Shown here: in pieces, positions 1 through 64,000 of the stretch | How positions within the stretch are numbered: position 1 is the stretch's first letter | How the letters are laid out: the number at the start of each line of letters is the position of its first letter | UHGV virus genome: UHGV-1550212 | DNA: 64,000 nucleotides | Source of the DNA: a virus | Reading direction: 5' to 3' (one strand) | The notes under the pieces: model-generated | What the model saw: only the letters and a program-made list of their open reading frames with translations | The model's database searches: none | Told to the model about the DNA's origin: nothing | Position numbers and translations under genes: made by a program

Positions 1-98
1 TTTCTTGTTTGTACAGCCATAGTATGAAATTGTTTGAAGTTTGTCTGTTATTTGTATTGCAGACAAGCTCGAACAATTTCATCATTCAAGTATGTCTG

Positions 99-506
99 CT
101 ATTTGTAGAAAGCGCGATTAATTAACACCCAACGAGTTGTGTTGCCTGCAATAAGAATTGCATATGACATTGCGCCAGTTGCATTTGCTGATACATCTGA
201 GTAGCCTGCTGCATAGTACAATGGCCCATTATTAAATGCAAATGTTGTTGTCGCATTGCAAACTGTTGCATTGCCTACTCGATTAATAACACATGATTCG
301 CCATATGTTAAGTTTGACAATGCGCATGTTATTGCTGACGATGTCGTTATATTATGCACTGTGTTTGCGACTGCATTAAATGACGCAGATTCAAGCGTCG
401 CATTCGCCATCAACGCACTATCAATGAGGTCGCCAAATTGTGCCGAGGTGGGTTTATCTCCGGTTTCAAAATACGTTTTGAGTACCGAACGTGTTTGAAC
501 TGCCAT
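99..506 (-). CDS. small tail-fibre-like protein (135 aa)
   Basis: ATG ORF. The N-terminal LKTYFETGDKPTSAQFGDLIDS motif resembles conserved phage tail-fibre N-termini (recognised from memory, not searched). It lies at the end of the fibre block. Confidence 0.6.
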   Translation of the reverse strand: MAVQTRSVLKTYFETGDKPTSAQFGDLIDSALMANATLESASFNAVANTVHNITTSSAITCALSNLTYGESCVINRVGNATVCNATTTFAFNNGPLYYAAGYSDVSANATGAMSYAILIAGNTTRWVLINRAFYK

Positions 507-610
507 ATGTTTCGATGTTTTAAGTTATGCAATGTGACATGAAAGCAACACTGCAAACTTTCCATCGAATGCAATGTCGCCTACGTTATAACAAGAGATT
601 GAGCCAGATA

Positions 611-629
611 TGTGACCCCCCCCCCAGTT
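611..629. repeat. left arm of inverted repeat: TGTGA-C10-AGTT
   Basis: The C10 homopolymer at 616-625 and its flanks are the reverse complement of 920-936. Confidence 0.85.
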
Positions 630-726
630 CAATTTGAATGTCATAAAGCTTATGAGTTTTTCAAAAATTAAATTGTTTGTTTTATATATTTTGACTGCTC
701 ATATGTACATATCAAAACTCAAAAGA

Positions 727-876
727 TTTGCATCTTGCATCAAAACTCAAAAGTTTTGCATTTTGCATCAAAACAACATCTTAGTTGTTTTGCATCTTGC
801 ATCAAAACAACATCTTAGTTGTTTTGCATCTTGCATCAAAACAACATCTTAGTTGTTTTGCATCTTGCATCAAAAA
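727..876 (+). repeat. tandem array with five copies of the core (G)TTTTGCAT(C/T)TTGCATCAAAAC, including 2.6 copies of a 34-bp unit
   Basis: Cores lie at 727-746, 754-774, 787-808, 821-842 and 855-875. The 34-bp unit GTTTTGCATCTTGCATCAAAACAACATCTTAGTT occurs at 787-820 and 821-854. Confidence 0.9.
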
Positions 877-904
877 CTCAACTCACTTCAAAAACTCAAT
901 TCAT

Positions 905-1261
905 ATGCAAATCCCTCGTAACTGGGGGGGGGCACAACAAGCCCTCCAACAAAGAAAGCTGTTAAAGCAGTTCACCGTACATATTTATACTCGGTACACT
1001 ATACCAATTAGACTGACATTTCTTGATAGAGAATTGCCACAAGAAGTTGGTCCTATTAAAACAGTGACGCCAATGTTGTATGATAATAGTACAGCTATCA
1101 CAATTTACAAAGGCACGCAAGTGTTCTATGATTTGTACTATGATGAAGTTAAGTTTGCTACGCATATCATAGCAACACAAGGCAACACAAACTATGGTGA
1201 AATTGAATTTGACGCTGATGATATCAAAGCATCAGAATATGCAATATACATTGGTATTTGA
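905..1261 (+). CDS. hypothetical small protein (118 aa; alternative start 1073)
   Basis: Only plausible plus-strand ORF here. ATG 905 lies about 30 nt after the last promoter-like repeat copy, and the bidirectional terminator 1333-1364 follows. A G9 tract occupies codons 7-9. The 785-904 part of the tracked ORF is translated tandem repeat. Confidence 0.45.
   Translation: MQIPRNWGGAQQALQQRKLLKQFTVHIYTRYTIPIRLTFLDRELPQEVGPIKTVTPMLYDNSTAITIYKGTQVFYDLYYDEVKFATHIIATQGNTNYGEIEFDADDIKASEYAIYIGI
920..936. repeat. right arm of inverted repeat: AACT-G9-CACA
   Basis: The G9 homopolymer at 924-932 lies inside codons 7-9 of ORF 905-1261. Confidence 0.85.
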
Positions 1262-1332
1262 TAAGTAAATTTGTAAACATTTCAGACTATATTACACTTA
1301 GACTGTATCAATTAAGCGCGTCACAGTGCACA

Positions 1333-1364
1333 AAAAAGACTCAGCAATATTGCTGAGTCTTTTT
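1333..1364. terminator. bidirectional rho-independent terminator
   Basis: Perfect palindrome AAAAAGACTCAGCAAT|ATTGCTGAGTCTTTTT between convergent genes (stops at 1261 and 1381). Confidence 0.85.
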
Positions 1365-1380
1365 ATGCATTTGCAGTTCA

Positions 1381-2136
1381 TTACAGCATATTCCAGTTTG
1401 TCATGTCATACATGTTGAAGTTGAACGCTGATGTAATATGTTCAAGAGCAGTCAAGATGTCATTACCAACTACTGGGTCATTTGCAATAAGCAAAATACA
1501 GTCAGTGACAGACGTATCGACCATGTTGCCTGCTTGAAAATCATTGAGCATTAGCCATTCAGCAAAGCAGTTGTCATAGTACGCAGGCTTGCCTGCAAAC
1601 ACTTTATCATCTCCAAATGATTCAAATGGGTGCGACAATGTCGATGCAAGCAGTTGAATGTCTTCATCTGTGCAATGAGATTCAATTCCCTCAAGCACAA
1701 TTGCTACACGCCACTCATTTGTCTCTGAATCGCCTCTATGAATTTCGTGAATCCAGGGTAAGCATGCAAGTGTATCACCACATGTCAAATTGACATTATC
1801 AAGTGTCTCACCTTGACCTGCGTAGCAATATAAAGTGGAGCCAGTGCCATAACGTAGACAGTCATTTACACTGACATTATCAAGATACACTGAACAAATT
1901 GACAATGCACCTGCACCAAGCCTGTTTGCGGGAATTGTCAACTTATATGTTGGCACGCCATTTGGCTGCACTGTGATAGGTGAGCCTGCTAAGAATTCAC
2001 CAGTGTCAGCATCATAGCATTCGACTTCTTGCATAGTCGCATATGCAGCTTCAAGCAGTGAACCATCTGCTTTATTGATAGCGCCGCTGATAATAGTGTC
2101 ACGAAGAGCCCCCCGCGATTGACTGCTGGCGTTCAA
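1381..2136 (-). CDS. hypothetical virion-module protein (251 aa from TTG 2136; probable 5' extension to ATG 2158 across a G6 tract)
   Basis: Long ORF. The tracked start codon is TTG. An ATG at 2158 in another frame stops after 19 codons, just past the G6 tract (plus-strand C6 at 2109-2114). Confidence 0.7.
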   Translation of the reverse strand: MNASSQSRGALRDTIISGAINKADGSLLEAAYATMQEVECYDADTGEFLAGSPITVQPNGVPTYKLTIPANRLGAGALSICSVYLDNVSVNDCLRYGTGSTLYCYAGQGETLDNVNLTCGDTLACLPWIHEIHRGDSETNEWRVAIVLEGIESHCTDEDIQLLASTLSHPFESFGDDKVFAGKPAYYDNCFAEWLMLNDFQAGNMVDTSVTDCILLIANDPVVGNDILTALEHITSAFNFNMYDMTNWNML

Positions 2137-2227
2137 ACCAGAGTTGAGTAGTTTTCATAAGCGAAAAGACTTTTGTATGTGAAATTTATTGACATATTAT
2201 ATATCATGCTGCACTACGCACAAAAAG

Positions 2228-2256
2228 AAGAGCATCGGTTGATAACCGATGCTCTT
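2228..2256 (-). terminator. rho-independent terminator after the BACON genes
   Basis: 13-bp stem AAGAGCATCGGTT/AACCGATGCTCTT with a 3-nt loop, followed by a U-run in the minus sense. Confidence 0.8.
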
Positions 2257-2304
2257 TCAAGTTCTGCTGTAAACTGTTCAATAGTGTAATCTCGTTGTAC
2301 TCGA

Positions 2305-2919
2305 TTACGATACAGTCCACGGGCAGTTTGCAGTAACCGTAACCGTAACTGCAGGAGTACCGGCCTGAGGAATCTTGATTTCCTGCTTGTCGAGCACCAG
2401 CGTCGGGTCACCAGCAGCCTGAACGATTGCAATCTGAGCAGTCTGGGCACCGTTGGCAGTTACCAAAATCGATGTCGTACGCTCATCAATCGTCAAGTTG
2501 GCGGGAATGTCAAGCTCAATGCTGAACGCAAACTCAGCGCTAGCACCAGGGTCACCAGTGATTGCCACACCGTTGTTGGTTTCTACACCAGCAACCGCGT
2601 ACTTTTCAGGCAGTTCGATAACGAACTCGCCGCCCTCAACGACGCTGAACGTCAGCTTCAATGAGTTAGATACACCGGTTACGGTAAGAGTACCGCCAGC
2701 CTTAGGAGCTGACATCTCTGAACCGTTGTCAAATGACACGAATTCAGCCTTTGCAGTCTGCTGCACATTGTACGTCGAAGGCGTCGAAATACCGGCACCC
2801 TGAACGGTTACGACACCAGTACGTGCAATACGACCAGTGTGGGCGTCAGCAGAGTTGGAAATTGAACCATTACCCGAACCAGATGTCGGGCTAAGTTTCA
2901 ACCATGCGGGTTTAGCCAT
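2305..2919 (-). CDS. BACON-domain protein (204 aa)
   Basis: The N-terminus MAKPAWLKLSPTSGSGNGSISNSADAHTGRIARTGVVTVQ matches the BACON pattern (W-L-x-S-P, G-x-G-N, N-x-G-x-x-R-x-G). It is paralogous to the next two genes. Confidence 0.8.
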   Translation of the reverse strand: MAKPAWLKLSPTSGSGNGSISNSADAHTGRIARTGVVTVQGAGISTPSTYNVQQTAKAEFVSFDNGSEMSAPKAGGTLTVTGVSNSLKLTFSVVEGGEFVIELPEKYAVAGVETNNGVAITGDPGASAEFAFSIELDIPANLTIDERTTSILVTANGAQTAQIAIVQAAGDPTLVLDKQEIKIPQAGTPAVTVTVTANCPWTVS

Positions 2920-2975
2920 TGTTCAAAATTGTTATAAAGTGAGTGTATATGTGTACAAAATTCGATGATTGCTCA

Positions 2976-3575
2976 TCAAAGAATTTTCCAAGAAGCATTT
3001 GATGTCAAGTTCATTGTGATTGTTGTGCCGTCATCATCGACTGTCACAGACTCTGTGCTCAATACAAGAGTTGCTGCCGCAGCTGCTTGAGTAATACTAA
3101 CATTCAATGACTTGCCACCAGGTGTCGTCACTGTCAATACAAATGATTTCTGTTCAATTGTCAAATTTTGCGGTATTGTAACTTCAATTGACCAAGCAAA
3201 CTTTGCAATATATCCAGGGTCATTTGCAATTGCTGTGTCATTTGTTGCAGCGGCGCCATTTGCTGTGTACGCAGTCGGAATGCTAAGATTCGGATTTGTA
3301 GTTGCAAACTTAAGTTTTGCTGCGTTAGACTCACCAGAAACGACAATTTTTGTGGCAGCAGCAATCACATTATATGATGCTGTGCCTGACACAAATTCTG
3401 CAAGAGCAGCTTGGTTAATCGTCGTTTGCTTTGTAACTGTAGGTGTAGTCTTCGTTTGCACAGTCGCAATTGTGCTACGAATGCCTCTACCTGTATGAGC
3501 TCCTGCAGTAAATGCCAGGATATCATTGCCTTCACCAGACATTGGTGAACACTGCGCCCATATAGCTTTTGCCAT
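2976..3575 (-). CDS. BACON-domain protein (199 aa)
   Basis: The N-terminus MAKAIWAQCSPMSGEGNDILAFTAGAHTGRGIRSTIATVQ is BACON-like. It is a paralogue of 2305-2919. Confidence 0.8.
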   Translation of the reverse strand: MAKAIWAQCSPMSGEGNDILAFTAGAHTGRGIRSTIATVQTKTTPTVTKQTTINQAALAEFVSGTASYNVIAAATKIVVSGESNAAKLKFATTNPNLSIPTAYTANGAAATNDTAIANDPGYIAKFAWSIEVTIPQNLTIEQKSFVLTVTTPGGKSLNVSITQAAAAATLVLSTESVTVDDDGTTITMNLTSNASWKIL

Positions 3576-3646
3576 TGTTACTGTGCAATTTTTAATTGTT
3601 TGACATGATATTTATATGCATTGCTTAAGCAATGTTGAATTGACAT

Positions 3647-6600
3647 TTATCGAACAAGGAATGACGTACCAACAACCATATTCGGGATTGCCAAGCCATT
3701 GCCAGACTGGCTTACTGCAACTGTGCCACTTGTGTAACCTGACAATGCTGCAGTAATTGTTGCCGACCTGCTGTTATCTGAACCCCAGTTATTTGCAGCG
3801 GACAATGTCGAACCTCTGATTGTGAATGCGCCATTGTTCGATGAGTACGTTGGAGTAACCGCAGCATCTGATGTTGTAGACTGACCTGTCGTGTACTTTG
3901 TGACAGTTCGACCTGTCGTAGACAATGTTGCAGTGCCACCAGCAGCCCCAAAGCTTGTAACAGTTGAGCTGACAATCAGAGTCTTCGTAGTCGAAGTCAC
4001 ACTGTTGGCTTCCTGTGTAGCAGTGATTGCTTTTGAGCCAGTTTGACCATTCAACGCAACCGTCATATTGACTGTAGCGGTTCTTGCAGAACCAGCAGTT
4101 GTGCCACGATTTGCAGCAGTCAATGAACCGGTTGTACTACTGTTAAGCGTAAAGCCAGTAGTTGTAGCCATACTGTATGAAATTGTACCGCCAGATGTAA
4201 TAGTAGTTTTTGAACCACTTGTGTACGTTGCTGTCTGCGAGTATGCTGGCGTGCCTGTTGGAGTCTTTGTTGCACCTGCTGCAGCAAATGTTGCATATGA
4301 TGTTGCTGTAGTAACTGTGACTGCACTGTATGATACACTGTTAGTTGCTTGATAGACATCAAGTGCTTTTGTAGCAGTCTTAGACCCTTCACCAGTAGCA
4401 GTTGCAGTCAAAGTGCCAATCTTTGTACGAGCTTTAACTGTAGTGCCAAGCGATGATGCGCTGACTTTTGTGCTATACGCAATGCTAACTGAGCCTGCCC
4501 TTGTGCTGCCAGACGTATATGTAATTGTCTGTGATGCACTGATGCCAGACATTGATGCGACTTCACCACCGCCAGCAGGAATATCTGATACAGAACCACC
4601 AGAGATTGTTACTGCGCCATATGTCGTAATTGCATTTGCAGCTTGGTACACATCGACTGCTTTTGTTCCAGATTTGCCATTGACTGTTACAGTAACAGTA
4701 GATGTTGTAATCTTTGTGCGGGCTTTAGCAGTAGTGCCAAGTGAACTACCAGACACTGCGCCAGTAGACGTTGTTACACCAGTACCAGACCATGATTTGC
4801 TGCCGCCAGACGTAACTGTCTGTGTTGAGCCACTTGACCACGTAACTGATTGACTGAATGACACCGTAGGCGTAACTGAGCCGCCTTTTGCAGGAATATC
4901 ACCATAAGTCATCGAAACTGTTGGCATGCCATATGTAGCAGCATTAGCATTTTGAGATGCAGTAGCAGTCTTTGTTCCACTGATAGTCTTTGTGCCTGCT
5001 GCGTTGTATGATGCAGTTGGCGTCCATGTAGCCTTTACAGTCTTTGTGACTGTTGGCGATGTTGTTGCACCACTTGCAGTAGTGCCTTTTGATGATGCGG
5101 TTATAGCACCAGTAGATGCATTGAGTGCAGTGAACAATCCTGATGCGCCTGGCCAGCTATATGATGTTGTAGTTGACAATGAACCATACGTAGATGCTGG
5201 CGCAGTAGTTGAAGTACTGCCACTACTAAAGTGGTATGTTACTGTGTTTGCACCATTTGACGGTGTAGATGTTCCGCCACCTGCAGCAATTGCAGGATAT
5301 GACATCGAACCAACTGCAATATTGAGTGCAGTCACATAGTTGCCTGCCTGATAAATCGTTGCAGACTTGCTGGCAGATTTGCCATTCATTGTGACTTTAA
5401 CAGTCAGTGTACCTGCAGTAGTCTGGTTAGATATTGTAGTGCCCTTTGATTGCACAGTGACTGTCGATGTGTACTCAATTGTTCCGCCGCTTGTCAGTGT
5501 TTCTGTCGTCTTTTCACCAGTAGCATATGTCGTAGTTTTGACTTGCGAATAAGTTACTGTACCAGATTTTACAGAACCGCCGCTTGCTGCAATGATAGTT
5601 GCAGACGGTGTCAAGTTAACTGTGATATCGCTATATGTAACTGTGCCAGCAGATTGAGCTGCTTGATAAACATCTGCAGCTTTTGATGCAGACTTACCGT
5701 TGAGTGCTACTGTGACAGTTAATGTGCCAATCTTTGTTCGTGGCTTAACTGATGTGCCAAGTGATGATGCAGATATACCTGCTGCTGGGCTATATGAAAT
5801 TGTGCCACCAGTAGTAATGTTCTGAGTTGATGTTGATGTGTATGTAGCAGTCTGCGAATATGACACATTGCCACTCTTAATTGTACCACCAGTTGCAGGA
5901 ATATCTGCTACAGTGAAGCTTGAAATTGTAACTGCGCCATATGACACAGTGTTTGCAGCTTGCTTGACTGTGCAAGAACCAGTTTTTGTAACACCGCCCT
6001 CAGTGTATGAGCCAGAAATTGTAATGCTGCGTTCTGCGCCTACGACTGTTGTGCGATTTGCTGCAGTTACTGTAGTAGTCGACAATGTAAAGCCAGTTGC
6101 TGAACCGCTAAGTGTTGCAGATACTGCAGCAGATGACGTTGAGCCTGATGCATATGTGTATGACGCTGTTGAAGTGATTGTAGTTGAACCGCCACCAGCT
6201 GCCAATGTTGCAGCGCCAGGTGTCAATGTCAAGCCATTCAGCGTCTTTGAGTTTGCAGTTTGTGTTGCAGTAGCAGTTTTTGTAGCAGACTTGCCATTGA
6301 TTGCTACCGTAACTGTGACAGCATTTGAAGCATCAGTAGAGCCTACATATGATGTGCCCATTGACGTTACAGTCAATGCGCCACTTGTCGTATTCAATGT
6401 CCAGCGTGACTTAGCAGTCATTGCATAAGACAATGTAGCACCACTTGTCAATGTGCCACCTGAGCCAGCTACGCCATTCCAAGTCCAGACTTGTGAATAT
6501 GAAACAGTTGGGTTTGATGTACCACCAGCAGGAGCAATGTTTGAATATGAGAACGTTCCAATGACAGGCGTTTCATAGACTTTAGCGCCTGCAGCTTGGT

Positions 6601-7975
6601 TAAACGTGATGTCTTTTGATGCAGACTTACCATTTGCGGTGACTGTCAAGGTAACAACAAATCCATTACGTGCAGCAGTAGAATTGTTGTTTGTCACTGC
6701 GACATTCAAGCCAGATAAGCTATAGCCTGTTACAGCAGTTTTGACCGCAGCAGTCCATGTGCCACCTGATGTGTTGCTGTCAGTTGAACCGCTGCTGTAT
6801 GTCATTGACTGCGTAAATGTTGCAGATGCATTGGCTGCAACAGTTTGACCTGCTACTGCAAGAGCAACTGGTGTTGTCTTTGTAATGACTGGCGTGCCAT
6901 ATGTAATGCTGTTAGCAGCTTGTGTAATCGATACAGTAGCAGTTGCATTGCCATATGACGCTGTGCCACTAAATGACCGAGCATCACCGACAGTCTTGCC
7001 ACGATTTGCAGATGTTACAGAATTTGCAGATATCGTAAATCCTGTTGCAGTGCCAGTAATTGTAGGCTTGACATTTGTTTCAGTAGATGTAACAACACCA
7101 TTCCATGTTACAGTGTAAGTGCCTGTGATTGTTGATGTTCCACCTGCTGCAGTATGACTTGTTGAATATGCGTTCAGAGCAAGTTTGTATACGACTGAGC
7201 CTGCTGCTTGTGAACATTTAACAGTCTTCGATAAGTCATGACCACTTACAGTCAGTGTTGGTGTAACTGCTGCAGTTGATGCATTGTTCGGTGTATTGAC
7301 AGTGATTGTTACAGGGCCTGTGCCAGATGCTTTTGAGACTGACCAACCTGCAGGTACGCCTGAAATTGTCCATGCAAAGTCAGGGTTACAAGAAATTGCG
7401 AATGTTTTCGATTCACCCTTTGCAACAAATGACAGAGTTTCTGGTGATACTGCCAATGTTGCACTTGCACCAGCTTGATTTACAGTAAATGCTGCAGACT
7501 CGCCACCAGGCGTTGACAATGTAAAAGTGAACGCCTTTGCAGCGATTGCAGTATGTGCATCAATCTGCACTCGTACAATCACTTCAAATTCAGCATTGAC
7601 ACCAGGGTCATTGTCAAAGTTTGTGTTGAGCTCGTAGTTTTTGCCTGCAACAGTCACGCCAAGCACTGTGCCGCTTGCAGTACCACCAGTACTGCCAAGC
7701 ACAAGTTTTTGTGCATTTGTGACGCATTTCAATGTTGCAATAGTGCCACCATTTGACGCAATGTTTGTAGATGCAACTGTAGCTCGTATAGTTTCACCAG
7801 GAGACTCTTGCAATACTGCACAGTTTTCAGTTACTACTGGTGAACCTGTAGTTGTTTGCGCAGTAAAGCTGCCAGACCTGTTATTTCGACCAGTATGCAC
7901 AGATGCTTTGACAGACAACTGTGAGTTGCCTGTGCCAACATCAGGTGTAACTGTCAACCAAGTAGGCTTTGCCAT
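3647..7975 (-). CDS. giant BACON/Ig-like tandem-repeat surface protein (1442 aa)
   Basis: N-terminal BACON domain (MAKPTWLTVTPDVGTGNSQLSVKASVHTGRNNRSGSFTAQ), followed by more than 10 repeats of about 95 aa with the recurring pattern ...GGT..YSQ..TYTSGS...SLGT..K.RTKIGTLTVT...NGKSA.K...VYQA.N. Confidence 0.85.
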   Translation of the reverse strand: MAKPTWLTVTPDVGTGNSQLSVKASVHTGRNNRSGSFTAQTTTGSPVVTENCAVLQESPGETIRATVASTNIASNGGTIATLKCVTNAQKLVLGSTGGTASGTVLGVTVAGKNYELNTNFDNDPGVNAEFEVIVRVQIDAHTAIAAKAFTFTLSTPGGESAAFTVNQAGASATLAVSPETLSFVAKGESKTFAISCNPDFAWTISGVPAGWSVSKASGTGPVTITVNTPNNASTAAVTPTLTVSGHDLSKTVKCSQAAGSVVYKLALNAYSTSHTAAGGTSTITGTYTVTWNGVVTSTETNVKPTITGTATGFTISANSVTSANRGKTVGDARSFSGTASYGNATATVSITQAANSITYGTPVITKTTPVALAVAGQTVAANASATFTQSMTYSSGSTDSNTSGGTWTAAVKTAVTGYSLSGLNVAVTNNNSTAARNGFVVTLTVTANGKSASKDITFNQAAGAKVYETPVIGTFSYSNIAPAGGTSNPTVSYSQVWTWNGVAGSGGTLTSGATLSYAMTAKSRWTLNTTSGALTVTSMGTSYVGSTDASNAVTVTVAINGKSATKTATATQTANSKTLNGLTLTPGAATLAAGGGSTTITSTASYTYASGSTSSAAVSATLSGSATGFTLSTTTVTAANRTTVVGAERSITISGSYTEGGVTKTGSCTVKQAANTVSYGAVTISSFTVADIPATGGTIKSGNVSYSQTATYTSTSTQNITTGGTISYSPAAGISASSLGTSVKPRTKIGTLTVTVALNGKSASKAADVYQAAQSAGTVTYSDITVNLTPSATIIAASGGSVKSGTVTYSQVKTTTYATGEKTTETLTSGGTIEYTSTVTVQSKGTTISNQTTAGTLTVKVTMNGKSASKSATIYQAGNYVTALNIAVGSMSYPAIAAGGGTSTPSNGANTVTYHFSSGSTSTTAPASTYGSLSTTTSYSWPGASGLFTALNASTGAITASSKGTTASGATTSPTVTKTVKATWTPTASYNAAGTKTISGTKTATASQNANAATYGMPTVSMTYGDIPAKGGSVTPTVSFSQSVTWSSGSTQTVTSGGSKSWSGTGVTTSTGAVSGSSLGTTAKARTKITTSTVTVTVNGKSGTKAVDVYQAANAITTYGAVTISGGSVSDIPAGGGEVASMSGISASQTITYTSGSTRAGSVSIAYSTKVSASSLGTTVKARTKIGTLTATATGEGSKTATKALDVYQATNSVSYSAVTVTTATSYATFAAAGATKTPTGTPAYSQTATYTSGSKTTITSGGTISYSMATTTGFTLNSSTTGSLTAANRGTTAGSARTATVNMTVALNGQTGSKAITATQEANSVTSTTKTLIVSSTVTSFGAAGGTATLSTTGRTVTKYTTGQSTTSDAAVTPTYSSNNGAFTIRGSTLSAANNWGSDNSRSATITAALSGYTSGTVAVSQSGNGLAIPNMVVGTSFLVR

Positions 7976-8030
7976 TTTATGTCGTTTTGTTATTTTCTGT
8001 GATATTTACACACACAATGTAACTTGCATT

Positions 8031-9959
8031 TTATCGAACATGCCAAAGAGTGTTCGACTTCACATTGACAGAGCTCTTAAAGTTATTATGACTGCACAGC
8101 CAAACATGCGACTTGTCAAGTTCTGCATAAGCATCTGACTTTAAGAATGCTTCAGAAGATTTGCTTGTCTGTTGCTTTGTCATTGACGCATCACCTACAA
8201 GCATTGCAGTCGAACCTTTATACACTTGTTGCGCATCATCTGCAATTAACGTAGCTTCAAATGGCTGTTGTTGCATAAGCAATGCAAGCGTAGACCGACA
8301 TGAATCTTTGTCTACTCTTATATGTGTAATTTTGCCGGCAAAACCATACAGCTGAACAATGTCTGAGTCATTTGACCAGTCATGCAAAATTGATGTAGAC
8401 TTAACAACTTCTGTCAAGATTTGCATGTCATTGACTGTGGTCGATGTTGACAAACTCAGTACAAGTTCAACGTCACCATTGTTAAGATTGCGTTGTCTAA
8501 TGACTACGCCGTTCCAGCTCTTGCAAATCTTATCATCTACGCTTGCTAAGCTTTCGCCAGTTTTGACATCAAGCACATGTAACAAGCCAGATGACACTGC
8601 AAGCATCAATCTGCCAAGTCGCATCAGTTGCCATGATGCTGCTTGAGCTTTTGCATTGTCTTCAAGCATAAACAAGCAACATGCAGACCAATCTGACGTA
8701 TCAAGTGATTTGACATACTCAACTGCAATGTCATTGCCAACTGCATTCATATCATAATATGCAGCAGACACTGGCACATATTTGAACGACAGCGGTGATT
8801 CATTTACACTGACTGCTTTATGAATGAATCTACGATTATTTTCGTACATGCTCAAGTCGACATGCATGTCATTAACAAACATATTGAGAGCAATGTCTTC
8901 GACTTGTTCAGTTGCAACTTTGTCTGCATCAAAAGTATCAAATGTTTTTGTGAGCTCGTCCAAATTAAGTATCTCTTTCACATCATCAGCAACTTGCATT
9001 TTAGACTCGTCACGGTATTCAGGTCGGTGCTCATATGACTTCAATGTCAGCTCATAATATGGCGTTGATAACATAATGCCATCTGGATGTTGCACAGATG
9101 CAACTTCAAGCATTCGATTTGCTATTGGTACATAGCAATAGTCAAATTGCTGTGGCTGCTTGCCAATGCCAAACACTCGTTCGTATTCTGCTTTTGGCAC
9201 ATGAGCCGTTATACCTTGTTCAAAGTCAATGTCAAATGCGTCATATGTGACTTTGTTCGTGCTAAATTCATTGTCAACAACCATCAGCTTCAGCCACTTA
9301 ACTGCACCAGTATGAATCAAGTCATATGCACGTAATGATGCAACACGATGTTCATCTGACACTTCATGACTAAACCAGATAACAACATGACCAAGCTGAC
9401 GATTCACAGCATTTACAATGTTATCTTGCAATACTATAGCATCTTGCATGTGCGTGTATGGATTGTACAGATGATTGTCTGATTCAATGACAATTGATGC
9501 TTGTTTTGCTGGTGCAAGAATCTCATCAGCGTATGTGACATTGTCAACAGATTCTTCGTTGACTTTGATATCTTCGAGTACGTATGAGTCATGACGAACG
9601 TTTGCTGCATCTGTCCATTGCTTGCGCCATGCAACATCAACAATCATAATGAACTTGACATGTACAGGCTCATCTGCAGTTGCATATGCAAGTACAAACT
9701 CATTCAAATGTGTCGCAGCGTCATACACAGAACCAGGCTCAGACCATGTCTTGCCTGCATCTACAGACCATTTGAATTGCACATTGAGCATTGCATAACA
9801 TTGCTCAGCGTTATCAACAAGCTCAATGTTATTCAATGAGCCTTTGATATCTACAGCAAATTCAAGATACAGTGTAGAATCTTGTCTTACGATGATGCAA
9901 TCGTCATCAGCCCTTTGTGACACTGACTGCTTTGTTGATTCGTTTGATGACTTTGCCAT
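8031..9959 (-). CDS. hypothetical tail/baseplate protein (642 aa)
   Basis: Long ATG ORF in the structural block. It overlaps the upstream gene by 53 nt. Confidence 0.75.
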   Translation of the reverse strand: MAKSSNESTKQSVSQRADDDCIIVRQDSTLYLEFAVDIKGSLNNIELVDNAEQCYAMLNVQFKWSVDAGKTWSEPGSVYDAATHLNEFVLAYATADEPVHVKFIMIVDVAWRKQWTDAANVRHDSYVLEDIKVNEESVDNVTYADEILAPAKQASIVIESDNHLYNPYTHMQDAIVLQDNIVNAVNRQLGHVVIWFSHEVSDEHRVASLRAYDLIHTGAVKWLKLMVVDNEFSTNKVTYDAFDIDFEQGITAHVPKAEYERVFGIGKQPQQFDYCYVPIANRMLEVASVQHPDGIMLSTPYYELTLKSYEHRPEYRDESKMQVADDVKEILNLDELTKTFDTFDADKVATEQVEDIALNMFVNDMHVDLSMYENNRRFIHKAVSVNESPLSFKYVPVSAAYYDMNAVGNDIAVEYVKSLDTSDWSACCLFMLEDNAKAQAASWQLMRLGRLMLAVSSGLLHVLDVKTGESLASVDDKICKSWNGVVIRQRNLNNGDVELVLSLSTSTTVNDMQILTEVVKSTSILHDWSNDSDIVQLYGFAGKITHIRVDKDSCRSTLALLMQQQPFEATLIADDAQQVYKGSTAMLVGDASMTKQQTSKSSEAFLKSDAYAELDKSHVWLCSHNNFKSSVNVKSNTLWHVR

Positions 9960-11457
9960 TGCGAGGATTTATGATTGCAAGTTCAATATCATAGTCGCCG
10001 ATATGACGAAAATGATGTCTAAAAAGATATTTGTCAGATGTAGCTTCAATGACACCACCAGATATTGCATTACGATATGCGCATGTCCATTTGATGTCAT
10101 GCGGAGCATAAGCATATGACAGCTCATCTGGGAAGCAGCACACTTGACTCCCAACTGTCACAGTTGCGCCATTGTCAATCTTGCAGAACCTTGTGTCATT
10201 TGGTCTACGTTGCACTGCATAGTGATGCTGACATTCAAACATGTCTGATTTGATTAACAGAGTTTGCCAAGGCGATTCAATGAGATATCGAGGCTTTTGA
10301 GACTCTTCACTTACAAGTTTACAATGCAGTCCAAGATTTTCAAGCTCTTCAACAAGTTGAGTATTTGCAATGTGTTGGGTGTAGTGTTTGTCATTTGTGT
10401 GTATTTCCACATCATGCTCAGTAGTGTCAACGACATCTGCAATAATTGTCGCAGGCCAGTTGCCAGTCAGCTCAAAATCATCAAATGCAAAATGCAAGTC
10501 GGTGTTAACATGCAATTGTGCTCTGCTCATAGGCTCTTTGCTGTACGCATACAATGCCCATTGCATTGAATTGTCAAGCATCTGAATTTCTTGCACAGAC
10601 CATGTAAACTTTGCAAATTGTGAATCTGCATGCAATTCACAGTAGTCATTGATTTGCTTAAGCAAGTCTTTAACATCTGCGTATGCAATGTTGACTTCAT
10701 CTGCATCAACTTGAATGCCATTGACATCGACAAACTCAGACATCGACATTGCAAATGTGTCAGCATCTTCAATATCAATTTGCATGTTCAGATATGTTGA
10801 GCCGTACTGCAACAATCGCATGCAATCAGAATCAACAAGTTTGATGTCATTCAAATGGTCAAGCCATAGAACATTTGATTGCGCCTTGTCAAGATTGTAG
10901 AGCCATTTTATGATTGAGTCGTCTTTTTTGACATTTTCTGGGTCAAACACATTTGGGTCTGGGTAGCTCATGAAATCTGGCACACCCAATGCTTTTCGTG
11001 TGCTATAGTACAATGTAGCATTGTTCATGCCTGCAATGTCAATTGACTCATCAGGCTCTTGAAGCTTTGCAGCAATTTGAGACAACGAATTGCCTGCATA
11101 TATCTGCTCAAGTGAATGTCGTTTGTTGTCTGCAATAGCAATGACAAAGTTTGCTTGCAATTCTACGATGTTCAGTGTGCGTTTGAATGCTTGTACTTGA
11201 CCATAACAATCTTTGATAGTCAACACAAGTTCATACACACCTGCAGTTGTTATGCCAAGCTTAAGATGCTGTTGAACATCAAGATACGTTCTGTCAAACA
11301 CAAGCTTGCCAGAATCATCATAGATTTCATACGTAGCTTCTCTACAATTTTGTATGAGCGCAGATAAGTCTGCGTCTTTTGATGACCATGCTGCAATTGA
11401 AATGTCTATAATTGCTACATTGTCTCTGTAAAAAAGCCCTATAGGTTGTGGATTCAT
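9907..11457 (-). CDS. hypothetical tail/baseplate protein with PKD/Ig-like segments (516 aa)
   Basis: Long ATG ORF. Beta-rich segments at both ends (YEIYDDSGKLVFDRTY..., ...GDYDIELAIINPRNGKV) look PKD-like by eye only. Confidence 0.7.
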   Translation of the reverse strand: MNPQPIGLFYRDNVAIIDISIAAWSSKDADLSALIQNCREATYEIYDDSGKLVFDRTYLDVQQHLKLGITTAGVYELVLTIKDCYGQVQAFKRTLNIVELQANFVIAIADNKRHSLEQIYAGNSLSQIAAKLQEPDESIDIAGMNNATLYYSTRKALGVPDFMSYPDPNVFDPENVKKDDSIIKWLYNLDKAQSNVLWLDHLNDIKLVDSDCMRLLQYGSTYLNMQIDIEDADTFAMSMSEFVDVNGIQVDADEVNIAYADVKDLLKQINDYCELHADSQFAKFTWSVQEIQMLDNSMQWALYAYSKEPMSRAQLHVNTDLHFAFDDFELTGNWPATIIADVVDTTEHDVEIHTNDKHYTQHIANTQLVEELENLGLHCKLVSEESQKPRYLIESPWQTLLIKSDMFECQHHYAVQRRPNDTRFCKIDNGATVTVGSQVCCFPDELSYAYAPHDIKWTCAYRNAISGGVIEATSDKYLFRHHFRHIGDYDIELAIINPRNGKVIKRINKAVSVTKG

Positions 11458-11468
11458 TGTATTGCAGT

Positions 11469-11918
11469 CTATTGATGATTGTTGTTATCGCACTTATTGA
11501 GCAACTGGTCATAATACGTTTGCTCTGTCTTACGTTGCTGCTCTATCAAAATAATAATTTGTTCCATTTGAATTTCAAATGCAGCGTTTTTGCGAACAAG
11601 TGCTTTATGTTGCTCAGTAGTTAATGCTGCGTCAAGAATATCCAACATATCTGCATGATATGCAGCAATAATTTTGTTGTATTGCTGCATAGCAGTTTGC
11701 AAAGACTCAAATGACTGGTCAGATAGTGTTGACAAAATTTGAACATGCATTTTGTCTGTCAAGCCAATTTTTGCTTGCAGCAAATCACGTTCTGCCGAAT
11801 GCTTTCTGTCAATGTTGATGATAAACATCATCAAAATCATCAATACAAAAGCTATAACAGTCTTGTAGTTCTTGTCATCAATGAATCGCAGCAAAAATAT
11901 GTCTAAAAACTTTTCCAT
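11469..11918 (-). CDS. hypothetical membrane-anchored coiled-coil protein (149 aa)
   Basis: ATG ORF with an N-terminal hydrophobic helix (VIAFVLMILMMFIINI) and a helical remainder. Confidence 0.6.
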   Translation of the reverse strand: MEKFLDIFLLRFIDDKNYKTVIAFVLMILMMFIINIDRKHSAERDLLQAKIGLTDKMHVQILSTLSDQSFESLQTAMQQYNKIIAAYHADMLDILDAALTTEQHKALVRKNAAFEIQMEQIIILIEQQRKTEQTYYDQLLNKCDNNNHQ

Positions 11919-11935
11919 TGCTTATTCTGCATTGT

Positions 11936-13261
11936 TCATTCTGCGATTTCCCAGATTCGTGTTCGTTTATTTGCTATGCTTCGTACTACAGCACTGTCAC
12001 CTATGCGAACATCCCATGCTCGATTTGATGTCAATGTGATGTTCTTTGTGCCACCAGGCTGCTCAAATGATAAGTTTGCTTTGTCAAGTTCAAGCAATGG
12101 GGCCAAGTCCATGCTTTGGTCAATAAGCCAGTCAAAGTACTCAGCGTCAATTTGCGATGTATCAATGTCTGCTTCTGTGACTACAAAAATGTCATTAAGC
12201 TTGTTTGGTCTAACAGTGTCACCAATTGGCTCAAATGCAGTGCTTGGCAGAAGCATTGTATGTGGACGAATGTAAATGATGTCTTCATCTACAAATGCAT
12301 TCATATCTTTAACTATAATTTGCGCTGCTGGCGTGTATGGTTTTGATGTTACAATTTCTGCATTGTCTGAGCCATACAAATATCGAGCCATGTATGATGC
12401 AAAAACATCAATGCTGACATCTGCAAAATGAATGTGCTCTGGCAAAAAGACGTCTTCAAGAATCATGACAAGATACTGCAGCTTCAGCAACAAATCTTGA
12501 TTGTCTGCCATGTTCTTGACAAATTCAGGCATGCCACAATTCAGATATTTGCCAGACGCTTCATTGTATTCATAGGTCAATTGCAGCAAATTTGTGCGTT
12601 TGTACATGCCTGCGTATGGCGAAATGTCATCTTGCAATGGCAGCAATGTTCTGTTGTTGCCATCAAGTGATTTGAGCACTTCATAGATGCGAACAGCTTC
12701 ACTGTAGCCAAGCCAGTCTAATGCAGCATGCAACCCATTGTATGTGCCAAGCTTGCTGTCAATATCATCTCGTCGTATAAGCCACTCTCTTGCTTTGCTA
12801 TTCTGCAATATGAAGTCAACGACATCTTGTCGAATGTCATTCAGCATCAATGCTTTGTTGTAGTACTCAAGATAGTCATGACCCATATTAGACATCATGA
12901 CAAGCAAACGTTCATCAGCATCAACTACTGTAGCAGTCACATTGATATGCAATGCAATGTCATCAACGACAACTTCAATTGCACAAACGTTGTTGCCAAC
13001 ATCGACAGCATTGAATATGATGTTTGCAGTCATGTCGTCATTGACAAGATGCCGAGTAGTCTTATCTACAAGCAGCAATTCATTATTCTCATTAACTGCA
13101 AAGAAACTCAATGCAGACGATAGCAATCTAACTGTGCATTCAACATTGTCTGAAAACAATGATGCAATGTTATATGTGCCCTTTGACACATTGCCAAGCT
13201 CTATGTTAGCGCCGTCATAGATGCGCTTGCCGAATCTGTCAAAAATGTTTATTGCAGCCAT
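11936..13261 (-). CDS. hypothetical baseplate-module protein (441 aa)
   Basis: Long ORF. The tracked start at 13285 is TTG, so ATG 13261 (MAAINIFDRF...) is preferred. It lies downstream of the J-like gene. Confidence 0.7.
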   Translation of the reverse strand: MAAINIFDRFGKRIYDGANIELGNVSKGTYNIASLFSDNVECTVRLLSSALSFFAVNENNELLLVDKTTRHLVNDDMTANIIFNAVDVGNNVCAIEVVVDDIALHINVTATVVDADERLLVMMSNMGHDYLEYYNKALMLNDIRQDVVDFILQNSKAREWLIRRDDIDSKLGTYNGLHAALDWLGYSEAVRIYEVLKSLDGNNRTLLPLQDDISPYAGMYKRTNLLQLTYEYNEASGKYLNCGMPEFVKNMADNQDLLLKLQYLVMILEDVFLPEHIHFADVSIDVFASYMARYLYGSDNAEIVTSKPYTPAAQIIVKDMNAFVDEDIIYIRPHTMLLPSTAFEPIGDTVRPNKLNDIFVVTEADIDTSQIDAEYFDWLIDQSMDLAPLLELDKANLSFEQPGGTKNITLTSNRAWDVRIGDSAVVRSIANKRTRIWEIAE

Positions 13262-13281
13262 GTTACAGTTTCTTATCAATG

Positions 13282-13512
13282 TCAAAGTTTCTTGTCAATA
13301 TCAAAATATGACGTAAAGCGATTCACAAATTCAACAAACAAAATCGATAGTGCGTCACACATGCCAATGAGAGTTGACACGCCAAAATACGCTGCAACTC
13401 TTGTGCTCTTATTGAACACTACTCTACTATACACACCACTCTGCCATGATGGCTTTGCAGTGACAAGCATTGATTGCTTGATTTTGTCTCTTGTAGTGAA
13501 ATTCGATTGCAT
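13282..13512 (-). CDS. hypothetical small protein (76 aa)
   Basis: ATG ORF that exactly fills the gap between two structural genes. Confidence 0.4.
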   Translation of the reverse strand: MQSNFTTRDKIKQSMLVTAKPSWQSGVYSRVVFNKSTRVAAYFGVSTLIGMCDALSILFVEFVNRFTSYFDIDKKL

Positions 13513-13524
13513 ATTTGTGAATCA

Positions 13525-15135
13525 TCAACATTCTACATACGAGCCATCAGTGTTTTCAACAAGCACTTTGATACTCAAGCTTACATCTGTGCCTTGTTGA
13601 CTTCTTATCAATGGCACAATGTCTTTTGCTTGCGGTGCAATATTGCCCATATTGTCAATGTGCTTGTCATTGCCAATGAACTGCACATCTACTGATTTGA
13701 TGACATCAAGCTCTTCAAGTTTTGCAATTGCAGCAGAACGACTAACGAATGTCGATGCATTTGACCAGGAGTCTTCTACAAACGCTTTTGCGGCATCAAG
13801 CAGTTGTTGTTTGACGTCTTCTATGTTTTGCAGTACTGCAGTCTTTTTGACAAGAATGAGCATTTGATAAAATTCAAGTTGCACAGTGTCAAATTGCACA
13901 TCAGTTAGCAGCACATAGTCACCAGTGTTTTCGATAGCATTGTTCAGATATTGTCTATCTGTAGAGTCAATCGTAAATTCTGCTATTGGCAATGACCAGT
14001 AGTCATACACTATTGAGCTCGCTTTGACATACTTGTCTGCAATGTTGGGCACCAGTACAACATGAATTGTCTGAGTCTCTGTATTTGACCAGACATCAAG
14101 TATCTTGTACTGACCAAAACGTGACATAAACGCCCTGATTGAATCTGCTGAGTGCAATACAAGCGCCCTGTTAATTGAACCTGCATGTGAACGTATTGAT
14201 TCGATGTCTTCACCATTGTAGCCGCCGACAATATCTGTCAGCTGTTCAATGACTAATACACCCTTTGGGCTTACAGCAGTAGTGTTTGCATCATACATGC
14301 CATTGACCCATTCAAATGTTGCGTCATTGTCAATCAAAATGTTTCCTGCATAGCCCTCACATGCAGTGTATTCTACATTGACAACTGCATTTTGTGCAGG
14401 AATTTGACCAGCAGTGCCATTGCCAAACACAATCTGTAGTTTGCCATCATATGACCAGCGTTCAATATACCCCTTGCTGTATCTGTCCATTTCATCAAAC
14501 CCTGCATAGCGAGTCCACAGCTCATTGCCAACTGTGACAGTCAATGAATCTTCAGATACAATCAAGTTGCGTTCTTCGATAGTGAATGTTGTCATTGACT
14601 CGCCATCAGAAATGTATTGCTGAGACTTGCGTTCACCTTGTCTGACTGCGAATTCATATCGTACACCCGTCAACTCATTGTTGATGTTGAGTTGCGCAAA
14701 GTCTTGATGCATATCGATGTAGTACATCAATGAGTTCTCTTTGCATTTAATTGCTGCATATCGTTTAATGAACACAGTTGGACCAAGCTCTTTGACTGCA
14801 TCATATGAAAAACTCAATGCAATTTTGCCTGATGCTGCAATGCCACCAACACATTTGTAACATGCAAGCTGTGCAAGTCCTCGTACAGATGCGGTCTGTT
14901 CTGCAGTAAGCAAGTTGTTTTCTTTTGTGCCTACTACAATTTGCGTAAAGATGAGTGACGCAAGTTCTCTGAAACTCTGAACAAGAATTCCAAAAATTGT
15001 GTACTTACCATATTGTTTCTTTGTAGAGTTCAGCAAATTCTGCAGCCAAGTATCTATAGACTGTGACACACCTGAATATGACATTTGCATTTTCTGCATC
15101 CACGTCATATTGTCACGAGTGTTATTTGTGCGCAT
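13525..15135 (-). CDS. baseplate J / gp6-like wedge protein
   Basis: GGYNGEDIESIRSHAG resembles the GG..E(S/T).E..R signature of baseplate-J proteins, and the size and context fit. Start ATG 15135 was chosen just after the ATACATATACAAAC motif. The tracked N-terminal extension to 15237 is translated 30-bp tandem repeat. Confidence 0.65.
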   Translation of the reverse strand: MRTNNTRDNMTWMQKMQMSYSGVSQSIDTWLQNLLNSTKKQYGKYTIFGILVQSFRELASLIFTQIVVGTKENNLLTAEQTASVRGLAQLACYKCVGGIAASGKIALSFSYDAVKELGPTVFIKRYAAIKCKENSLMYYIDMHQDFAQLNINNELTGVRYEFAVRQGERKSQQYISDGESMTTFTIEERNLIVSEDSLTVTVGNELWTRYAGFDEMDRYSKGYIERWSYDGKLQIVFGNGTAGQIPAQNAVVNVEYTACEGYAGNILIDNDATFEWVNGMYDANTTAVSPKGVLVIEQLTDIVGGYNGEDIESIRSHAGSINRALVLHSADSIRAFMSRFGQYKILDVWSNTETQTIHVVLVPNIADKYVKASSIVYDYWSLPIAEFTIDSTDRQYLNNAIENTGDYVLLTDVQFDTVQLEFYQMLILVKKTAVLQNIEDVKQQLLDAAKAFVEDSWSNASTFVSRSAAIAKLEELDVIKSVDVQFIGNDKHIDNMGNIAPQAKDIVPLIRSQQGTDVSLSIKVLVENTDGSYVEC

Positions 15136-15160
15136 ATCAGTTAATTTGTTTGTATATGTA

Positions 15161-15235
15161 TTCGAATGTGCACACATGAGAATAGGTCTCTTCGAATGTG
15201 CACATATGAGAATAAGTCTCTTCGAATATGTACAC
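15161..15235 (-). repeat. 2.4 copies of a 30-bp tandem repeat (TTCGAATGTGCACA(C/T)ATGAGAATA(G/A)GTCTC)
   Basis: Copies lie at 15161-15190 and 15191-15220, with a partial copy from 15221. Each holds the near-palindrome ATGTGCACAT. The array sits between terminator 15241-15266 and the J-like gene. Confidence 0.85.
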
Positions 15236-15240
15236 AAAAA

Positions 15241-15266
15241 GAAGAGCTTGCATATGCAAGCTCTTC
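15241..15266 (-). terminator. rho-independent terminator
   Basis: Perfect 26-nt palindrome GAAGAGCTTGCATATGCAAGCTCTTC followed by UUUUUG. Confidence 0.8.
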
Positions 15267-15308
15267 CATCACCAAAACCTATCTAATTATGGAAACACCT
15301 CTGAAAGG

Positions 15309-15692
15309 TCAAATGATGAATCGTTTTGTGATTGGTCTAAAGTCTTCTGGTAAATCATAGCGTTTTGTAATTGTCACATCGCAAACAAGCAAATCATTCA
15401 TTTGCGTAGCAGACTTTGTAATGAAGCAATTGACTGTCCATTCAAACAAATGCTGCGTAACACTATAATTTTTGAGTGCTGTGATGATATGCGATTGAAT
15501 TGTTGCTGTTGAAATGCTTCTGTGATAAAGCGCAGCATCAATCTTCTCAACATCAAACATAATGTCAATTTCATTCAAAAAGACACGCAATGAATCTGTT
15601 GTTTGCAATTCGTCGTCTTCTTGAGTTTCTACAAAGTCAATGCCTTGCAGCTCTTGCGACATTTGTGATGTATCGAAACGATTATCTGACAT
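15309..15692 (-). CDS. hypothetical protein (127 aa; W/gp25-position small baseplate protein by synteny only)
   Basis: ATG ORF immediately upstream of the J-like gene. A terminator follows it. Confidence 0.6.
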   Translation of the reverse strand: MSDNRFDTSQMSQELQGIDFVETQEDDELQTTDSLRVFLNEIDIMFDVEKIDAALYHRSISTATIQSHIITALKNYSVTQHLFEWTVNCFITKSATQMNDLLVCDVTITKRYDLPEDFRPITKRFII

Positions 15693-15698
15693 GATATG

Positions 15699-17009
15699 CT
15701 ATGCTGTTTGTTGAACATTGACAGTCACAAGTACCTGTTTGCCAGGCTCCTGTGATTTCATTTGACGCGAGACTTCAATGAAAGCATCAAGCAATTGAGC
15801 AGGTGAAACTGTCATGCCTTGCTCCATAAGCTGCTTACGTAATGCTGCGATTTGCTGACTTGCATTTTGGTCATTGCCAATTGACAGCAGCAATGCATCA
15901 AGTCTGCGCTCAAGCTCTGCAACTTTAAGCTGAATTGACTGCAATTGTGATGCTGAATCTGCAAGTTGACTGATGGCTTGCATGTACAAATCAAGCGATA
16001 CGCCATCAATATTCGATACTTCAATGGGCGCAAGCCCAACATTACATGAGCTTACTCGAGTGCAAATGCGAAATGCGATTGCATTTGCAGAGCCGTCATC
16101 AGACATTGCTTTCTTAACAAAGCGTTGCATGCTGTAGCCTCTGCCACCTGATTCTTCATATCGATTGACAAAGAACAATGAGTGCAAGCATCGTGTTTTG
16201 ATAGATGGATTTGACTGCAGCCAAACATCACAATACAATGCAATGCAATTGAATTCAATGTCTTCATTGAATGCTTCATAATCTGAGAACTGCAGCTTCA
16301 ATCTGTCAACTGCACGACTCAGACTGTATCGACTTGCAGGTTCTACAATATCTGCATTGTCATAGATAGCTTTTGTGAATGTTGTGTCGCCATCTTCAAG
16401 ACCCTGAGCATTTTCTTGAAATGCTTCTGGCACATAGCCAACTTCAATGCCTGGATATGTTGCAGCAGACCACTTTGCATTGCATCGCTTTGCATTTGCA
16501 GGTATGTACAGATACTGTTCTGTGTACGACATGCCATTAAGCTCAACTACACCAAAATCTATCGCATTGCCAATGTATGTAACAAGCGGCTGCCAATCTG
16601 AACGTTGCACGAATGCTGCGCCATCTGCAGTAGACTCAAGTTCAAGAGCAGAAGCTTTTTGAAGCATCTTCCACAACGCAGATTCTGCAAATGTTTCATT
16701 AGCAGACTCAAGCAATGAAGTTGCAAGCAATGAGCAGTTGTCAAGGTAATTTTGACACAATGCAGGCACAAGAGCATTTGCGTCTTCAACCATCGTAGTG
16801 TCATTGAACTCTGATGGATGCACAAAGAACTTTTGCCCATTATGCTCAGCGTCGTTGTACCAGTCTGGAATGTTCAAACAAGCAAACACAGACGGCGATA
16901 CGACAATGTCATGATTCAATGTTGCATTTGTCAACAATGTATTTGTGTCAGTGAACACAAGTACAGTGCCTTGTGTTAACTTTAATGGGTCGAAAACGGA
17001 AACTCTCAT
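15699..17009 (-). CDS. hypothetical structural protein with C-terminal coiled coil (436 aa)
   Basis: Long ATG ORF. The C-terminal heptad-like region is QLADSASQLQSIQLKVAELERRLDALLLS. Confidence 0.75.
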   Translation of the reverse strand: MRVSVFDPLKLTQGTVLVFTDTNTLLTNATLNHDIVVSPSVFACLNIPDWYNDAEHNGQKFFVHPSEFNDTTMVEDANALVPALCQNYLDNCSLLATSLLESANETFAESALWKMLQKASALELESTADGAAFVQRSDWQPLVTYIGNAIDFGVVELNGMSYTEQYLYIPANAKRCNAKWSAATYPGIEVGYVPEAFQENAQGLEDGDTTFTKAIYDNADIVEPASRYSLSRAVDRLKLQFSDYEAFNEDIEFNCIALYCDVWLQSNPSIKTRCLHSLFFVNRYEESGGRGYSMQRFVKKAMSDDGSANAIAFRICTRVSSCNVGLAPIEVSNIDGVSLDLYMQAISQLADSASQLQSIQLKVAELERRLDALLLSIGNDQNASQQIAALRKQLMEQGMTVSPAQLLDAFIEVSRQMKSQEPGKQVLVTVNVQQTA

Positions 17010-17011
17010 TG

Positions 17012-17446
17012 TTATGAAATTGTCAATCGATGTTCTGCATCAGTTTGCTCACTACTGAATGTCACTGTTACTGAGTGCTCAGTGTCATTGAAACTTGCAA
17101 TGCACTCATGCTCAATGCCGGCGATTCGCAAATGCACATCAGCAAAAGTCTTGTCAATTGTCGATTTGATGACATACACATATTGCGGTGACTGTGATTC
17201 AAGTCGAGTAACAGTCACATACTGATTGTCTACTTGCTCTTCACTATTTACAAGCTCAGTCAATGTTGGCTTTACTACACTGACATGTGCAAACTGCAAT
17301 GCTTTAAGTACTGCTTTGCTTCTTGAATCTACTTGTTGCTGATTTGACACCAGCAGTTTGATTGCAGAGTATGGCGTCTCTACATTAGCATCAATAGTAT
17401 TGAGTGCAATAGGCTTTACAGTAGCCAAAAATTCTGCAAGTGTCAT
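17012..17446 (-). CDS. hypothetical protein (144 aa)
   Basis: ATG ORF, tightly packed with a 2-nt gap on each side. Confidence 0.65.
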   Translation of the reverse strand: MTLAEFLATVKPIALNTIDANVETPYSAIKLLVSNQQQVDSRSKAVLKALQFAHVSVVKPTLTELVNSEEQVDNQYVTVTRLESQSPQYVYVIKSTIDKTFADVHLRIAGIEHECIASFNDTEHSVTVTFSSEQTDAEHRLTIS

Positions 17447-17447
17447 A

Positions 17448-17948
17448 TTATGAAAGCTGAGCTGTAGTGTACCAAGTTAAGTCAGATTCATTGTACGTCA
17501 ATGCAATTGTAAGAGCTTGACCAAGTTGCTGTGACAATTGCTTACATGAATCAATGAATGCTTGCATATCTGCATATGACTTTGTGTAGAACATGCACCA
17601 TTCTGTTGTATTGACTGCGACATTATGAACATCTGCAAGATGACAGACTTCTACAGATGATACATTAAAGTCTGAGCCATCTTCATCAACATGATGCACA
17701 TTGTTTGCGCACCAATACTGATACAAACGAGCTTTGTCTGATGCAGTCATGTCAAACTGCATGCATTGAGCAATTGATTCATCGACATTATCAATGAATT
17801 GCTTTGCTGATTTTGACTCAAGCATCGCATGATGCAGTGTATAATTTGCATGCCAGTCTGGAGTGCCGATTGCTACGCTAAGCTGATTTTCAAACACAAA
17901 CTGCTGTGCTTGAGCTTCTTCGTAGCATTGTGTCCATGTCTTTGTCAT
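17448..17948 (-). CDS. hypothetical protein (166 aa)
   Basis: The tracked start at 17978 is TTG inside the promoter-like motif. ATG 17948 (MTKTWTQ...) is preferred. Confidence 0.65.
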   Translation of the reverse strand: MTKTWTQCYEEAQAQQFVFENQLSVAIGTPDWHANYTLHHAMLESKSAKQFIDNVDESIAQCMQFDMTASDKARLYQYWCANNVHHVDEDGSDFNVSSVEVCHLADVHNVAVNTTEWCMFYTKSYADMQAFIDSCKQLSQQLGQALTIALTYNESDLTWYTTAQLS

Positions 17949-17962
17949 GTTGTTTATCTTAA

Positions 17963-17982
17963 GTTTGTATATGTACAAATAC
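17963..17982 (-). promoter_or_regulatory. late-type promoter-like motif (minus sense TATTTGTACATATACAAAC)
   Basis: It lies about 15 nt upstream of ATG 17948, directly after the sigma-gene terminator. Confidence 0.4.
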
Positions 17983-18012
17983 TGTTGATGTTGTATTGAA
18001 GCATCGCAAAAT

Positions 18013-18047
18013 AAGGCCAGACTACTCGGTTGAGCTTGTCTGGCCTT
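18013..18047 (-). terminator. terminator after the sigma-factor gene
   Basis: 10-bp GC-rich stem AAGGCCAGAC/GTCTGGCCTT with a 15-nt loop, followed by AUUUUG. Confidence 0.65.
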
Positions 18048-18065
18048 TCAAATGCATTTTGCTTA

Positions 18066-18962
18066 TTACAATGTTCCGCAAAGCAATTCACGTAAATCCA
18101 TGCCAGCTTGTGTACTATACTGAGCAATAAGATTACGTTCTGAATCAGACATGCTCCAATAAATCTTATGCTGAGCTCTACGAATAATAGTATGAATGCC
18201 AGATGTGCTACAATTGAACTTCTTTGCAAGTTCTGCATGAGTTAACAAATCCGCATCGCCAAGGCCATACACATGTGTGAGTACAAGCTTTTCATTTTGA
18301 GTGAGTTGTTCAAATGCTCTTTGCAGAATCTTTGTGTTGCGTTTGTGAGCATCCTCGATTTCAAGAACTTCTTGGCCTGTTTTGAAGTCTGACCTCAAAT
18401 CATTCTGAACTGGTGACCATGCATCACCATCTTTATCAAGTGTAGTGTCATCCTTACTGGTGAATTGTTTGCCTTCAAGAGCTCTTTCATATGCTCCACG
18501 AATACCAGTAGATAATTGTTGACTTGTCAGATTGAGTTCGTCAAGCACATATTTCTTAATCCAAGGATATGCATATGTGCTAAACTTTGCTTCACGAACT
18601 CCTGCAGGCAATACGCCTTCTACGTAATTCTTGGCTGCTATTGACAATCCAAGATTGCCTGCTTGAATGACGTCATCCAATGGAACCGAGCGTTTGCCAG
18701 ATGCGAACCATAAGCTTCGTGCAACTGATATGACCAATCTTAAACAAGATTTGATAAGAGCTTCACGATTTTCTTGAGTCTTCTTGAATCGAGTAACATC
18801 ACAATATCGCTTTGCAGTAGCCAGCGATTTGACTTCTTCAGGAGTAAGCTCATTCTCCATCCTCATTTGCTTGAGCTCCTCCTTTGTGTATAGACGTTCT
18901 CTTGTGATTCTACCTACGTCCTTTACGTAGCCTTGATTGATTTGTGAATTTGAACCTGCCAT
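18066..18962 (-). CDS. sigma-70-family RNA polymerase sigma factor (298 aa)
   Basis: Region 2 is LDDVIQAGNLGLSIAAKNY...FSTYAYPWIKKYV (compare DLIQEGNIGLMKAV...FSTYATWWIRQAI). The region-4 HTH is LTHAELAKKFNCSTSGIHTIIRRAQHKI. Its own terminator lies at 18013-18047. Confidence 0.85.
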   Translation of the reverse strand: MAGSNSQINQGYVKDVGRITRERLYTKEELKQMRMENELTPEEVKSLATAKRYCDVTRFKKTQENREALIKSCLRLVISVARSLWFASGKRSVPLDDVIQAGNLGLSIAAKNYVEGVLPAGVREAKFSTYAYPWIKKYVLDELNLTSQQLSTGIRGAYERALEGKQFTSKDDTTLDKDGDAWSPVQNDLRSDFKTGQEVLEIEDAHKRNTKILQRAFEQLTQNEKLVLTHVYGLGDADLLTHAELAKKFNCSTSGIHTIIRRAQHKIYWSMSDSERNLIAQYSTQAGMDLRELLCGTL

Positions 18963-19064
18963 GGTTGTGTAACTTATTTAGTTTTAATTTGTTATATAAA
19001 TTTAATCATTTTTTGTCACATGTGAAACGTTTTGCACATTATTTTCACATAAAGTGTAAAAAAG

Positions 19065-20123
19065 TTATGAACGTCTTGTTAACAATGCATGACCACAATC
19101 ATAAACTGCAACATAGCCAGTGTTAAGCATCTCTTGCTCATCTTGGCCGGCGTCTACAATATGTTCTTTGCTGTTAAGTTTGACCCAGTGCTTGCAGATT
19201 GTTGATTTATCATCTGACAATTTAGGGTTAATGCAGAAGTCTGTTGAGTTTATTGTGTTGTCGAGATGTTGTTTGATGACATCGACAACTTGCTCTGGTG
19301 TCATCCAATCAAACACTGTTATGCAAGTGTAGCCATATTTGAGAGCAAGTTGAGCTTTGTTGAAGTGATAGTCGAATGGAATTGGATGATTGTGTTTTGA
19401 TTTGCCAATTGCATATGCATAGCCATATGTAGAGTTGTGACTGATTGTTGGGCAAATTTCAATCAGCAAATGCTTATAATGCAGGTCATATGACTGGCGT
19501 TCAATATTGACGTCATCACAGTCAAATGCAAGCCCAAGTTCTTGTAACAGCAAAGTTTGCCATCGTTTGTTTGTAGCTGATATGACATTTTTGTGAGCAT
19601 TGCGACATTTTTGATGCATACAAAAGAATGGGACACCATATTTTTGCTGCATCAATTTAGTGTCAATGCCTGCTGCATTGCCATAACGTTCAAGCTTCGT
19701 TGCTCTAATTTTGTCAGCATCACCCCAAATGTTGCCATATCGTTTGCGCTTTGTGTCTTGAGACTTCTTAATGTTGCCACTGCGGTTGCCATAAATAAGT
19801 TCCTTTGATTGACACGCATGTTCAGCAGCATCTGGCCCATATATGTGACCGTATTTTTGAAGCTTAATTTCATTGATACGTTCTACTGGGCCATTTGGAT
19901 GACCATAGCGTTCTTGTTTGATGCGTTTTGTGTGCTCAATTGTTGACTTTAATGCAAGCTTTGACGTGACGCCAAATTTGCGCAAACAGCCTATTCTAAT
20001 ATTGAAACTACGTTTAATATGTGATGCTTCTATTTTTGTAACAGCCAATTGCAATGCATCATCACGTTCAGTTTCAAGCATGCAAATTTGTTCATCAATT
20101 GTCATAGCATCAAACCATTTCAT
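19065..20123 (-). CDS. freestanding homing-endonuclease-like protein, paralogue 1 (352 aa)
   Basis: Carries six tandem (K/E/Q)(R/K)YG-x3-G repeats followed by YDLHYKHLLIEICPTISHNS, which resembles Vsr/DUF559-type nuclease cores. The C-terminal region aligns closely with 48845-49876. Confidence 0.75.
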   Translation of the reverse strand: MKWFDAMTIDEQICMLETERDDALQLAVTKIEASHIKRSFNIRIGCLRKFGVTSKLALKSTIEHTKRIKQERYGHPNGPVERINEIKLQKYGHIYGPDAAEHACQSKELIYGNRSGNIKKSQDTKRKRYGNIWGDADKIRATKLERYGNAAGIDTKLMQQKYGVPFFCMHQKCRNAHKNVISATNKRWQTLLLQELGLAFDCDDVNIERQSYDLHYKHLLIEICPTISHNSTYGYAYAIGKSKHNHPIPFDYHFNKAQLALKYGYTCITVFDWMTPEQVVDVIKQHLDNTINSTDFCINPKLSDDKSTICKHWVKLNSKEHIVDAGQDEQEMLNTGYVAVYDCGHALLTRRS

Positions 20124-21690
20124 TCAACTTGTCAACATTCTTTTTGGCATCTGCACTTTGTACAAATGCATAGACGTTGTCATAGACTTTGCTAATTGCT
20201 GCATCTGTATAGTCATAGAAGTTGTGTCGAGTTCTTGAAGTTCTACCACCTTTGATGCCGAGTGATGTTTTGTCAGAATCTGATGGTTTCCAATATGTTC
20301 GCCCAAACCCAGTAGATAAAATCATACTTTCCACACCAGACCTATCTCGAGGCATAGCATGCTTCAAATGGCAAGTTACAATGAAGTCAGTTGGAAAGTC
20401 ATCATAGCCAAGCTCACTTGATGCAGGTTGAATGTCAGTTTTCGTCAAGATAAGATTGCCAATGCATGCAATTGGGCGAAGGGGATTTCCTAATAGCAAG
20501 TGCCATTCGCCGATGGCGTCGCCCTTCAACAAGCTATTCATAACAGGGATTGCTGGTCGACCAATAGTGTTCAAGAATTTTGCAACAGCAAAACGTTGAA
20601 ATGCAAGTTTAGCAATCTGCTGCAATTTTTGTTTTGCTGCTTCTTTTCCACCACCGCTTGCATTCATAATGTTTTGGGCAATACCTTTGAAGAAGTCTGT
20701 GATTGAGTTGAATGAACCATCAAGTGCATCTTGAATAACTGCAGATTCAAGTTCAAGCGCTTTGTTCCAGAATATTGAAGGCTGACCGCCGACCCAATAT
20801 CGGCCCCCACCCCAAAACTTTGCATCATTGTATGTGCATTGCATCACATTGCTCAACAAGTCAAGCATTGCTGTTTTGGGATTGATTCCATCAATCGACT
20901 TCAATGAATAAAAGAATTTGACAGTCAATTCATGTTCGAAGTTCAAACCAACATCACGAATATGAGTCTGCGTAATTGAATCAATCGGGCCATAAACTTT
21001 GTTATGGTCATGTGTAGGGTCTATTGACAGTCGTGCTTTGCCACGCATTTGGTCTTTTGCATACACTGGGTCCATCAATTTTGCCACTCGACCCATCCAG
21101 CCACTAATGCCATAATTACCTCCACTGTCACCACGCATTTCGCCTTGCTCCAATGCAGCAGATAATTCTTTCCAACGCATGCCAAAACTGAAGCTTAGCA
21201 AATCTTCAAGTTTGTTGTTTTCACCATCAAACCACGTAATCATATGGGCGATTTCTGGTGTTTGCTGAACTGTTGTGTTGAAGATGTCATCTTGACATGG
21301 CTCAGCAAATCTACGCAATGTGATGAGTCTGTTGTTCGGGATTTGGCCAAGAAATCTGCAATATGCAAAGTCTTGCCAATCATATGTTGATGCACCAATG
21401 GGGTTGTTGATGATATTTGCTGCAGTAGGCGTCAAGTATTGCAGGCCTTGCAAGTCTTGGTCAAAGTACACAGTTTTGCCATCAGGCAATTGCGGTGCTG
21501 CAAATAGATTCCATGCATTGAACAAAGACTGCACACCTTGTTTTGATGCATCTTCTGCACCACGAGGCATATCAGCATTGAGCTTCTTTTCATAAAAACC
21601 ATGCTCATAATCTGTTTCTTGTGCAAATGCGCCAGTCAGTGTGCTACTATCTGCATTAAGCTTATTGTCTTTTGGCGGAGCTATTGTAGC
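20110..21690 (-). CDS. hypothetical virion protein (526 aa)
   Basis: Long ORF. The tracked start at 21723 is TTG, so ATG 21690 (MATIAPPKDNK...) is preferred, downstream of the GGTACATATCC motif. Confidence 0.75.
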   Translation of the reverse strand, partial: ATIAPPKDNKLNADSSTLTGAFAQETDYEHGFYEKKLNADMPRGAEDASKQGVQSLFNAWNLFAAPQLPDGKTVYFDQDLQGLQYLTPTAANIINNPIGASTYDWQDFAYCRFLGQIPNNRLITLRRFAEPCQDDIFNTTVQQTPEIAHMITWFDGENNKLEDLLSFSFGMRWKELSAALEQGEMRGDSGGNYGISGWMGRVAKLMDPVYAKDQMRGKARLSIDPTHDHNKVYGPIDSITQTHIRDVGLNFEHELTVKFFYSLKSIDGINPKTAMLDLLSNVMQCTYNDAKFWGGGRYWVGGQPSIFWNKALELESAVIQDALDGSFNSITDFFKGIAQNIMNASGGGKEAAKQKLQQIAKLAFQRFAVAKFLNTIGRPAIPVMNSLLKGDAIGEWHLLLGNPLRPIACIGNLILTKTDIQPASSELGYDDFPTDFIVTCHLKHAMPRDRSGVESMILSTGFGRTYWKPSDSDKTSLGIKGGRTSRTRHNFYDYTDAAISKVYDNVYAFVQSADAKKNVDKLNEMV

Positions 21691-21731
21691 CATATCTTCA
21701 AATGTATTTAGGATATGTACCAAACAAACAA

Positions 21732-21758
21732 AAAGCTTGACTTATTCAGTCAAGCTTT
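21732..21758 (-). terminator. hairpin/terminator that overlaps the stop codon of 21742-22233
   Basis: 10-bp stem AAAGCTTGAC/GTCAAGCTTT followed by UUUGUUUG. Confidence 0.55.
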
Positions 21759-22233
21759 GTTCAGAAAGTTCAATAATTTGTGTTTCGTATAGTCGTCGTA
21801 GTTCATCAAATCTTACACAGTTTTTGTCATACAGTGTAGCAAGGCCTTGCAATGCTTGTTGTTTGCTTGTCCATATGATGTCAGCAGTCAAATCCCATAG
21901 CCACTTTTGTGCATAATAAAACTTCCAGTCATGCCAAAATGTCTGTGCAGTGATTTGCTGTTCTTTATCATCAATGTAGATAAAGTGATGTGTTGGATTG
22001 CCGCTTTCAAGGTCTATGAATCTGAATGTTTTGTTTGCTACATGCTTAGCAATCCATTCGTCAGACGCAATGACTTCTTGTAACGCACATTGATAATAGT
22101 AGCGTTTTGCAATATCAAAGTGTCGAACTACTACGCCACGAAACAATGTCCATAGCCAGGGCTCTTCTTCTGAACTTCTAATCCAATAAACTTCTTGATT
22201 TACTGGTAGAAAATCGTAGTGAACGAGGTCCAT
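21742..22233 (-). CDS. hypothetical protein (163 aa)
   Basis: ATG ORF. Its stop codon lies in the loop of hairpin 21732-21758. Confidence 0.65.
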   Translation of the reverse strand: MDLVHYDFLPVNQEVYWIRSSEEEPWLWTLFRGVVVRHFDIAKRYYYQCALQEVIASDEWIAKHVANKTFRFIDLESGNPTHHFIYIDDKEQQITAQTFWHDWKFYYAQKWLWDLTADIIWTSKQQALQGLATLYDKNCVRFDELRRLYETQIIELSEQSLTE

Positions 22234-22236
22234 CGC

Positions 22237-22866
22237 TTACAGATGCACATTTACACTTGTCACAAGGTCGCAATCAATCAATGCTTTGAGCGTGTCAATT
22301 TCATTGTAGCCAAATGCACTTGTAGCAGCAAGCACATGATTGACATCAACTGCAGCAGTAATGTCAACCACAACAGTTTTGTCATCTTCAAGTGGCTGCA
22401 AACGTTTAATGAGTTGATGCAGCATATCATCTGCCGGTATGCTTGGCTGTTGTGCAGATTCAGCAACATAAGTGGTTTTGACTGGCTGTTGCGCAGGATA
22501 TGCAGGCACTGGTGACACTGGTTCAACTGAGCGCTCAGTTTGTAGCGCAGCAACTGGCTGCGTTGGCAAAATTGTCTCTGACACAGTACTGCCATCTGCA
22601 GCAGTTGTAGTTACGCTTGGAATCACAATTGGCTGAGAGAACACGTCGTCTTGAGGACGATTCCAGGTTTCAATTTCAGACAATGCATAAAGACGATTTT
22701 GGTCATCCCATGCCTTATCAGCTTCTTCGTCAATTGCAACAATTGTTCGAATTTCTGCTGTTGCTGGCCTATCGCCATTTTCAAGTTGTTCAATGACTCT
22801 GATAGGCGCTATTGATGTTCGTGACATATTTGGATGGTTTTTTTTATATTGTACAACGTAAAGCAT
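22237..22866 (-). CDS. hypothetical protein (209 aa; alternative start 22827)
   Basis: ATG ORF. An internal ATG at 22827 is preceded by the TTGTACAATATAAAA motif, so the true start is uncertain. Confidence 0.6.
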   Translation of the reverse strand: MLYVVQYKKNHPNMSRTSIAPIRVIEQLENGDRPATAEIRTIVAIDEEADKAWDDQNRLYALSEIETWNRPQDDVFSQPIVIPSVTTTAADGSTVSETILPTQPVAALQTERSVEPVSPVPAYPAQQPVKTTYVAESAQQPSIPADDMLHQLIKRLQPLEDDKTVVVDITAAVDVNHVLAATSAFGYNEIDTLKALIDCDLVTSVNVHL

Positions 22867-22905
22867 GCATTTGCATCTGTGTACGTTATTTTTATGCTGA
22901 GCACT

Positions 22906-22939
22906 CTGCGTAAAATAGCAAAATGCTTATTTTACGCAG
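22906..22939 (-). terminator. hairpin after the tail-fibre gene
   Basis: 12-bp stem CTGCGTAAAATA/TATTTTACGCAG with a 10-nt loop and no clean U-run. Confidence 0.5.
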
Positions 22940-22956
22940 GGTACTACAAATTAACT

Positions 22957-25900
22957 TTATCGTACGATGAATGGCTTGTTAGAGTCTTCAATAATCATTG
23001 AGCCGATGCCATGCAGCTCTTGAGTAACCTCGACAGATACATCTTGTGCAGTGTTGTATGAGCACTTGAATGCTGCAACTCGACTAAATGCGTCAATGTC
23101 TGAATAACTGAGTTCATCAACTTGTATTGAGATTTCACCAATTGCTGGCGCAGTCTTTGATGGTGTAATTGTGATGTCATGCAGCCAGCCCGGATTGCCA
23201 ACAATGACTGCAGTCAATGATTCACCATCAATTGGATTGACAACTTCATAATTGAAGCTCAAAGTCTTTGATGAGTCATCAGTTGTTGCTGACGCAGGCG
23301 TAATGTTGATTGTTGTTACGCCTTTCGCAGCCTGAACAATTTGTGCAGTAACATCTTGAGCATTGATGTGAGAGAACTTAACTGAGCAGCTACGTTGTTC
23401 TGTCGTTAAGTTGCGGTCACATTCAATAGTCAAGTAGCCTTTGCCTGTGTTATCATCATATTCGAAATTTGTGTCAGTGAATACGCCAGCTCCATTAAGA
23501 ACTTCATATGACAACTGCTGACCTGCAATTGGATTGCCAACAGTGACCTCAAAGACTGCTTGAGTATCTGTTGACTTCAATTGAGCAATAATCGGCTCAA
23601 CAGTTATTGTCGACACGCCTTGAGCTGCTTGTGTAATGTTGACTGTTACGTTGTCAGCAGTCATATATGACAGTCTCAAGTATAAGTTACGAGTAGCTGT
23701 TGCAGTGTTGATGTCAAGCGCAAATTGTATTGTGCCAGCTGACATATTTACTACAGGTTCGCCAACAAAGCCAGAGCCCTCTGCAGCAACTGTCAGTGTT
23801 TCGTCTTCAATAGGATTGGTGATGCTAAAGTTAACTGTAAACGAACCACCATTAGCTGCTGCGTTGATTGTCAGCGGTTCAGCATTGATGACTGTAGCTT
23901 CTTTAGCAGCCTGAGCAAGCGATACTGCTACATTGTCTGCAGTTGGATATTGTAGTACAATGTTTGCTGTACGAGTGCTTGTTTGCAATGTCTTGTCATA
24001 ATCAAATGTAATCTTGCCATCAGCAACTTGAACATTGTGAATCCAGCTTTTTGTTGCATATGCAGTGACTGCAGCACCAGCATAGCCATTACGAATTTGA
24101 TATGTAATTTCAGATGAACCGCCAGCAGCATTAAGTGACATAGAACTTGTGACAATGATTTCAGGCCTTGTTGATGCACTTGTGCTGTATTGAACTACAG
24201 ATGCAATTACACGAGGCTCAAATATGACAGCATTTGCAGAGCCGCCAAATGTCGGTGTTGCAATCACATAGATTGGCCAAACTCCACTTGATGCGACATT
24301 GCGTAAGATTGCTCGATAGTGCAGTTCATTGCATGCATCTTGCAATTCACTCCATGTTTTTGCAGTGTCAATTGTTGTCAAGCATGCAGGCAACACCGCA
24401 CATGTTGATGGCTTATCGGCGTCAATAGGTGTTGCATTGCCACTTGCTATTGGTTTGTAGCTCAAGTCGACTTTGACTGATGCATAACCATTGCCATACA
24501 CAATGAATGGCACAGTGATATCAAGCAAAATATCGACAGTTGCAGGCATGTTCAGATATGCTGGCAGCGGTACAAGCGTTTGCATTGCAGTAGCACCTGG
24601 CACATTGTCATCGAATGATTCAACATACACAGGTGGCGTCAAATCATCTTTGTGAGCATATTCTGCATGAGTGTGGTCTGAATGTGACACTGTGCTTGCA
24701 TAACCAGACCCAGCAAAGTCTTTATTGAATGCAGACTTCTTTGCTTCTTCAGTCAATCTGCCAGAGCCATCATATGCCAGCACAGTATTTGATGCGCCGA
24801 CACCTGCTGCAAGATGATTTGAGCCATCAATGAAGACATGTTTATATTGACGTTCAAACAAATGAGCATCAAAATTGTCAAATATCGAATTGAACAGCTT
24901 TTTGACTGCGGATGCTGTAGGCAGATGCTTGTTTGCATTTGCGCCATCAATGATGATACTTGCCCAATTGTCTGAGCTCTTGAAGATGCCAAGAAGCATA
25001 TCGATGACTTTGCCAGTAGCGTCTGTGCCAAGAACACTTGCACCAGGCAGTTTCATCAATTGTAAGTCGACTGTTGCAGCAAGTTTAAGCAACTGCTTTG
25101 TCAATGTCAGAATGTCTGTGACAACTCCAGCATCTGACAATGCTGCAATGCGATATGACTGATTGATGAGTTGCGCAAACTTATATGCACGAATGAATGA
25201 CTCTCGCTTTGCTTCTGCATCCAAGCCTTTTGCCAAGAACAACTCATCATATTTCAGATTTGCATATGACAATATGTCAAGCTCATTGACTGCAGATGTA
25301 AAATGATTGCGAAGTCTAATGCCCTCATATGATTGCCACAATGCAGCCAAATCAGCAAATGACTTGACATGTGAATCATCTGATGCAAAGCCAAACACAA
25401 GACCGCTGTTAAAGTCGTTTTGCAACAGCATATGTGGAAAAGCATCAATGCCTGGCAACTGATTCTTTTTGTCTGCATCAAGACGATTCAGTGTTCGTTG
25501 TGTGAGGTCGTAATAGTAATATGGATTGCCCAATATCTGCACAACTGGCTTTGCTGCTTTGTTGTTTGCATTGCCAAGACCATCAATTTGTGTATCACTC
25601 GGTGCAAGCAGAATAACTGAGCTGTCAACGTTATTGTATCGAGGCACACTTTCAAGCCCTATTGACAATGCGCCTGTATGCTTGTTTGAGTAGCTGTTGT
25701 CGATTTCTGCACCAGGCTGGCCATCTGCTGCAATGTTGAACATTGCTGCGTATGACTTGATTGTACCGCCGTACTTTGTTTTGATGAGCTCTTCAATGAT
25801 TTGCGTAATGATGACATTCAAGTTATCATTGTCACTTGTCAGCAATTGCAAGCCCGTAAATTGCCACCATTGCGCATCATCTGATGACGCGTCATACCAG

Positions 25901-26295
25901 TACACTTTGCCATCTGGTGCAATGACCCAGTCTGCGTATGACAAAGCATCTGTATGCAAAATGTTGCAAAACGCGGGTTTGTTTGCATCTGAACAGAACT
26001 CATTGAATGCTGCAGCATCGACAACTTTTGCAGTACCTGCGTCATTTTGCGTAGCTGACCAATCACTGCCAAATGTTGCATTGATATCAGCAAGTGATGC
26101 ATACATAATGCGGTTGCCTCGATAGCCATCGAAGCCAGGCAAACCGCGGTCACCAGTTTCACCAATACGACCCTTAAATAGGGGGGAATTCACAATTCTA
26201 CTGAAATTGTAATTCAAAATTTCACACAACTCTGCATAAGATGTGACTTGAAGTTTTTTCAGTACAATTGGCTGTGCTTTATGTTCTGCAGACAT
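22957..26295 (-). CDS. tail fibre protein with collagen-like motif and C-terminal BACON-like repeats (1112 aa)
   Basis: Contains the G-x-Y run GRIGETGDRGLPGFDGYRGN near the N-terminus and an HSDHTHAEYAH motif. Four C-terminal repeats of about 90 aa end ...V(T/S)V.(I/V)TQ(A/E)A.G. Confidence 0.85.
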   Translation of the reverse strand: MSAEHKAQPIVLKKLQVTSYAELCEILNYNFSRIVNSPLFKGRIGETGDRGLPGFDGYRGNRIMYASLADINATFGSDWSATQNDAGTAKVVDAAAFNEFCSDANKPAFCNILHTDALSYADWVIAPDGKVYWYDASSDDAQWWQFTGLQLLTSDNDNLNVIITQIIEELIKTKYGGTIKSYAAMFNIAADGQPGAEIDNSYSNKHTGALSIGLESVPRYNNVDSSVILLAPSDTQIDGLGNANNKAAKPVVQILGNPYYYYDLTQRTLNRLDADKKNQLPGIDAFPHMLLQNDFNSGLVFGFASDDSHVKSFADLAALWQSYEGIRLRNHFTSAVNELDILSYANLKYDELFLAKGLDAEAKRESFIRAYKFAQLINQSYRIAALSDAGVVTDILTLTKQLLKLAATVDLQLMKLPGASVLGTDATGKVIDMLLGIFKSSDNWASIIIDGANANKHLPTASAVKKLFNSIFDNFDAHLFERQYKHVFIDGSNHLAAGVGASNTVLAYDGSGRLTEEAKKSAFNKDFAGSGYASTVSHSDHTHAEYAHKDDLTPPVYVESFDDNVPGATAMQTLVPLPAYLNMPATVDILLDITVPFIVYGNGYASVKVDLSYKPIASGNATPIDADKPSTCAVLPACLTTIDTAKTWSELQDACNELHYRAILRNVASSGVWPIYVIATPTFGGSANAVIFEPRVIASVVQYSTSASTRPEIIVTSSMSLNAAGGSSEITYQIRNGYAGAAVTAYATKSWIHNVQVADGKITFDYDKTLQTSTRTANIVLQYPTADNVAVSLAQAAKEATVINAEPLTINAAANGGSFTVNFSITNPIEDETLTVAAEGSGFVGEPVVNMSAGTIQFALDINTATATRNLYLRLSYMTADNVTVNITQAAQGVSTITVEPIIAQLKSTDTQAVFEVTVGNPIAGQQLSYEVLNGAGVFTDTNFEYDDNTGKGYLTIECDRNLTTEQRSCSVKFSHINAQDVTAQIVQAAKGVTTINITPASATTDDSSKTLSFNYEVVNPIDGESLTAVIVGNPGWLHDITITPSKTAPAIGEISIQVDELSYSDIDAFSRVAAFKCSYNTAQDVSVEVTQELHGIGSMIIEDSNKPFIVR

Positions 26296-26312
26296 ATTGT
26301 TCAGATGTTTTG

Positions 26313-26328
26313 CTTTGTATATGTATCG
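26313..26328 (-). promoter_or_regulatory. late-type promoter-like motif (CGATACATATACAAAG)
   Basis: It lies about 18 nt upstream of the fibre-gene ATG 26295. Confidence 0.4.
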
Positions 26329-26360
26329 AATCTCATTGCATTTGATTATGTATCACTGTG

Positions 26361-26392
26361 TGCATTTTGCATCACGAAGTGCATTTTGCATA
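26361..26392 (+). promoter_or_regulatory. two TGCATTTTGCAT boxes in the fibre-gene intergenic region
   Basis: The boxes lie at 26361-26374 and 26380-26392. Their orientation is opposite to that of the flanking minus-strand genes. Confidence 0.4.
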
Positions 26393-26395
26393 TCA

Positions 26396-29300
26396 TCATT
26401 GCCACTCTACAATGCACCTTGCTGCGCCTTGTTGAGCTTCAAATTGCACTGTGACATATGAATTTGAGCTGTCCCTGTTCAATGCAATTGGCATGATGAG
26501 CTGACCTGTAAAGACATCATAGAATGTCAATGTTGGTTGTGGCAGTTTTGCAATCAAGTAATTTGCATATTGCATTGATTTTGCATTGTCGCCAAGCAAT
26601 TTTGCAAGTACTGCTACAAGCGATAAGCGTTGTTCTGCACCAGCAACATCAGGTAATTGCAGTTCTGCTGTTTTTGTTGTTGCAATAGACATAATTGCTG
26701 CGAACATGCAAAGTTCAAACACTGTAGGGCCTGCAATATGCTCAAATGTGCCATCAAGCCAAACTCTTGACAATTGTGTTGACAATGGGCTAATGACTTG
26801 TTCTACTGTAAGAACTTCATTGTCAATCAATGCCCACAAATGAACTGAACTTGACTGAGCAAACGCTACTTTGTGCTGCAAAGACTCATCATCATTTGCA
26901 AGCGCAGACCATTGCGTAACTTGAGTCAATTCAGGCAGACAATATGTGCCATATCGAGTCAAATTGACAAGCAGCTTATTTGTTGGACTTGCATTTGCAG
27001 GGTCTGCATCAATGATTTGCTGCTGCATAAACTTTTGCATTACTGCAATTCCATCAAGAGCATTGATTGCATCACGTTGATTGTAGAATGCTATTGGCGC
27101 GAATCTATGAATCATTGTCTGCATTGTTGGCATAACTTGCATCACAATGCTTGTCATCATTGACTCAAGAATTCGTGGTTTAACAGAGCCCTCGATAAAT
27201 GCATCGACGTCATTGTCAAATGTCACAGCAAGCTCTGTTTGTATCATATGTCGAGGCCAACTGTATGTTTCACCAGACTCGTATTCAATTGATGGAATGA
27301 TGTCTTTGACCCAGATGATTGCTTCTGTGTCATTCAGCAAGTTCACTTCAATTACATCGAACAGTTGTACAACTGCAGTCTTATATGCTACTGCACTTGT
27401 CCAGTTTGTTATGTCAAGTTTGACATTTGTGCCTACAATGAAGATGTCCTTAATTGAGAACAAGTTTTGCAATGCAATAACTTTGATTGCAATGTCAATT
27501 GAGCCGTCATCATTTATGACGATTGGCTTGTCTACTGTAGTGCCTTTGTATGGAAAGCTTGCAACAGTTTTGCTAAGCGGATAACAGTTGAATGCTACAT
27601 CTACTTGTGCAATTTTATTGTCATCAAGAGCAACGATGCTTGAATTGTCATAGTAGATGCTTTTGTCAATTGCAGATGTTTGCAAAACGCCATCAAGATT
27701 GACAAGAGACTGGTCAATAACTTTGAATGGCAATACAACTGTCAATGTTTTGAACTTGTTATTGATGATAAGCTGCGGTTTGCATTCAAATATGCTGTCA
27801 CCATCTACTCTGACTACTGCAAAACGCCAGCCAACATACGATGATGACACACTGTATTCAACACCCTTAAACAATGCAAATGCTGTGATATGGTCTGGCT
27901 TGGCGTAGCAATATGTGTAGCATGGCACTTCAAGAACAGCCTTGTCAGTTACAGCAAATTTATGTGTCAGTTTTGTGTCAAATACATCGATAGTAGTGTC
28001 AGCAAACTCTTTTATGTCAATTGCTTCTGTGGCATATGACTTGCAAAGCAGTTTTGCATGCTGATGCTGCAGCACATAGTCAGGACAACCAGACCCTTCA
28101 ACAAACCAGCTATAGTTAAATGAATCCAGCGCAATTCCTGTCAAGCGCTCATATGGCGCAAAGCCAGTACAGTTGAATGCTATTGAATTATTTGCTCTGT
28201 ATTGCTTGTTCAGCGCATCAGTAGCTTCAATTGCAGCAAAATGACATTGACGAATATTAGGCTTATTGTCCTTGTCATTAACTGCAAGGTCGTCAAATCT
28301 GTCATAGACAGAATCAGAAAATATCAATGCAGAGTCTTTTGACTCAAGAGTCTTAATTGCGTTTGGCTGTGAGTTGCCTTGCAATTGCTTAACATGCTGA
28401 GCTATTGCATCAACATATTGCATACGTTTTGACTTTTCTGCTGTAGCAGTCATGCTAGTAGCCCATGCATCAATATCGAATTCTGTGTTTGCTGTCAGTC
28501 TCAATTCAGACTCATAGAAGCCTGACCAGTCATACACATCATGCAATTTACAAAGTCGAGCTTGCGCAGCTTGAATTTGCAGCATGTCAAATGCAATTTT
28601 GACTGCAATGTCTGGTAGTACATCATCTACAAGTACTACAAGCGAATCAATAGATGTCAATGACTCATCAATTTCTGCAAGAGTCATCAATTGACGAATT
28701 CGTACTTTGATTGCATCGGTGTCATTAAGATGCAGCAACAATGCATTTGCAGTTTGCAAGTATTGTCGCATTGTAGCACTAATGACAAGTGAATTATTGA
28801 CAGTAACTGCTGCATCAAATTGCACTGTTTGACTGCTGTATGTACTTTTCTTGTACATCGACCACGGCAGCAAAACTTCAATGTTGACGTCATTTGAGTT
28901 GCAATTTGTCTCAATTCGCAGTCTTGGATTGCTTTCTGCACTATACTTTGACGATGGCAACACTGTTACAGTATAGTCATATGTAGACTTTGCTGATGCA
29001 TTTTTGAATGCTTCAATGAATCTGTCAATGCTTTCTTGCCAGTTTAGACCAAACAAGAATTGATTGTCATCAACTGTTCGGCCATATTCCCATGCATATA
29101 GACGTTCACCATCGATGCCAGCATCTTTCATTTGGCAAATAACTTGCACATCGACTTTGCCATCTACAATGATTTCGAATTTTTCACCAGGCGTCATTTT
29201 GCCTGTCAATTCCAAATCAAGTGTTCGCTTTCGTGTAAACGTGTTTGGCTTAAGACCATCATTTGCAGAAAATGATGCTACAACAGTTTCTGCGTACAGC

Positions 29301-30199
29301 TTAGATGAATCAAGCAATGCCGGCAATTTGACAGTATCGCCATCAATGTATGTCAGCAAGCCAAGCGCATCACCAGATACATATGCATCAATGAATGGCA
29401 AATGTGACAATGACATCGTTGGTGCCCACTCTGTCATTTGAGCATCTGACACATACAAGCCGACATATCGATGCTCACCTGGAGTGACATCTTCAAATTC
29501 AAATGACAAGTTGACAATTTGCGAGCATATCAGACCATTGTCTCGCCAAGCTTCTGACAACGCAGCATCAAAGTCATATGGCGACAATTCTGCGTCATCA
29601 ATGTTTGGCACACCAAGTGTAGCATCTTTATATTGCGCAGTGACTGCATCAAAGCCCCATACACGACTTTGCTGATTGCTGCTATGCGACACAAAACATG
29701 TTGCTTCAGACATTGATGCTTGATGTTTTGTCAACTCAGCAATGTCTTTCAATCGCCATTGATGCACAAGCACAGCATCTTTAATAAGTTCTTGCCAATT
29801 TGTCGCCATCAAATTATCTGAACGCAATACAACAAAGTATTGTGGCATAGACGTCTTTGACAGCAACAATGGTGCAAAATATCTGAACACATTGAGTCGC
29901 TTCGTATATCTGCAACCACATACATATGTCATGTCAAATTGTTTTGCAAGCTCATTGTTTTGCTGCATACCAACGAGTGTGCTTTGTTGCACATTGCAAA
30001 TCTTTGATATGCCCCACTTAAGACGAGACCACATTGCAGCAGCATTGTCTGCATATGAGCCTGCATTCGAGTCAAACTCAAGTGAACTTGAATTTGTAAG
30101 TGGCGCAAACTTGACTTTGCTATACATGTCTACAATGCATTGTACATCGCCAGACAGCAATGTATTTGTGCGAAACAGTGCTTTTGATTCGTGTATCAT
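26396..30199 (-). CDS. large hypothetical distal-tail/baseplate protein (1267 aa)
   Basis: Long ATG ORF immediately downstream of the tape-measure-like gene. Confidence 0.8.
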   Translation of the reverse strand: MIHESKALFRTNTLLSGDVQCIVDMYSKVKFAPLTNSSSLEFDSNAGSYADNAAAMWSRLKWGISKICNVQQSTLVGMQQNNELAKQFDMTYVCGCRYTKRLNVFRYFAPLLLSKTSMPQYFVVLRSDNLMATNWQELIKDAVLVHQWRLKDIAELTKHQASMSEATCFVSHSSNQQSRVWGFDAVTAQYKDATLGVPNIDDAELSPYDFDAALSEAWRDNGLICSQIVNLSFEFEDVTPGEHRYVGLYVSDAQMTEWAPTMSLSHLPFIDAYVSGDALGLLTYIDGDTVKLPALLDSSKLYAETVVASFSANDGLKPNTFTRKRTLDLELTGKMTPGEKFEIIVDGKVDVQVICQMKDAGIDGERLYAWEYGRTVDDNQFLFGLNWQESIDRFIEAFKNASAKSTYDYTVTVLPSSKYSAESNPRLRIETNCNSNDVNIEVLLPWSMYKKSTYSSQTVQFDAAVTVNNSLVISATMRQYLQTANALLLHLNDTDAIKVRIRQLMTLAEIDESLTSIDSLVVLVDDVLPDIAVKIAFDMLQIQAAQARLCKLHDVYDWSGFYESELRLTANTEFDIDAWATSMTATAEKSKRMQYVDAIAQHVKQLQGNSQPNAIKTLESKDSALIFSDSVYDRFDDLAVNDKDNKPNIRQCHFAAIEATDALNKQYRANNSIAFNCTGFAPYERLTGIALDSFNYSWFVEGSGCPDYVLQHQHAKLLCKSYATEAIDIKEFADTTIDVFDTKLTHKFAVTDKAVLEVPCYTYCYAKPDHITAFALFKGVEYSVSSSYVGWRFAVVRVDGDSIFECKPQLIINNKFKTLTVVLPFKVIDQSLVNLDGVLQTSAIDKSIYYDNSSIVALDDNKIAQVDVAFNCYPLSKTVASFPYKGTTVDKPIVINDDGSIDIAIKVIALQNLFSIKDIFIVGTNVKLDITNWTSAVAYKTAVVQLFDVIEVNLLNDTEAIIWVKDIIPSIEYESGETYSWPRHMIQTELAVTFDNDVDAFIEGSVKPRILESMMTSIVMQVMPTMQTMIHRFAPIAFYNQRDAINALDGIAVMQKFMQQQIIDADPANASPTNKLLVNLTRYGTYCLPELTQVTQWSALANDDESLQHKVAFAQSSSVHLWALIDNEVLTVEQVISPLSTQLSRVWLDGTFEHIAGPTVFELCMFAAIMSIATTKTAELQLPDVAGAEQRLSLVAVLAKLLGDNAKSMQYANYLIAKLPQPTLTFYDVFTGQLIMPIALNRDSSNSYVTVQFEAQQGAARCIVEWQ

Positions 30200-30204
30200 G
30201 TCTC

Positions 30205-33200
30205 TTATTTGTGTACTTTTATGCCTGCGCCTTCAAGCAATTCGAAGATGTCAATCAATATCGACATTACAGGATTGTCTGGGTCATCTGCAAATTCTGC
30301 ATATTTATCAGCGCCTTCTATAGGATTGTCTGCTGTGCCAAGTTTAAGCATTGGTTGATTTGCAATAGATGGCGTAGGCATTGCATTCATTGAACTGAAC
30401 TCATTCTGTTCATAGTTCTTTTTCAAGAATGTATCAAGAGTATCAAACAGTTTCTTAAGCGACTGCACCAGCGGCCCTTCAATGGTTGCTGCAACTTGTT
30501 TGAGTCCTGCAATCATTTCTTGTGATTGCAATGATTTATATTGAATGTCGAGCTTTGTCAGTTTTTCGAAGTTGAGTGAATTGATTGCAGTTTGAATGTT
30601 CTCAATGTTTGTTGCAGTAGATTGCAGTTCTTTATTGCGCTTGTCAAGGTTGCCATCAGCAAGAACATCAAAGAATGCGTCAAGAGATTTACCAACTGTT
30701 TGCACTCTATATGTGTTAATGCCTTGCATGCCATCAAACATTGATACGATAGCGCCTACTGCAGCTTTTGCTGTTGGTGCAAATGTCTTTTCAATGTAAT
30801 TGACATCAAGTTTTTGTTGCGAGAAGCCTGTTATGAGATTGACAAGTGGGTCAAGTATTGTGCCAATTCCATCAAAGCCAGCTTTTGCTTGTCGCATACG
30901 CTTCTTGAAATCTTCACGTTCAGCTGCGTTTATGCAAGCATTTACAAGAGAATCAATGACTGATTCAAGGCCTACACCAACTTTTGGCAATGCTTCAGAC
31001 AAATCAATTGTGCCGACAACTACGAGTTCACCATTTCGAGCTTCATATTTTGGGAACACAAGAGTCGCCATGCCCTTAATGCCCTCTGACAATTGATATA
31101 TGAGATTGCCAAGACCTGACAGCGCGTTGATTGCTTTCTTAGCGCCCTTTGCTTTGTCTTCAACGCCATCAAGAGCATTGACCATGACCTCAATGAATGT
31201 CGCAAGATTATTGCCAATGCTTACAAGTTCAGCGTCAGTCAAATTAACTTCTGACATTGTTTTGATTGTCTTTGCAAAGCTAAGCATCGACAAGCCAACA
31301 GCGCCAAGTGCTGCAGCGCCAGCAAGCGTAAATGGTAATGTGAATGGGTTGCCTGTCACAGTAGCAACGCCTACAAGAGCTGCAACAGTGCCAGCAATTG
31401 ATGCAACATCAAGGTCTTTGACTGCCTGCATCTTTTCAAGTGCAGCCGCAAAAACATATGTTGCTGCACCAGTAGCAGCCATTGCAGCTGCACCAAGCAA
31501 TGCAAGTGGACCAACCAAGCCAAGCGCAGTTGCTGCAGCAGTTACAGTAACTACAAATGCACCAAGTGCAAGCATTGTAGTGCCATCAACAGATTGAGCT
31601 TTGACAAGAGCGTTTGCATACATTGTAGTGCCGACTGCAGATAATACAAGTGCAGCGCCACCAAGCAATGCAGTCGCGCCCATATTGCCCAGAATTGCGA
31701 TTGCGCCAACATTTGCTGCAATAAACAAGCCCATCATGACAGCAGTCTCACCATCAACAGCATTTGCAATCAACAATGCGCCAGCAAGCAATGCAACGCC
31801 AACTGAGGTAATTATAAGCGCACCAGCAGCCATAAGCGGCGAGCCCTTGCTTGATAGAGCCATCAATGCTGCAAGTGCACCAGTTACAACTGCAAGCGCT
31901 GCACCAGCTTTACCCATGTCTTCCCAATCAAGCAGTTTGTAGGGCAACATTGCAATGCCAAGAATGCCAACTGCTGCAGCCATCACAATAACACCAGTAG
32001 CAATTGATAGCACTTGTTTGCTATCTTTTGCTACTCTTGTCATAACTGCAAATATCGTAGCAAGCACACCAATCCCAAGTGCAGCCTTGCCCATGTCTTC
32101 CCACTCAACAATTCGCCAAGCAAATATGCCAAGTGCAAGTGCACCAACCGCTGCAGCCATAGCAAGCACGCCTACACCAAGCTTTTGCATATCGCCATCT
32201 TTGCCAGCAAGACGATTTGCACCAGCCATTGCCAATGCAAGTGTAGTAATTGTTATTGCAGGCGCAAATGCATATGTGTAATCAGGTATGAGTTCATGCC
32301 AAGCCCAAATTGACAATGCAAGCACCGCTATTGAACCTGCAATCATCATCATTTGAGCACCGATGCCACCCTTAAGATTTGAGCCCTCTGTCTGCATTTT
32401 GCTGAATGCATCAGCATTGCCAGATAGCTTCATACCAAGGCCTGCACCTGCAGATGATATGCCATTTGCAAAGCCGATTGCAAGACCCAATGCAACAATG
32501 ACACCAAAGATTAAGCCAACAGATTCCCAGCTTGCTTCCATCAATTCACCTGCAGCAACCACTGCAAGCACAAACAGAGCAATTGAGCCTGATAGCATCA
32601 GCATTTCTTTGCCCACTGCATTCTGCTGTCCTTTCTTGCCGCCTGAACCAAACAGCGATTCACCAGACAATGCTTTGCCAAGCACCCATATTGCTCCACT
32701 GACAGCAAGCAAAGCAACTGAACCCATAACAACACCACTCCATGATACATTGCTAAATAGCATCATTGACAATGCGACCATGCTAAGCGCGCCTGCAATC
32801 ATCATGACATTCTTTGCACCAGCTGATGCATCTTTGTCAGTGATTTTGCCAATTGCCCAATATGCTGCAATGAATGTCAATGTGCCAAGCGTGAACATTC
32901 CAAGAGCTTCAAATGTCACAAGTTGACCAAATGACCATATTGTAAGACCCACAAGAGCAATTGCTGCAGCAGCTTTCATGACAACCTCTGTCGTTCTATC
33001 AAGAGATGCCACAAGTGATTCAACTTGGCTGACCATGTCAGCCACTGCAGTCATTGACTCTTTATGAGATTTCAGAGTTTCAGCAGCTTTCAAATACGAA
33101 TCGACAAGCTTATTCAAGGCAGCCTCAAATCTTGGAGCAGCCTTTTCAAGCCTGTCGACAATCAAATCGATAGCTTCAAGACCGCTTTCAAGCTGCAATC

Positions 33201-33918
33201 GTTTGACAGGCGACATATTTGTCAAAGAGTCAATGATTGTTGCAAAAGCAGTAGCTATCGTGCCCATTTTTGGGTCAATGTTGGGCGCATTGCTTGCATT
33301 GGCCTTGCTGTTTGCGATTGAGTCTTTTTCTTGACGTTCTGCAATGACGTCTGCAAATGTTGTCAGGTCATCAAGTTTTGATGACATCAATGCAAAGATG
33401 TTGCGTTGATTTTCCTCGATAACTTCAAGATAGACTCTTACAAGGTCACAATGTTGTGTAAATTCAGTATGTTGTGATTCAACATGCTCTGCAATCACAT
33501 CAAGCAAAACAGAAGCATCTGATATGTTTGTTGCAGCAGCTTTGTTTTCAATATGCTCTGCAATGATTTCAAGCAATGCGTTTGTGTCAGACAATAATGC
33601 AGATACTGATGTTGCTGAAGATGATTCGTCTGTTTGCAGTTCAGATATGATTTGAGCAAGACCTGCAAACATATTTGTTTCTGCACTCGAATCTTTTTCT
33701 TTCCATGATTGATACAAAACTGCACCAACAGTTGAGCACAATGACGCAACAATAGTGTCGTTGCCAACAATTGACATGAAAGTGTTTTCAAGCTTTGTCA
33801 GCTCATCATCACTGACATCAGTCGAAGATGCTGACGACGTGTCAGCATCTTCGAACTCTTGCCAGTTTGTTGGCTTGTCGCCTGTAGAATCGTAGACGTT
33901 TGTTTTGTCTTCAGCCAT
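30205..33918 (-). CDS. tape-measure-like protein (1237 aa)
   Basis: Helical N- and C-terminal regions flank about 20 Ala/Gly-rich hydrophobic helices with an internal duplication (...WEDMGKA... occurs twice). Size and position fit a tape measure protein. Confidence 0.75.
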   Translation of the reverse strand: MAEDKTNVYDSTGDKPTNWQEFEDADTSSASSTDVSDDELTKLENTFMSIVGNDTIVASLCSTVGAVLYQSWKEKDSSAETNMFAGLAQIISELQTDESSSATSVSALLSDTNALLEIIAEHIENKAAATNISDASVLLDVIAEHVESQHTEFTQHCDLVRVYLEVIEENQRNIFALMSSKLDDLTTFADVIAERQEKDSIANSKANASNAPNIDPKMGTIATAFATIIDSLTNMSPVKRLQLESGLEAIDLIVDRLEKAAPRFEAALNKLVDSYLKAAETLKSHKESMTAVADMVSQVESLVASLDRTTEVVMKAAAAIALVGLTIWSFGQLVTFEALGMFTLGTLTFIAAYWAIGKITDKDASAGAKNVMMIAGALSMVALSMMLFSNVSWSGVVMGSVALLAVSGAIWVLGKALSGESLFGSGGKKGQQNAVGKEMLMLSGSIALFVLAVVAAGELMEASWESVGLIFGVIVALGLAIGFANGISSAGAGLGMKLSGNADAFSKMQTEGSNLKGGIGAQMMMIAGSIAVLALSIWAWHELIPDYTYAFAPAITITTLALAMAGANRLAGKDGDMQKLGVGVLAMAAAVGALALGIFAWRIVEWEDMGKAALGIGVLATIFAVMTRVAKDSKQVLSIATGVIVMAAAVGILGIAMLPYKLLDWEDMGKAGAALAVVTGALAALMALSSKGSPLMAAGALIITSVGVALLAGALLIANAVDGETAVMMGLFIAANVGAIAILGNMGATALLGGAALVLSAVGTTMYANALVKAQSVDGTTMLALGAFVVTVTAAATALGLVGPLALLGAAAMAATGAATYVFAAALEKMQAVKDLDVASIAGTVAALVGVATVTGNPFTLPFTLAGAAALGAVGLSMLSFAKTIKTMSEVNLTDAELVSIGNNLATFIEVMVNALDGVEDKAKGAKKAINALSGLGNLIYQLSEGIKGMATLVFPKYEARNGELVVVGTIDLSEALPKVGVGLESVIDSLVNACINAAEREDFKKRMRQAKAGFDGIGTILDPLVNLITGFSQQKLDVNYIEKTFAPTAKAAVGAIVSMFDGMQGINTYRVQTVGKSLDAFFDVLADGNLDKRNKELQSTATNIENIQTAINSLNFEKLTKLDIQYKSLQSQEMIAGLKQVAATIEGPLVQSLKKLFDTLDTFLKKNYEQNEFSSMNAMPTPSIANQPMLKLGTADNPIEGADKYAEFADDPDNPVMSILIDIFELLEGAGIKVHK

Positions 33919-33927
33919 AGTGTATCA

Positions 33928-34182
33928 TCAGAACTTTGGCAGTTCAAAATTATTGTTGAACTTTGGCATTGGCAGACTTGTCGGCATCATTGACTTTGCT
34001 TTGCGCATATATGCATCTTGTTGAGCCTTGATGCTTTTATGAGTACCGCTTTGTGAATCAGCATCGCCTTTTCGAGCTTCTTCTTCAGTTTTGATAAGCT
34101 CAAGAACATCATCCAGCAGCCATTGATATTCATAGTATGGCAATGCGTCCAATTCAGAAAACTGAAGAGGACATTTTTGCAT
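33928..34182 (-). CDS. hypothetical small protein (84 aa)
   Basis: ATG 34182 (MQKCPLQF...) follows the upstream stop at 34199. The tracked longer ORF overlaps the upstream gene. Confidence 0.5.
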   Translation of the reverse strand: MQKCPLQFSELDALPYYEYQWLLDDVLELIKTEEEARKGDADSQSGTHKSIKAQQDAYMRKAKSMMPTSLPMPKFNNNFELPKF

Positions 34183-34198
34183 GATGTATATGCGATTC

Positions 34199-35221
34199 TT
34201 ACAAAAGTTCCGATTCGAGATTTTGAACTGGTTGAAAAATCTGCTTGATTCCCTCTGGAAATCGAAACGGGGCTTCACCCTCCATGTGACACTTCGGGCA
34301 AGTGAACTTGATATTGTTAGATGCAAGAATCATGCACTTAGACAGAATCTTCAGCTTAAGCGGCAATTCTTTGAATGCATCCATTGCTTGGAACGACTGA
34401 CAAATTTGCTCAGCTTTCTTGACATTAAGACCTCGCCAATCAGGTGTAAGCCACTGAGCTGCAAGAATGTATGTCTTTGCGTTCATCAATGTGTCTTTGT
34501 CAAGTGTTCGCATGTACTCTGCAAAAACTTTGCCAACGCCGATTGTCGATGGCTTGAGTACAAGTTCGCCATACGAACGAGTTTGAACTCGATAGCAGCC
34601 GGTTTCAGAATCAATGTATTTGTCCATTGATTCATCGGGCTCATCCCAAGTCATATTGTCAGCAGTTAAGTCAAGCTTAAAATTATGCTTGCAAGTGCCT
34701 GATGAAATTTCCAGCGTAATCGGGTTTGTCAGCTCAGAGTTCTCAGGGAATGTGAGGTCGTGAATCAACATTATCAGGTACCACTTGTCGTGTTCGTATA
34801 TATCATCAACTGACCAATGATTCATGCCAGACTTGCTGACGCATCGAACGCATACCTTAACAATGTCGTTCAAATATGTTGCTGCTTCAGCTGGATTTGC
34901 ATTGTCATCAAGATTCGACCAGTGACGAATTTCACCTGCTCGACATGCTCGATAGATAATTTGCAAATCACTTGGGTACAGTCGACCTTGCTTAGCAAGC
35001 TTCGTCATGTCAACATTGAACCAGCCAGTGTCTGTAACTTCTGATTGACGTGCTCTTTCTGCAATACGCTCTTGAGCTACTTCAGTTGCAGCATCAATTG
35101 CGCTATCATTGACTCTTGTAGCTGCTTCAGCTTCTTCTACTACAGATGCAAGCGGATTGTTTCTACCCGCATTCTCACCGCCATCTGCTGGAATGACGAG
35201 ACGTTTCTTTTCTTGTGGCAT
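34199..35221 (-). CDS. hypothetical protein with C-terminal zinc-ribbon (340 aa)
   Basis: Starts at ATG 35221 (MPQEKKRLV...). Has a C-terminal FTCPKCHMEG motif. It is the first gene of the tail operon, divergent from the HE2/TerL region. Confidence 0.7.
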   Translation of the reverse strand: MPQEKKRLVIPADGGENAGRNNPLASVVEEAEAATRVNDSAIDAATEVAQERIAERARQSEVTDTGWFNVDMTKLAKQGRLYPSDLQIIYRACRAGEIRHWSNLDDNANPAEAATYLNDIVKVCVRCVSKSGMNHWSVDDIYEHDKWYLIMLIHDLTFPENSELTNPITLEISSGTCKHNFKLDLTADNMTWDEPDESMDKYIDSETGCYRVQTRSYGELVLKPSTIGVGKVFAEYMRTLDKDTLMNAKTYILAAQWLTPDWRGLNVKKAEQICQSFQAMDAFKELPLKLKILSKCMILASNNIKFTCPKCHMEGEAPFRFPEGIKQIFQPVQNLESELL

Positions 35222-35289
35222 ATTGTAATGTATTTGAATGGTTTTGAATATGTATTTGAGATGTGCACACATTGAAAATATCACACAAA

Positions 35290-36585
35290 CTATTGTTTGC
35301 GTTGTAATGTCAGTAGTCCACAGTCATATACAGGTAAAAATCCTGCAGCATTGTAGTCTTCTGCATGTGATATGTCATTGTCTATAAAATGCTCACCAGT
35401 TCGCATATTATGCCAATGACATTGTATAACATTGCTTACTAATTTATAGTCATCTACATATTTTGTAGGGTCTTCTTTTGACAAGTCTATTGTAATAACG
35501 TCGGCAGTTTTCAATTGTTCTGTGTCATCGATGATTGACTTTAGCAATGCGACAATTGTATCAGCGTCATCCCAATCCCAAATTGTGACGCATCGATAGC
35601 CTTGCGACATTGCTTTGCAACATTTGTCTGCATGACTATTTGCATGTCTATGCCAATTTGCTGCAGAGCGGCCTGTCATATACTCAAAGCTATACGCACT
35701 ATTATGCGTAAACGTTGGATTGATTTCAATTGCTATGTTCTCATAGCGTAAGTCATATGTAAATGATTCTATTTGCGGTTGCTCAAACTCAAATTGAACG
35801 TTAAGCGATTCTAACAAGTATCGTTGCCACCATTGATTTTGCTTAGATATGATGTGACCTTGCGCAAGTTTACAATGTGTAGTCATGCAATAATATGGCA
35901 CACCATAACGCATCATATTTGTACGTACAACTGCTTGTGTGCGTCGTTTTAAGTCACCGCCCCACTTGTTGCCATACCGTTCAAGCTTTGTTTGCGTTGC
36001 CAGTTGTATATTCACACATCCATTTGCTTTGCCATATCGTTCAAGTTTGACTTGCGTAATTTTGTCCATAGGCCCAAATGCATTACCAAATTGTGCAATC
36101 TTTGTAGCTTTCATTTTGTCAATATTGCCAACACCTTTGCTGCCAAATCGAACAAGCTTAGTGTCGCCAACTTTGCATTTAACATCATGCAATTGTGATA
36201 TGAATTCTACACCGTATTTGAGCAAGTTATTGATGCGACCATTATAACGCTGTTTAATGATGCCATGCGATGTTTTGCGTGGTGCATAACGAACAAATGG
36301 TGTATTAGCAAGTTCAGCATCTCGCAATTCTTCAAGTTCTTTTATTCGAGCTGCATGTTCAGATGCGTTATCATATTGCAACGCGCCAGCATGACGTTCA
36401 TATGGCAATCTTCCATGCTTACGTATGAAAGCAATTTTGTTTGCATATTGCACACGTATCTTACTATGTGTAGATACTCTTGCGCTTAATTTTGCATATG
36501 GCGTTTCTGCAATCAATTTATCACGTTCAGCTTCAAGTTCTTTTATTCGAGCTTCAAGAGCATCACCAGTTAGTCGTTCAGCCAT
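35290..36585 (-). CDS. freestanding homing-endonuclease-like protein, paralogue 2 (431 aa)
   Basis: The N-terminal LTGDALEARIKELEAERDKLIAETP module is duplicated internally (IKELEELRDAELANTPFVRYAPRKTSHG). It also has (K/E)RYG repeats and a YDLRYENIAIEINPTFTHNS core. Start ATG 36585. Confidence 0.75.
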   Translation of the reverse strand: MAERLTGDALEARIKELEAERDKLIAETPYAKLSARVSTHSKIRVQYANKIAFIRKHGRLPYERHAGALQYDNASEHAARIKELEELRDAELANTPFVRYAPRKTSHGIIKQRYNGRINNLLKYGVEFISQLHDVKCKVGDTKLVRFGSKGVGNIDKMKATKIAQFGNAFGPMDKITQVKLERYGKANGCVNIQLATQTKLERYGNKWGGDLKRRTQAVVRTNMMRYGVPYYCMTTHCKLAQGHIISKQNQWWQRYLLESLNVQFEFEQPQIESFTYDLRYENIAIEINPTFTHNSAYSFEYMTGRSAANWHRHANSHADKCCKAMSQGYRCVTIWDWDDADTIVALLKSIIDDTEQLKTADVITIDLSKEDPTKYVDDYKLVSNVIQCHWHNMRTGEHFIDNDISHAEDYNAAGFLPVYDCGLLTLQRKQ

Positions 36586-36615
36586 TGTGCATGAATGTTC
36601 AATATGTAAATTCAC

Positions 36616-36629
36616 TATATGTACATATA
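36616..36629. promoter_or_regulatory. perfect palindrome TATATGTACATATA, a candidate bidirectional late promoter between terL and HE paralogue 2
   Basis: It lies 24 nt upstream of terL ATG 36653 and 31 nt upstream of HE ATG 36585. The same core precedes many structural genes. Confidence 0.45.
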
Positions 36630-36652
36630 ACACGAATATTCAAGTTAGATGC

Positions 36653-38644
36653 ATGGCTGAAGTCAAGAATCAAGTGTTTAATCCAGTAGCACAATTCAAA
36701 TCTGCTGAAGAAAAAGAAGCTGCGAAAGTTATATGGTGCAGTGAATCAGTCGCAATGGCATATGATGCAGTTGACCAAGGCTTGCCACTTAGAGCAAATC
36801 CGTGGTTCTTTGGCAATATTGCACTGCGTAAGCCCGGATTGCTATACAGATACACTGACATAGAATTGCGTGAATGGCTTAGATGCAAGTATGACATATT
36901 ATATTTTGCTGACACATGGTGTCAGATTTTAACTCCAGATGGCACAAGAAAGCATTTTAATTTGAGACCATATCAACGCAAAATGCTGCGTGCATATCAA
37001 CGACAAAAGTATACGATAGTTCTTACTGGGCGACAAGTAGGCAAAACGGTCGTTACATCAGTATTTCTCGCTTGGGCAGTCATTTTCAATCGTGAGCTTA
37101 ACATAGCAGTACTTGGCGACCGCTTGGCAACATCAAGTGAAAACCTGAACAAAACAAAAGACATCATAAACAATCTGCCGTTCTTTATGAAGCCTGGTGT
37201 GTTTGTTTGGAATGGCGGAATGGTCGCATTTGACAATGGTTGCAAAATTATCACAGGTACTGCTCAAAAGTCATCACTTGTCGGTAAGACAATTCACATC
37301 TTATATCTTGATGAGCTCGCAATTCCACCTGCTCAGCAATCAAAGACTCTTGTAGATTATGCATTGCCAACAATTGCGTCATTGCCAACTGGCAAAGTTA
37401 TCGTAACATCTACGCCATCTGGTGATAATGTGTTCAAGACTTTGTGGCTTGGTGCAATTAACAAAACAAATGGCTTCTTTCCAATTCAAGTAAACTGGTG
37501 GGATATTCCTGGCCGTGATGAAAAGTGGAAAGCTGAGCAAATCGCAATTCTTGGTGAAGATGCTTTCAATGAGCAATACAACTGCGTGTTCTTGTCAGGT
37601 GCAACGTCAATTTTCAATTCAAGAGCAATTGATGATATTGCAAGACGACAGCAAAAGTATGAATTTGTTGCTGATGAGCGTCTTGAATCACTACTCAGAT
37701 TCTTCATTGCTGATTCAGATGTCGGCACTGAACCCGAGCCGCACTCATTTATGACTTGGCGTGCAGATATTGACCCAGCAACACTCAAAAATGAAACATG
37801 TATCATCAATATTGACATTGCTGAAGGTTTATCTGGCGACTTTTCTGTCATACATGTGCATCGTATAGTTGACATTACAAAAGATGTTGAACTTGAACTT
37901 GATGCAAGCAATCTGTATGATATGTTTGACGATGACAAAAAATCATTGTTTGCAAAAGCAGTTGAAATGCAACGTCAAATGTCAGCAACACAAGCTCAAG
38001 ATGATGACGATGATGACGATGACGACTGGTTTGGCGCAGACGATGATGTCGCTCAAGGCGTTGATGCATATCAAGATTATGCGAATGCTGCAGTAGAAGA
38101 GATTGGCTTATGGCGTTCAAATGTGACATCAATCAAAGTCATGGCTCTGTATTTGCAGTTCTTAATGACGTATGTGTTTGATGCAAACAAAACAAAGATT
38201 ATCTATGAACGCAACAAATATGGTGGAGAGTTTCGTTCATATTGTTTGTCTGAACGTGCACGCAATATTGCAATTGATGAAGAGAGCTTCGTAAGCTTCC
38301 AACGAACTCTTGGTTCAGAACAACTTGCACCAGGCTGTTCAATTACGCCTGGCACCAAACCAGTGTACGTAAGACAGCTCAAAGACCTTATTGAAACTGG
38401 CAAGATTCTTGAAAACAATGCAGATACGCAAAGAGAGCTTACATATTTTGGCGGTGTCAAAGGCAAGAATGGTCACGTGTCATATCAGGCGTCACCTGGC
38501 TTCCATGATGACATTGCAATGACTCTTGTATCTCTTGCAGCATTTATGGACACTCGATGCAATGACTGGCTTGAACTGCTTGATGTGTTCTACAATGGCA
38601 GCAGTCAAACAAGTTCTGATGATGACGATGATGACTGGATTTGA
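36653..38644 (+). CDS. terL: terminase large subunit (663 aa)
   Basis: Walker A is VLTGRQVGKT and Walker B is ILYLDELA, with a T4 gp17-like layout. ATG 36653 was chosen because the tracked 36425 start overlaps the opposite-strand HE gene. Confidence 0.9.
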   Translation: MAEVKNQVFNPVAQFKSAEEKEAAKVIWCSESVAMAYDAVDQGLPLRANPWFFGNIALRKPGLLYRYTDIELREWLRCKYDILYFADTWCQILTPDGTRKHFNLRPYQRKMLRAYQRQKYTIVLTGRQVGKTVVTSVFLAWAVIFNRELNIAVLGDRLATSSENLNKTKDIINNLPFFMKPGVFVWNGGMVAFDNGCKIITGTAQKSSLVGKTIHILYLDELAIPPAQQSKTLVDYALPTIASLPTGKVIVTSTPSGDNVFKTLWLGAINKTNGFFPIQVNWWDIPGRDEKWKAEQIAILGEDAFNEQYNCVFLSGATSIFNSRAIDDIARRQQKYEFVADERLESLLRFFIADSDVGTEPEPHSFMTWRADIDPATLKNETCIINIDIAEGLSGDFSVIHVHRIVDITKDVELELDASNLYDMFDDDKKSLFAKAVEMQRQMSATQAQDDDDDDDDDWFGADDDVAQGVDAYQDYANAAVEEIGLWRSNVTSIKVMALYLQFLMTYVFDANKTKIIYERNKYGGEFRSYCLSERARNIAIDEESFVSFQRTLGSEQLAPGCSITPGTKPVYVRQLKDLIETGKILENNADTQRELTYFGGVKGKNGHVSYQASPGFHDDIAMTLVSLAAFMDTRCNDWLELLDVFYNGSSQTSSDDDDDDWI

Positions 38645-38651
38645 TTTGTGA

Positions 38652-38709
38652 CACATCATCACAAAACAAGCCAGCAGAATTGTCTGCTGGCTTGTTTTGT
38701 GATGATGTG
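38652..38709. terminator. bidirectional terminator with a perfect 27-bp stem
   Basis: CACATCATCACAAAACAAGCCAGCAGA-ATTG-TCTGCTGGCTTGTTTTGTGATGATGTG, between the convergent terL (stop 38644) and DHFR (stop 38713). Confidence 0.8.
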
Positions 38710-38712
38710 CTG

Positions 38713-39216
38713 TCATCGTTTTCGATGGAAGACTTTGAATTTGTATCGTAACGTTCTGTCATTATCTGTGCATGTGTATAGTGCAGACTCAGATTTTTTA
38801 GTCCACATTCGCCAATTGACTGCAGGAAATCGAACGTCGCCTTCAGCATAATTGTCAATCATCGTCAAGTACATTCTGTCTGCATAAATCATTGCTTCTT
38901 CAAACAACTTAGAACCGCCGATGATAAACATGTTAGACGCAAATGCAGACTTGCAATATGCTATTGCATTGGCTAGCGTGCTAAATACGAAATAGTCGCT
39001 TGTTGGCTGCAATGTAGAGCTTATAACAATGTTAATTCTGTCGGGCAAGGGCTTGCAATTCATCGACTCAAAAGTCTTACGACCCATGATGACAATGTGA
39101 TTCTTTGTGAGTTTCTTGAAGTGCTGCAAGTCATGTGGAATATGCCAGGGCAAATCACCATTGCGACCTATGACATTGTTATTTGATACTGCTGCTATGA
39201 TATTGATGTATTGCAT
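38713..39216 (-). CDS. folA: dihydrofolate reductase (167 aa)
   Basis: The N-terminal IAAVSNNNVIGRNGDLPWHIPHDLQHFKKLT...IVIMGRKTFES segment is the DHFR signature. Confidence 0.9.
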   Translation of the reverse strand: MQYINIIAAVSNNNVIGRNGDLPWHIPHDLQHFKKLTKNHIVIMGRKTFESMNCKPLPDRINIVISSTLQPTSDYFVFSTLANAIAYCKSAFASNMFIIGGSKLFEEAMIYADRMYLTMIDNYAEGDVRFPAVNWRMWTKKSESALYTCTDNDRTLRYKFKVFHRKR

Positions 39217-39231
39217 TGTTGATGAAGTTGT

Positions 39232-39537
39232 TTATAATGAGTCAGACACTACAGATGCATATTGCAAGACCTGTTTGCGAATATCACTGCCAATCAGTCG
39301 TTCATACTGCAGACGCAGTTTTGTAACTGTCATATTATCTGGCAGTTCTTTGATTTTGATGAACACACCAGCTCTATGACCTTTATCGATGTAGCCGCAT
39401 TTTTCACACATATTGCGCAAATTGTCGACGTATGACTCTTTGTCATTGACTGCAGATAGCATTTGCTGTCTGCTAAATGAATCGCCAATTGCAATTGATG
39501 CTATGAATTGTTTGAATGAATCCCAAGCAGTCATCAC
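39232..39537 (-). CDS. hypothetical protein (101 aa)
   Basis: ATG ORF with a 4-nt overlap onto the upstream gene. Confidence 0.6.
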   Translation of the reverse strand: MMTAWDSFKQFIASIAIGDSFSRQQMLSAVNDKESYVDNLRNMCEKCGYIDKGHRAGVFIKIKELPDNMTVTKLRLQYERLIGSDIRKQVLQYASVVSDSL

Positions 39538-39989
39538 ATATTTGACTTATAAGTTTCACAGCGTTTCCAATCTGTTGCAGACTTCAAGCCCTTCAAGTAT
39601 TCTACATACATTGGGTGCTCCCATGCAGGGTCATCAGTCACAGCAACATAGCCTTTGCTATGCTTATCTTTGTCAATAAGCATCTCTGCGTATTTTGGTG
39701 CAAGCAGTCGTTTGTTTGCAGCCCAAGCAAAATGACATTTGACAAAGTGCCGCGTAATTCTTGTGTATGCTGCTTTGACAGACTTTAGCATATCAGGGTC
39801 TGCAATGACATCTGACAAATTCTGTGGTGCTGCAGCAATGAAAACTGCTTCACAGTCTTTGTGCTTTGCCGCAATTTGCTGCAGCAAGTCTTCATGTGAA
39901 TTGAGATGCAGAATCGTCGAACAGATGACCACGATATCTGTTGCAGGTTCGATTCGCTTTGCTTGTTCTTTAAGAGATGGTTGTTCCAT
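39534..39989 (-). CDS. hypothetical protein (151 aa)
   Basis: ATG ORF in the operon. Confidence 0.6.
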   Translation of the reverse strand: MEQPSLKEQAKRIEPATDIVVICSTILHLNSHEDLLQQIAAKHKDCEAVFIAAAPQNLSDVIADPDMLKSVKAAYTRITRHFVKCHFAWAANKRLLAPKYAEMLIDKDKHSKGYVAVTDDPAWEHPMYVEYLKGLKSATDWKRCETYKSNM

Positions 39990-39995
39990 GTTGTG

Positions 39996-40250
39996 TCAGA
40001 TTTTGATATGTCGTAGCAAAATTTTATGCAAATTCAACAATGATTGCGCTGCATATGCTGTATTTGGTTGAAGCTCTTTGCAGTTGTCGCATTTCAATGA
40101 CAGTTCAGTTATTTGAGCATCTGTGTCAATGTCAATTGCAGTTTGGCAAACTACACATTGCCATTTAAGTGTATGTGTATGCAAGTTGTTTACGAACAAC
40201 GTAGAGCCAAACTTGTCTTGCCAGTCTTCTGCGCATTTTGGATGAAACAT
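39996..40250 (-). CDS. hypothetical zinc-ribbon protein (84 aa)
   Basis: ATG 40250 is preferred because the tracked start is TTG. Contains CVVC...CDNC cysteine pairs. Confidence 0.55.
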   Translation of the reverse strand: MFHPKCAEDWQDKFGSTLFVNNLHTHTLKWQCVVCQTAIDIDTDAQITELSLKCDNCKELQPNTAYAAQSLLNLHKILLRHIKI

Positions 40251-40252
40251 TG

Positions 40253-41254
40253 TCAATGAGCCCAGTTAAGCCATACGTCATCAATTGATTGCGTAGTATA
40301 TTCACAATCATACAAAAAATCTACAAGAGCATCATAATTGCGTCTGCCCCATAATTTGTGCTTCAGACTGCCGATTTCTTCGTCTTTCTTGTAATTGTTG
40401 TAGATTCGTTCAAGCATTGCTGAAGAACCTGCTTTTGTGTCATATTCTGCCTCAAACAAACAGCCACAACTTGCTTTCTTTACAATTATGCGGTCATACA
40501 TTGACACTACTGCTCTCAAAATGCTCTTTGACTGCAATCGTAGCGTGTCAAGTTTATTGCATTGAGACTCCCATTTTTTGTACAACGTGTTGAATGATGG
40601 ATTGTCAAGTAGCTTGTCTGCAATTGCATACGCAAATGACATTGCATGCCAATCATCTGTTCTGAAGTCCTCTGTGTTATGCTTGTTGTAATAGGCGCCA
40701 GTCGGTGCACAGCCAATAAACGCTTCAAGCTGTCCAGCATCATTTCGCAATATACGCAATGAATGCTTGTTAAAGAATGACACCCATATGCGATTGTGCG
40801 CAACTATCACAGAATACTTGTTTTCGCATTTTGCAGCAGCATCACTTATTGAACGACAATCAATTTGCTTGCAAATTGATGTTATGAATGCTGCAAACTC
40901 TTCATGCTTCTTGAGCTTGTTTTGCGTGACGTCATACAGATGTAGCAGTCCATTGACAACAGAGTCAAGCTTAGCTTCGTCAGATTCAAAACTGCCAAAT
41001 GTTTCAAAGACTCGCATCTCTTTGTCAACAAGTGTTTCTACAATTGCATCAATATCTTTGCTAAGTAGTGTTTTGGGTTCTAACGTTGCATGCATAAATG
41101 TCAATTGAAGCAATGCATTTGCAGTTTGCTCAGACAACACATCATTTGCACGTGCAATGTCGATTGCAGCTTTAAGTTCTGTTCGTTTGACTTCAAAATA
41201 TCGTTGCAGCTGTAGTTTAAGTTGCTGAGAGTAGACGTTATTTGGTCTGAGCAT
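40253..41254 (-). CDS. hypothetical protein (333 aa)
   Basis: Long ATG ORF. Confidence 0.7.
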   Translation of the reverse strand: MLRPNNVYSQQLKLQLQRYFEVKRTELKAAIDIARANDVLSEQTANALLQLTFMHATLEPKTLLSKDIDAIVETLVDKEMRVFETFGSFESDEAKLDSVVNGLLHLYDVTQNKLKKHEEFAAFITSICKQIDCRSISDAAAKCENKYSVIVAHNRIWVSFFNKHSLRILRNDAGQLEAFIGCAPTGAYYNKHNTEDFRTDDWHAMSFAYAIADKLLDNPSFNTLYKKWESQCNKLDTLRLQSKSILRAVVSMYDRIIVKKASCGCLFEAEYDTKAGSSAMLERIYNNYKKDEEIGSLKHKLWGRRNYDALVDFLYDCEYTTQSIDDVWLNWAH

Positions 41255-41363
41255 ATTTGGGACGGATTCTTGTCTTTACTTTACTATATGAAAATTGTAC
41301 CACAAGTTGTCAAGTTTTGCTAACTTTGACGACTTGTGGTACGTCTGTTTTGTACATATGCAG

Positions 41364-41732
41364 TTATTTGATTGCACGTTCAAACATTCTGCAGCACCAG
41401 TCTTTATATGCAGGATTGCCCTTGACATCTGCTCGGAATGCGCAGTTGATAAGAGTCTTCTCCTCATTAACAAAGCATGCATAACGGCAGTTTGCGCAAC
41501 AACGAGCATCTTCTTGTTTTGTGCAAAATGCTGCACATGTCATGTCATCTTCTGTGTTGCGAATTGTTTTTGTTGGCGTGTACTCATAAGTGCACTGACA
41601 AATGCCATTATGCTCACGATGAAAGAAGCAATTTTTGCAAATATGTGCAACTTCTTCAACTGGTGCTGATGCTGCATATGTTTGTTCTTGCTCTACTGCA
41701 GACTGTGCAGCAACTTTAGTCTTTTTTGCCAT
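41364..41732 (-). CDS. Cys-rich hypothetical protein (122 aa)
   Basis: Starts at ATG 41732 (MAKKTKV...), and the upstream tracked part is translated tandem repeat. Contains two C-x-N-C modules (CKNCFFH, CCANCRYAC). Confidence 0.6.
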   Translation of the reverse strand: MAKKTKVAAQSAVEQEQTYAASAPVEEVAHICKNCFFHREHNGICQCTYEYTPTKTIRNTEDDMTCAAFCTKQEDARCCANCRYACFVNEEKTLINCAFRADVKGNPAYKDWCCRMFERAIK

Positions 41733-41759
41733 TGTATCAAATATTTGTATTTGTAAGTT

Positions 41760-41833
41760 GTTTTGATGCAAAATGCAAAACAATATAAAATTGTTTTGAT
41801 GCAAAATGCAAAACAATATAAAATTGTTTTGAT
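41760..41833 (-). repeat. tandem array with 2.25 copies of a 33-bp unit carrying the same core (minus sense GTTTTGCATTTTGCATCAAAAC)
   Basis: The copies at 41760-41792 and 41793-41825 are identical. The array lies about 27 nt upstream of ATG 41732. Confidence 0.9.
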
Positions 41834-41835
41834 AT

Positions 41836-43740
41836 CTACAAAGATTTGAACAATTCCTCGTATGTTACAATTTTCTTGCCTTTTGCAAGTGCTGCTTTCA
41901 TTTTGTTCGACAGCTTGTTGACATCATTTGTGACAACATAGTCACATGCATCAATGTTTGCACCGACATCTTCAAGCTTACCATTTGCTGCATCAATAAA
42001 TGCGCCTTTTGTAGCCCAAGTAGGCTTAGGCGAGCCCGTCATGACAACTTTGATTGCTGCATCATTTGTAGACGTCTCTTTATGCATTTCATTAAACATT
42101 ACGAAGCATTGCGGAAAATGCTTGAGCAATCTTTGTATGACATTCAGCTTTATGAGCTTGTCAATTGGCTCCATGCTCAAGCCCTTAAAGTCATACTGAC
42201 AATTGCTGAAGTATGCAGATAACTGATACGCTGCTTTGCTGCCAAGACCAGGAATCTGCATGCATTCAATGAAATGCGATAAGTAAATGCTACTGAAGCG
42301 TTCACGTAAGCCTGCAATGACTGTACGGTCATTTTTGCTGTTTGTGTCAAACTGCAGCAGCTCAAACAGTCGTTCATTGTCAACTTCTTGCACAATGCAG
42401 AACAAGTCTTCAATTGTGGGCGCATCAGAGAATGTCAACATGACATCAAGATTGTCTTGTGCAATAAGCAAAGCCTCGCAAATTTTCGTAGCATAAACCC
42501 AACCAAGCCCATCGATGTTAAGCTTGCAAACGCCTTTGATAAACCTCGTGCATCTTGCAAATTCCTCAGGCATCATCAAGTGAATGCCATCGACATATGC
42601 ATGTACAGGAATGTCAGCTTTGCTGATATCACCAGGTTCAATACATTCTTGAATGTCTGGAATAATGTCGCCGCCCTTTTCAATACGAACAAGAGCGCCA
42701 GGCCAAATGTCATTTGCATGCAAAAAGCCATAGTGAAATGCTGAAGCTGCTTTTACTGTAGTGCCATCAAGCTCAACAGGCTCAAGTTCAACTCTCGGAA
42801 AAAGCTCACCATTGATTCGCTGACGCCAATCAATTCTAGTCACTCGAGTTACAGCAGACATTGCATCAAGCTTCAATGCAACCATGTTTGCGTATTCTGC
42901 TGCATTTGCAAACTGCTGCTCAATCCACAAGTCATCTGCAAAAGGCTTGACTACAATGCCATCAATGCGATATTTGAATTCTGGGCGTTCATTAGCAATT
43001 TTTGTGCAAGTTTCTGCAAACTCATTGTAATCAGTGACTTCAAAGACTTCTGCAATGAATTCTGCAGGCCAGCCAACTTTAGCAAGAGCATCTGCAGGAT
43101 TGGTTTGCTCATATGTTTTGCCATCAAGTGTGTCAGTCAACATGTATGCCATAGGGTCAATGTCTTCCATGCCACACATATCTAATGACTTCACAAATGC
43201 CGCAGCAGTATTACGCTCATTTTTGTATTTAACTGAGCCATCAGAGTTGAAGTGATACTTTTGTGCAAAAATGTCTTTTGCAATGACAGCTTCAAAGCGA
43301 ATCTGATATGGCTGTTCTGCTGCAGCAAGCTGCATCGGCACTTTGCCTGCTACAACAAATTTGCGCGTGACATCATAGCCCGTATAGCCATCACCACGAG
43401 TAACAACTTTTAGCAATCTGCCATCAGTGTCGTAATGTGCTTCACAGCCCATGCCGTCATACTTGTGCATAAGTAACATTTTATAACCAACAATGTTGCA
43501 CACAATATCATGCAATGTGGTTGTAAACTGTGACTTTGTGTGAATTGCAGCAAGACTTAATGCAGGTGTAAGATGCTTAACTTCTTGCTTGTTTGACTCT
43601 TCAAAACGAATCTTATGTTTAATGTCATCATTTGCAAGAAGCTGCTGTTCAAGAGCATCAAATGCATCATCAGACATTATCGGATTGCCCGCATAATATG
43701 CAGCTATAGCGTCATGGTACGTATTGAGCATGTCAGTCAT
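41836..43740 (-). CDS. ligA: NAD-dependent DNA ligase (634 aa)
   Basis: The N-terminal YYAGNPIMSDDAFDALEQQL is Ia-domain-like. The adenylation-site context is HKYDGMG (KxDG). The C-terminus is BRCT-like (VVMTGS...DYVVTND...KGKKIVTYEELF). Confidence 0.8.
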   Translation of the reverse strand: MTDMLNTYHDAIAAYYAGNPIMSDDAFDALEQQLLANDDIKHKIRFEESNKQEVKHLTPALSLAAIHTKSQFTTTLHDIVCNIVGYKMLLMHKYDGMGCEAHYDTDGRLLKVVTRGDGYTGYDVTRKFVVAGKVPMQLAAAEQPYQIRFEAVIAKDIFAQKYHFNSDGSVKYKNERNTAAAFVKSLDMCGMEDIDPMAYMLTDTLDGKTYEQTNPADALAKVGWPAEFIAEVFEVTDYNEFAETCTKIANERPEFKYRIDGIVVKPFADDLWIEQQFANAAEYANMVALKLDAMSAVTRVTRIDWRQRINGELFPRVELEPVELDGTTVKAASAFHYGFLHANDIWPGALVRIEKGGDIIPDIQECIEPGDISKADIPVHAYVDGIHLMMPEEFARCTRFIKGVCKLNIDGLGWVYATKICEALLIAQDNLDVMLTFSDAPTIEDLFCIVQEVDNERLFELLQFDTNSKNDRTVIAGLRERFSSIYLSHFIECMQIPGLGSKAAYQLSAYFSNCQYDFKGLSMEPIDKLIKLNVIQRLLKHFPQCFVMFNEMHKETSTNDAAIKVVMTGSPKPTWATKGAFIDAANGKLEDVGANIDACDYVVTNDVNKLSNKMKAALAKGKKIVTYEELFKSL

Positions 43741-43972
43741 CGTCTTCTTCTGTTAAATCATTTTCTTCTACCAATGTGTCGGTTGTGTCAATATCTGGAA
43801 ATTCGTAGTTGTTAGGTCGTTTTACGCTAATGTCATGCAAATGCTTCATAAGTTTATCACGAGTCATAAAGAACGTGTTATTATTATCATTTGCATACAT
43901 TAAGGGTTTTGCTGTAGATTCATATGTAGTTGCCGTGCATACATACAACGGCGAGCCATTCAGTGTTGGCAT
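43733..43972 (-). CDS. hypothetical acidic small protein (79 aa)
   Basis: ATG ORF with an 8-nt overlap onto ligA. Confidence 0.5.
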   Translation of the reverse strand: MPTLNGSPLYVCTATTYESTAKPLMYANDNNNTFFMTRDKLMKHLHDISVKRPNNYEFPDIDTTDTLVEENDLTEEDDD

Positions 43973-43973
43973 T

Positions 43974-44417
43974 TCATTGCAATTGTTTTTGATACGCTAT
44001 CAATTCATTAAGCAATTCATCTGCATGACATTGAACAAGCAGTTGCCACGTTTTTGAATCAATGCCCTCAGTTTGCATATACAAGTCTACTACTCGTTTG
44101 TCAAACTTGTTTATTGCATCTACAGTAGCATTACTTGCAGGTTTGTCAACTTTCTTACCGCTGATAAAAGACCATTTTGGCTGTCTTGCATTACCAAGTT
44201 CTCTATGATAAGCATTCATAACTTGTGTCATGTCCATACCGAGTTTGTTGAATGCTTGAGCAATCTGCGGAAAGGCTATGGCAACATTGCGATTTGTCAT
44301 GAATGCATTGTCTGCTTTTTGTTTTGCAGTCAACTTATCATAATCGCTATCACGAACATACAATAGCTCCTTGAATTTGAAGAAGTCTACTTTTTGTGTG
44401 ATGAATTGTTCTGCCAT
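43974..44417 (-). CDS. hypothetical protein (147 aa)
   Basis: ATG ORF directly downstream of the conserved promoter-like motif 44431-44472. Confidence 0.65.
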   Translation of the reverse strand: MAEQFITQKVDFFKFKELLYVRDSDYDKLTAKQKADNAFMTNRNVAIAFPQIAQAFNKLGMDMTQVMNAYHRELGNARQPKWSFISGKKVDKPASNATVDAINKFDKRVVDLYMQTEGIDSKTWQLLVQCHADELLNELIAYQKQLQ

Positions 44418-44430
44418 TGAAGTTTATTGT

Positions 44431-44472
44431 TATATAGTGATATAGTACAACAAAAATCTCAAATTTGCACAC
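44431..44472 (-). promoter_or_regulatory. early/middle-type promoter-like motif (minus sense GTGTGCAAATTTGAGATTTTTGTTGTACTATATCACTATATA)
   Basis: One of seven similar elements of about 40 bp. It lies 14 nt upstream of ATG 44417. Confidence 0.45.
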
Positions 44473-44996
44473 TATGATGGCTTTTTGTCATCAAATTTGA
44501 AAATGACTGGCATTGCAGAATCAGGCTTTATGTCGCCTTTGCTAACTGCGTCATTTAAGCATTCTACAATCTTTTTGCCAAAGTCTTTTACTTCTGCAGG
44601 AATTTTCTCATATGGCACATTTGATGACAATTGGGGCTCGTTTTGTTGATGCTCATTTTGTTGAAGCTCTGCTGTTTCAGATAGCTGCTTGTCAATTCGA
44701 GTACACATCAATTCATCACGTGCATCAATAAATTCTTGAATTGCTTGCAGCTGCTCAATGCTGCATATGACAACACATTGCAATAAGTTTGATGCATCAT
44801 AGAATGACATGCCAACAATTCGTGTAGTGTCATAATCGAATGCACATGAAGATTGCGCATAATCGATGTCTTTCAATGTATCCATAAACGACATTGATAA
44901 GTCTTCAATACCTGATACATCTGCAATGCTGAACACAAATTGTGTGCTGCCAACGCATTCATGCTTATCTGAAAATATGAGCTTATCTACTGTCAT
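44472..44996 (-). CDS. hypothetical protein (174 aa)
   Basis: ATG ORF. Confidence 0.6.
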   Translation of the reverse strand: MTVDKLIFSDKHECVGSTQFVFSIADVSGIEDLSMSFMDTLKDIDYAQSSCAFDYDTTRIVGMSFYDASNLLQCVVICSIEQLQAIQEFIDARDELMCTRIDKQLSETAELQQNEHQQNEPQLSSNVPYEKIPAEVKDFGKKIVECLNDAVSKGDIKPDSAMPVIFKFDDKKPS

Positions 44997-45208
44997 TTCG
45001 TAGTTACTTTTGTGATGATGCCCTTTGCAAGCATCTTTTTGTATGTGTCATAGCCGATAATGTCAATTGTTGTGTCGTTTACTCGCCGAACAATCAACTC
45101 TGCTTTATCTGCAGCAGACATGATGTTATCTGCAGCTTCTTTGTTTGCAGTGATAGCAGACCACTTACCATTACCGAGCTTAGTTATGTTTGCTTTGATT
45201 GATGTCAT
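44993..45208 (-). CDS. hypothetical protein (71 aa)
   Basis: ATG ORF with a 4-nt overlap. Confidence 0.55.
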   Translation of the reverse strand: MTSIKANITKLGNGKWSAITANKEAADNIMSAADKAELIVRRVNDTTIDIIGYDTYKKMLAKGIITKVTTK

Positions 45209-45213
45209 TGTTG

Positions 45214-46557
45214 TCAGAATTGAAACATGTTGTTGATAAACGTATCGCCAAACTGCGCATCTGCAGCTTTTGACGTTATGTCATACGTTGCTGCATTGAT
45301 GCCGAGTGCAGTTATTGTTGATTGCGCATCTACAAGTTCATACACTTTGCAGCTTGGCTTTGTAATGTCTGTAAACGACATTGTGTACATGAAGTTTTCA
45401 AAGATATGTCTTGGTACTTCACGTGCATTCAAACATGCAAGTTGTCTATTTTCTGCAAATCGCGCCTTGAGCCATTCAAAGTCATCTGCAGGTACTGAGT
45501 CAACATTCATGAATGTCTTATATGCTGCAGTCAAAAACATTGCAATGACTTCGTCATCATACAAATCTTCACCAAGCATATATCGCATGCCAGGTTCCAA
45601 CTGTTTTGCATTGTCAGTTTCAATACCAAGAGACTTCAATGCATCGTAGATTTGGCCTACAGATAAATGCGACCAATTGTTGCCACGTTTCTTGAGCTTG
45701 CCAAACAATTCTGGGATGTTGTCACCAGCATCACCAAGCACAATCTTGTAAAACAAGAAACTTGGCACATGTTCATGAATCTCTGCATCAACATACTCAA
45801 GCAATGCTGCATATGGGTTGTCAAGAATGCGTGTTTTAACTTGAGCACCAGCAAAGCTGTCGAAGATGCTGCCGCCGACATTCTGCGACTTTTCACCAGC
45901 AAGTTCTTTGATGTGTTCAAGCACAAACTTGTCGCCCATCAGTACTCGAGACTTCTGCCACCCATTTGCTTTGCAGCCATTTTTGATGATTGCATATGCT
46001 GAACATGCGCCAGTGTATGTGTCAACACAAACACATTGAGTCAAGTCTTTGTCAGTGCCTTGATACAACACATTGCGGCCTTTTGACGTTGCATATCTGC
46101 TAAGCATGAAGATGACATCATCAGCTTCTGCTTCAGAAAGCTTAATGTGACGAATGCCATGCACTTCTTGCATCAACTTCAACCAGTCAAAGTATACACC
46201 ATAAACTTTGAGCCAGTTGATTGTCTGGTCATATGTTCGAGTGCCTTTGTAACCAGCATCTTCACCTTGTTCAAAGCCCTCTCTTGTCAAGTATTGATGC
46301 TTTGAGCGCCACAAATTCGACTTTTTGTCATCGACCGCAATGATGACATCATCAACAACATCTTCAAGTCTACGAAGCTCATTACAAAGGTCGAGCGTTA
46401 ACTTGGATATCAAAGACAGTCTTGATGCATTCTCATTCTTTTCGAATGACAAGTCTGTGCCTGATTTTGCTAATACTGGCACTCTGCTCTTCAACCACCA
46501 GCTTCCATCAATTACGTAGATGAACTTGTGATTATGAGTATTGTCAAGCTTTGTCAT
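45214..46557 (-). CDS. 5'-3' exonuclease / flap endonuclease (RNase H-like, 447 aa)
   Basis: Contains the PIN-like motifs VIDGSWW and SEAEADDVIF, and the H3TH-like motif LGDAGDNIPELFG. Confidence 0.8.
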   Translation of the reverse strand: MTKLDNTHNHKFIYVIDGSWWLKSRVPVLAKSGTDLSFEKNENASRLSLISKLTLDLCNELRRLEDVVDDVIIAVDDKKSNLWRSKHQYLTREGFEQGEDAGYKGTRTYDQTINWLKVYGVYFDWLKLMQEVHGIRHIKLSEAEADDVIFMLSRYATSKGRNVLYQGTDKDLTQCVCVDTYTGACSAYAIIKNGCKANGWQKSRVLMGDKFVLEHIKELAGEKSQNVGGSIFDSFAGAQVKTRILDNPYAALLEYVDAEIHEHVPSFLFYKIVLGDAGDNIPELFGKLKKRGNNWSHLSVGQIYDALKSLGIETDNAKQLEPGMRYMLGEDLYDDEVIAMFLTAAYKTFMNVDSVPADDFEWLKARFAENRQLACLNAREVPRHIFENFMYTMSFTDITKPSCKVYELVDAQSTITALGINAATYDITSKAADAQFGDTFINNMFQF

Positions 46558-46805
46558 TGTCTGAATGCTTTTGCAATTGCTGATGTTGAGAGCATTGGCA
46601 CACTACCATTTTTGAAGCGAGGCTTTTTGTTTGACAACGACCACTTTTGCTTATGCCACTTTGAGCAGTTTGTGCCACGATTTGTTACATCTGCGCCGGA
46701 CCTTGAGCACTTGAGTCGGAAATCTTGTGCAGATGTGCAGTGCTTCTTTATTGAATGCTGACAATTATAGCAGCATTTATCTTGTGGTGTCACTGGATAT
46801 CTCAT
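46554..46805 (-). CDS. Cys-rich hypothetical protein (83 aa)
   Basis: Starts at ATG 46805 (MRYPVTPQDKCCYNCQHS...), right after the upstream stop at 46807. Shares the CCxNC motif with 41364-41732. Confidence 0.5.
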   Translation of the reverse strand: MRYPVTPQDKCCYNCQHSIKKHCTSAQDFRLKCSRSGADVTNRGTNCSKWHKQKWSLSNKKPRFKNGSVPMLSTSAIAKAFRQ

Positions 46806-46806
46806 G

Positions 46807-47274
46807 TCATTCAATGATAAGCGTATGACCAACTTCTTTCGCAAATGACACAATGCAGCCAAACAATTGCGGGTCACACCAAGGCTTGATGAACTGCTGC
46901 CACCAGTGAACATCAGATGACACCATCATTTCTTTGACAAGGTCTTCCTTTTCCCTGTCAAGATATGCAATATCACCCAATGCAAACATTGACTTCAAGA
47001 TGTTATCATCACTCATGTCAAACTTGCCAAGCCCTTGTTCGTCAACTTTTCGTGCAACTTTTATTGCATCAGGCAGCTTGCATGCCCCATTTGCGCATAA
47101 ACATGCTGCAAGAATTACAAATGCAGGCTTCTTATCCTGTGCAAGTCTGTATGCCCAATTGCGTGTTGCAGGAAAGTTTGGTACCCTGATGTCTACACCT
47201 TGAGGCAGATTTGATTCTTTAACTGCTTTGAGCTTGGCATCACTGCCAACCATGCCCATCTTTATTTGTGTCAT
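46807..47274 (-). CDS. hypothetical protein (155 aa)
   Basis: ATG ORF. Confidence 0.6.
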   Translation of the reverse strand: MTQIKMGMVGSDAKLKAVKESNLPQGVDIRVPNFPATRNWAYRLAQDKKPAFVILAACLCANGACKLPDAIKVARKVDEQGLGKFDMSDDNILKSMFALGDIAYLDREKEDLVKEMMVSSDVHWWQQFIKPWCDPQLFGCIVSFAKEVGHTLIIE

Positions 47275-47277
47275 ATA

Positions 47278-47397
47278 TCAATCTTGGTCAAGAAATTGTT
47301 CTTCGTCATTTGACTGTTTCTTTGTCGACTCATCGACATTGTCTGCATCAAGCCATTTGTCATCTTGCTTGACTGTTCCAGTATCTGGTGCGTTCAT
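47278..47397 (-). CDS. hypothetical acidic mini-protein (39 aa)
   Basis: Hand-translated ATG ORF (MNAPDTGTVKQDDKWLDADNVDESTKKQSNDEEQFLDQD*) that exactly fills the 47275-47401 gap. It is below the ORF-track size cut-off. Confidence 0.35.
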   Translation of the reverse strand: MNAPDTGTVKQDDKWLDADNVDESTKKQSNDEEQFLDQD

Positions 47398-47401
47398 ATT
47401 G

Positions 47402-47797
47402 TCATCGGTTCTTTGAAAATGAAACTTGTGTTGATTGCTGTGGTCGTATATCGACAAACACTGAATCTACTGCGTCAAACTTAAGTGTCGCAAGTGAATC
47501 AATTGTCTGTCTTGCTTTTTGCAACTTGCGTGCTTTGATGCCTGATACTGTTGCAGACTTTTCAAGCAGATATGCATCACGAGGCGTCCAGTAACGAGCT
47601 TGCCAACGCATATGCATAGAGTCAACAATCAGATTTTCTGCTGCAGCGTCAATAATTGCCGCAGTTGATTGCTGAGTTGCATCAAGTCGTTGCTGCAACA
47701 CTGCTAATTGTTTTGTGTGCTGTTGCTGATGTTTGAATACTATGCTGATTGCTCCAAATAAGAGAAACCATGCAATAAACTGCAAAAATGACTTCAT
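47402..47797 (-). CDS. hypothetical membrane-anchored protein (131 aa)
   Basis: ATG ORF with an N-terminal TM helix (FIAWFLLFGAISIVF). Confidence 0.55.
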   Translation of the reverse strand: MKSFLQFIAWFLLFGAISIVFKHQQQHTKQLAVLQQRLDATQQSTAAIIDAAAENLIVDSMHMRWQARYWTPRDAYLLEKSATVSGIKARKLQKARQTIDSLATLKFDAVDSVFVDIRPQQSTQVSFSKNR

Positions 47798-48768
47798 GAT
47801 TGCTGCACGAATTTTGAGAGCTCGAATGATAATGCGAGCATTGTTATGAATTGGTCAATTGATTGTTTCGACTCTACACCGTATTTGTGAGCTGCAATGA
47901 CAATGTCTCCAAGTCGTGCAACAAAACCGGGTGTGTTCTTTGAGAGCTTTGCATAGCACCAATTTGCAAAGTCAGTTGAGAGAGCATTGATGACTTCGGT
48001 TTCACGACCTTTGTATTGTGACAGTGTTTTGTAAAATTCACGTGGGTCTTTGCATGCAACAATGAAATCATACAGTTCTTCAAACTTTGCTGACATGCCC
48101 TTTGTGACATGCTCAAGCGTTATATGACGCTCGCCTTGATTGAAGACAAAGTAGCAAATGTTCAGAATTTTGCGGAAGTCTGGGTAGTTATCTTGAATTA
48201 GCTTGATGAGCGCTTCTTTTTCAATTGTGCATTCATTTTCCTTCAAGATATTGTAGACGCGAACCATGCATTTCTTCATCAACTGTTCTGCGACATCATC
48301 AGAAAAGTCGAATGATAGCATTTTGAGACGAGATTGAGCAATTGATGCATCAATGCGGTCTGGATAGTTGCAAGTTGCAATGAAAAACGCGATGCCTGCA
48401 AACTCTTCAATGGTGCCTCTTAAAGCCATCTGACTTTGCACAGATAAAAAATCCATTTCATCAAGCAGCACAACCTTTACGCCACTTGACGACAATGACA
48501 TATGCTGACAGAATTCTGAAATTGTGTTGCGAACTGTGTCAATGCCAGAATTCTTTGAGCAGTTAATTTGCAAAATTGAACGCCTATCAGTCCACTTCAA
48601 TGCCAATGCTCTTGCTGCGGTTGTTTTTCCACTTCCTGGTGCTCCTGCGAACAAATAATTTTGCGGCTGACCATTAAATGCTGCAGCATAATCATCAGGC
48701 ACAATTAACTCTTCGACTTTTGTTGGCCTGTAGCGTTCTAACCAAGTTTTATCTTTAAGGGATGCCAT
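47794..48768 (-). CDS. RFC-like AAA+ clamp-loader subunit (324 aa)
   Basis: Contains WLERYRPTKVEELI (RFC box II), Walker A GAPGSGKTT, Walker B VLLDEMD and an SRL (SRC-like) motif. Start ATG 48768 is preferred because the tracked start is TTG. Confidence 0.85.
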   Translation of the reverse strand: MASLKDKTWLERYRPTKVEELIVPDDYAAAFNGQPQNYLFAGAPGSGKTTAARALALKWTDRRSILQINCSKNSGIDTVRNTISEFCQHMSLSSSGVKVVLLDEMDFLSVQSQMALRGTIEEFAGIAFFIATCNYPDRIDASIAQSRLKMLSFDFSDDVAEQLMKKCMVRVYNILKENECTIEKEALIKLIQDNYPDFRKILNICYFVFNQGERHITLEHVTKGMSAKFEELYDFIVACKDPREFYKTLSQYKGRETEVINALSTDFANWCYAKLSKNTPGFVARLGDIVIAAHKYGVESKQSIDQFITMLALSFELSKFVQQS

Positions 48769-48814
48769 TTGTTGTTTGTTGTGATATGTGATATGATGCA
48801 AAATGCATATTCAT

Positions 48815-48858
48815 ATTGTATATGAATATGATACAACAAACGTGTCAATTTTGCACAG
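48815..48858 (-). promoter_or_regulatory. early/middle-type promoter-like motif
   Basis: Minus sense CTGTGCAAAATTGACACGTTTGTTGTATCATATTCATATACAAT. It overlaps the last 14 nt of HE paralogue 3 and is followed by a TGCATTTTGCATCA box. Confidence 0.45.
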
Positions 48859-49876
48859 CATGACCGCAATCGTACACAGGCAAAAAGCCTGCGTCAAGCA
48901 TCTCTTGTGTATCTTGTCCACAATCTTTAACATATTGTCGTGTTTTGAAATTATGCCAATGCTTATGAATTGTTGACTTGTCATCTGACAGCTGTGGATT
49001 GAGCGCGAAGTCAGTCGAGTCTACTGGTTCACCTGCAAGATGCTTTCTAATGGCATCAATGACTTCATTGTCATCCATCCATTCGAATATTGTAATGCAA
49101 GTGTAGCCATGCTTGAGAGCAAGCTGAGTTTTGTTGAAGTGATAGTCGAATGCAAGTGGATGATTATGCGTTGATTTGCCCATTGCATATGCAAATCCAT
49201 ATGCTGCATTGTGTGAAAACGTTGGGTTAATTTCAATGAGCAATTTGCAATGTTCATTGCTGTAGTTCAAATCAAATGAAAATCTATGCAATGAAATTTC
49301 ATCATAGCCACAATTGATGCAAAGTTCTTGCTGCAGTTTATCATGCCAATATTTGTTTATCGCTGAAATTGGGCGACCATTTGCATCTCTGCATCTCTTT
49401 GTCATGCAAAACCATGGCACACCATATCGTTGCAGCGTTGTTGCATTGATTTTTTGTTTAGGCCCAAATGCATTGCCATACAAGCGTTGTTTTGTTTCAA
49501 GCATTTTGTTAATGTTGCTTAGAGAGTCACCCCACTTTGCTCGTTTTGTTTCAATTGATTTTGCGACGTTGCCCCATGCATTGCCGTAGCGCTCTAAATT
49601 TGTTTGTCGTTGTTTAGCGACATTGCCCATGCCATTGCCATATTTTGCACGTTTTGATGCAACCATTTTCGCAGCAACATCTTTGCATTGATTGCTATGT
49701 TCTACACCATATTTGTGCAAACATGCTATTTTTCGATTGTACTTTGTTTTAATTGCGCCATGCGATGTTTTACGTGGCGCATATCTCACAAATGGCGTTT
49801 CTGCAAGCAATTTGTCTCTTTCCTCTTCAAGTTCTTTTATGCGAGCTTCAAGAGCTTCTCCTGTCAATTTTTCCAT
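48845..49876 (-). CDS. freestanding homing-endonuclease-like protein, paralogue 3 (343 aa)
   Basis: The N-terminus LTGEALEARIKELEEERDKLLAETPFVRYAPRKTSHG is shared with paralogue 2. It has (K/E)RYGN repeats and an FDLNYSNEHCKLLIEINPTFSHNA core. The C-terminus is shared with paralogue 1. Confidence 0.75.
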   Translation of the reverse strand: MEKLTGEALEARIKELEEERDKLLAETPFVRYAPRKTSHGAIKTKYNRKIACLHKYGVEHSNQCKDVAAKMVASKRAKYGNGMGNVAKQRQTNLERYGNAWGNVAKSIETKRAKWGDSLSNINKMLETKQRLYGNAFGPKQKINATTLQRYGVPWFCMTKRCRDANGRPISAINKYWHDKLQQELCINCGYDEISLHRFSFDLNYSNEHCKLLIEINPTFSHNAAYGFAYAMGKSTHNHPLAFDYHFNKTQLALKHGYTCITIFEWMDDNEVIDAIRKHLAGEPVDSTDFALNPQLSDDKSTIHKHWHNFKTRQYVKDCGQDTQEMLDAGFLPVYDCGHAVQN

Positions 49877-49905
49877 ATGTCATTTGTGTAAATGTCAACA
49901 AAAAT

Positions 49906-49942
49906 AGCGCAGCAGTGTAATCTCACGACTAACTGCTGCGCT
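49906..49942 (-). terminator. rho-independent terminator downstream of the primase-helicase gene
   Basis: 10-bp stem AGCGCAGCAG/CTGCTGCGCT followed by AUUUUUG in the minus sense. Confidence 0.7.
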
Positions 49943-50110
49943 TGAACATTGTGCTATGAAAGAATGACCATCCCAAACACCCAAACAAGCACAAATGTTC
50001 CGACACAAGAAAACGGAAGAACCCGAAAGAAGCGAGGAGCACGCTTTGTTTGTGACTGGATTGTTATCAATGTATGTACTTATAGGGTGTTTGTTCGTGG
50101 GTTCTTGTCA

Positions 50111-53100
50111 TCAAAAGCTTCGATTCATCAGTTCATCAGCAAGTCGTTCAAGTTCAGTAGCAGCTTTTTGTCGCTTGGCTTCTCTTTCTGCTTCAACATC
50201 TGCTTTGCTTACTGGCGATTCCAAGTCTTTTGCAGGTGCATCTTCAATAACAGTCAAATTGCTGTCATCAAACTTGTTGTCAATGTCAACTCGTTTGAAT
50301 GATATGATGCCTGATGACACCTGAGCTTCTGCTTGTTGTTTGTCAAATACAAGGCTGCTAATTGTTGATTGCAGTTTTGTAGATGCCAGCAATCGTTCTG
50401 TGTTATCTGCAAAAATGTCATCAGTAAACAATACATGCAGCATTTGAGCAATCGAATCACGACTTCTGCTGCAGCCACTGTCAAATGCAGGCAACTGCTT
50501 AATTGCATAGATGTCGCCATCATGTACAGTAATTGCATTGAACATGCGTCTTGCAATTGATGCCACCGAATCAAGTACATCTGGTGATTGCGGCGTGTAG
50601 CCTCGTGAATCGAAGTATATGAGTGCAGAGTTCTTAACAATTTGGTCGACTACTTCTGATGCAATTGAGACTGCATCTTTGCTGTTATTGAAGACATCAT
50701 TTAGCATATATGACACAATCTTGATGTTCGACTCATGCATTGTGCCACTTGAACCCGCATCAAATATTGACACTGCATCTTTGATTGATTTGAGTCTTGC
50801 AAGTCGATACATGTCTTTGTTGTCAATGACATACATATCGATAGTCTTCATGATGGTGTCAAACAAGTAATGATGCGATAGTGTTCGCAATGCATGTCGC
50901 CAATCATCAAACACTCGTCTGTCTTCTACAAGATATGTAAGCTTGCCATTTTTCTTGACAAGTTCAAATCTGTCTGATTCTTGAACTTGCTCTGCTGGCA
51001 AATTCATGATAACTTCGAATGTAGCCTGATTGACAAATGATGCAAACATTTTGCCAATCTTGCTGTTCTTTTCTTGACGGTACTCTGCTCGAGCTTCTTT
51101 TGCAGCATTGAGAACTTGAGCAATCATCATGTCATCTGCAACAACATCTTGCACGACTTTGCATTCATAGCCATACGATGACAATGTGTTCTGAATGATG
51201 ACAAGCTGAGTAGCCCATTGTCGCCATTTCTGCTCAAACATATTGAGCTTATACGCAGTCAAGTGAATCTTGATTTCACCTGTGTACGGGTCACGATAAA
51301 AGTACGGTGCATTGAATGCCCATTCAAAGAAATCAAAGAGACTTCTTGAGTCATTGCGCTTTGTCTGCATTTGCAAAATGTCCCAGAATGACAGCTTTTC
51401 AACATTTGTTAATGTCAAGTCAAGCTCGTCATATGCAGTAATGTTTCGTGGGTCGCCATTTGATTTTGTCATACTGAAATACACATATGACTGAATGGAT
51501 ATTTTGCGAAGCCGTGAGTTAAATTGTTCGATTTCTTGACCTGTAAATGCCTCGTCATAAATGACATCAAATTCATAGCTGTCATTGATATCAATGCCAA
51601 CTGACAAGTAATTTGTGCAGAACAGCAGTTCAATATCACCAATTGTGCCAGATTCATTGATTGATTGAACAAAGTCATGCATTGCATTGTCACGCTTGTA
51701 GTACTTGACTTTTGGATTTCTGCCAAGCATCATTCGAACTGCGCCTACAATTGCATGAGTAAATGCGTCGCCTTTGTTTGTTGGGAACAGAATTCGTTTG
51801 CCTGCTTTAATTGCTGTTGAGATATGTGATGCAAGTTTTGTAATCTTGTCGCCGTCATGTTTGCAGCAGACAAATCTGACACCTTTGTTGTAATTAAGCG
51901 GCTTGTCGCAGAATATGACAGTGTCAAAATGACAGAACATGTGTTCAGCTACAGGTGTGCCTGTCATCAAAATGACTTTTGTCTGCAACTTTGTTAAGTT
52001 GTCAATCACATTTGCAGGTACAACATCACGATATGCAGACATTGTCAACAAGTGCGATTCGTCGACGACAACATAGTCATATAAAATTGACACTTCCTCT
52101 GGGTCAGCTAATGTAAATTTATCGAATGTCAAAGCTACATTGACATGCTTAGACAATTCAAGACCTCGTTGACCAAATGAGCAATACATGCCAAGGTCTG
52201 ACATCTCAATCTTTGATTGCAAGATTGATGTGTATGGTTCAATCAGCATGACTCGTTTTCCATCACGAGTAAGCTGCTTGATAAATTCTGTCTTGCCTGA
52301 GCCTGGCCGTGCAATCAAGTAATTGATGCCAGTTACAAATACTTCTTCAAGTTCATGCTTGTATGTTGACAAGTACTCATTTTCTGCAAGTTTGAAGACA
52401 TGCGTATGTCGAAGTTCAAAGTCTTTTTGCTGTGCAACTTTCGACATAATGTACTGACTGATTGCATCTTCTGTATTGTGTTCAGCAATCAGTTCATTGA
52501 CAGTTACAGATGACTTGTTAGCAAACTTGAATTTGAAGCCGTGCTTTTCACGAAGTTCTTTGACAGATGACCATACGCACGGACAAGTGCCTGCTGCATT
52601 ACGTTCAACTGCAGACCTGAATGAGTTTGCCCAGCTGTTATGCTCTGCATTGAACTTTGGATTACCCGAACACATTTGCAAGAACATTTGCAACACATGT
52701 TCATATTGACCACCTGTAGTTGACTTCAAATCATATAGCCATGCAAGTGTATAGGCCAAGCGATATCTACCAGTGTTGTCGTAGTTTTGTGGAGTGATTG
52801 TGAGCATTGTGCCCTCTTCAATCATTGTGATGTCATCACGTTGAGTGAAGACTTGCTCGCCGTCAGTCATTGCAGTCATATGAGACTTCGGCGCATAATC
52901 AAAACGACCTCGAAGTCTATCAAACATTGTCTTCAGTTTGTCGATGCAAAATTTTGCATCAACTGAAGCATAGATGCTAACATCAAACTCTGGTTGCTCA
53001 ATGAATTGCGCGTTTTGATTGATGATGACATCTTTATCACGTGCAACAAACAACGGCTGACTAATTTTGCAAACAGATGCATCAACTACTCGAGATTCAG

Positions 53101-53710
53101 ACATTTGACCTGACTTTTCAAGTCGTCTTGACAATGTATTGTTGACAGGATGCACTTCTCGAGCCATGTCATGATTGCCCTCTGATTCAAGCTGGTCACT
53201 CAGCAACACAAGGCATTTCCAAATGACATACAATTTTGCCTCATATGCATCAAGATATGCTTTCTTTGCTGCAGAAGCATTTTCAGATGACACAAATACA
53301 GCATCTTCAGTTTGAATTGACAGAGGCTTTGAGATTGTGTAGACGTGCAAGCCTGAACCAGAAGTCGACTTAAGCACAGCAACACACCACGGATATTTGC
53401 AAAGCATTGCAGCCAAACGTGGTTTGATGACTTCTACAAGTTCTTTTGAGTGAAAGTCCAAATCGACTGGCTGCAGACCTGACCAAGTCAAGTAGTCATG
53501 AACTTGTTGTTTTGGTCGAGCAAACATTGTCGATTGCGACACAAAGGGACGATGTGCTTTATCTACTGTGTCAAGTGACTCATCATTTGCAACTTTCATG
53601 ATGAGGTCATACAATGAAATTTGTTGCTTATTGACAGTGTCTTCTGTTTTACGAACACTGTCGCCCATCATGAACTTTATGCCACTGAGCAAATCTTTGA
53701 CGTTTGACAT
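50111..53710 (-). CDS. primase-helicase-type replication protein (1199 aa)
   Basis: The central SF2 helicase core has Walker A LIARPGSGKTEF, a DExH box (VVVDESHLL) and MTGTP. The large N-terminal domain is assumed to be a primase (inference). Confidence 0.75.
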   Translation of the reverse strand: MSNVKDLLSGIKFMMGDSVRKTEDTVNKQQISLYDLIMKVANDESLDTVDKAHRPFVSQSTMFARPKQQVHDYLTWSGLQPVDLDFHSKELVEVIKPRLAAMLCKYPWCVAVLKSTSGSGLHVYTISKPLSIQTEDAVFVSSENASAAKKAYLDAYEAKLYVIWKCLVLLSDQLESEGNHDMAREVHPVNNTLSRRLEKSGQMSESRVVDASVCKISQPLFVARDKDVIINQNAQFIEQPEFDVSIYASVDAKFCIDKLKTMFDRLRGRFDYAPKSHMTAMTDGEQVFTQRDDITMIEEGTMLTITPQNYDNTGRYRLAYTLAWLYDLKSTTGGQYEHVLQMFLQMCSGNPKFNAEHNSWANSFRSAVERNAAGTCPCVWSSVKELREKHGFKFKFANKSSVTVNELIAEHNTEDAISQYIMSKVAQQKDFELRHTHVFKLAENEYLSTYKHELEEVFVTGINYLIARPGSGKTEFIKQLTRDGKRVMLIEPYTSILQSKIEMSDLGMYCSFGQRGLELSKHVNVALTFDKFTLADPEEVSILYDYVVVDESHLLTMSAYRDVVPANVIDNLTKLQTKVILMTGTPVAEHMFCHFDTVIFCDKPLNYNKGVRFVCCKHDGDKITKLASHISTAIKAGKRILFPTNKGDAFTHAIVGAVRMMLGRNPKVKYYKRDNAMHDFVQSINESGTIGDIELLFCTNYLSVGIDINDSYEFDVIYDEAFTGQEIEQFNSRLRKISIQSYVYFSMTKSNGDPRNITAYDELDLTLTNVEKLSFWDILQMQTKRNDSRSLFDFFEWAFNAPYFYRDPYTGEIKIHLTAYKLNMFEQKWRQWATQLVIIQNTLSSYGYECKVVQDVVADDMMIAQVLNAAKEARAEYRQEKNSKIGKMFASFVNQATFEVIMNLPAEQVQESDRFELVKKNGKLTYLVEDRRVFDDWRHALRTLSHHYLFDTIMKTIDMYVIDNKDMYRLARLKSIKDAVSIFDAGSSGTMHESNIKIVSYMLNDVFNNSKDAVSIASEVVDQIVKNSALIYFDSRGYTPQSPDVLDSVASIARRMFNAITVHDGDIYAIKQLPAFDSGCSRSRDSIAQMLHVLFTDDIFADNTERLLASTKLQSTISSLVFDKQQAEAQVSSGIISFKRVDIDNKFDDSNLTVIEDAPAKDLESPVSKADVEAEREAKRQKAATELERLADELMNRSF

Positions 53711-53739
53711 ATTTTGTTGATGCTTTTTGTTTGGTCAAA

Positions 53740-53781
53740 ATTATATTGAATATGATACAACACTTGTGACATTTTTGCTTA
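53740..53781 (-). promoter_or_regulatory. early/middle-type promoter-like motif
   Basis: Minus sense TAAGCAAAAATGTCACAAGTGTTGTATCATATTCAATATAAT, upstream of primase-helicase ATG 53710. Confidence 0.4.
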
Positions 53782-54420
53782 GAATGCGACACCGACATGT
53801 GCGCCAATCATAGCAGCTTTTGAGTCAACTTTCTTCATGCAGCCTGCATCAAGACCTATACGCCATTGTAAACTACTCTTACCAAATTGACGAGTGTATG
53901 ATAGCCAATACATGTCAATTGATTGCTTGTTAAATGTGCCAAATGCATAGTGAAAGTCTACATTATTTCGTGGTGCATCATGGTCAATGACTTTGATTGT
54001 CGTAGTTTGCACTTCACGAATAACTGTGTCTGCTTTGAACATCAAAACGTCCCAATCACGTTGCTTGATTGTGTTTTGCGTAATGTAGTCTTTTATTGCT
54101 ATTTGCAGTTTGTCTGACTTCAATGTGTCTGCATACTCATACTGTGCAAAGTAGTCATTAACATACTGCATAAGCTTTGTAGTGTCTATGTCAACTACAA
54201 GAGTCGTGTCACGATACACTGGCACTGGTATTGTCTTGCCAGGCATATGAACTGTGTCGTGTTTAATAACAGTGTCAGCTTTGACAATTGGCTCTGCATT
54301 TATAGCATCTTGATATGTTTGCCAGTCTTTTGGGCTGACAAAATGCCAATCTTTGAAAATCATGACAGCAGTCAATACAATGACTGCTGTCATGACTATG
54401 ATTTTGAGTGTCTTCAACAT
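53779..54420 (-). CDS. hypothetical signal-anchored beta-rich protein (213 aa)
   Basis: ATG 54420 is preferred because the tracked start is GTG. Has an N-terminal hydrophobic helix, and the C-terminus ends ...GAHVGVAF. Confidence 0.6.
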   Translation of the reverse strand: MLKTLKIIVMTAVIVLTAVMIFKDWHFVSPKDWQTYQDAINAEPIVKADTVIKHDTVHMPGKTIPVPVYRDTTLVVDIDTTKLMQYVNDYFAQYEYADTLKSDKLQIAIKDYITQNTIKQRDWDVLMFKADTVIREVQTTTIKVIDHDAPRNNVDFHYAFGTFNKQSIDMYWLSYTRQFGKSSLQWRIGLDAGCMKKVDSKAAMIGAHVGVAF

Positions 54421-54426
54421 ATTCAC

Positions 54427-56022
54427 TTATGCTTTTGCAGTTACAGATGATAAGACAATTCGTTGCAGGAAATTGCCTGCAGTGTCCATAATGTCCCAAG
54501 TAGTACTTGAGCCCTCATTGTTTGACAATGTAAATCTGATGTAATTCGATGTTCTTGTCAATTCATCGCGAATGATATTGTTGCCTGAACGTGCAATGTA
54601 ACTGCCAAATTTTTGCAATGCTATCTGAGCATTGTCTGTGTCAAGCAATGCAATTGATATGTCTACAGAAGAGCCCTTTGGGCAGTTGATTGTCTTGACA
54701 ACGAACAATGATTGAGCATCATCATTTATCACAAGCTTGCTGATAAGCGTAGGCACAGGTCTGTCAATCTGCAAGACTCTATCTACGCCCGCTTTTGCAT
54801 TGCCAATGACTGTCTTTTGATTGATGACTTTATGCACAATGTCATATGATTCAAATTTGACTTGAGGTTTACGATGCCAGCAAAGCATTGCAATGTCATC
54901 TTCAGACAGAATCAATTGCATTGAACGACTTATGCGTACTTGTCCAAGAGTTGACACGTAATCAAGCACAGCAGTAACATACACAAGAGCCATTTTTGGC
55001 TTGTTATCTGGATTGTCATCGTCTACAATGATAGGCGACCATTCAACTGCTTGTGTCGCGTTGTCAACATTTGCAAATTGCATATGTCGTATGCTTGAAT
55101 CTATGAGAACGCCTTCTGCATTGTATGCTTGCAAGATGACGTCATACGTGACATTCGCATCATCAATCAACTCAAGTCTTGAAATCCAATCTGACAGTTG
55201 CATTGTACGATGCTTCATCTGCATTTCAATGCATGCAGGCGCAAATTCGGATTCTTGTCGCAGTACTACATCTGCATACAAAGTCTCATCTTCATTGCCG
55301 GTCAACAGCAATGCTTGTTTGATTTCTCGAAGAGCAAACTGAGTAAATGTTCTGACTGCCCCAGATACAAGTGACTGCTCAAATGAGTAAACTTTGTCAT
55401 CATACACAAGTCCAATCTCAACATTGATATTTGATTGCAATGCTCGTCTTGTAGATGTGCCAAACACGAACTCACGAACTTTAGACATTTCATCACTGTT
55501 CATTGAACACAAGAAGTCAATATCGACAATCTTGAATTCAATTTCAGTAGTGAACTGCTCATTGTCAATGACGACAATCTTGTTTTTGACAGGTGTAAAC
55601 AATGAACGTGCTTTGATGTCAAGCAATGACATCAAACTGTATTTGACATCATCAATGTCAATTGACAGTCTAAGCCAAACGCCAATGACATTTGATGCAT
55701 AACGAAATCCACTGACTGCGTATAATCTGCATGTCAGATATTGCAGTTTGTCAAGCGATGTCGTCTTATATGCCGAATCTGCAAAATTTGCGACAATTGT
55801 GTCTGTGTATGAGTCTGGTGTCAGATATGTCGGCACCTGATATGTAGTGTTTTGTGCAACTGAACTGTATTCACGAACATTGTGTGTTTCTGCACCATCG
55901 GCATTCAATAGATGCACAACACCGCCACTTGCAATCTTATGCAAGGGCACGTCTGTCATGTCGTAGACACTTGAATCACCAATCTCAAGTGCAAAGTCTT
56001 CAGTCAGTCTCAGTCGTTGCAT
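54427..56022 (-). CDS. hypothetical protein (531 aa)
   Basis: Long ATG ORF downstream of a terminator and promoter-like motif. Confidence 0.7.
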   Translation of the reverse strand: MQRLRLTEDFALEIGDSSVYDMTDVPLHKIASGGVVHLLNADGAETHNVREYSSVAQNTTYQVPTYLTPDSYTDTIVANFADSAYKTTSLDKLQYLTCRLYAVSGFRYASNVIGVWLRLSIDIDDVKYSLMSLLDIKARSLFTPVKNKIVVIDNEQFTTEIEFKIVDIDFLCSMNSDEMSKVREFVFGTSTRRALQSNINVEIGLVYDDKVYSFEQSLVSGAVRTFTQFALREIKQALLLTGNEDETLYADVVLRQESEFAPACIEMQMKHRTMQLSDWISRLELIDDANVTYDVILQAYNAEGVLIDSSIRHMQFANVDNATQAVEWSPIIVDDDNPDNKPKMALVYVTAVLDYVSTLGQVRISRSMQLILSEDDIAMLCWHRKPQVKFESYDIVHKVINQKTVIGNAKAGVDRVLQIDRPVPTLISKLVINDDAQSLFVVKTINCPKGSSVDISIALLDTDNAQIALQKFGSYIARSGNNIIRDELTRTSNYIRFTLSNNEGSSTTWDIMDTAGNFLQRIVLSSVTAKA

Positions 56023-56040
56023 ATTGTCGAAATCTTGTTT

Positions 56041-56060
56041 GTGTTATATGTACACAAAAC
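56041..56060 (-). promoter_or_regulatory. late-type promoter-like motif (GTTTTGTGTACATATAACAC)
   Basis: It lies between terminator 56060-56085 and ATG 56022. Confidence 0.4.
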
Positions 56061-56085
56061 TGCACCAGCAATTTTGCTGGTGCAG
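56060..56085 (-). terminator. rho-independent terminator
   Basis: Stem CTGCACCAGCA/TGCTGGTGCAG followed by UUUUG. Confidence 0.7.
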
Positions 56086-56089
56086 CTGG

Positions 56090-56347
56090 TTAATTGTTGA
56101 GATACTGCTGAAGCTCAACTTCTGTTGCAAGTCTACATTGCTTAATATTGAACACTGTCATAATATGACAACTCTTGCATTTATGCCAAATTTCAGCAAC
56201 AGCAGTTTGTGTGTTCTTTGGCAATGAGCGTCTGTACTTGACAATGTCTGTAGTGCCGCAGCATTTACATGTGCCAAGCACTACATACAATTTTGAGTTA
56301 GTCGCGCTCAATTGTGACATGTCTAACTTCTGCTTCTTCATAGCCAT
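56090..56347 (-). CDS. hypothetical zinc-ribbon protein (85 aa)
   Basis: ATG ORF with CKCCG...CKSCH. It overlaps the 3' end of the topoisomerase gene by 50 nt. Confidence 0.45.
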   Translation of the reverse strand: MAMKKQKLDMSQLSATNSKLYVVLGTCKCCGTTDIVKYRRSLPKNTQTAVAEIWHKCKSCHIMTVFNIKQCRLATEVELQQYLNN

Positions 56348-57719
56348 GCTCTCTTAGCTTTTCAATGAGTGCTTCAACATCTGCTCGATAAGTGTCACGA
56401 TTGTCAGAACGTTCAACTACTTTGTACTCTTTCTTAAGTTCTACAATCTTTGCTTTTAGTTTTTTCTGCTCATCTTGAGTCAATCTGCTGACTGCAATTT
56501 CAAGAACTTTGTGATTGATTGAATGCTCATCAAGAATAGACTTGACTTGTTTAGTAGTCATCTTATGCAGTACAATGACTTCGTCAAGCACAAGTTGAAT
56601 GAACTTCATGATGTCTTCATACCACTGAATTGTAGTACGAATGTCTTCAAGTCGTTTTTGCTTGCGAATTTCATAGAATTGCAAACGCCACTCGACAAAT
56701 CGCATAATGAGTGAACCGACTGTTTTGTATCGACGAATCTTGTCATCGAAGTCAATGACAGTCAAGTTGTCACGTTCAATTCTGCAGAACATTGCAAGAG
56801 TCCAGTACAATGAGTCTTTTGCAAGCAACTCAACAAGTTTTGCTTTCGTAAACTTTATCTCATACAGAATCTTGTCTTTGTGAGAGTAATTTGTCCATGC
56901 TTCAATAATGTCACGGTCAAGCAGCATATTGAGATGGTTTTCATAGCCATCGAATGTGTTATTGTATGGGATTGCAGTTACATTGACTGTAGTGTCATCA
57001 ACAACTTCCATTCGACCATGATGCTCATATACACCATTGACAAGTCGCCATTCTCCTTGCAAGCCTTTGACATACGGCGTAATTTTGCGTTCAGAAATAT
57101 CTTCGCCATCAAGAGCATCAATAACAGCATTGCAAACTTCAATTGGATTACGATTGATAATTGTGCTTGAATAGCCAACCGCGATGCCCATAATTGAGTT
57201 TAGCAAAATTGTGGGCACAATTGGCAGATAAAATTGCGGCTCAACTTCAATGCCCTCTTGCCAACGATTTGTCAGCAACTCATTGTCTTTCATGAGCAAC
57301 TCAAATGCATCTGACAATCGAACAAAGATGTATCGAGGCGCACCTGCATATGGGCTGTAGAATGTACCAAACTGACCCTCACCAATGAAGTATGGAATGT
57401 TCTGCTTAAAGTCCTGAGACATGATTGTGATATTGCCCTCAAGACTTGTCTGGCCGTGTTCGTAACCACCCTCTGCTTTTACATAGCCCGCAAATGCACC
57501 TACAGTTTGCTTAACACCACCTTTAAGACGCTTGAGCGCAACATACATGATTTTTCGTGCAGTAGGCTTAAAGCCATCACGAACATCAGGTATTGCACGT
57601 TCAAATGCAGTGTGTAACGCATACTCTTTATATCGAGTATTCAAAAATTCCGCAATGGAAATTTGAATATCTTGTTCTGTCAATGGTTCTGTGTAAACTT
57701 CTTGTTTTCGTCGTGCCAT
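56298..57719 (-). CDS. type II DNA topoisomerase, A-type (GyrA/ParC/T4 gp52-like) subunit (473 aa)
   Basis: Contains IPDVRDGFKPTARKIMY (compare the RDGLKPVHRR motif) and the catalytic-Tyr context GAPRYIFVRL. ATG 57719 is preferred because the tracked start is TTG. Confidence 0.85.
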   Translation of the reverse strand: MARRKQEVYTEPLTEQDIQISIAEFLNTRYKEYALHTAFERAIPDVRDGFKPTARKIMYVALKRLKGGVKQTVGAFAGYVKAEGGYEHGQTSLEGNITIMSQDFKQNIPYFIGEGQFGTFYSPYAGAPRYIFVRLSDAFELLMKDNELLTNRWQEGIEVEPQFYLPIVPTILLNSIMGIAVGYSSTIINRNPIEVCNAVIDALDGEDISERKITPYVKGLQGEWRLVNGVYEHHGRMEVVDDTTVNVTAIPYNNTFDGYENHLNMLLDRDIIEAWTNYSHKDKILYEIKFTKAKLVELLAKDSLYWTLAMFCRIERDNLTVIDFDDKIRRYKTVGSLIMRFVEWRLQFYEIRKQKRLEDIRTTIQWYEDIMKFIQLVLDEVIVLHKMTTKQVKSILDEHSINHKVLEIAVSRLTQDEQKKLKAKIVELKKEYKVVERSDNRDTYRADVEALIEKLREHGYEEAEVRHVTIERD

Positions 57720-57743
57720 TGTAGCTAATTTGATTTTATTTCC

Positions 57744-57778
57744 TATATTATTGTACAACGATGTTGTTAGATTTGCAT
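57744..57778 (-). promoter_or_regulatory. early/middle-type promoter-like motif
   Basis: Minus sense ATGCAAATCTAACAACATCGTTGTACAATAATATA, upstream of topoisomerase ATG 57719. Confidence 0.35.
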
Positions 57779-57940
57779 CATTTGAATATCTTCAAATCTG
57801 CAAAGCTGCGCAGTAGACTGAATACGGAATACTAAGAATACACCAGAATCAGTGACGCATTTAACAAGTGCATCTTCATTTGTGGGCGTGTACAATACGA
57901 CATCCCAAGGTTCAAGTTGTTTTGCTTCTTCTGCTGTCAT
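57767..57940 (-). CDS. hypothetical mini-protein (57 aa)
   Basis: Hand-translated ATG ORF (MTAEEAKQLEPWDVVLYTPTNEDALVKCV...) that fills the 57759-57951 gap. Confidence 0.35.
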   Translation of the reverse strand: MTAEEAKQLEPWDVVLYTPTNEDALVKCVTDSGVFLVFRIQSTAQLCRFEDIQMMQI

Positions 57941-57951
57941 ATGCGTAGTGT

Positions 57952-58920
57952 TTAATCAAGCCAATGCAACATATTCTCATCATCAAAACGAGATTCAAGC
58001 TCTGCTGTCGTAATGAATGCAAGTTTGTTCAGCATATACTGCTGCAATTCACGTTTGCGAATTGATTCAAATCTGACAAATGTTTCAGGCACTTCAAGTT
58101 CACCATCAGCATCATATGTTGCAACAGACGTGTCAACATTGATGTTATGAATCTTTTCACATGACACTCTGTACTTTGTCAAGTCAAAGCCTGGCATGCC
58201 ATCATTACGAGGCAGCAAACTCCACATAGCAAAGTTTTCTACAGCTTCAGCAACAAATGCAAGAGCTTCATGCATGTCAACACTATAGTCTTCTATAAGA
58301 TTTGCATACAATGTAGCTACAATGTTTTGGTGTGTTGCAAGGTCAAGCTTATTACTAATTGCATGCTCAAAAATGTCTTTGAAGTTCTCATACATAGTAA
58401 AGTTCTTCAAGACAAGTCGCTGTAATGCTGTGCGATCTTCAAGAGCTGCAAATGCTGCGTCATCATGCATTGCAGAAGCTGCTGCTTGCTGAGCATTCAG
58501 TACAACTGACACATCATGAATGACAAATTTTGAGTCAATCAATACTGACACTGCAATAAATGGTGCAACAGACTTTGAGTCTTTTTGAGCAAAGTCAATC
58601 TTAATGTGAAATGAATTGCCTTGTCGTGATTGCACTGAATGATAAATGTCGTAGTCGTTGACATACAGCTTAAAGTGCTGCTTGATTGCATCATTGACTG
58701 CATTGATGCCCGCATCATAAATGTTGCCAATCACTTCAAGTGCACGAGTGTTAAGCGTATGTGCAAGAAATGCTACGTTTTGATAGTTGACGAGTTTGTG
58801 AGACAAGTCAGTCGTGCTGTTAAGTTGTCTCATCAAATCATGCAGTGCATCGTATGACAATTTGATGTCATCTAATGTGTTGCACTCATGTATTGCGTTA
58901 ATTTGCTGTGCCAGAGTCAT
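57952..58920 (-). CDS. hypothetical protein (322 aa)
   Basis: Long ATG ORF. Confidence 0.7.
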   Translation of the reverse strand: MTLAQQINAIHECNTLDDIKLSYDALHDLMRQLNSTTDLSHKLVNYQNVAFLAHTLNTRALEVIGNIYDAGINAVNDAIKQHFKLYVNDYDIYHSVQSRQGNSFHIKIDFAQKDSKSVAPFIAVSVLIDSKFVIHDVSVVLNAQQAAASAMHDDAAFAALEDRTALQRLVLKNFTMYENFKDIFEHAISNKLDLATHQNIVATLYANLIEDYSVDMHEALAFVAEAVENFAMWSLLPRNDGMPGFDLTKYRVSCEKIHNINVDTSVATYDADGELEVPETFVRFESIRKRELQQYMLNKLAFITTAELESRFDDENMLHWLD

Positions 58921-59164
58921 TTTGTGTATGTTCTTGATTTGCTTGTTCTGCTAAGTTGTTTATGAATGCTTTGAGCAATGTAATGATTGTTGTTAGCAAC
59001 TGAATTTGAAACAATACAATGCTAAACACGACAATTGCTACAACGCAAAATGAAATGAAGAGCATATTGATGTCAAATTTGTTTGCTATCAATGTTTGCA
59101 GCCAAGTTATGACTGCAAACATTGAAATCAGTATGAATGCTTTGTGCTGTGATAACGATTTCAT
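58898..59164 (-). CDS. hypothetical two-TM membrane protein (88 aa)
   Basis: ATG ORF with two hydrophobic helices. It overlaps both neighbours. Confidence 0.5.
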   Translation of the reverse strand: MKSLSQHKAFILISMFAVITWLQTLIANKFDINMLFISFCVVAIVVFSIVLFQIQLLTTIITLLKAFINNLAEQANQEHTQNDSGTAN

Positions 59165-59880
59165 TTGAAATGTGTGGATGTTGGATTAGTGTCGGTCATT
59201 CTAACATGCCAATCATAAATGAACCATCTTGCGAGGTCATCATTTTTGATGTTATGAGTTTTGACATACTGTTCAGGACCTAATGCCTCACCAGTTTCAG
59301 GATTGACTGCGAAATGAGATTCATCTACATTAGTAGACTTGTTTTTGATGTTTGAGATTCGGAGCTTTGTATGCAGTTCAGTGCCATCAGATTGCAGTGT
59401 TTTGACATAGAATGCAGTTTTTGTCGTTGCTTCATTGTCAAGCCATACTCCAAACTTAACTCCGTGCGATTTCCAGTATGCATTGTCAGCATCCCTGATT
59501 GCTTTGAAGTTCGGGTCATCCAACCAAGGTTTGAAGACGTATACAGCATGTTGTTCTTTTCGAGTGATTTCGCCTTTGCCTTCACAAACTGTATGATACA
59601 GCCGCATTGCAGTTTCTTCATCAAAATAGTAAGTCAGATTGCCTGGCTTATCAAATGTGCCAAGCTGTTGACCATCGATTACAAGAATGAATGTGTACCG
59701 CGAATCCTTAAAGAATTCTACTTGTACAGGCTGTTTGTGCTGTTTGCTGTTAAGCAGTCTGTCAATTGTAATGACTGCCCAGTTGGTGCCTGTCTTTGTT
59801 TTGTTGCCGTGAAACAGTTCAGGATATGAAACTGTGTAAGGCAATGCTTTGTACTTCCAATGTTCATTAAAGCTTTTCAT
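59161..59880 (-). CDS. hypothetical protein (239 aa)
   Basis: ATG ORF downstream of the 335-bp regulatory intergenic region. Confidence 0.7.
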   Translation of the reverse strand: MKSFNEHWKYKALPYTVSYPELFHGNKTKTGTNWAVITIDRLLNSKQHKQPVQVEFFKDSRYTFILVIDGQQLGTFDKPGNLTYYFDEETAMRLYHTVCEGKGEITRKEQHAVYVFKPWLDDPNFKAIRDADNAYWKSHGVKFGVWLDNEATTKTAFYVKTLQSDGTELHTKLRISNIKNKSTNVDESHFAVNPETGEALGPEQYVKTHNIKNDDLARWFIYDWHVRMTDTNPTSTHFK

Positions 59881-59946
59881 ATGTAGAGATTTTTGTAGTT
59901 TGTATCAATTGCATTCTATATCAATTGTATCTTGTATCAAATACAT

Positions 59947-59994
59947 TATATTGATATATGATAATTGTACTACAAAAATCCCAAATTTGCACAC
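59947..59994 (-). promoter_or_regulatory. early/middle-type promoter-like motif
   Basis: Minus sense GTGTGCAAATTTGGGATTTTTGTAGTACAATTATCATATATCAATATA. Confidence 0.45.
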
Positions 59995-60037
59995 TTTGAT
60001 AATCAAAAGTGCAAACAAAATTCAAAGTTATATTGTA

Positions 60038-60069
60038 CATCACAAAGTGCAAATTTGCACTTTGTGATG
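60038..60069. repeat. perfect 32-bp palindrome CATCACAAAGTGCAAA|TTTGCACTTTGTGATG
   Basis: Verified base by base. The centre GTGCAAATTTGCAC is made of two inverted GTGCAAA boxes. Confidence 0.95.
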
Positions 60070-60167
60070 TTAAAATGCCCCATTGTACAATATTTTGTGC
60101 TATTTTGCACAAAGCAGCATGTTAAAATGTAACCATTTATAACGCTGCAAAATGTCTGCATAAAATA

Positions 60168-60191
60168 AGCAGCTTAGCAATCTAAGCTGCT
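60168..60191 (-). terminator. rho-independent terminator after the membrane-protein gene
   Basis: 10-bp stem AGCAGCTTAG/CTAAGCTGCT followed by UAUUUUAU. Confidence 0.65.
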
Positions 60192-60215
60192 GTCATTGTA
60201 TGCATGCAGTCACTG

Positions 60216-60701
60216 TCATTTGTAGTGCTCAGTTATGTATGCTGAGCATAGCAATACAACTGATATGCAAATGACAATGTATGTTGGTGTAATCAGTGTC
60301 ACATTAAATAGCAATGCAGTCAATGCGCATACTGTTACTGATATAAGTGTTGAAATGAATACTGCATATGTACTAAACTTGCTTTTGAATAGACGCTCAA
60401 TGATGTACGTTGTTACAATAGATAGCAAGACTATGCATACAAATAACAGCAACCAAGTTGAGTTTGACGTTGTCGGCTCTTCAATAAATTGCAATGTTGC
60501 AGATGATACTTCAATGTTGTTTGGCGCTTGTAAAGTGCCACTTGCTGCATCTGCGTACATCACAGTTAAGTAGTGTCGTTGAATTTCTGCTGCGTCTACT
60601 TTATAGATTCTATGCCATGCAACATCTGATATGATGTATGTTGCAGCCATAAATGCAGCAATGCATAGCATATAAGAGCCAAACTTTGCAATCGGTTTCA
60701 T
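60216..60701 (-). CDS. hypothetical multi-pass membrane protein (161 aa)
   Basis: Starts at ATG 60701 (MKPIAKFG...), because earlier tracked codons lie inside the promoter-like motif. Has about 4 hydrophobic helices. Confidence 0.65.
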   Translation of the reverse strand: MKPIAKFGSYMLCIAAFMAATYIISDVAWHRIYKVDAAEIQRHYLTVMYADAASGTLQAPNNIEVSSATLQFIEEPTTSNSTWLLLFVCIVLLSIVTTYIIERLFKSKFSTYAVFISTLISVTVCALTALLFNVTLITPTYIVICISVVLLCSAYITEHYK

Positions 60702-60716
60702 GCAAATATATTTTTG

Positions 60717-60737
60717 TTTGTATATGTACATAAAAGA
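60717..60737 (-). promoter_or_regulatory. late-type promoter-like motif (CTTTTATGTACATATACAAAC)
   Basis: It lies between terminator 60736-60765 and ATG 60701. Confidence 0.4.
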
Positions 60738-61160
60738 GCAAGTTCTCAATGTGGAGAACTTGCTCAGCTGACCTGTTGCCAGGTGAAAGCGTGGTGCAGC
60801 ACCTTGTGCTGCAATGGCTATGCTGCCATCGCCATAACGGGCTGAGCATTGCCCAGCATCATTACACGACCAGCTGCATTAAGCGTACGCTTTGCTTTGT
60901 TGAAAAATTTGCCAGTTATCTGGTATCTGCACATCTATTCAAGCGACCTACTATGCAATCAAATGCCTGTCGAGCCCAATGTTTGAGCAGTTGTTTGTCA
61001 GATGCTCAGCTGACTGCAGTCTTTCTGAGTGTATCAAGTTCAGCGATTCTGCATCTTTGCTAAATGGCAATAGTTCAGGTGGACTCGCCGAGAATCGAAC
61101 TCGGGTCTTACATAGCGCATCCTTGACTTGGTCCTGTAAACAGGGTTGTCAACATGCATT
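60732..61160 (-). ncRNA. ssrA: candidate circularly permuted (two-piece) tmRNA-like gene: acceptor piece about 61160-61078, spacer 61077-60978, coding piece 60977 to about 60736
   Basis: Hand fold. The T-arm CCGAG-UUCGAUU-CUCGG is followed by the 3' acceptor strand CGAGUCC-A-CC (61104-61078). The 5' acceptor strand GGGCUCG (60977-60971) gives 7 bp with G3.U70 and A73. The P2a-like pairing is UUGCAUAG (60958-60951) with CUAUGUAA (61115-61108). An AUG-less frame ends ...GNAQPVMAMAA-UAG (stop at 60818-60820) inside hairpin 60811-60832. The terminator is at 60736-60765. Confidence 0.5.
60736..60765 (-). terminator. rho-independent terminator that ends the tRNA/tmRNA-like transcription unit
   Basis: Perfect 12-bp stem GAGCAAGTTCTC/GAGAACTTGCTC with a 6-nt loop, followed by UUUUAU. 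Confidence 0.8.
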
Positions 61161-61231
61161 GCAATACGACAGGACTCGAACCTGCGACCTCGGATTGGAC
61201 GTCCGCGCTCTTACCGCTGAGCTACGTATTC
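61161..61231 (-). tRNA. atypical tRNA, Gly(UCC)-like
   Basis: Hand-folded 71-nt cloverleaf with D-arm GCUC/GAGC and T-arm GCAGG-UUCGAGU-CCUGU. The anticodon loop is CGUCCAA, which puts G at position 33. There is a G1.G72 mismatch and no clear nucleotide 26. Confidence 0.5.
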
Positions 61232-61321
61232 TTATCAATTGACTGCACTGCAATGCAATCAATCGTGCCAATGATATTTGACGCATAATTGCAGTTATGC
61301 GTAACAATTCAAATGTCATTG

Positions 61322-61394
61322 AGCCAACTGCAGGAGTCGAACCTGTAACCTGCTGATTACAAATCAGCTGCTCTGCCAATTGAGCTAAGTTGGC
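61322..61394 (-). tRNA. tRNA-Thr(UGU)
   Basis: Acceptor GCCAACU/AGUUGGC, anticodon arm GCUGA-UUUGUAA-UCAGC, T-loop UUCGACU. Confidence 0.9.
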
Positions 61395-61396
61395 AT

Positions 61397-61475
61397 AAAG
61401 TCGTTGGGCCATTGCAACCCAAACCTATCATCTTTGTCTAACCAAAGATGCAAGTGTTCTCTTACACCACGACTT
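61397..61475 (-). tRNA. non-canonical tRNA-like gene (identity undetermined)
   Basis: Perfect 7-bp acceptor AAGUCGU/ACGACUU. A single linker nucleotide precedes the D-arm GUGU-AAGAGA-ACAC, which lacks GG. The central stem is 8 bp, CAUCUUUG/CAAAGAUG, with a 6-nt loop GUUAGA. The T-arm is UGGGU-UGCAAUG-GCCCA, lacking U-psi-C. It sits 1-2 nt from canonical tRNAs on both sides. Confidence 0.4.
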
Positions 61476-61476
61476 G

Positions 61477-61548
61477 TAGCCGAACTTGGAGTCGAACCAA
61501 GCTTTCGAGAATGAAAATCTCGCGTCCTAACCGATAGACGAAACGGCC
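61477..61548 (-). tRNA. tRNA-Glu(UUC)
   Basis: Anticodon arm CGAGA-UUUUCAU-UCUCG and T-arm CUUGG-UUCGACU-CCAAG. The acceptor has two U.U mismatches, at 6:67 and 7:66. Confidence 0.75.
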
Positions 61549-61731
61549 AAGAGCAGTTCAAGTCTGCAGCATTGAACTGCGGAAACAATGCCTGTACGGG
61601 CAGCAAATTGTGCAGATACAGCGACATTGCAAAATCACACCGAACCAAGTTTGTGGCTCTTCTGTCTCATAAAAACAAGTAATCATTACACTTGGCACCA
61701 ATGATTCTGATGTAAAAATCGGTGTGTTATG

Positions 61732-61816
61732 CGGAGAGTAAGGGATTCGAACCCCTGGTACGTTGCCGTACAGTGGTTTTCAAGACCACCGCCATCGACC
61801 GCTCGGCCAACTCTCC
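61732..61816 (-). tRNA. tRNA-Ser(UGA)
   Basis: Class II tRNA. Acceptor GGAGAGU/ACUCUCC, anticodon loop CUUGAAA, 16-nt variable arm, T-loop UUCGAAU. Confidence 0.9.
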
Positions 61817-62010
61817 ATAAAACATTGCATAAGCATTCTTATCTCTTGATGAGACCAAGTAGCTAATTTGGCAAGTTTGTTATATCTATCGTGACTGTTG
61901 CAGTTTGTTTGTCACTCAATACACAAAACTTTCGAACATTCATTGACAGCACTGCAATATCGCTTTTTAAGCTTAGCCATCAATGTATTTATGCAATGTA
62001 TAACAATTCG

Positions 62011-62092
62011 TAGCCAAACCGGGACTTGAACCCAGACTCCTAATGGAACAACATTTTGAGTGTTGCGTGTCTACCAATTCCACCATTTGGCC
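62011..62092 (-). tRNA. tRNA-Leu(CAA)
   Basis: Class II tRNA. Anticodon arm CAACA-CUCAAAA-UGUUG, 13-nt variable arm, T-arm CUGGG-UUCAAGU-CCCGG. Confidence 0.9.
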
Positions 62093-62182
62093 ATTTACAA
62101 ATGCAATCTATTTCACAACTGTTTGCATTTGCATTGTTTAACACTAAAAATATGATTCATCTAATCAAAAACCAGAGAATTG

Positions 62183-62256
62183 TAGGGTAGACAGGACTCA
62201 AACCTGCGACCACGTGGTCCCAAACCACGCATTCTAATCAACTGAACTACTACCCT
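62183..62256 (-). tRNA. tRNA-Pro(UGG)
   Basis: Acceptor AGGGUAG/CUACCCU and anticodon arm CGUGG-UUUGGGA-CCACG. The T-loop UUUGAGU is slightly atypical. Confidence 0.85.
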
Positions 62257-62262
62257 AAGTAG

Positions 62263-62334
62263 TTGAACCGTCTGGACTCGAACCAGAAATGGCTGAACCA
62301 AAATCAGCTGTGTTACCGATTACACCACGATTCA
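62263..62334 (-). tRNA. tRNA-Gln(UUG)
   Basis: U1-A72 acceptor UGAAUCG/CGGUUCA, anticodon arm GCUGA-UUUUGGU-UCAGC, T-loop UUCGAGU. Confidence 0.9.
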
Positions 62335-62389
62335 ATCAAATGCAAATCTTTGTAAGGCGTTTGCAATCCTGTAATTTGTTTATGTATTT

Positions 62390-62428
62390 TATAGTGATAT
62401 AATACTACAAACATTTATGATTTGCACC
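62390..62428 (-). promoter_or_regulatory. early/middle-type promoter-like motif upstream of the tRNA array
   Basis: Minus sense GGTGCAAATCATAAATGTTTGTAGTATTATATCACTATA, about 55 nt upstream of the tRNA-Gln 5' end. Confidence 0.45.
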
Positions 62429-62450
62429 ATATACTGTAACTTTGTATCAC

Positions 62451-62813
62451 TTAATTGTACAATATGACTCTGTCTTTAAGTTTGTGCATGTGTAGCACGC
62501 TTGTAATATCTACTGGCAACTTATATGACCCATCAGATATTGCAAATGCAGCAAGTTGCATAATCAAATCTGCATTGTCTGTAAGAACTTCTGCAAATTT
62601 ACTGGCATCACAACATGCATAATACTTGCGAATTGTTGTTGCTTGTTTTTGTATGATGACGCGCACGTAAACAGTTTGAGCAATGATTGCGCGTCGTAAA
62701 TCAACTTTGACAATACACATAGTGTCATCGTGGTCATTTATGACATGTCGCCATACACCGTCATTGCAAATGCCGTGCTGTGCTATAAGTATTTTCGTGA
62801 TATCAGACATCAT
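62451..62813 (-). CDS. hypothetical protein (120 aa)
   Basis: ATG ORF upstream of the tRNA-array promoter-like motif. Confidence 0.6.
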   Translation of the reverse strand: MMSDITKILIAQHGICNDGVWRHVINDHDDTMCIVKVDLRRAIIAQTVYVRVIIQKQATTIRKYYACCDASKFAEVLTDNADLIMQLAAFAISDGSYKLPVDITSVLHMHKLKDRVILYN

Positions 62814-62858
62814 CTCTGTTCAAATATAATTTTTTGATAATAAAATTCCATACAAATA

Positions 62859-63356
62859 TCATTCGATGTTACCAGATAATATCCGAATGGCATCCAATGC
62901 ATTTTCTCGTATTAAGCCAAACTTACCTATAACTTGAACAAAATGTTTGTCATTTTCAAATGTTGAGTCGTCAAGAATGACATATTGTTTGATGTTATGT
63001 TTATCAACAAGCGCAGGCACTGCAGCAAATCTGTCATAAAAGCCCTCAGCATAAATTGATGGCAACAAATAGCCCGGCATATTGCGCTTAAGCCACATTG
63101 TCTTGCAGTCATCAAGAATAGCCCAACTACTTATCAAGCAAATTGCGCCAACATCTGACATCTGACAAATGTATCTCAACCAGCCAACACAACGTTCGTC
63201 AAATAATTGACCAAACTCATCTCTCGACTGCACATCCATGTTTGCACGATGTTTTGACATGTGCAACATATTGAGATTATCTTGGCTATTCAAAACGCCA
63301 TCAATATCCAAGAAAATTACTTTGTCAGGCCAAATCACTTTGCTTGCTGCGTTCAT
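62859..63356 (-). CDS. HAD-superfamily phosphatase-like protein (165 aa)
   Basis: N-terminal VIFLDIDGVLNS, the DxDG nucleophile motif of HAD phosphatases. Confidence 0.7.
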   Translation of the reverse strand: MNAASKVIWPDKVIFLDIDGVLNSQDNLNMLHMSKHRANMDVQSRDEFGQLFDERCVGWLRYICQMSDVGAICLISSWAILDDCKTMWLKRNMPGYLLPSIYAEGFYDRFAAVPALVDKHNIKQYVILDDSTFENDKHFVQVIGKFGLIRENALDAIRILSGNIE

Positions 63357-63951
63357 AACGATGCTTTATTATGTCTTCTATTGTTAGATTGAGCGCAGGC
63401 CACGTGTCAAACACTTTTTGTAATTGCTCATCTGACTTATTAAGAAGCTTCTTATATGTTGTGCTCAATGATTGATAATGAGCGTCAAGAGCTTTGCTGA
63501 TGTGCGCAAGTGGTATTTGCAAATGCACAATACAATGCAGCACAAATGCTTGTTTGCGAAGTCTTTGAACGCCACCATCCAAACGCCAAATTTGCAGCAT
63601 ATTGCATTTTAACGCATCTTCATACAATGACTGCACAACTTGTATGTTATGCTCTGCTGTAGTACGTCTGCTATCGCGTTTTGTTGCTGCAAGCGACCTG
63701 CGTGAATCTGGGCGTTGTCTTGTGTGCTTAATAGTCTGTGCTGTGACATCATTGATATGAATATGAGTTTTCTCAATGTCAATGAATTCAGTACGATGTT
63801 CTTTTGCTGCAGTTTTTCGTCTGCCAAGTACACGTTTGTCATATACTTGTTCTTGCAGTCGTTCAGACAACTCTGCTTGCAAATCTGCGACTTGTTTGCG
63901 CAATATTGCATTTTGCGCAGATTGTTGTGCTGCAATATCTGCAACAGACAT
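63325..63951 (-). CDS. hypothetical basic protein (208 aa)
   Basis: ATG ORF with a 32-nt overlap onto the downstream gene. It is Arg/Lys-rich in the middle. Confidence 0.6.
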   Translation of the reverse strand: MSVADIAAQQSAQNAILRKQVADLQAELSERLQEQVYDKRVLGRRKTAAKEHRTEFIDIEKTHIHINDVTAQTIKHTRQRPDSRRSLAATKRDSRRTTAEHNIQVVQSLYEDALKCNMLQIWRLDGGVQRLRKQAFVLHCIVHLQIPLAHISKALDAHYQSLSTTYKKLLNKSDEQLQKVFDTWPALNLTIEDIIKHRYERSKQSDLA

Positions 63952-64000
63952 AATGTCAAAGACTGTGTTGAGCTGCAGCCATACATTATATGCGCATTCT

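Follow-up and report, generated by a model that had tools for sequence, protein, structure and literature searches.

Chaperone-usher pili are assembled by donor-strand complementation and the type V pili of Bacteroidia by strand exchange. The long tail fibre of phage T4 (gp34-gp37) consists of several gene products joined end to end non-covalently, and the fibritin whiskers of T4 sit on the gp13/gp14 neck. Closest to the proteins studied here are BACON proteins of gut phages, namely the crAss-BACON ORFs reported by de Jonge et al. 2019 (PMC6949934) and the modular BACON/Ig adhesins described by Apjok et al. 2026 (PMC13370021). According to the accessible parts of these papers, a linker function is ascribed to bacterial BACON (PMC6949934), gut phages contain 'single-BACON' ORFs of about 200 aa (PMC6949934, PMC13370021), and some related gut-phage BACON/Ig proteins raised epithelial adherence when displayed on phage K1F (PMC13370021). 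They share with our proteins the domain family (PF13004 / PF19190) and the ecological setting, namely human-gut phages of Bacteroidota from the crAss-like and an unassigned myovirus-like group, in which the genes adjoin tail or head structural genes. In their accessible portions, both papers count Pfam matches per ORF as whole domains, whereas the matches here correspond to half domains, and the same portions do not mention that a 'single BACON' is half a domain with its other half in the neighbouring gene. The supplements of PMC13370021 yielded no sequence matching the N-terminal peptides of the modules described below. A literature search outside subscription journals found no paper or annotation describing a split BACON domain, nor anything relevant on phage BACON or Ig-like domains that are split or complemented.

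The locus lies in a window of 64,000 nucleotides from virus genome UHGV-1550212, the window being the whole stretch of DNA that was analysed. Three minus-strand ORFs were present at the coordinates given in the earlier note. In the following list, 'plug' heads and 'socket' tails denote the putative second and first halves, respectively, of a BACON domain.

8031-9959, minus strand: 642-aa anchor protein, directly upstream of ORF3; candidate T4 gp14-type neck protein.
8034-8138, minus strand: anchor socket tail, the last 35 residues, SDAYAELDKSHVWLCSHNNFKSSVNVKSNTLWHVR before the stop; putative BACON first half.
3647-7975, minus strand: ORF3, 1442 aa; plug head, middle domain, intact BACON-like domain, shaft and tail.
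7811-7975, minus strand: ORF3 plug head, residues 1-55; PF13004 at 20.2 bits, head HMM E 8.6e-14.
7475-7810, minus strand: ORF3 middle Ig-like domain, residues 56-167; from blastp and an all-beta sandwich in the AF2 model.
7208-7474, minus strand: ORF3 intact BACON-like domain, residues 168-256; from tail alignment and pLDDT 88-96.
3707-7207, minus strand: ORF3 shaft, residues 257-1423; 11 Ig-like repeats of about 100 aa.
3650-3706, minus strand: ORF3 C-terminal tail, SGNGLAIPNMVVGTSFLVR before the stop; conserved terminal motif.
2976-3575, minus strand: ORF2, putative extender module, 199 aa; plug head, Ig-like middle domain, socket tail.
3411-3575, minus strand: ORF2 plug head; head HMM E 2.5e-23.
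2979-3077, minus strand: ORF2 socket tail; tail HMM E 1.6e-15.
2305-2919, minus strand: ORF1, putative extender module, 204 aa; plug head, Ig-like middle domain, socket tail.
2755-2919, minus strand: ORF1 plug head; PF13004 at 37.6 bits.
2308-2412, minus strand: ORF1 socket tail; joined to the ORF1 head it matches PF19190 positions 12-92 at 33.6 bits.
2228-2256, minus strand: intrinsic-terminator-like hairpin, a 13-bp stem followed by a T run; closes the block after ORF1.

As previously noted, ORF1, ORF2 and ORF3 have the start MAK(P/A).W....P..G.GN.......HTGR..R in common, with two small deviations (VHTGR in ORF3 and R..RST in ORF2). ORF1 and ORF2 are 36% identical (blastp E 6e-34) and align over their full length to residues 1-205 of ORF3 (E 7e-17 and 3e-23), and the middle domain of ORF3 is homologous to those of ORF1 and ORF2. 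No terminator-like sites were found between the four genes, and a scan for sigma-70-like promoters gave background levels. A candidate promoter motif in the intergenic gaps, TAAATATCA, occurred upstream of ORF3 and ORF2 only and was dropped. PHROG scans of ORF1-3 gave nothing informative, and a megablast search with window positions 1-12000 gave no match to deposited phages.

The shared N-terminus had been called a BACON domain. The three N-termini are clearly homologous despite uneven scores against PF13004 (61 model positions; curated gathering cutoff 25 bits): ORF1 matched over positions 9-60 and was the only ORF for which BACON was supported at the cutoff, ORF3 remained sub-threshold and ORF2 gave no match. 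The start motif itself amounts to no more than the C-terminal half of a BACON domain. Against PF19190 ('Viral BACON'), the N-termini covered positions 42-92 of 94 at 19.5-21.7 bits (21.7 bits for a head alone), so that none of them holds a complete domain within one chain. The missing N-terminal half was found in ORF1, ORF2 and the 642-aa upstream protein, in each case at the very C-terminal end; ORF3 has no such first half at its own C-terminus. Joining true tails to heads resulted in a near full-length BACON match above the Pfam cutoff, extending from positions 4-12 up to 91-92 of PF19190 at 29.5-38.1 bits (ORF2 tail with ORF1 head: positions 7-92, 29.5 bits), and the tail of the 642-aa protein joined to the ORF3 head scored 25.9 bits. 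Control joins with reversed, unrelated or ORF3 tails reached 20.4-24.1 bits, and their match started only at position 34-39. Both halves of the domain exist and, as judged from the sequence, the domain is split across gene boundaries, which the earlier note had missed.

The register of this split is constant, as every tail/head pair in the window leaves 3 + 5 = 8 residues between two tryptophans; intact junctions have 7-8. One such unsplit junction is ORF3 residues 168-256 (...AWTIS-GVPAG-WSVSKASGTG...): the tails of ORF1 and ORF2 align to ORF3 residues 170-205, and the second half follows directly in ORF3. On its own, this region gave no Pfam BACON match, only weak fn3_6 and PKD_6 matches; in the AF2 model it is a high-confidence beta-sandwich in which the strands of the first half are complete. 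For the ORF3 head, AF2 predicted four strands (residues 7-10, 21-24, 33-40 and 49-56). The tally for the window is three sockets and three plugs. As a side observation, a 449-aa protein (11936-13285) contains a fourth, internal first-half-like segment, which would unbalance these counts.

We propose, with a probability of roughly 0.6, that the block of the 642-aa protein, ORF3, ORF2 and ORF1 encodes the parts of a fibre that are joined non-covalently by split BACON domains. The cut in the BACON beta-sandwich would lie in the loop that links strands three and four, with the first half (…L.V.P…V.V.SN..W.V. before the stop) forming a C-terminal socket of one protein and the second half (MAKP.WL..P.SG.GN…HTGR..R…V.Q) an N-terminal plug of another. 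Docking of a plug into a socket would then complete one BACON domain from two chains. In the presumed order of the subunits, the gp14-like neck protein would be the socket-bearing anchor, ORF1 and ORF2, which have a plug and a socket each, would be extenders, and the plug-only ORF3 would be the terminator, its 11-repeat Ig-like shaft ending in a conserved tail motif. The product would be a surface fibre of a Bacteroidota myovirus, held together non-covalently and probably located on the neck. It may mediate adhesion to mucosal surfaces or to the surface of the host cell, a role that is borrowed from the papers on other BACON proteins.

Such an assembly would work like donor-strand pili rather than belong to them, as there is no sequence relationship between the two. 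Pili donate one strand, whereas about half the domain (three strands) would be contributed here, and, unlike in pili, the partners are different proteins from a fixed cassette. General PHROG and Pfam scans of the neighbouring genes revealed no chaperone, usher or activating protease. With T4, the locus shares the proposed multi-protein, non-covalent fibre and an anchor resembling gp14, the neck protein ringed by collar and whiskers. However, the fibres of T4 are trimeric rods of beta-helical or coiled-coil type with dedicated junction domains, in contrast to the proposed string of Ig-like domains with split-domain junctions. T4 Hoc and the 'adherence to mucus' model, as cited in the accessible part of PMC13370021, likewise involve tandem Ig-like modules on the virion for which weak adhesion is proposed, but Hoc is a single chain bound to the capsid via its C-terminal domain and has neither a split domain nor a multi-gene cassette.

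We define a split-BACON cassette as an upstream protein ending in a first-half tail, followed by a protein starting with a second-half head, with the cut in the loop between the two tryptophans. The junctions between the 642-aa gene and ORF3 and between ORF2 and ORF1 show this arrangement, and ORF1 also ends in a tail. The position of the cut is conserved: among 86 cassettes drawn from about 80 viral contigs of IMG/VR and other assemblies, 84 were split in the same loop, the 202-aa module being preceded by a gene that ends with a first-half tail and followed by one whose product begins with a second-half-like head. The backbones of these cassettes are unrelated, with P22-type portals, SPP1-type portals, crAss-like phages and the myovirus of the window. 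The module family comprises 456 homologues with a constant length of 201-205 aa, and the module profile, BACON halves included, gave 5072 matches; a PDB sequence search with it found no homologue. Natural fusions hold the junction as a single intact BACON domain, either between two modules (P0243, P0271, P0281 and P0296) or between an anchor-like domain and a module (P0280).

These data bear on the possibility that the three ORFs are independent BACON/Ig-like adhesins whose end halves are degenerate or truncated and have no role in assembly. The match of ORF1 to the 61-position PF13004 does look complete at positions 9-60, and the labels given to homologues in deposited records are just BACON, lipocalin-like, GH5 or cellulase. 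Neither the cut in the same loop on unrelated backbones nor the constant module length, the conserved register and the intact fusions would be expected from it, and half a beta-sandwich of an Ig-like fold is not expected to be stable alone. We consider this explanation improbable.

A different explanation is circular permutation, in which each ~200-aa module (ORF1, ORF2) closes on itself into a permuted BACON beside its middle domain, so that pairing between chains is limited to the 642-aa protein and ORF3. The AF2 monomer model of ORF1 is compact and confident throughout, tail included (pLDDT 95.8, pTM 0.82), and BFVD monomer models of module relatives superpose over their full length (TM 0.86); both are compatible with self-closure of ORF1 and ORF2 and count against pairing between chains. 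The same is true of a lone module in csAssE-Sib, which has no neighbouring anchor or distal gene. The 642-aa gene also adjoins ORF3, and the counts of sockets and plugs balance under self-closure, too. On the other hand, the tail of the ORF1 monomer has only 6 residues in strands, compared to 21 for the equivalent segment of the intact ORF3 domain. The natural fusions join the tail of one module to the head of the next and not both ends of one module, and in the usual cassette the head-like gene comes right after the module tail, with a 1-base overlap of module stop and next start (TAATG) in 67 of 83 cassettes. Finally, long relatives (P0151, P0154 and P0169-P0174) carry a plug and a socket 7-11 repeats apart, whereas anchors have sockets only, and ORF3 and the distal proteins plugs only. 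Some pairing between chains is therefore unavoidable if the halves fold at all. We regard self-closure of the modules as unlikely. Counting against the proposed fibre are also the sub-cutoff neck match of the window's anchor (see below) and the weak similarity of distal heads to module heads (hhalign 43%, P 2.5e-4); distal heads are not recognised by Pfam.

The 642-aa protein is probably a T4 gp14-type neck protein, as suggested by profile matches. It hit PHROG 679 'head closure Hc2' with E 5.9e-5 and Pfam PF11649 T4_neck-protein with 16.4 bits, which is below the cutoff of 25; PF11649 was matched by 8 of 10 members of its family (best E 8.7e-6). A PDB sequence search with the anchor profile found no homologue. 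An HMM built solely from the tails of 63-113-aa anchors of other phages gave a single match among the 468 ORFs of the window, which was the C-terminus of the 642-aa protein (E 1.1e-8). This tail is conserved in relatives (34-66% identity), and anchor tails are homologous to module tails (hhalign probability 88%, P 3e-6). Three sockets occur in some relatives of the neck-like anchor (P0396-P0398).

The short gaps between the genes (-1 to 71 nt) could also allow recoding, with read-through, frameshifting or ribosomal bypassing joining the ORFs into a polyprotein in which each BACON is part of one chain. Precedents are the reassigned TAG or TGA codons of certain gut phages and the 50 nt bypassed in T4 gene 60. 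However, the module stop is TAA in 83 of 86 cassettes, the stops in the window are TAA, TAA, TGA-TGA and TAA, and the next ORF is out of frame at 80 of 85 anchor-module and 75 of 83 module-distal junctions. Further stops lie in the path of in-frame read-through, the start ATG-GCN-AAR (MAK) is conserved, and the remaining window consists of intact long ORFs under the standard code. Based on the identity of the stop codons and the reading frames, we rejected recoding, which appears very improbable. Even less probable, and close to negligible, is a recent fragmentation or assembly error that broke one long multi-BACON gene. An unsplit state does exist in ORF3 and in the natural fusions, but each piece has its own conserved start codon, and the same split recurs in an independent contig (L001, 98% identical) and in hundreds of assemblies from different sources. 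It recurs as well in a relative of about 35% identity (L089), again with three sockets and three plugs and in a different gene order.

Whether split BACON halves constitute a general plug-and-socket assembly code of gut phages is, in our estimate, an even bet. If so, docking partners would be determined by matched halves, an anchor tail fitting a module head and a module tail a distal head, and unrelated lineages (crAss-like, P22-portal, SPP1-portal and jumbo-like myoviruses) could build ordered heteropolymeric Ig-like fibres from separate genes. Modules could be swapped or added simply by recombination at gene boundaries, and the number of fibres displayed would depend on whether a neck protein has one socket or three. 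Assembly through split BACON domains would explain how very common, uncharacterised surface proteins of gut phages are mounted on the virion. It would also correct a systematic mis-annotation, in which half domains are counted as 'single BACON domains' or named cellulase, GH5 or lipocalin-like. In addition, it bears on the crassvirus fibre assemblies left unresolved by cryo-EM (PMC10136315), and a naturally orthogonal split-Ig-domain connector could serve in phage-display engineering of adhesins.

For ORF3, more than 10 Ig-like repeats had been predicted, and 11 were indeed found, each 96-132 aa long, with the landmarks YSQ / SLGT..K.RTKIGTLT / NGKSA.K / VYQA. An HMM built from these repeats matched ORF3 at exactly 11 places (i-E 1e-15 to 3e-33) and left all other ORFs among the 468 of the window unmatched. 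The Ig-like fold gained support from an all-beta AF2 model of residues 1-470, which has 7-9 strands per ~100 aa and covers the first two of the 11 repeats only, both modelled as beta-sandwiches. Foldseek matched this model to the titin I-band (I65-I70), RTX-adhesin repeats, protocadherins and contactins (E 1e-12 to 1e-9); no Pfam Ig or Big family matched ORF3 at E up to 1. Variation of repeat number, for which recombination was suggested earlier, is real in relatives, which have 3-22 repeat copies and perfect block duplications of 203-574 aa. The ORF3 repeats themselves are too diverged to recombine readily (best DNA pair 107 nt, 74% identity); they share a median of 33% pairwise identity (minimum 20%, maximum 60%), and no tandem repeat was found at the DNA level. 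The C-terminal motif of ORF3 has the form G.G.M.[IV]G[ST].F.V[RF] and also ends its relatives (…GIGKMVIGSTFKVF before the stop), P0244, cr127_1 gp_26497, small distal proteins and the tail fibre of the window.

This tail fibre (22957-26295, 1112 aa) does carry the four repeats described in the earlier note (about 95 aa each, residues 710-1092, ending in ..V.V.Q[AE]A), whereas their BACON label rests on a match of 16.4 bits, which is below the cutoff. The repeats form a family different from that of ORF3 and were detected neither by the ORF3 repeat HMM nor by the HMM of the rejoined BACON. The host prediction, Bacteroidota, received independent support from the large terminase, whose nearest relatives are those of Chryseobacterium and Tenacibaculum jumbo phages.

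Three consecutive minus-strand genes, ORF1 to ORF3, lie at the coordinates given in the earlier note, which had assigned a BACON domain to their common start, MAK(P/A).W....P..G.GN…HTGR..R, and more than ten Ig-like repeats to the third gene. ORF1 (E 7e-17) and ORF2 (E 3e-23) align over their full length with ORF3 residues 1-205, and a repeat HMM found exactly 11 copies in ORF3 and 0 elsewhere in the window.

Genes and the architecture of ORF3
2305-2919, minus strand, ORF1, 204 aa
2976-3575, minus strand, ORF2, 199 aa
3647-7975, minus strand, ORF3, 1442 aa
ORF3 residues 1-55, head
ORF3 residues 56-167, middle domain
ORF3 residues 168-256, intact BACON-like domain
ORF3 residues 257-1423, repeats, 11 copies of 96-132 aa each
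ORF3 residues 1424-1442, tail of 19 residues

With PF13004, ORF1 was the sole one over the BACON cutoff (37.6 bits); ORF3 stayed below it (20.2 bits) and ORF2 gave no score. The shared N-terminal motif is not a BACON domain in itself, as its match to the 94-position 'Viral BACON' model PF19190 is confined to positions 42-92. The first half missing from these heads (plugs) was found as a tail (socket) at the extreme C-termini of ORF1, ORF2 and the 642-aa protein encoded upstream of ORF3, the anchor.

C-terminal tails
ORF1, …LVLDKQEIKIPQAGTPAVTVTVTANCPWTVS, stop
ORF2, …LVLSTESVTVDDDGTTITMNLTSNASWKIL, stop
642-aa protein (8031-9959), …HVWLCSHNNFKSSVNVKSNTLWHVR, stop

Matches of heads and joined tails to PF19190
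ORF1 head by itself, 21.7 bits, positions 42-92
Reversed tail + ORF1 head, 20.4 bits, positions 39-92
Unrelated tail + ORF1 head, 24.1 bits, positions 34-92
ORF3 tail + ORF1 head, 20.4 bits, positions 39-92
True tails + heads, 29.5-38.1 bits, positions 4-12 up to 91-92
Natural fusion junction (homologue P0243), 34.9 bits, positions 2-91

The unsplit form occurs inside ORF3 as AWTIS-GVPAG-WSVSKASGTG, where ORF1 stops at WTVS and the next protein opens with MAKPAWL…. The W-to-W spacing is 3 + 5 = 8 residues in every tail/head pair of the window and 7-8 in intact junctions. Judged by sequence, a BACON domain is thus divided across gene boundaries in the window. Recoding that would join the ORFs into one chain is excluded, because the stops are TAA, the reading frames differ and read-through runs into more stops; the split is conserved across independent assemblies, which excludes gene fragmentation and assembly error.

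Searching 1.8 billion representatives with a profile gave 5072 matches; close homologues of ORF1 number 456, and the 120 of them that were listed all measure 201-205 aa. In 84 of 86 cassettes of anchor, module and distal gene (about 80 viral contigs plus other assemblies), the gene just upstream, 63-113 aa long, has a first-half tail at its end, and the one just downstream opens with a second-half-like head. Their backbones are unrelated: P22-type portal (contig L002), SPP1-type portal (L006), crAss-like cr127_1 and the myovirus of the window. An HMM built from foreign anchor tails alone matched a single place in the 468 window ORFs, namely the C-terminal 35 residues of the 642-aa protein (E 1.1e-8). 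By hhalign, anchor and module tails are homologous (88%, P 3e-6), distal and module heads show a weak likeness (43%, P 2.5e-4), and head-versus-tail control comparisons were negative. In 67 of 83 cassettes the TAA stop of the module and the following ATG share one base (TAATG). In the small-phage cassette seen most often, a tail-fibre/host-specificity gene precedes the three genes. Anchor-to-module gaps in contigs L010-L088 cluster at 34-37 nt.

Natural fusions carry the domain unsplit. Intact BACON lies between the modules of the module-module proteins P0243, P0271, P0281 and P0296 and joins an anchor-like domain to a module in P0280; P0244 has four modules followed by an ORF3-type tail. The most economical reading of the data is that a socket on one chain and a plug on another together restore a single BACON sandwich, which would tie the proteins head to tail in a manner reminiscent of donor-strand complementation. 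The window would then encode a neck-like anchor, two extenders (ORF1, ORF2) and a terminator (ORF3), in an order that the heads, all three of one type, do not reveal. Alternatively, ORF1 and ORF2 may each close within one chain: the ORF1 monomer model is confident (pTM 0.82), its BFVD twins superpose on it, and csAssE-Sib has a lone module. However, in the predicted models the ORF1 tail has 6 strand residues, compared to 21 for the same segment in the intact ORF3 domain. ORF3 relatives span 1114-2524 aa with 3-22 repeats, and one-chain closure is implausible for several of them (P0151, P0154 and P0169-P0174), since 7-11 repeats separate plug head and socket tail. No terminators were found between the 642-aa gene, ORF3, ORF2 and ORF1, and a hairpin with a 13-bp stem lies downstream of ORF1, so that co-expression of the four genes is likely.

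The 642-aa protein resembles the T4 gp14-type neck protein weakly but concordantly (PHROG 679, E 5.9e-5; PF11649, 16.4 bits); 8 of 10 homologues match PF11649 (best E 8.7e-6), and its socket tail is kept in relatives at 34-66% identity. P0396-P0398, relatives of the 642-aa protein (listed with L091), bear three socket motifs, one at the C-terminus and two inside the protein (i-E 1e-6 to 1e-10); their contigs stop directly after the gene, leaving any downstream plug-bearing genes outside the sequence. In the relative L089 (153.7 kb, ~35% identical) the gene set is unchanged but rearranged, running anchor, 209-aa module, 2524-aa plug-only protein, 206-aa module and terminator, with three tails and three heads as in the window. 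A weak internal first-half-BACON-like segment, LSFEQPGGTKNITLTSNRAWDVR (E about 1e-3), lies in a 449-aa protein (11936-13285) at window 12002-12100, residues ~396-428, followed by ~21 residues, and is kept in the L089 orthologue (6305-7837; 38.6% identical, blastp). This segment may represent a fourth socket, in which case tails and heads would no longer balance at 3:3; the gene of the 449-aa protein is close to baseplate genes.

A second conserved terminal element, G.G.M.[IV]G[ST].F.V[RF] before the stop, ends ORF3 (GLAIPNMVVGTSFLVR, window 3650-3706), the 1112-aa tail fibre of 22957-26295 (GIGSMIIEDSNKPFIVR, window 22960-23010), many ORF3 relatives (GIGKMVIGSTFKVF), P0244 and cr127_1 gp_26497 (GIGRLKIGTNFIIR; L092 4146-4862); small distal proteins end in a looser form (FILSDGSTFNVIK). 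Its place is always after the last Ig-like or second-half domain of a plug-only protein, and it may be another docking element. P0132-P0138, P0144, P0175, P0213 and other ORF3 relatives start with another connector, MIIIGTNNIAAAYVGATAVEKAYVGNNQIYP, short I/V-G repeats and then intact BACON; small anchors of other phages also open with short I.V..G-type repeats. Several types of end piece appear to be in use with the fibre shafts.

No Pfam Ig/Big model matched ORF3, but the Ig-like assignment stands at fold level: AlphaFold2 modelled residues 1-470 as all-beta (mean pLDDT 82.6), with tandem Ig-like arrays (titin, RTX adhesin repeats, protocadherins, contactins) as best PDB matches. Of the four BACON-like repeats proposed for the tail fibre, the repeats are real (four of ~95 aa, residues 710-1092, window 23020-24168, each ending ..V.V.Q[AE]A), but the BACON label stays below cutoff (16.4 bits); by HMM they are unrelated to those of ORF3. 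The repeats of ORF3 are old: their best pair at DNA level has 74% identity over 107 nt, and the longest peptide repeated exactly is 9 aa. The length of ORF3 is unchanged in the 98%-identical relative. In other relatives, blocks of 203-574 aa are perfectly duplicated in tandem. Copy-number change by recombination, suggested earlier for these repeats, is therefore a property of the family and not of this locus now.

The fibre would serve adhesion to the host surface or mucosa; PMC13370021 reports adherence for other gut-phage BACON/Ig proteins, and PMC6949934 describes bacterial BACON as a linker, not a proven glycan binder. Both papers treat such ORFs as bearing a single BACON domain, and according to a crassvirus review the fibre assemblies are unresolved by cryo-EM (PMC10136315). 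Outside subscription journals we found no description of a split BACON, and we read the block as probable Ig-like/BACON phage fibres joined by a split-domain connector. Deposited homologues are named 'lipocalin-like protein, BACON binding domain', 'glycosyl hydrolase family 5' or 'Cellulase'; the ~200-aa modules have no catalytic domain, and these names appear to be transferred through BACON similarity to BoGH5A. In csAssE-Sib (L093 3489-4145), cr127_1 (L092 3501-4136) and BFVD matches, the module is called 'glycosyl hydrolase family 5 protein / xyloglucanase', 'Cellulase' or 'lipocalin-like protein'.

The window, which encodes a baseplate wedge, tape measure, large terminase, clamp loader, topoisomerase II, NAD ligase and sigma factor, belongs to a large myovirus-like phage. 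It is 98% identical at protein level to a 175.6-kb IMG/VR contig and has no close DNA relative among deposited phages. By large terminase, the nearest cultured relatives are the Bacteroidota jumbo phages Chryseobacterium MA9V-1/2 (40-47% identity) and Tenacibaculum PTm1, which, independently of BACON, supports the Bacteroidota host proposed earlier. The sigma factor gene (18066-18962, minus strand; PHROG 351, E 5e-25) lies among structural genes, which suggests that the phage has late promoters of its own; the fibre genes had no promoter motif in common upstream. The counterpart in L089 (514-1407) matches Sigma70_r4. A homing-endonuclease-like ORF (35290-36633, minus strand; PHROG 3339, E 2.7e-7) lies directly beside the gene for the large terminase (36425-38644, plus strand), the ORFs as listed overlapping head to head. 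The terminase match begins no earlier than residue ~84-138, and the true start is therefore probably downstream of the listed ATG.

Follow-up and report, generated by a model that had tools for sequence, protein, structure and literature searches.

The open reading frame (ORF) at positions 18066–18962 (minus strand; 298 aa, ATG start) is a genuine two-domain sigma-70-family protein that may read a bipartite promoter class preceding replication genes, rather than the late-type motif found near its own gene. The ORF lies in the window, that is, the whole stretch of 64,000 nt that was analysed, which is the first 64 kb of the ~176-kb genome of a T4-superfamily phage from gut metagenomes. Placement of the phage in the T4 superfamily rests on its terminase, clamp-loader and baseplate-wedge genes, and within the superfamily the phage belongs to the clade of PAU, PTm1 and MA9V-1, which infect Bacteroidota.

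The ORF matches Pfam Sigma70_r2 (33.2 bits; cut-off 24) and Sigma70_r4 (26.2 bits; cut-off 24.1), matches PHROG 351 'RNA polymerase sigma factor' (E 5e-25), and has top PDB matches, by sequence and by fold, that are sigma factors without exception. The results establish the presence of regions 2 and 4, as asserted in an earlier, sequence-only reading of this DNA, which had called the protein a complete sigma factor. Sigma2 spans approximately residues 56–147 and sigma4 approximately residues 200–280, preceded by an N-terminal extension of ~55 aa and followed, beyond region 4, by a C-terminal tail specific to the clade. The ORF has no folded sigma3 and, in that region, has ~25–30 residues fewer than cellular sigmas; sigma3 (region 3) is found in sigma groups 1–3 and is not needed for family membership. 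An AlphaFold model of moderate confidence only (mean pLDDT 63) gives values of ~75–80 for the sigma2 helices and 80–88 for sigma4, and predicts residues 147–194 to be disordered. Within region 2, the stretch FSTYAYPWIKKY aligns with FSTYATWWIRQA of primary sigmas, and the region 2.3–2.4 sequence AKFSTYAYxWIKKY is kept between PAU gp1 and the ORF. Region 4.2 reads STSGIHT where sigma-70 has TRERIRQ, with substitution of all three residues through which sigma-70 contacts the −35 element (R584, E585 and R588), and region 2.4 is likewise changed (W433P, Q437K and T440L). Because the −35-contact residues of region 4.2 are replaced, recognition of TGCAAA, the −35-like hexamer of the bipartite class described below, is not predictable from the protein. 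BLASTP against T4 gp55 gave no match, a local HMM built from 20 gp55 proteins left the ORF and all other ORFs of the window unmatched, and the ORF falls in PHROG 351, not PHROG 234. We predict that the protein binds core RNA polymerase and directs promoter-specific initiation.

The gene for this factor lies among structural genes, as had been noted, with a baseplate wedge gene (13525–15138) downstream, a tape-measure-like gene (30205–33918) upstream, and neighbours orthologous to PAU gp269, gp14, gp17 and gp21. The sigma gene is in the virion module in all relatives, its position being kept across the clade, and its orthologs show 55–79% identity in gut metagenome contigs, 31% in PAU gp1, and 28% in MA9V-1 and PTm1; megablast of 7 kb of the window against a phage collection gave no match. 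The terminator attributed to the gene is also present: a terminator-like hairpin, AAGGCCAGAC-loop-GTCTGGCCTT, followed by TTATTTT, lies immediately 3' of the gene at 18008–18047 (minus strand), was missed by a simple terminator scan owing to its 15-nt loop, and has as its counterpart a strong hairpin with a T-tract at the equivalent place in the relatives L001, L004 and L005. No terminator lies between the gene (18962) and a putative late promoter, of class A, at 21720; the sigma gene is the last of the unit opened by that promoter, with a strong terminator after it in four phages.

Class A, with the consensus rTACATATAnAAAC, is enriched in the window and oriented with the genes. Allowing at most one mismatch, GTACATATAC has 14 copies in the window vs. 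2.4 expected, a count reached in 0 of 100 shuffles; GTACATAT has 6 copies in 4.45 kb of intergenic DNA vs. 2 in 59.6 kb of coding DNA; and a scan with a weight matrix trained solely on 11 sites from relatives yields 8 sites of at least 15 bits vs. 0.35 expected, a yield reached in 0 of 300 simulations. K-mer enrichment and the relative-trained matrix were used instead of ZOOPS-EM, which, on 100-nt upstream regions, returned a weak composition motif only and called a site almost everywhere (expected-sites fraction at the 0.95 cap). The motif is a single −10-type block, upstream of which there is no information and no conserved −35 element; its core, TGTACA, is palindromic, its flanks are asymmetric, with AAAC at the 3' side only, and it is free of the elements of the Bacteroidota consensus TTTG/TAnnTTTG, as had been pointed out. 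At 10 genes the first base of the motif is 26–39 nt before the ATG, and five sites come immediately after terminators, bearing out the observations of the sequence-only reading that the motif precedes many structural-gene starts and often directly follows a terminator hairpin. The genes preceded comprise the baseplate wedge gene, terL, large tail/fibre-like genes, and orthologs of genes of the PAU structural block, and orthologous sites are present in L001, L004 and L005. We conclude that class A is non-random, is conserved in relatives and partitions with virion genes; its best reading is as a late promoter.

The individual class A sites, on the minus strand except as indicated, are as follows. 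The sequence GTACATATACAAAC occurs at 17963–17976, 28 nt before the ATG of 17448–17948 (22.5 bits; orthologous site in L001 and L005), and again at 60716–60729, 28 nt before the ATG at 60701 and after the terminator at 60732–60765 (22.4 bits). The site at 21707–21720, GTACATATCCTAAA, lies 27 nt before the ATG of 20110–21693 and after the terminator at 21729–21758, with orthologous sites in L001 and L005. In front of the baseplate wedge gene, ATACATATACAAAC at 15148–15161 is 26 nt before the ATG (15135) and has counterparts before the wedge gene in L004, L005 and PAU (gp17), and a second copy, GTACATATTCGAAG, is at 15220–15233, after the terminator at 15236–15267; between the two copies is a 30-nt tandem repeat, and what had been taken for ATGTGCACAT variants at 15161–15235 are copies of this repeat. 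Further sites are ATACATATACAAAG at 26313–26326, 31 nt before the ATG of 22957–26295 (1112 aa), and ATACATATTCAAAA at 35242–35255, 34 nt before the ATG at 35221 of a 340-aa gene ending at 34199; the variant previously placed near 35262 corresponds to ATACATATTC at 35246–35255. At 36611–36634 the palindrome TATATGTACATATA forms two overlapping, divergent candidate promoters on both strands, facing terL (ATG 36653, plus strand) and a homing-endonuclease gene (ATG 36585, minus strand); the perfect palindrome described at 36616–36629 is indeed exact over 14 nt. The site GTACATATAACACA at 56040–56053 is 31 nt before the ATG of 54427–56022, after the terminator at 56056–56085, and its gene is the ortholog of PAU gp67, with class A also before the orthologs in L015, L017 and PAU. 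A variant, GTACACATATACAC, at 2943–2956 precedes 2305–2919 and scores 10.4 bits; the site proposed at 2943–2960 is retained here as this one-insertion variant (GTACACATATAC). Of the sites originally listed, 22842–22857 belongs to the bipartite class (TGCAAA-N16-TACAAT) and 701–712 has no gene within 120 nt.

In PAU, class A has the form TATACATA, sharing 7 of 8 bases with the T4 late promoter, for which the consensus reportedly given by Geiduschek and Kassavetis in 2010 is TATAAATA; the form in the window, rTACATAT(A), agrees with the T4 late promoter at 6 of 8 positions if its first base is A. The PAU genome has 37 copies of TATACATAT, of which 36 are on the gene strand, and has ATACATAT 20–48 nt before the genes for portal, protease, major capsid, sheath, baseplate, endolysin and internal capsid proteins. 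PAU gp112 matches the local HMM of 20 gp55 proteins (E 3e-7), MA9V1_140 matches PAU gp112 (phmmer, 9e-12), both match PHROG 234 'late sigma transcription factor' (E 1e-6 for gp112 and 4e-6 for MA9V1_140), and both genes come after the DNA polymerase gene. In PAU and in MA9V-1, a gp55-type late sigma is therefore found alongside an ortholog of the window sigma. In the 64-kb window and the 10 kb beyond its start, which holds small genes and a UvsW-like helicase gene, no gp55-type gene was found (genome ~176 kb). Of the searches for the gp55-type locus, one based on alignment matched only PAU and a single 363-kb contig, one with a degenerate DNA pattern for FFTTT..N.L.AGWN matched in PAU only, and one based on a DNA-polymerase alignment returned 14 loci, none of them from the window phage. 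PAU gp111 and MA9V1_139, at 21% identity, were too divergent to start a further search from, and the protein at the window's right end had no record. The ORF at 46807–47274 (155 aa), considered as gp55-like for its size and a weak L016 match, was rejected, having no homology to PAU gp112.

Class B is bipartite, TGCAAA-N16-TAyNAT, with GTwG just 5' of the second hexamer, and precedes replication, nucleotide-metabolism and tRNA genes. On the gene strand, GTwGTAyNAT occurs 7 times vs. 1.3 expected in the window and 25 times vs. 4.9 expected in PAU, and the full bipartite pattern occurs 9 times vs. 2.3 expected in the window. In the gut clade, a TGCAA-type box (mostly TGCAAA) is exactly 16 nt before TAyNAT at 19 of 19 sites; in PAU, AACTGAAACTT is at a fixed distance at 23 of 25 sites; in MA9V-1, the analog of class B (TTGTGTAyNAT after terminators) has no obvious −35 box. 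Class B thus has the layout of a sigma-70-type bipartite promoter, defined here by a spacer fixed within 16–18 nt: a −35-like hexamer and, after a fixed 16-nt spacer, a −10 hexamer of the form TAnnnT. It contains neither of the host elements (TTTG at −33 and TTTG within the −7 box). All sites in the window are on the minus strand: TGCAAA-N16-TACAAT at 22848–22875, before 22237–22827 (ortholog sites in L001 and L005), and at 57750–57777, before the topoisomerase II gene (56298–57719); TGCAAA-N16-TACTAT at 44442–44469, before 43974–44417; TGCAAA-N16-TATCAT at 48828–48855, before the clamp-loader gene (47794–48768), a position that class B also occupies in L015, L016, L017 and PAU; AGCAAA-N16-TATCAT at 53752–53779, before 50111–53710 (1199 aa; ortholog of the PAU helicase gp68); three class B elements in tandem at 59964–59991, 60032–60059 and 60082–60109, upstream of 59161–59880; and TGCAAA-N16-TATTAT at 62399–62426, upstream of a cluster of seven tRNA genes (61161–62334). 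We conclude that class B is non-random, is conserved in relatives and partitions with replication genes. Its bipartite form appears to suit a two-domain sigma.

The third class, class S, occurs in the window solely in front of the sigma gene, at 18991–19027 (minus strand), where TTTCACATGTGAC (19015–19027) and TTAAATTTATATAAC (18991–19005) are separated by 9 nt. The Bacteroidota promoter consensus is TTTG/TAnnTTTG, with TTTG at −33 and TAnnTTTG at −7 (PMC7366714). Class S can be parsed as host-like, with TTTC at −33, a 19-nt spacer and TAAATTTA at −7; TAAATTTA, taken together with the TTTC located 19 nt upstream, comes close to a Bacteroidota primary-sigma promoter. TAnnTTTG as such is not enriched in the window (32 copies vs. 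29 expected). The element before the sigma gene is kept in L001, L004, L005, PAU, MA9V-1 and PTm1, with perfect TAnnTTTG boxes in MA9V-1 and PTm1, and in MA9V-1 the two-block element occurs ~20 times before small genes, with an extra conserved CAyATGTC. We conclude that class S, too, is non-random and conserved in relatives. An alternative parse of class S is as a weak class-B-like element, TGACAA-N16-TATAAC, and the sigma might therefore autoregulate and not depend on host sigma-A; class S fits the host consensus better than class B.

As the most probable scheme, we propose a cascade in which host sigma acts first, the phage sigma then acts on class B, and a gp55-like factor then acts on class A, and we judge the chances that this scheme is right to be about even. 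According to this proposal, class S would serve host sigma-A for transcribing the sigma gene; the phage sigma, with host core polymerase, would read class B, sigma4 engaging TGCAAA and sigma2 engaging TAyNAT; and class A would be this clade's counterpart to the late promoter of T4. The reader of class A would be a minimal sigma of the gp55 type, encoded in the genome beyond the window and assisted, by analogy with T4, by a gp33-like co-activator and the sliding clamp. Read-through from the class A promoter at 21720 would add late transcription of the sigma gene, which would fit the annotation of its ortholog as capsid-internal by the PAU depositors. Parsimony speaks for the proposal: three promoter classes match three sigmas, namely host sigma-A, the RpoD-like sigma and a gp55-like factor. 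We infer every factor-to-promoter assignment in the clade; in the library searched, no literature on a transcriptome, on promoters or on a published virion proteome turned up for it. An argument that conservation of the motifs across host phyla implies phage-encoded readers was dropped, the host of PAU being Sphingobacterium (Bacteroidetes).

The sequence-only reading had class A as a late promoter read by the sigma factor; the late promoter is retained, but the pairing with this sigma is not favoured. That the sigma, with host core polymerase, is the late sigma that reads (T)GTACATATAC(AAAC) we consider unlikely. The pairing would account for the position of the sigma gene among motif-bearing genes, kept across the clade, for its separate host-like promoter, as expected of a factor needed before late genes, and for the phage-specific character of class A, unlike the host consensus; it would also accord with the lack of a gp55-type gene in the window and the 10 kb beyond its start, and with the proposal that, in phage PhiM9, the role of gp55/gp33 might be taken by an RpoE-type sigma encoded by the phage (Johnson et al. 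2015; PMC4621102). However, a −35 block is missing from class A, whereas region 4 of the sigma is well folded, which counts against the sigma reading it; class A in PAU is one base off the T4 late promoter; PAU and MA9V-1 encode a gp55-type factor beside the sigma ortholog; and the pairing would leave the strongly conserved class B, with its invariant 16-nt spacer, with no other obvious reader. A converse assignment, in which the reader of class B is the host primary sigma, with or without a phage activator that works like T4 MotA/AsiA, and the phage sigma reads class S or promoters outside the window, appears to us quite improbable. Class B lacks TTTG at −33 and in the −7 box, class S is closer than class B to the host consensus, and no MotA- or AsiA-like protein was detected among the ~50 window proteins scanned; against this, TAyNAT fits the generic TAnnnT −10 rule usable by any primary sigma, T4 middle promoters have a comparable layout of a box plus a −10 element, and class S is bipartite and very abundant in MA9V-1, where its conserved CAyATGTC goes beyond the host consensus. 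That class A is not a promoter at all, and is instead an RNA-processing site, a translational operator or the binding site of a dimeric regulator, we regard as very improbable: its palindromic TGTACA core and its tight spacing of 26–39 nt to start codons, which could reflect a role in the mRNA leader, are outweighed by its common occurrence just past intrinsic terminators, at points where transcription has to begin anew, by its strong strand bias (36 of 37 PAU copies), by its asymmetric flanks (AAAC 3' only), and by its likeness, both as a sequence and in the genes that it precedes, to the T4 late promoter.

The remaining alternative concerns the protein and not the motifs. The sigma may be a virion protein, either made late, packaged and delivered with the DNA to redirect core polymerase to class B or class S from the very start of infection, or only a structural or moonlighting component of the capsid; we hold this to be an unlikely reading overall. 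The depositors of PAU (JQ362498) label gp1 'internal capsid vertex protein (mango) subunit 2' and gp10 subunit 1, and PAU capsids have inner structures beneath their vertices (Hua et al. 2017; PMC5646251). The label, the sole basis for the reading, is a database note; no PDB entry was found; and the observation of the PAU vertex structures in empty capsids speaks against ejection. Beside the window sigma gene, no homolog of PAU gp10 ('mango subunit 1') or gp9 was detectable. The location of the gene in the virion module in all relatives, at the end of a unit opened by a late-type promoter with no intervening terminator, is as the reading would have it, as is the presence of both a class A and a class B promoter before PAU gp1. 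By contrast, preservation of AKFSTYAYxWIKKY (region 2.3–2.4) in PAU argues for a working sigma and not a purely structural protein, and the conserved host-like promoter suggests early synthesis in the cell. The more specific scenario, in which the sigma is packaged in the capsid, enters with the DNA and takes core polymerase to the bipartite promoters before phage expression, is, in our estimate, a doubtful one.

The proposed cascade bears on a subject about which very little is known: the transcription programmes of Bacteroidota-infecting phages. Their hosts have an unusual promoter grammar, and these phages therefore cannot simply copy the solutions of T4 or SPO1. What the analysis provides is a testable three-tier promoter map for the clade (host-like, TGCAAA-N16-TAyNAT and T4-like late), which covers cultured phages (PAU, MA9V-1 and PTm1) and abundant gut phages and can be used for annotating transcription units and for timing genes of unassigned function. 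It also corrects a tempting inference, since a sigma gene adjoining a motif need not read that motif. A capsid-internal sigma ortholog, a database-only claim, would, if true, be a new route to takeover of host transcription.

Compared with Bacteroidota primary-sigma promoters, class S is a near match, whereas class A and class B do not fit, class B having a TAnnnT hexamer with TGCAAA at 16 nt. In architecture only, the sigma resembles group 4 (ECF) sigmas, which likewise have sigma2 and sigma4, a flexible linker and no sigma3; ECF-type two-domain sigmas need both promoter elements at fixed spacing, which matches class B. The sigma differs from ECF sigmas in that its sequence similarity is to group 1/2, and in its ~55-aa N-terminal extension and C-terminal tail. 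A virion-delivered sigma, if true, would play a role comparable to that of the virion RNA polymerases found in N4, phiKZ and crAss-like phages, with the difference that only a specificity subunit would be used.

The closest known proteins are the 'complete' sigma factors of group 2.2 jumbo phages, PAU gp1, MA9V1_023 and PTm1 ORF168 (Iyer et al. 2021; PMC7824862). These are orthologs of the window sigma (28–31% identity; PHROG 351), with the same synteny beside the baseplate-wedge block and the same AKFSTYAYxWIKKY. The window sigma is shorter (298 aa vs. 362–387 aa) and differs from them in region 4.2, as class B differs in its −35-like box (TGCAAA here, AACTGAAACTT in PAU), and the window phage, with its ~176-kb genome, is below the 200-kb jumbo threshold. 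In T4 late transcription, which uses the minimal sigma gp55, the co-activator gp33 and the sliding clamp gp45, the promoter is, like class A, one block without a −35 element and precedes head, tail, packaging and lysis genes. Class A differs from it in having C in the core where T4 has A, in the frequent replacement of the first TA in the gut clade (GTAC), and in keeping an A-rich AAAC tail; gp55-type proteins are present in PAU and MA9V-1, whereas neither gp55 nor gp33 was seen in the examined part of the window phage. A further parallel is the sigma cascade of Bacillus phage SPO1 (gp28, then gp33/gp34), with similar phage sigmas that redirect host core polymerase: in the window phage, too, a sigma-70-family protein of the phage, made from a host-type promoter, would switch core polymerase to a phage-specific bipartite class. 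The window phage would differ from SPO1 in combining an RpoD-like two-domain sigma with a T4-type gp55 system, as we predict, and in doing so in Bacteroidota hosts, whose own promoters are TTTG/TAnnTTTG.

The ORF at 18066-18962 on the minus strand, the strand that carries most window genes, encodes a 298-aa product that scores above the Pfam curated cut-offs for both Sigma70_r2 and Sigma70_r4 and also matches PHROG 351 (RNA polymerase sigma factor). Regions 2.1-2.4 and 4.1-4.2 align to primary sigma factors in the PDB, and the only matches to the predicted fold are sigma factors, bearing out the proposal of the sequence-only reading that this is a complete sigma factor with regions 2 and 4. 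AlphaFold predicts helical sigma2 and sigma4 domains (residues ~56-147 and ~200-280; pLDDT roughly 75-88) and disorder for residues 147-194, and alignment shows deletion of ~25-30 residues of region 3 of cellular sigma factors. The protein is thus a two-domain sigma factor. Region 2.3-2.4 reads FSTYAYPWIKKYVLD vs. FSTYATWWIRQAITR in primary sigma factors, with Y430 and W434 (sigma-70 numbering) retained and W433, Q437, and T440 altered, and region 4.2 has STSGIHT where a primary sigma factor has TRERIRQ; as judged from the protein sequence, DNA-contact residues are too diverged for promoter specificity to be predictable.

Close homologs of the sigma factor (55-99% identity) occur in metagenomes only, and the next matches are cellular sigma factors (<=28% identity). 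PAU gp1 is an ortholog (31% identity; E 4e-20; AKFSTYAYxWIKKY motif in both), and orthologs also are present in MA9V-1 and PTm1. In group 2 jumbo phages, PTm1 among them, 'minimal' sigma factors are established to occur beside 'complete' ones (Iyer et al. 2021, PMC7824862), and the window sigma factor belongs to this known 'complete' kind. For the large terminase (36653-38644, plus strand), too, the nearest counterparts are in Chryseobacterium phage MA9V-1 (40% identity), Tenacibaculum phage PTm1, and 'Sphingomonas' phage PAU. The true host of PAU is a Sphingobacterium, according to White and Suttle (2013) as cited in PMC4621102, and therefore the hosts of all cultured relatives are Bacteroidota; a faint BACON-domain match on one window protein also points to a Bacteroidota host. 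The window coincides with the initial 64 kb of a 176,073-bp ENA gut-metagenome contig that is 99% identical to, and circularly permuted relative to, a 175,564-bp IMG/VR contig; no near-identical DNA was found in the phage collection searched.

The motif that had been paired with the sigma factor, here termed class A, begins 26-39 nt before the ATG of ten window genes, follows immediately upon a strong terminator at five sites, and shows no conservation 5' of the block. Three related contigs having sigma factors 55-58% identical to the window sigma factor carry class A at orthologous sites (before a 1441-1623-aa head-fibre-like gene, a ~520-aa gene, the ~170-aa post-sigma gene, and the baseplate wedge gene), and the original observation of a sigma factor together with a conserved motif before structural genes stands. 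In the whole PAU genome, as assembled here, TATACATAT occurs 37 times, 36 of them on the gene strand, and ATACATAT lies 20-48 nt 5' of the ATGs of portal, prohead protease, major capsid, tail sheath, baseplate, endolysin, and internal capsid protein genes. Two class A copies before the baseplate wedge gene are separated by a 30-nt tandem repeat (15161-15236; 2.5 copies), and unrelated short tandem repeats likewise adjoin late promoters in two of the related contigs, L005 and L004. An orphan class A copy (701-712) lies in a gene-poor, repeat-rich segment (507-1380) that also contains C10 (616-625) and G9 (924-932) runs.

One site that had been listed as a copy of the class A motif, 22842-22857, proved to belong to a different, bipartite class, class B. 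The element GTwGTAyNAT is found before the clamp loader, topoisomerase II, a helicase-like 1199-aa gene, and other genes, on the gene strand, in excess of expectation (7 vs. 1.3 expected in the window; 25 vs. 4.9 expected in PAU), and it recurs ahead of those genes in three more related contigs. When sites from this phage and related gut-metagenome contigs are aligned on this element, 19 of 19 have a TGCAA-type box (TGCAAA in most) with a spacer of exactly 16 nt to TAyNAT; in PAU, AACTGAAACTT occurs at a fixed distance in 23 of 25 sites. The full pattern occurs 9 times in the window (2.3 expected), including three tandem minus-strand promoters at ~50-70-nt intervals (59964-60109) 5' of a gene for an uncharacterized 239-aa protein and a minus-strand promoter (62399-62426) 5' of seven clustered tRNA genes (Gly, Thr, Glu, Ser, Leu, Pro, Gln; 61161-62334, minus strand). 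The permuted tmRNA that ARAGORN calls at 60727-61169 (minus strand) shares sequence with a class A promoter and a terminator and is a probable false positive. The class B layout is sigma-70-like but does not match the Bacteroidota consensus, -33 TTTG and -7 TAnnTTTG (PMC7366714). Tandem and dispersed repeats of GATGCAAAATGCA-type units (711-875, 41758-41833, 26361, 48795; periods 28, 33, and 34 nt; identity up to 100%) include TGCAAA, the same hexamer as the class B -35 box, and could serve as decoy or binding arrays.

No class A or class B promoter lies upstream of the sigma gene itself; the sequence there is TTTCACATGTGAC, 9 nt, TTAAATTTATATAAC. Each relative has a related element ahead of its sigma gene, with a perfect host -7 box in MA9V-1 (TATATTTG) and PTm1 (TATTTTTG), and the same two-block element occurs ~20 times in MA9V-1, mostly before small genes. 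This element, class S, reads best as a host-type early promoter class. The palindrome TCACATGTGA (19016-19025) lies within the -33 region of the sigma gene promoter, and its CAyATG block is conserved in the ~20 early-type MA9V-1 promoters, suggesting that an operator or a longer recognition element supplements the host-like boxes. The window may have another host-type promoter at 49899-49906 (minus strand), where a perfect host-type -7 box, TATTTTTG, comes after a hairpin and lies 30 nt 5' of the ATG that opens 48845-49876, a 343-aa gene adjoining the clamp loader gene.

The sigma gene lies in a conserved gene order (a ~500-550-aa gene, sigma, genes of ~170, ~150-180, ~440, and ~130 aa, and the baseplate wedge gene), and, as had been proposed, is followed by its own terminator, a strong one directly 3' of the gene in four phages. 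Since there is no terminator between the class A promoter at 21720 and the sigma gene, late transcription of the sigma gene also is possible. In this phage only, the 527-aa gene and the sigma gene are separated by a 352-aa ORF (19065-20123, minus strand); it is absent from related contigs L001, L004, and L005, carries multiple copies of a (K/R)YG motif, matches no family, and is probably a mobile, homing-endonuclease-like insertion. Elsewhere in the window, ORF 35290-36585 matches DUF7487 and the homing-endonuclease PHROG 3339.

The sequence-only reading had the window sigma factor recognize class A; this pairing is less likely than the alternative given below. A single base separates PAU class A, TATACATA, from the T4 late promoter, TATAAATA. 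The window sigma factor has no similarity to gp55, the minimal late sigma factor of T4. A local HMM built on 20 gp55 proteins matches PAU gp112 (L019:32850-33317; E 3e-7), which is homologous to MA9V1_140 (L026:30939-31442; phmmer 9e-12). Both match PHROG 234 (late sigma transcription factor), both genes follow those for DNA polymerase and a ~420-460-aa protein, and both have, via the upstream gene, a class-A-like element (ATACATAC in PAU, TATACATAAAC in MA9V-1); published records list them only as 'gp112' and 'hypothetical protein.' No gp55-like gene of this phage was found in the window or the 10 kb past the window start, of a ~176-kb genome. The relatives, with a gp55-type factor and a sigma ortholog, thus have two phage sigma factors plus the host sigma factor, beside three promoter classes. 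Inferring from promoter architecture, an economical assignment would be that host sigma-A reads class S, that the RpoD-like phage sigma factor reads class B, a bipartite class requiring sigma4, and that a gp55-like factor reads class A, a one-block element akin to the T4 late promoter.

The PAU GenBank record names gp1, the sigma ortholog (L014/L012, PAU 94-1182), 'internal capsid vertex protein (mango) subunit 2.' Inner structures beneath the vertices of PAU capsids have been mentioned for later description (Hua et al. 2017, PMC5646251); we found no deposited structure of the protein and no paper on it in the literature searched. Class B and class A promoters (219304-219340) both lie ~135-160 nt 5' of gp1, once the two ends of the linear record are joined. 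Should the annotation be correct, the sigma factor might be delivered together with phage DNA, and packaging would explain both the conserved position of its gene in the virion module and late read-through.

The promoter grammars of this clade appear not to have been described previously; phage sigma cascades as such are well established (SPO1, T4).

Follow-up and report, generated by a model that had tools for sequence, protein, structure and literature searches.

The window analysed here, a 64,000-nt stretch of a gut phage genome, carries three open reading frames on the minus strand that encode paralogous proteins, each gene lying beside a conserved one. The three genes and the elements adjoining them are:

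19065..20123, minus strand: copy 1, a predicted Hef-like endonuclease of 352 residues with a single, 5'-truncated N-terminal module; repeats at ~19596-19958, nuclease domain at ~19254-19595, C-terminal beta subdomain at ~19083-19253; key residues by residue mapping D213, E222, H229, N230, H253 and K256.
20110..20123, minus strand: 14-nt overlap of the start of copy 1 with the 3' end of a 526-residue gene; left boundary of the presence/absence polymorphism.
35290..36585, minus strand: copy 2, a predicted Hef-like endonuclease of 431 residues with a duplicated N-terminal helical module; N-terminal modules at 36211-36576, DUF7487 repeats at 35863-36198, predicted Vsr-like nuclease domain at 35518-35862, C-terminal beta subdomain at 35308-35517; key residues by residue mapping D278, E287, N289, H294, N295, H318 and K321.
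36586..36652, strand not applicable: 67-nt spacer between copy 2 and the divergent terL gene, holding the perfect palindrome TATATGTACATATA at 36616-36629.
48845..49876, minus strand: copy 3, a predicted Hef-like endonuclease of 343 residues; N-terminal module at 49706-49870, repeats at 49382-49693, nuclease domain at 49025-49381, C-terminal beta subdomain at 48854-49024; key residues D202, E215, N217, H222, N223, H246 and K249.
49906..49942, minus strand: G+C-rich hairpin with a perfect 11-nt inverted repeat, followed by a T-run, between a 1199-residue gene and copy 3.

A preliminary description of this DNA had proposed that these three reading frames are paralogs, and pairwise comparison bears this out. 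Identities range from 34% to 46% (34% between copies 1 and 2, 40% between copies 2 and 3, and 46% between copies 1 and 3), and tblastn among them returns E values of 1e-45 to 1e-91, so that the paralogy is real and a chance resemblance is excluded. A paralog search revealed no fourth copy within the window. The longest reading frame of copy 2 opens with a GTG at 36633; the ATG at 36585 matches the gene starts in the relatives P0027 and P0029.

The three proteins share a common order of parts, comprising an N-terminal helical module, repeats of 18 residues (“K..TK..RYGN..G”), a nuclease core and, at the C-terminal end, VYDCG. Alignment confirmed that the N-terminal module, LTG(D/E)ALEARIKELE, is found in copies 2 and 3 and is doubled within copy 2 (residues ~1-57 and 75-128). 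The tandem RYG-type repeats described for all three proteins were recovered with a period of 18 residues, each protein containing 4-5 internal units together with capping units. The (Y/F)DL...IEI(N/C)PT..HN core and VYDCG tail were also found in every copy, and the key residues of the core are invariant or nearly so in 48 homologs.

The repeat region had been described as a layout that could not be named. This proved incorrect: it corresponds to Pfam DUF7487, the array found in Hef-like proteins. Copy 2 matches this family with 29.5 bits, above the cut-off of 27, while copies 3 and 1 score below it at 23.7 and 12.1 bits respectively; the annotated Hef proteins IBB_35 Hef and F-LimX score 48-52 bits. 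Within each 18-residue unit the conserved positions are N1, K4, T8, K9, R12, Y13, G14, N15 and G18. Our searches found no solved structural analogue of the array.

For the core, fold searching predicts a Vsr-like fold, with a DUF559-like protein and Vsr among the best matches. The Vsr/DUF559-like character suggested earlier therefore stands at the level of fold comparison but does not extend to sequence families, as Pfam Vsr or DUF559 gave no match in copies 1-3 even at E <= 1. Pfam likewise returned no GIY-YIG, HNH, LAGLIDADG, NUMOD or HTH match in the three copies, the NCBIfam search gave no match for the window proteins, and PADLOC detected no defence-system family at E <= 0.01. Sequence searches of the PDB with a full-length profile, one nuclease domain alone and a nuclease profile of 24 sequences produced no meaningful match, leaving fold comparison as the one informative approach.

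Conservation within the core is pronounced. In copy-3 numbering, D202, P218, H222, N223 and H246 are invariant in the 48 homologs, with conservation of 90% or more at E215 and K249. In a further alignment that includes two annotated Hef proteins (A4), D37, H57 and H81 are invariant, and E50 and K84 are again conserved at 90% or above. We mapped the residues of the EDxHD motif by sequence spacing and hhalign: D202 and H222 are conserved and N217 occupies the x position, and both the window family and the Hef proteins have N174 in place of the first E and H246 in place of the last D. Separately, an ORF found in fractured terL genes has D at this last position. Judged from sequence, D202, E215, H222 and H246/K249 are candidate catalytic residues, with D202 a candidate metal-binding Asp and H222 a candidate general-base His.

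Single-sequence searches gave few leads to annotated relatives. A tblastn search of GenBank phages with copy 3 returned one weak match only, and PHROG 3339 (“homing endonuclease”) was reached by copy 2 alone (2.5e-7), copies 1 and 3 giving no match on their own. Establishing the link to Hef required the intermediate sequence P0037 together with profiles. The family profile then matched Campylobacter phage IBB_35 Hef in hhalign with a probability of 99.1% (E 1.7e-18), and F-LimX of Dickeya phage LIMEstone1 with a probability of 98.1% (E 7e-14). Both of these proteins come from T4-like phages and belong to PHROG 3339 (E 1e-162 and 1e-176 respectively), and the GenBank note on IBB_35 Hef reads “similar to Hef [Bacteriophage U5]”. 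The family is large, with 1235 representative clusters at E <= 1e-3 and matches at 1210 places across 391 phage records, a single genome often having several. U5 Hef has been reported to cleave nrdB (PMC2988022), and Hef-type proteins fall into a Vsr-like family according to Taylor et al. (PMC3239194).

The genomic placement of all three genes agrees with the preliminary description. Copy 1 has the 526-residue gene upstream, which it overlaps by 14 nt, and is followed by a sigma-70-type gene. The overlap had been taken as a sign of insertion, and this interpretation fails: longer alleles at the copy-1 site (in L033 and L034) start 3 nt past the upstream stop codon without any overlap, and copy 1 overlaps because its first N-terminal module has been lost. 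Copy 2 and terL diverge, with the palindrome located in the 67-nt spacer. The TATATGTACATATA motif has 6 occurrences at two or fewer mismatches, against 0.26 expected, and may constitute a putative regulatory site common to copy 2 and terL; a sigma-70 promoter scan around copy 2 found sites no more numerous than in shuffled sequence. Copy 3 is flanked by the 1199-residue, helicase-like gene on one side and the clamp-loader gene (AAA + Gp44_lid) on the other. The terminator-like hairpin at 49906..49942 suggests that copy 3 forms its own transcription unit. Neither the 1199-residue nor the 526-residue protein has a Pfam match, and the GC content of the three genes is not distinct from that of their flanks.

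Among closely related genomes the occupancy of these sites varies. The flanks of the compared genomes are 92-96% identical, and each site is somewhere found empty, truncated or occupied by a divergent paralog, so that not every relative has these genes at the same positions. An ortholog of copy 1 lies at the same site in L017 (96.9% identical), alleles of 424 and 500 residues are also found there (the longer alleles P0023 and P0022), and in an IMG/VR relative (L021) the gene is deleted, leaving as a scar the last 21-25 nt of the ORF. At the terL site, copy 2 has orthologs in P0027 (96%) and P0029 (88%), an ENA relative carries a 35%-identical paralog (P0002), and the IMG/VR relative (here L004) retains a 220-residue, nuclease-less stump of the P0002 allele. 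A 40%-identical, 455-residue allele with ~11 repeats is found at the copy-3 site, and beyond the window a fourth site is occupied by four divergent alleles. In its 3' half, P0002 is 77.6% nucleotide-identical to copy 3, which points to exchange between sites. Furthermore, the scar in L021 and the truncation in L004, in an otherwise intact and near-identical genome, indicate that the genes are dispensable.

The empty site in L021 was considered as an ancestral target and rejected, because it keeps the 3' end of the endonuclease ORF. Comparison with relatives lacking the inserts thus yielded one endonuclease-free allele, at the copy-1 site, but this is a deletion scar and not a pristine target; as it is the sole such allele, the analysis did not identify an intact target site. 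Around copy 1, identity in sliding windows is mosaic, with no clear co-conversion tract. A near-DNA search of GenBank phages with the terL region gave no match, the nearest TerL (Chryseobacterium phage MA9V-1) being 40% identical, and there is no cultured close relative. A TerL scan of JGI metagenome contigs added no further close relatives, and an exact look-up of the clamp-loader protein found no match.

On this evidence, copies 1-3 are likely to be divergent, shortened Hef-like members of a Vsr-like (“EDxHD”-related) homing endonuclease lineage, that is, freestanding selfish nuclease genes residing in gaps beside conserved genes. The homology to Hef and the variability of the sites among near-identical genomes both support the homing-endonuclease reading put forward at the outset. 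We propose a mechanism in which the DUF7487 array of 18-residue helix-loop repeats would bind a long DNA site, perhaps aided in binding or in dimerisation by the N-terminal helical hairpin. The Vsr-like domain, with its single predicted active site, would cut near the bound site, probably as a dimer (cf. I-Bth0305I). The target would be the genome of a co-infecting relative with a different allele or none, and recombinational repair from the nuclease-carrying genome would transfer the gene together with its flanks to the cut one. Over time, such genes would undergo site-to-site exchange, truncation and deletion.

The strongest alternative, which we nevertheless judge unlikely, is that these are resident, domesticated site-specific nucleases kept for the benefit of the phage, for example in marker exclusion without homing, degradation of host or rival DNA, or stimulation of recombination; the divergent alleles would then reflect diversifying selection or an arms race. 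The genes are maintained: dN/dS is 0.12-0.14 across copies 1-3 (0.14 for copy 1 and 0.12 for copy 2), close to the value for terL and indicative of purifying selection. An occupant is present at each site in nearly every relative, as a retained useful function would predict, and no pristine empty site was found among the relatives compared. Additionally, homing endonucleases with beneficial side-roles have been reported (SegB, PMC13096335). However, the loss of copy 1 in L021 and the stump in L004 show that a near-identical, intact genome can do without such a gene, and the alleles that occupy a given site are paralogs that have moved from site to site, as mobile cassettes would. The Hef homologs of the window proteins are classified as homing endonucleases, and exclusion and homing are in any case compatible in freestanding endonucleases.

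It is far less probable that the proteins are catalytically dead DNA-binding proteins, such as regulators of the adjoining terL, clamp-loader and sigma genes, that retain a nuclease fold as a shell only. The palindromic and recurrent motifs that adjoin the copies upstream of core genes would suit a regulator, as would the loss of the Mom-like domain and the replacement of the E and last D of EDxHD. Yet D202, H222, E215, H246 and K249 show little or no variation among the 48 homologs and the annotated Hef proteins, the same H..K replacement occurs in those Hef proteins, and neither deletion nor a swap for a 35-40%-identical paralog would be expected of a regulator between near-identical genomes. 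A function as Vsr/DUF559-type repair or modification enzymes (mismatch nicking or Mom-like DNA modification) rather than in homing is scarcely credible: it draws on the fold matches to a DUF559-like protein and Vsr and on the Mom/GNAT-like domain of distant relatives, but Pfam Vsr/DUF559 sequence matches are absent, the GNAT/Mom core is exactly the part that is missing, and a repair enzyme does not account for three to four divergent paralogs in each genome, lodged at intergenic sites that vary.

A more speculative idea concerns how these enzymes might be retargeted. The DUF7487 array could conceivably be a modular DNA-reading device, in which a scaffold places a few hypervariable base-reading residues, and in which adding, losing or reordering repeats (one site holds either 5 or ~11 units) and array/nuclease swaps between paralogs would redirect the enzyme. 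We regard this as a long shot. Were it true, the array would be a compact DNA-binding scaffold of natural origin, possibly programmable and without a solved structural analogue, and this lineage, having lost the Mom/GNAT-like domain, would mark a minimal functional enzyme. DUF7487 is widespread (>1000 clusters) and without a solved structure, and merits structural and specificity study.

More generally, the analysis places three genes that had no annotation, from an uncultured gut phage (~175-181 kb), in a barely characterised Hef-like lineage of predicted Vsr fold, and documents how such genes are gained, swapped, degraded and lost among genomes that are nearly identical. The genes mark boundaries of recombination and mosaicism beside terL, replication and transcription genes, which matters for the comparison and classification of these phages. 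None of this upsets current understanding, as large phages are expected to carry freestanding homing endonucleases next to core genes.

Several known systems share part of this picture. Vsr and DUF559-type proteins (PDB 1CW0, 3HRL) have the same minimal PD-(D/E)xK-derived fold and Asp/His pair, but are single-domain, repair-type proteins without repeats that are neither multi-copy nor located in variable intergenic phage sites, whereas the window proteins are multi-domain. In lifestyle, the seg (GIY-YIG) and mob (HNH) genes of T4 are alike, being variable, multi-copy and intergenic beside essential terminase and replication genes (PMC2988022; PMC3296691), but they differ from the window genes in their unrelated catalytic domains and NUMOD DNA-binding modules. 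I-Bth0305I of the EDxHD family (PDB 3R3P; PMC3239194; PMC2677866) is closer. The equivalents of its D196 and H213 are conserved in the window proteins, with the same 5-residue spacing from the N208 equivalent, and both combine an N-terminal DNA-binding region (predicted here) with a C-terminal nuclease of Vsr-like fold. The full composite motif, E170-D196-x(N208)-H213-D222, is not found in the window proteins, in which DUF7487 repeats stand in place of the NUMOD2/HTH motifs of the I-Bth0305I DNA-binding region. Moreover, I-Bth0305I is intron-encoded and other EDxHD members occur in inteins or fractured genes, while the window genes are freestanding between intact genes.

The nearest counterparts are the Hef-like homing endonucleases (U5 Hef, from a T4-related phage; the Campylobacter phage IBB_35 and CP220 “Hef” proteins; F-LimIII, VII, VIII and X of LIMEstone1; PHROG 3339), which are likewise freestanding between conserved phage genes, often as multiple paralogs per genome (PMC3296691). 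They share with the window proteins a DUF7487 “KYG” array followed by a Vsr-like core of the form D...IE-x-(D/N)-(G/P)...H...YH..K, and the C-terminal “HW ... YDCG” elements. In both groups, different endonuclease genes take each other's place at one intergenic site, as the title of Sandegren et al. (2005) indicates for hef and mobE. The window proteins are nonetheless only 21-28% identical to the Hef-like proteins and are shorter (343-431 residues against ~530-590), two of the three score under the cut-off for Pfam DUF7487, and their N-terminus is a helical hairpin module, in some cases doubled, where some relatives have zinc-ribbon-type N-termini. The window proteins also lack a Mom/GNAT-like core of ~100-125 residues between the nuclease domain and the C-terminal hairpin, of which the flanking “STDF..NP” and “HW...VYDCG” elements remain. 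This domain is present in long relatives and in IBB_35 Hef, and F-LimX has no Pfam Mom match. The notion that DUF7487-Mom fusions place the repeats on a non-nuclease enzyme was rejected, since those proteins also contain the nuclease domain. With the Mom/GNAT-like domain missing, the activity of the window proteins could differ from that of a typical Hef, and the subfamily shows that a Hef-like nuclease can exist without it.

The ORF listing and full-length alignment agree on the three paralogous ORFs of the preliminary description:

Copy 1: 19065-20123, minus strand, 352 residues
Copy 2: 35290-36585, minus strand, 431 residues counted from the ATG (the longest ORF uses a GTG 48 nt upstream)
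Copy 3: 48845-49876, minus strand, 343 residues

Aligned end to end, copy 1 shares 34% identity with copy 2 and 46% with copy 3; tblastn E-values among the copies range from 1e-45 to 1e-91, and a tblastn search within the window for a fourth copy found none. The motifs described earlier are likewise present: the N-terminal LTG(D/E)ALEARIKELE... module (doubled in copy 2 and in the site-1 alleles P0022 and P0023, halved in copy 1), the tandem (K/E)(R/K)YG repeats, which form an array of 18-residue units (consensus N-[VI]-x-K-x3-T-K-x2-R-Y-G-N-x2-G), the core (Y/F)DL...IEI(N/C)PT..HN and the VYDCG tail. The reported neighbours are also in place. Copy 1 shares 14 nt with the 526-residue gene upstream of it and precedes a sigma-70-type gene; copy 2 and terL are transcribed away from each other, with a 67-nt gap holding a perfect 14-bp palindrome; and copy 3 has a 1199-residue helicase-like gene on one side and the AAA+/Gp44-lid clamp-loader gene on the other. 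The palindrome, TATATGTACATATA at 36616-36629, has near-copies at 700-713, 17968-17981, 50071-50084, 56045-56058 and 60721-60734 (six in the window at <=2 mismatches, against 0.26 expected), and could serve as a promoter or operator specific to this phage. Upstream of the clamp-loader gene, at 48806-48830, there is a different inverted repeat of 11 nt, also perfect (CATATTCATAT/ATATGAATATG).

Direct searches hardly recognise these proteins at all. Pfam yields only marginal DUF7487 matches on the repeats (29.5 bits for copy 2, cut-off 27), phrog_3339 'homing endonuclease' is matched by copy 2 only (2.5e-7), and NCBIfam, PADLOC and PDB sequence searches with the window proteins returned no match. 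All 53 homologs recovered by database search are metagenomic. One distant homolog, P0037 (E 5e-20 to copy 3), has 1210 matching places in 391 GenBank phage records, including Campylobacter phage IBB_35 'Hef' (GenBank note: similar to Hef, bacteriophage U5), the CP220 'possible homing endonuclease', Dickeya phage LIMEstone1 F-LimX and RaK2-like jumbo phage proteins. A profile of the window family aligns with IBB_35 Hef at 99.1% probability (E 1.7e-18) and with F-LimX at 98.1% (E 7e-14), in both cases across the repeats and the nuclease core; both proteins are phrog_3339 core members and exceed the Pfam threshold for DUF7487. The family, for which the preliminary description had no name, is a divergent branch of shortened proteins within the Hef-like (DUF7487 plus Vsr-like) homing endonucleases. 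A full-library search with copy 2 returned 1235 representative clusters at E <= 1e-3, only 30 of them at E <= 1e-30; the Hef-like family is large and the short subfamily of the window is a small, lineage-specific branch of it. LR756500.1 (H26/H27), an uncultured 462-kb phage, has 16 places matching P0037, several of them at 182762-193211, within about 10 kb of terL (193362-195813), an extreme expansion of the family.

The AlphaFold model of copy 3, built from a 48-sequence alignment, has a pLDDT of 89 and four parts:

Residues 6-56: helical hairpin
Residues 65-165: five or six single-helix repeats
Residues about 166-284: alpha/beta domain
Residues about 300-335: small beta subdomain

Foldseek found the same architecture among viral models in many gut phage 'endonuclease-like proteins', the PA5oct 'putative homing endonuclease', the KARL-1 DUF7487 protein and giant-virus proteins. 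Across the 48 sequences, no variation is seen at D202, P218, H222, N223 and H246 (copy-3 numbering), and very little at E215 and K249. For orthologous pairs, where these exist, dN/dS is 0.14 for copy 1 and 0.12 for copies 2 and 3, with TerL alongside at 0.12; the intact genes are therefore under purifying selection.

Two near-complete relatives, an ENA contig of 181 kb (TerL 94% identical to that of the window and equal in length, 663 residues) and an IMG/VR contig of 175.5 kb (TerL 99% identical), were compared. DNA flanking the three sites is 92-96% identical in both, and the genes, rather than being universally present, are at each of these sites absent, truncated or replaced in at least one of the two:

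Site 1 (526-residue gene / sigma): copy 1 at 96.9% identity in the ENA relative; 424- and 500-residue alleles on two further contigs, with two N-terminal modules and the upstream gene not overlapped; gene wholly absent in the IMG/VR relative, which reads ...GGTTTGATG-TCTACATG-TGTTAACAAAATGTTCATAA...
Site 2 (347-residue gene / terL): window allele also found as P0027 (96%) and P0029 (88%); in the ENA relative its place is taken by P0002 (35% identity to copy 2); a 220-residue P0002-type stump without the nuclease domain in the IMG/VR relative
Site 3 (1199-residue gene / clamp loader): copy-3 allele also on two short contigs; a 455-residue allele with about 11 repeats in the IMG/VR relative
Site 4 (outside the window, near a DEAD-box helicase gene): four more divergent alleles on four contigs

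In the IMG/VR relative, the site-1 gap finishes with 21-25 nt that belong to the 3' end of the endonuclease ORF in its L033 form, L033 being a contig with a long site-1 allele. This gap is thus a deletion scar, and the remnant rules it out as a virgin target. In the two contigs with long alleles (L033 6215-6275, L034 6443-6503) the YDCGH motif is tandemly duplicated at the 3' end (…VYDCGHAKLLADDCGHC*), and GATGACT is found both around the start codon and close to the 3' end; the deletion behind the scar could have arisen through this short direct repeat. At site 2, homology between genomes ends at window position 36495, 30 codons inside the gene, in both relatives, and the 3' half of P0002 is 77.6% identical to copy 3 in nucleotides. 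The 455-residue site-3 allele is 40% identical overall, with about 125 nt conserved at each end at the nucleotide level. Beside terL in the IMG/VR relative (L004 1-1850, IMGVR_UViG_3300045988_149023) the stump is repeat-only, and the place expected for the nuclease half and the neighbouring 347-residue gene is taken by a 327-residue ORF on the opposite strand (48-1031), which has a signal peptide of lipoprotein type and beta-propeller-like motifs of the repeated form 'DG..W'. It could be a real replacement, or an effect of the contig end or of assembly, as the contig begins there. No clear co-conversion tract was seen around copy 1, no pristine empty site was found among the relatives compared, and no composition anomaly was detected in the three genes.

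Hef homology and site polymorphism support the earlier reading of freestanding homing endonucleases, and active, Hef-like enzymes of the Vsr fold are the best-supported and probable explanation of the three genes. What the data show is the predicted fold, the conserved residues, the homology, the selection and the polymorphism; binding to DNA, dimer formation, cleavage, the position of the target and homing are inferred. In this model the DUF7487 repeats, possibly helped by the N-terminal hairpin, would bind a long DNA site, and the Vsr-like domain, probably as a dimer by analogy with I-Bth0305I, for which dimeric action has been shown, would cut a co-infecting genome carrying another allele or lacking the gene, which would then be copied in through recombinational repair. 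The intact genes, inter-site swap, N-terminal truncation, nuclease-less stump and scar are in keeping with the usual cycle of invasion, exchange, decay and loss. Retention of the nuclease for competition or recombination, without true homing, is unlikely as a separate reading and overlaps biologically with the homing explanation. The DUF7487 array might also serve as a modular scaffold that reads DNA, though this seems improbable. An inactive DNA-binding regulator is very doubtful given the invariant catalytic residues, and a repair or modification enzyme is scarcely credible in view of the copy number, the variability and the missing Mom core.

The closest cultured relatives of the window TerL (36653-38644) are those of Chryseobacterium phages MA9V-1 and MA9V-2. 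The MA9V-1 match covers 95%, and the one-piece match in MA9V-2 (H2, OR513085.1, 39359-40615) covers only residues 8-416; this terL may also be interrupted or split. The window protein has two runs of aspartate, one in its linker region (…QDDDDDDDDWFGADDD…) and one at the C-terminus (…SSDDDDDDWI), which are unusual in a large terminase. Three distant relatives (L009 2346-5985, L010, L012 5908-9570) have a 'fractured' terL, broken in its Walker A region (…SRQ(V/I)GK|C…). The N-terminal piece ends in an intein-like N-fragment. Next come a separate ORF of 372-380 residues, which combines a Vsr-like core (…IIEFNG.(Y/F)WH…) with NUMOD-like motifs and a zinc ribbon, and a third ORF, in which an intein-like C-fragment (…VLSHN|T) is the starting segment and the remaining TerL is fused to it. 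Dassa et al. 2009 (PMC2677866) described this combination of a split intein with a freestanding endonuclease, and the nuclease core of the inserted ORF aligns in hhalign with that of the window family (90%, E 1.7e-6).

T4-like phages carry several freestanding endonucleases per genome beside terminase and replication genes, swapping at fixed intergenic sites (PMC3296691, PMC2988022); four 'Hef-like' enzymes have been described in LIMEstone1 (PMC3296691), and phage U5 Hef is reported to cut nrdB (PMC2988022). Taylor et al. grouped Hef-type endonucleases with I-Bth0305I in a Vsr-like 'EDxHD' lineage (PMC3239194). The I-Bth0305I motif comprises E170, D196, N208, H213 and D222, for which spacing and alignment suggest N174, D202, N217, H222 and H246 (plus K249) as the window equivalents; the metal-binding Asp and general-base His would be retained and the first E and last D replaced. 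The H..K replacement is shared with annotated Hef proteins, whereas a classical fractured-gene endonuclease has D at this position. Long Hef-like relatives (450-590 residues) contain an extra core of about 100-125 residues, matching Pfam Mom and GNAT models, between the post-nuclease 'YAR.c...' segment and the terminal 'HW ... YDCG' hairpin, while the window proteins and their close relatives retain the flanking segments alone. In typical Hef-like endonucleases, among them the distant homologs P0035, P0037, P0050 and P0053 and IBB_35 Hef (L022 2387-4111), this Mom/GNAT-like domain of acyltransferase fold (PF25680, PHROG 1384 'Mom-like DNA modification protein', Acetyltransf_1) lies C-terminal to the Vsr-like nuclease. 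The N-terminus of the window proteins is the helical hairpin module, where some distant relatives instead have a zinc-ribbon-type domain. What is new here is this reduced architecture, with no Mom/GNAT core and a new N-terminal module, together with so clean an allelic series from an uncultured lineage of gut phages.
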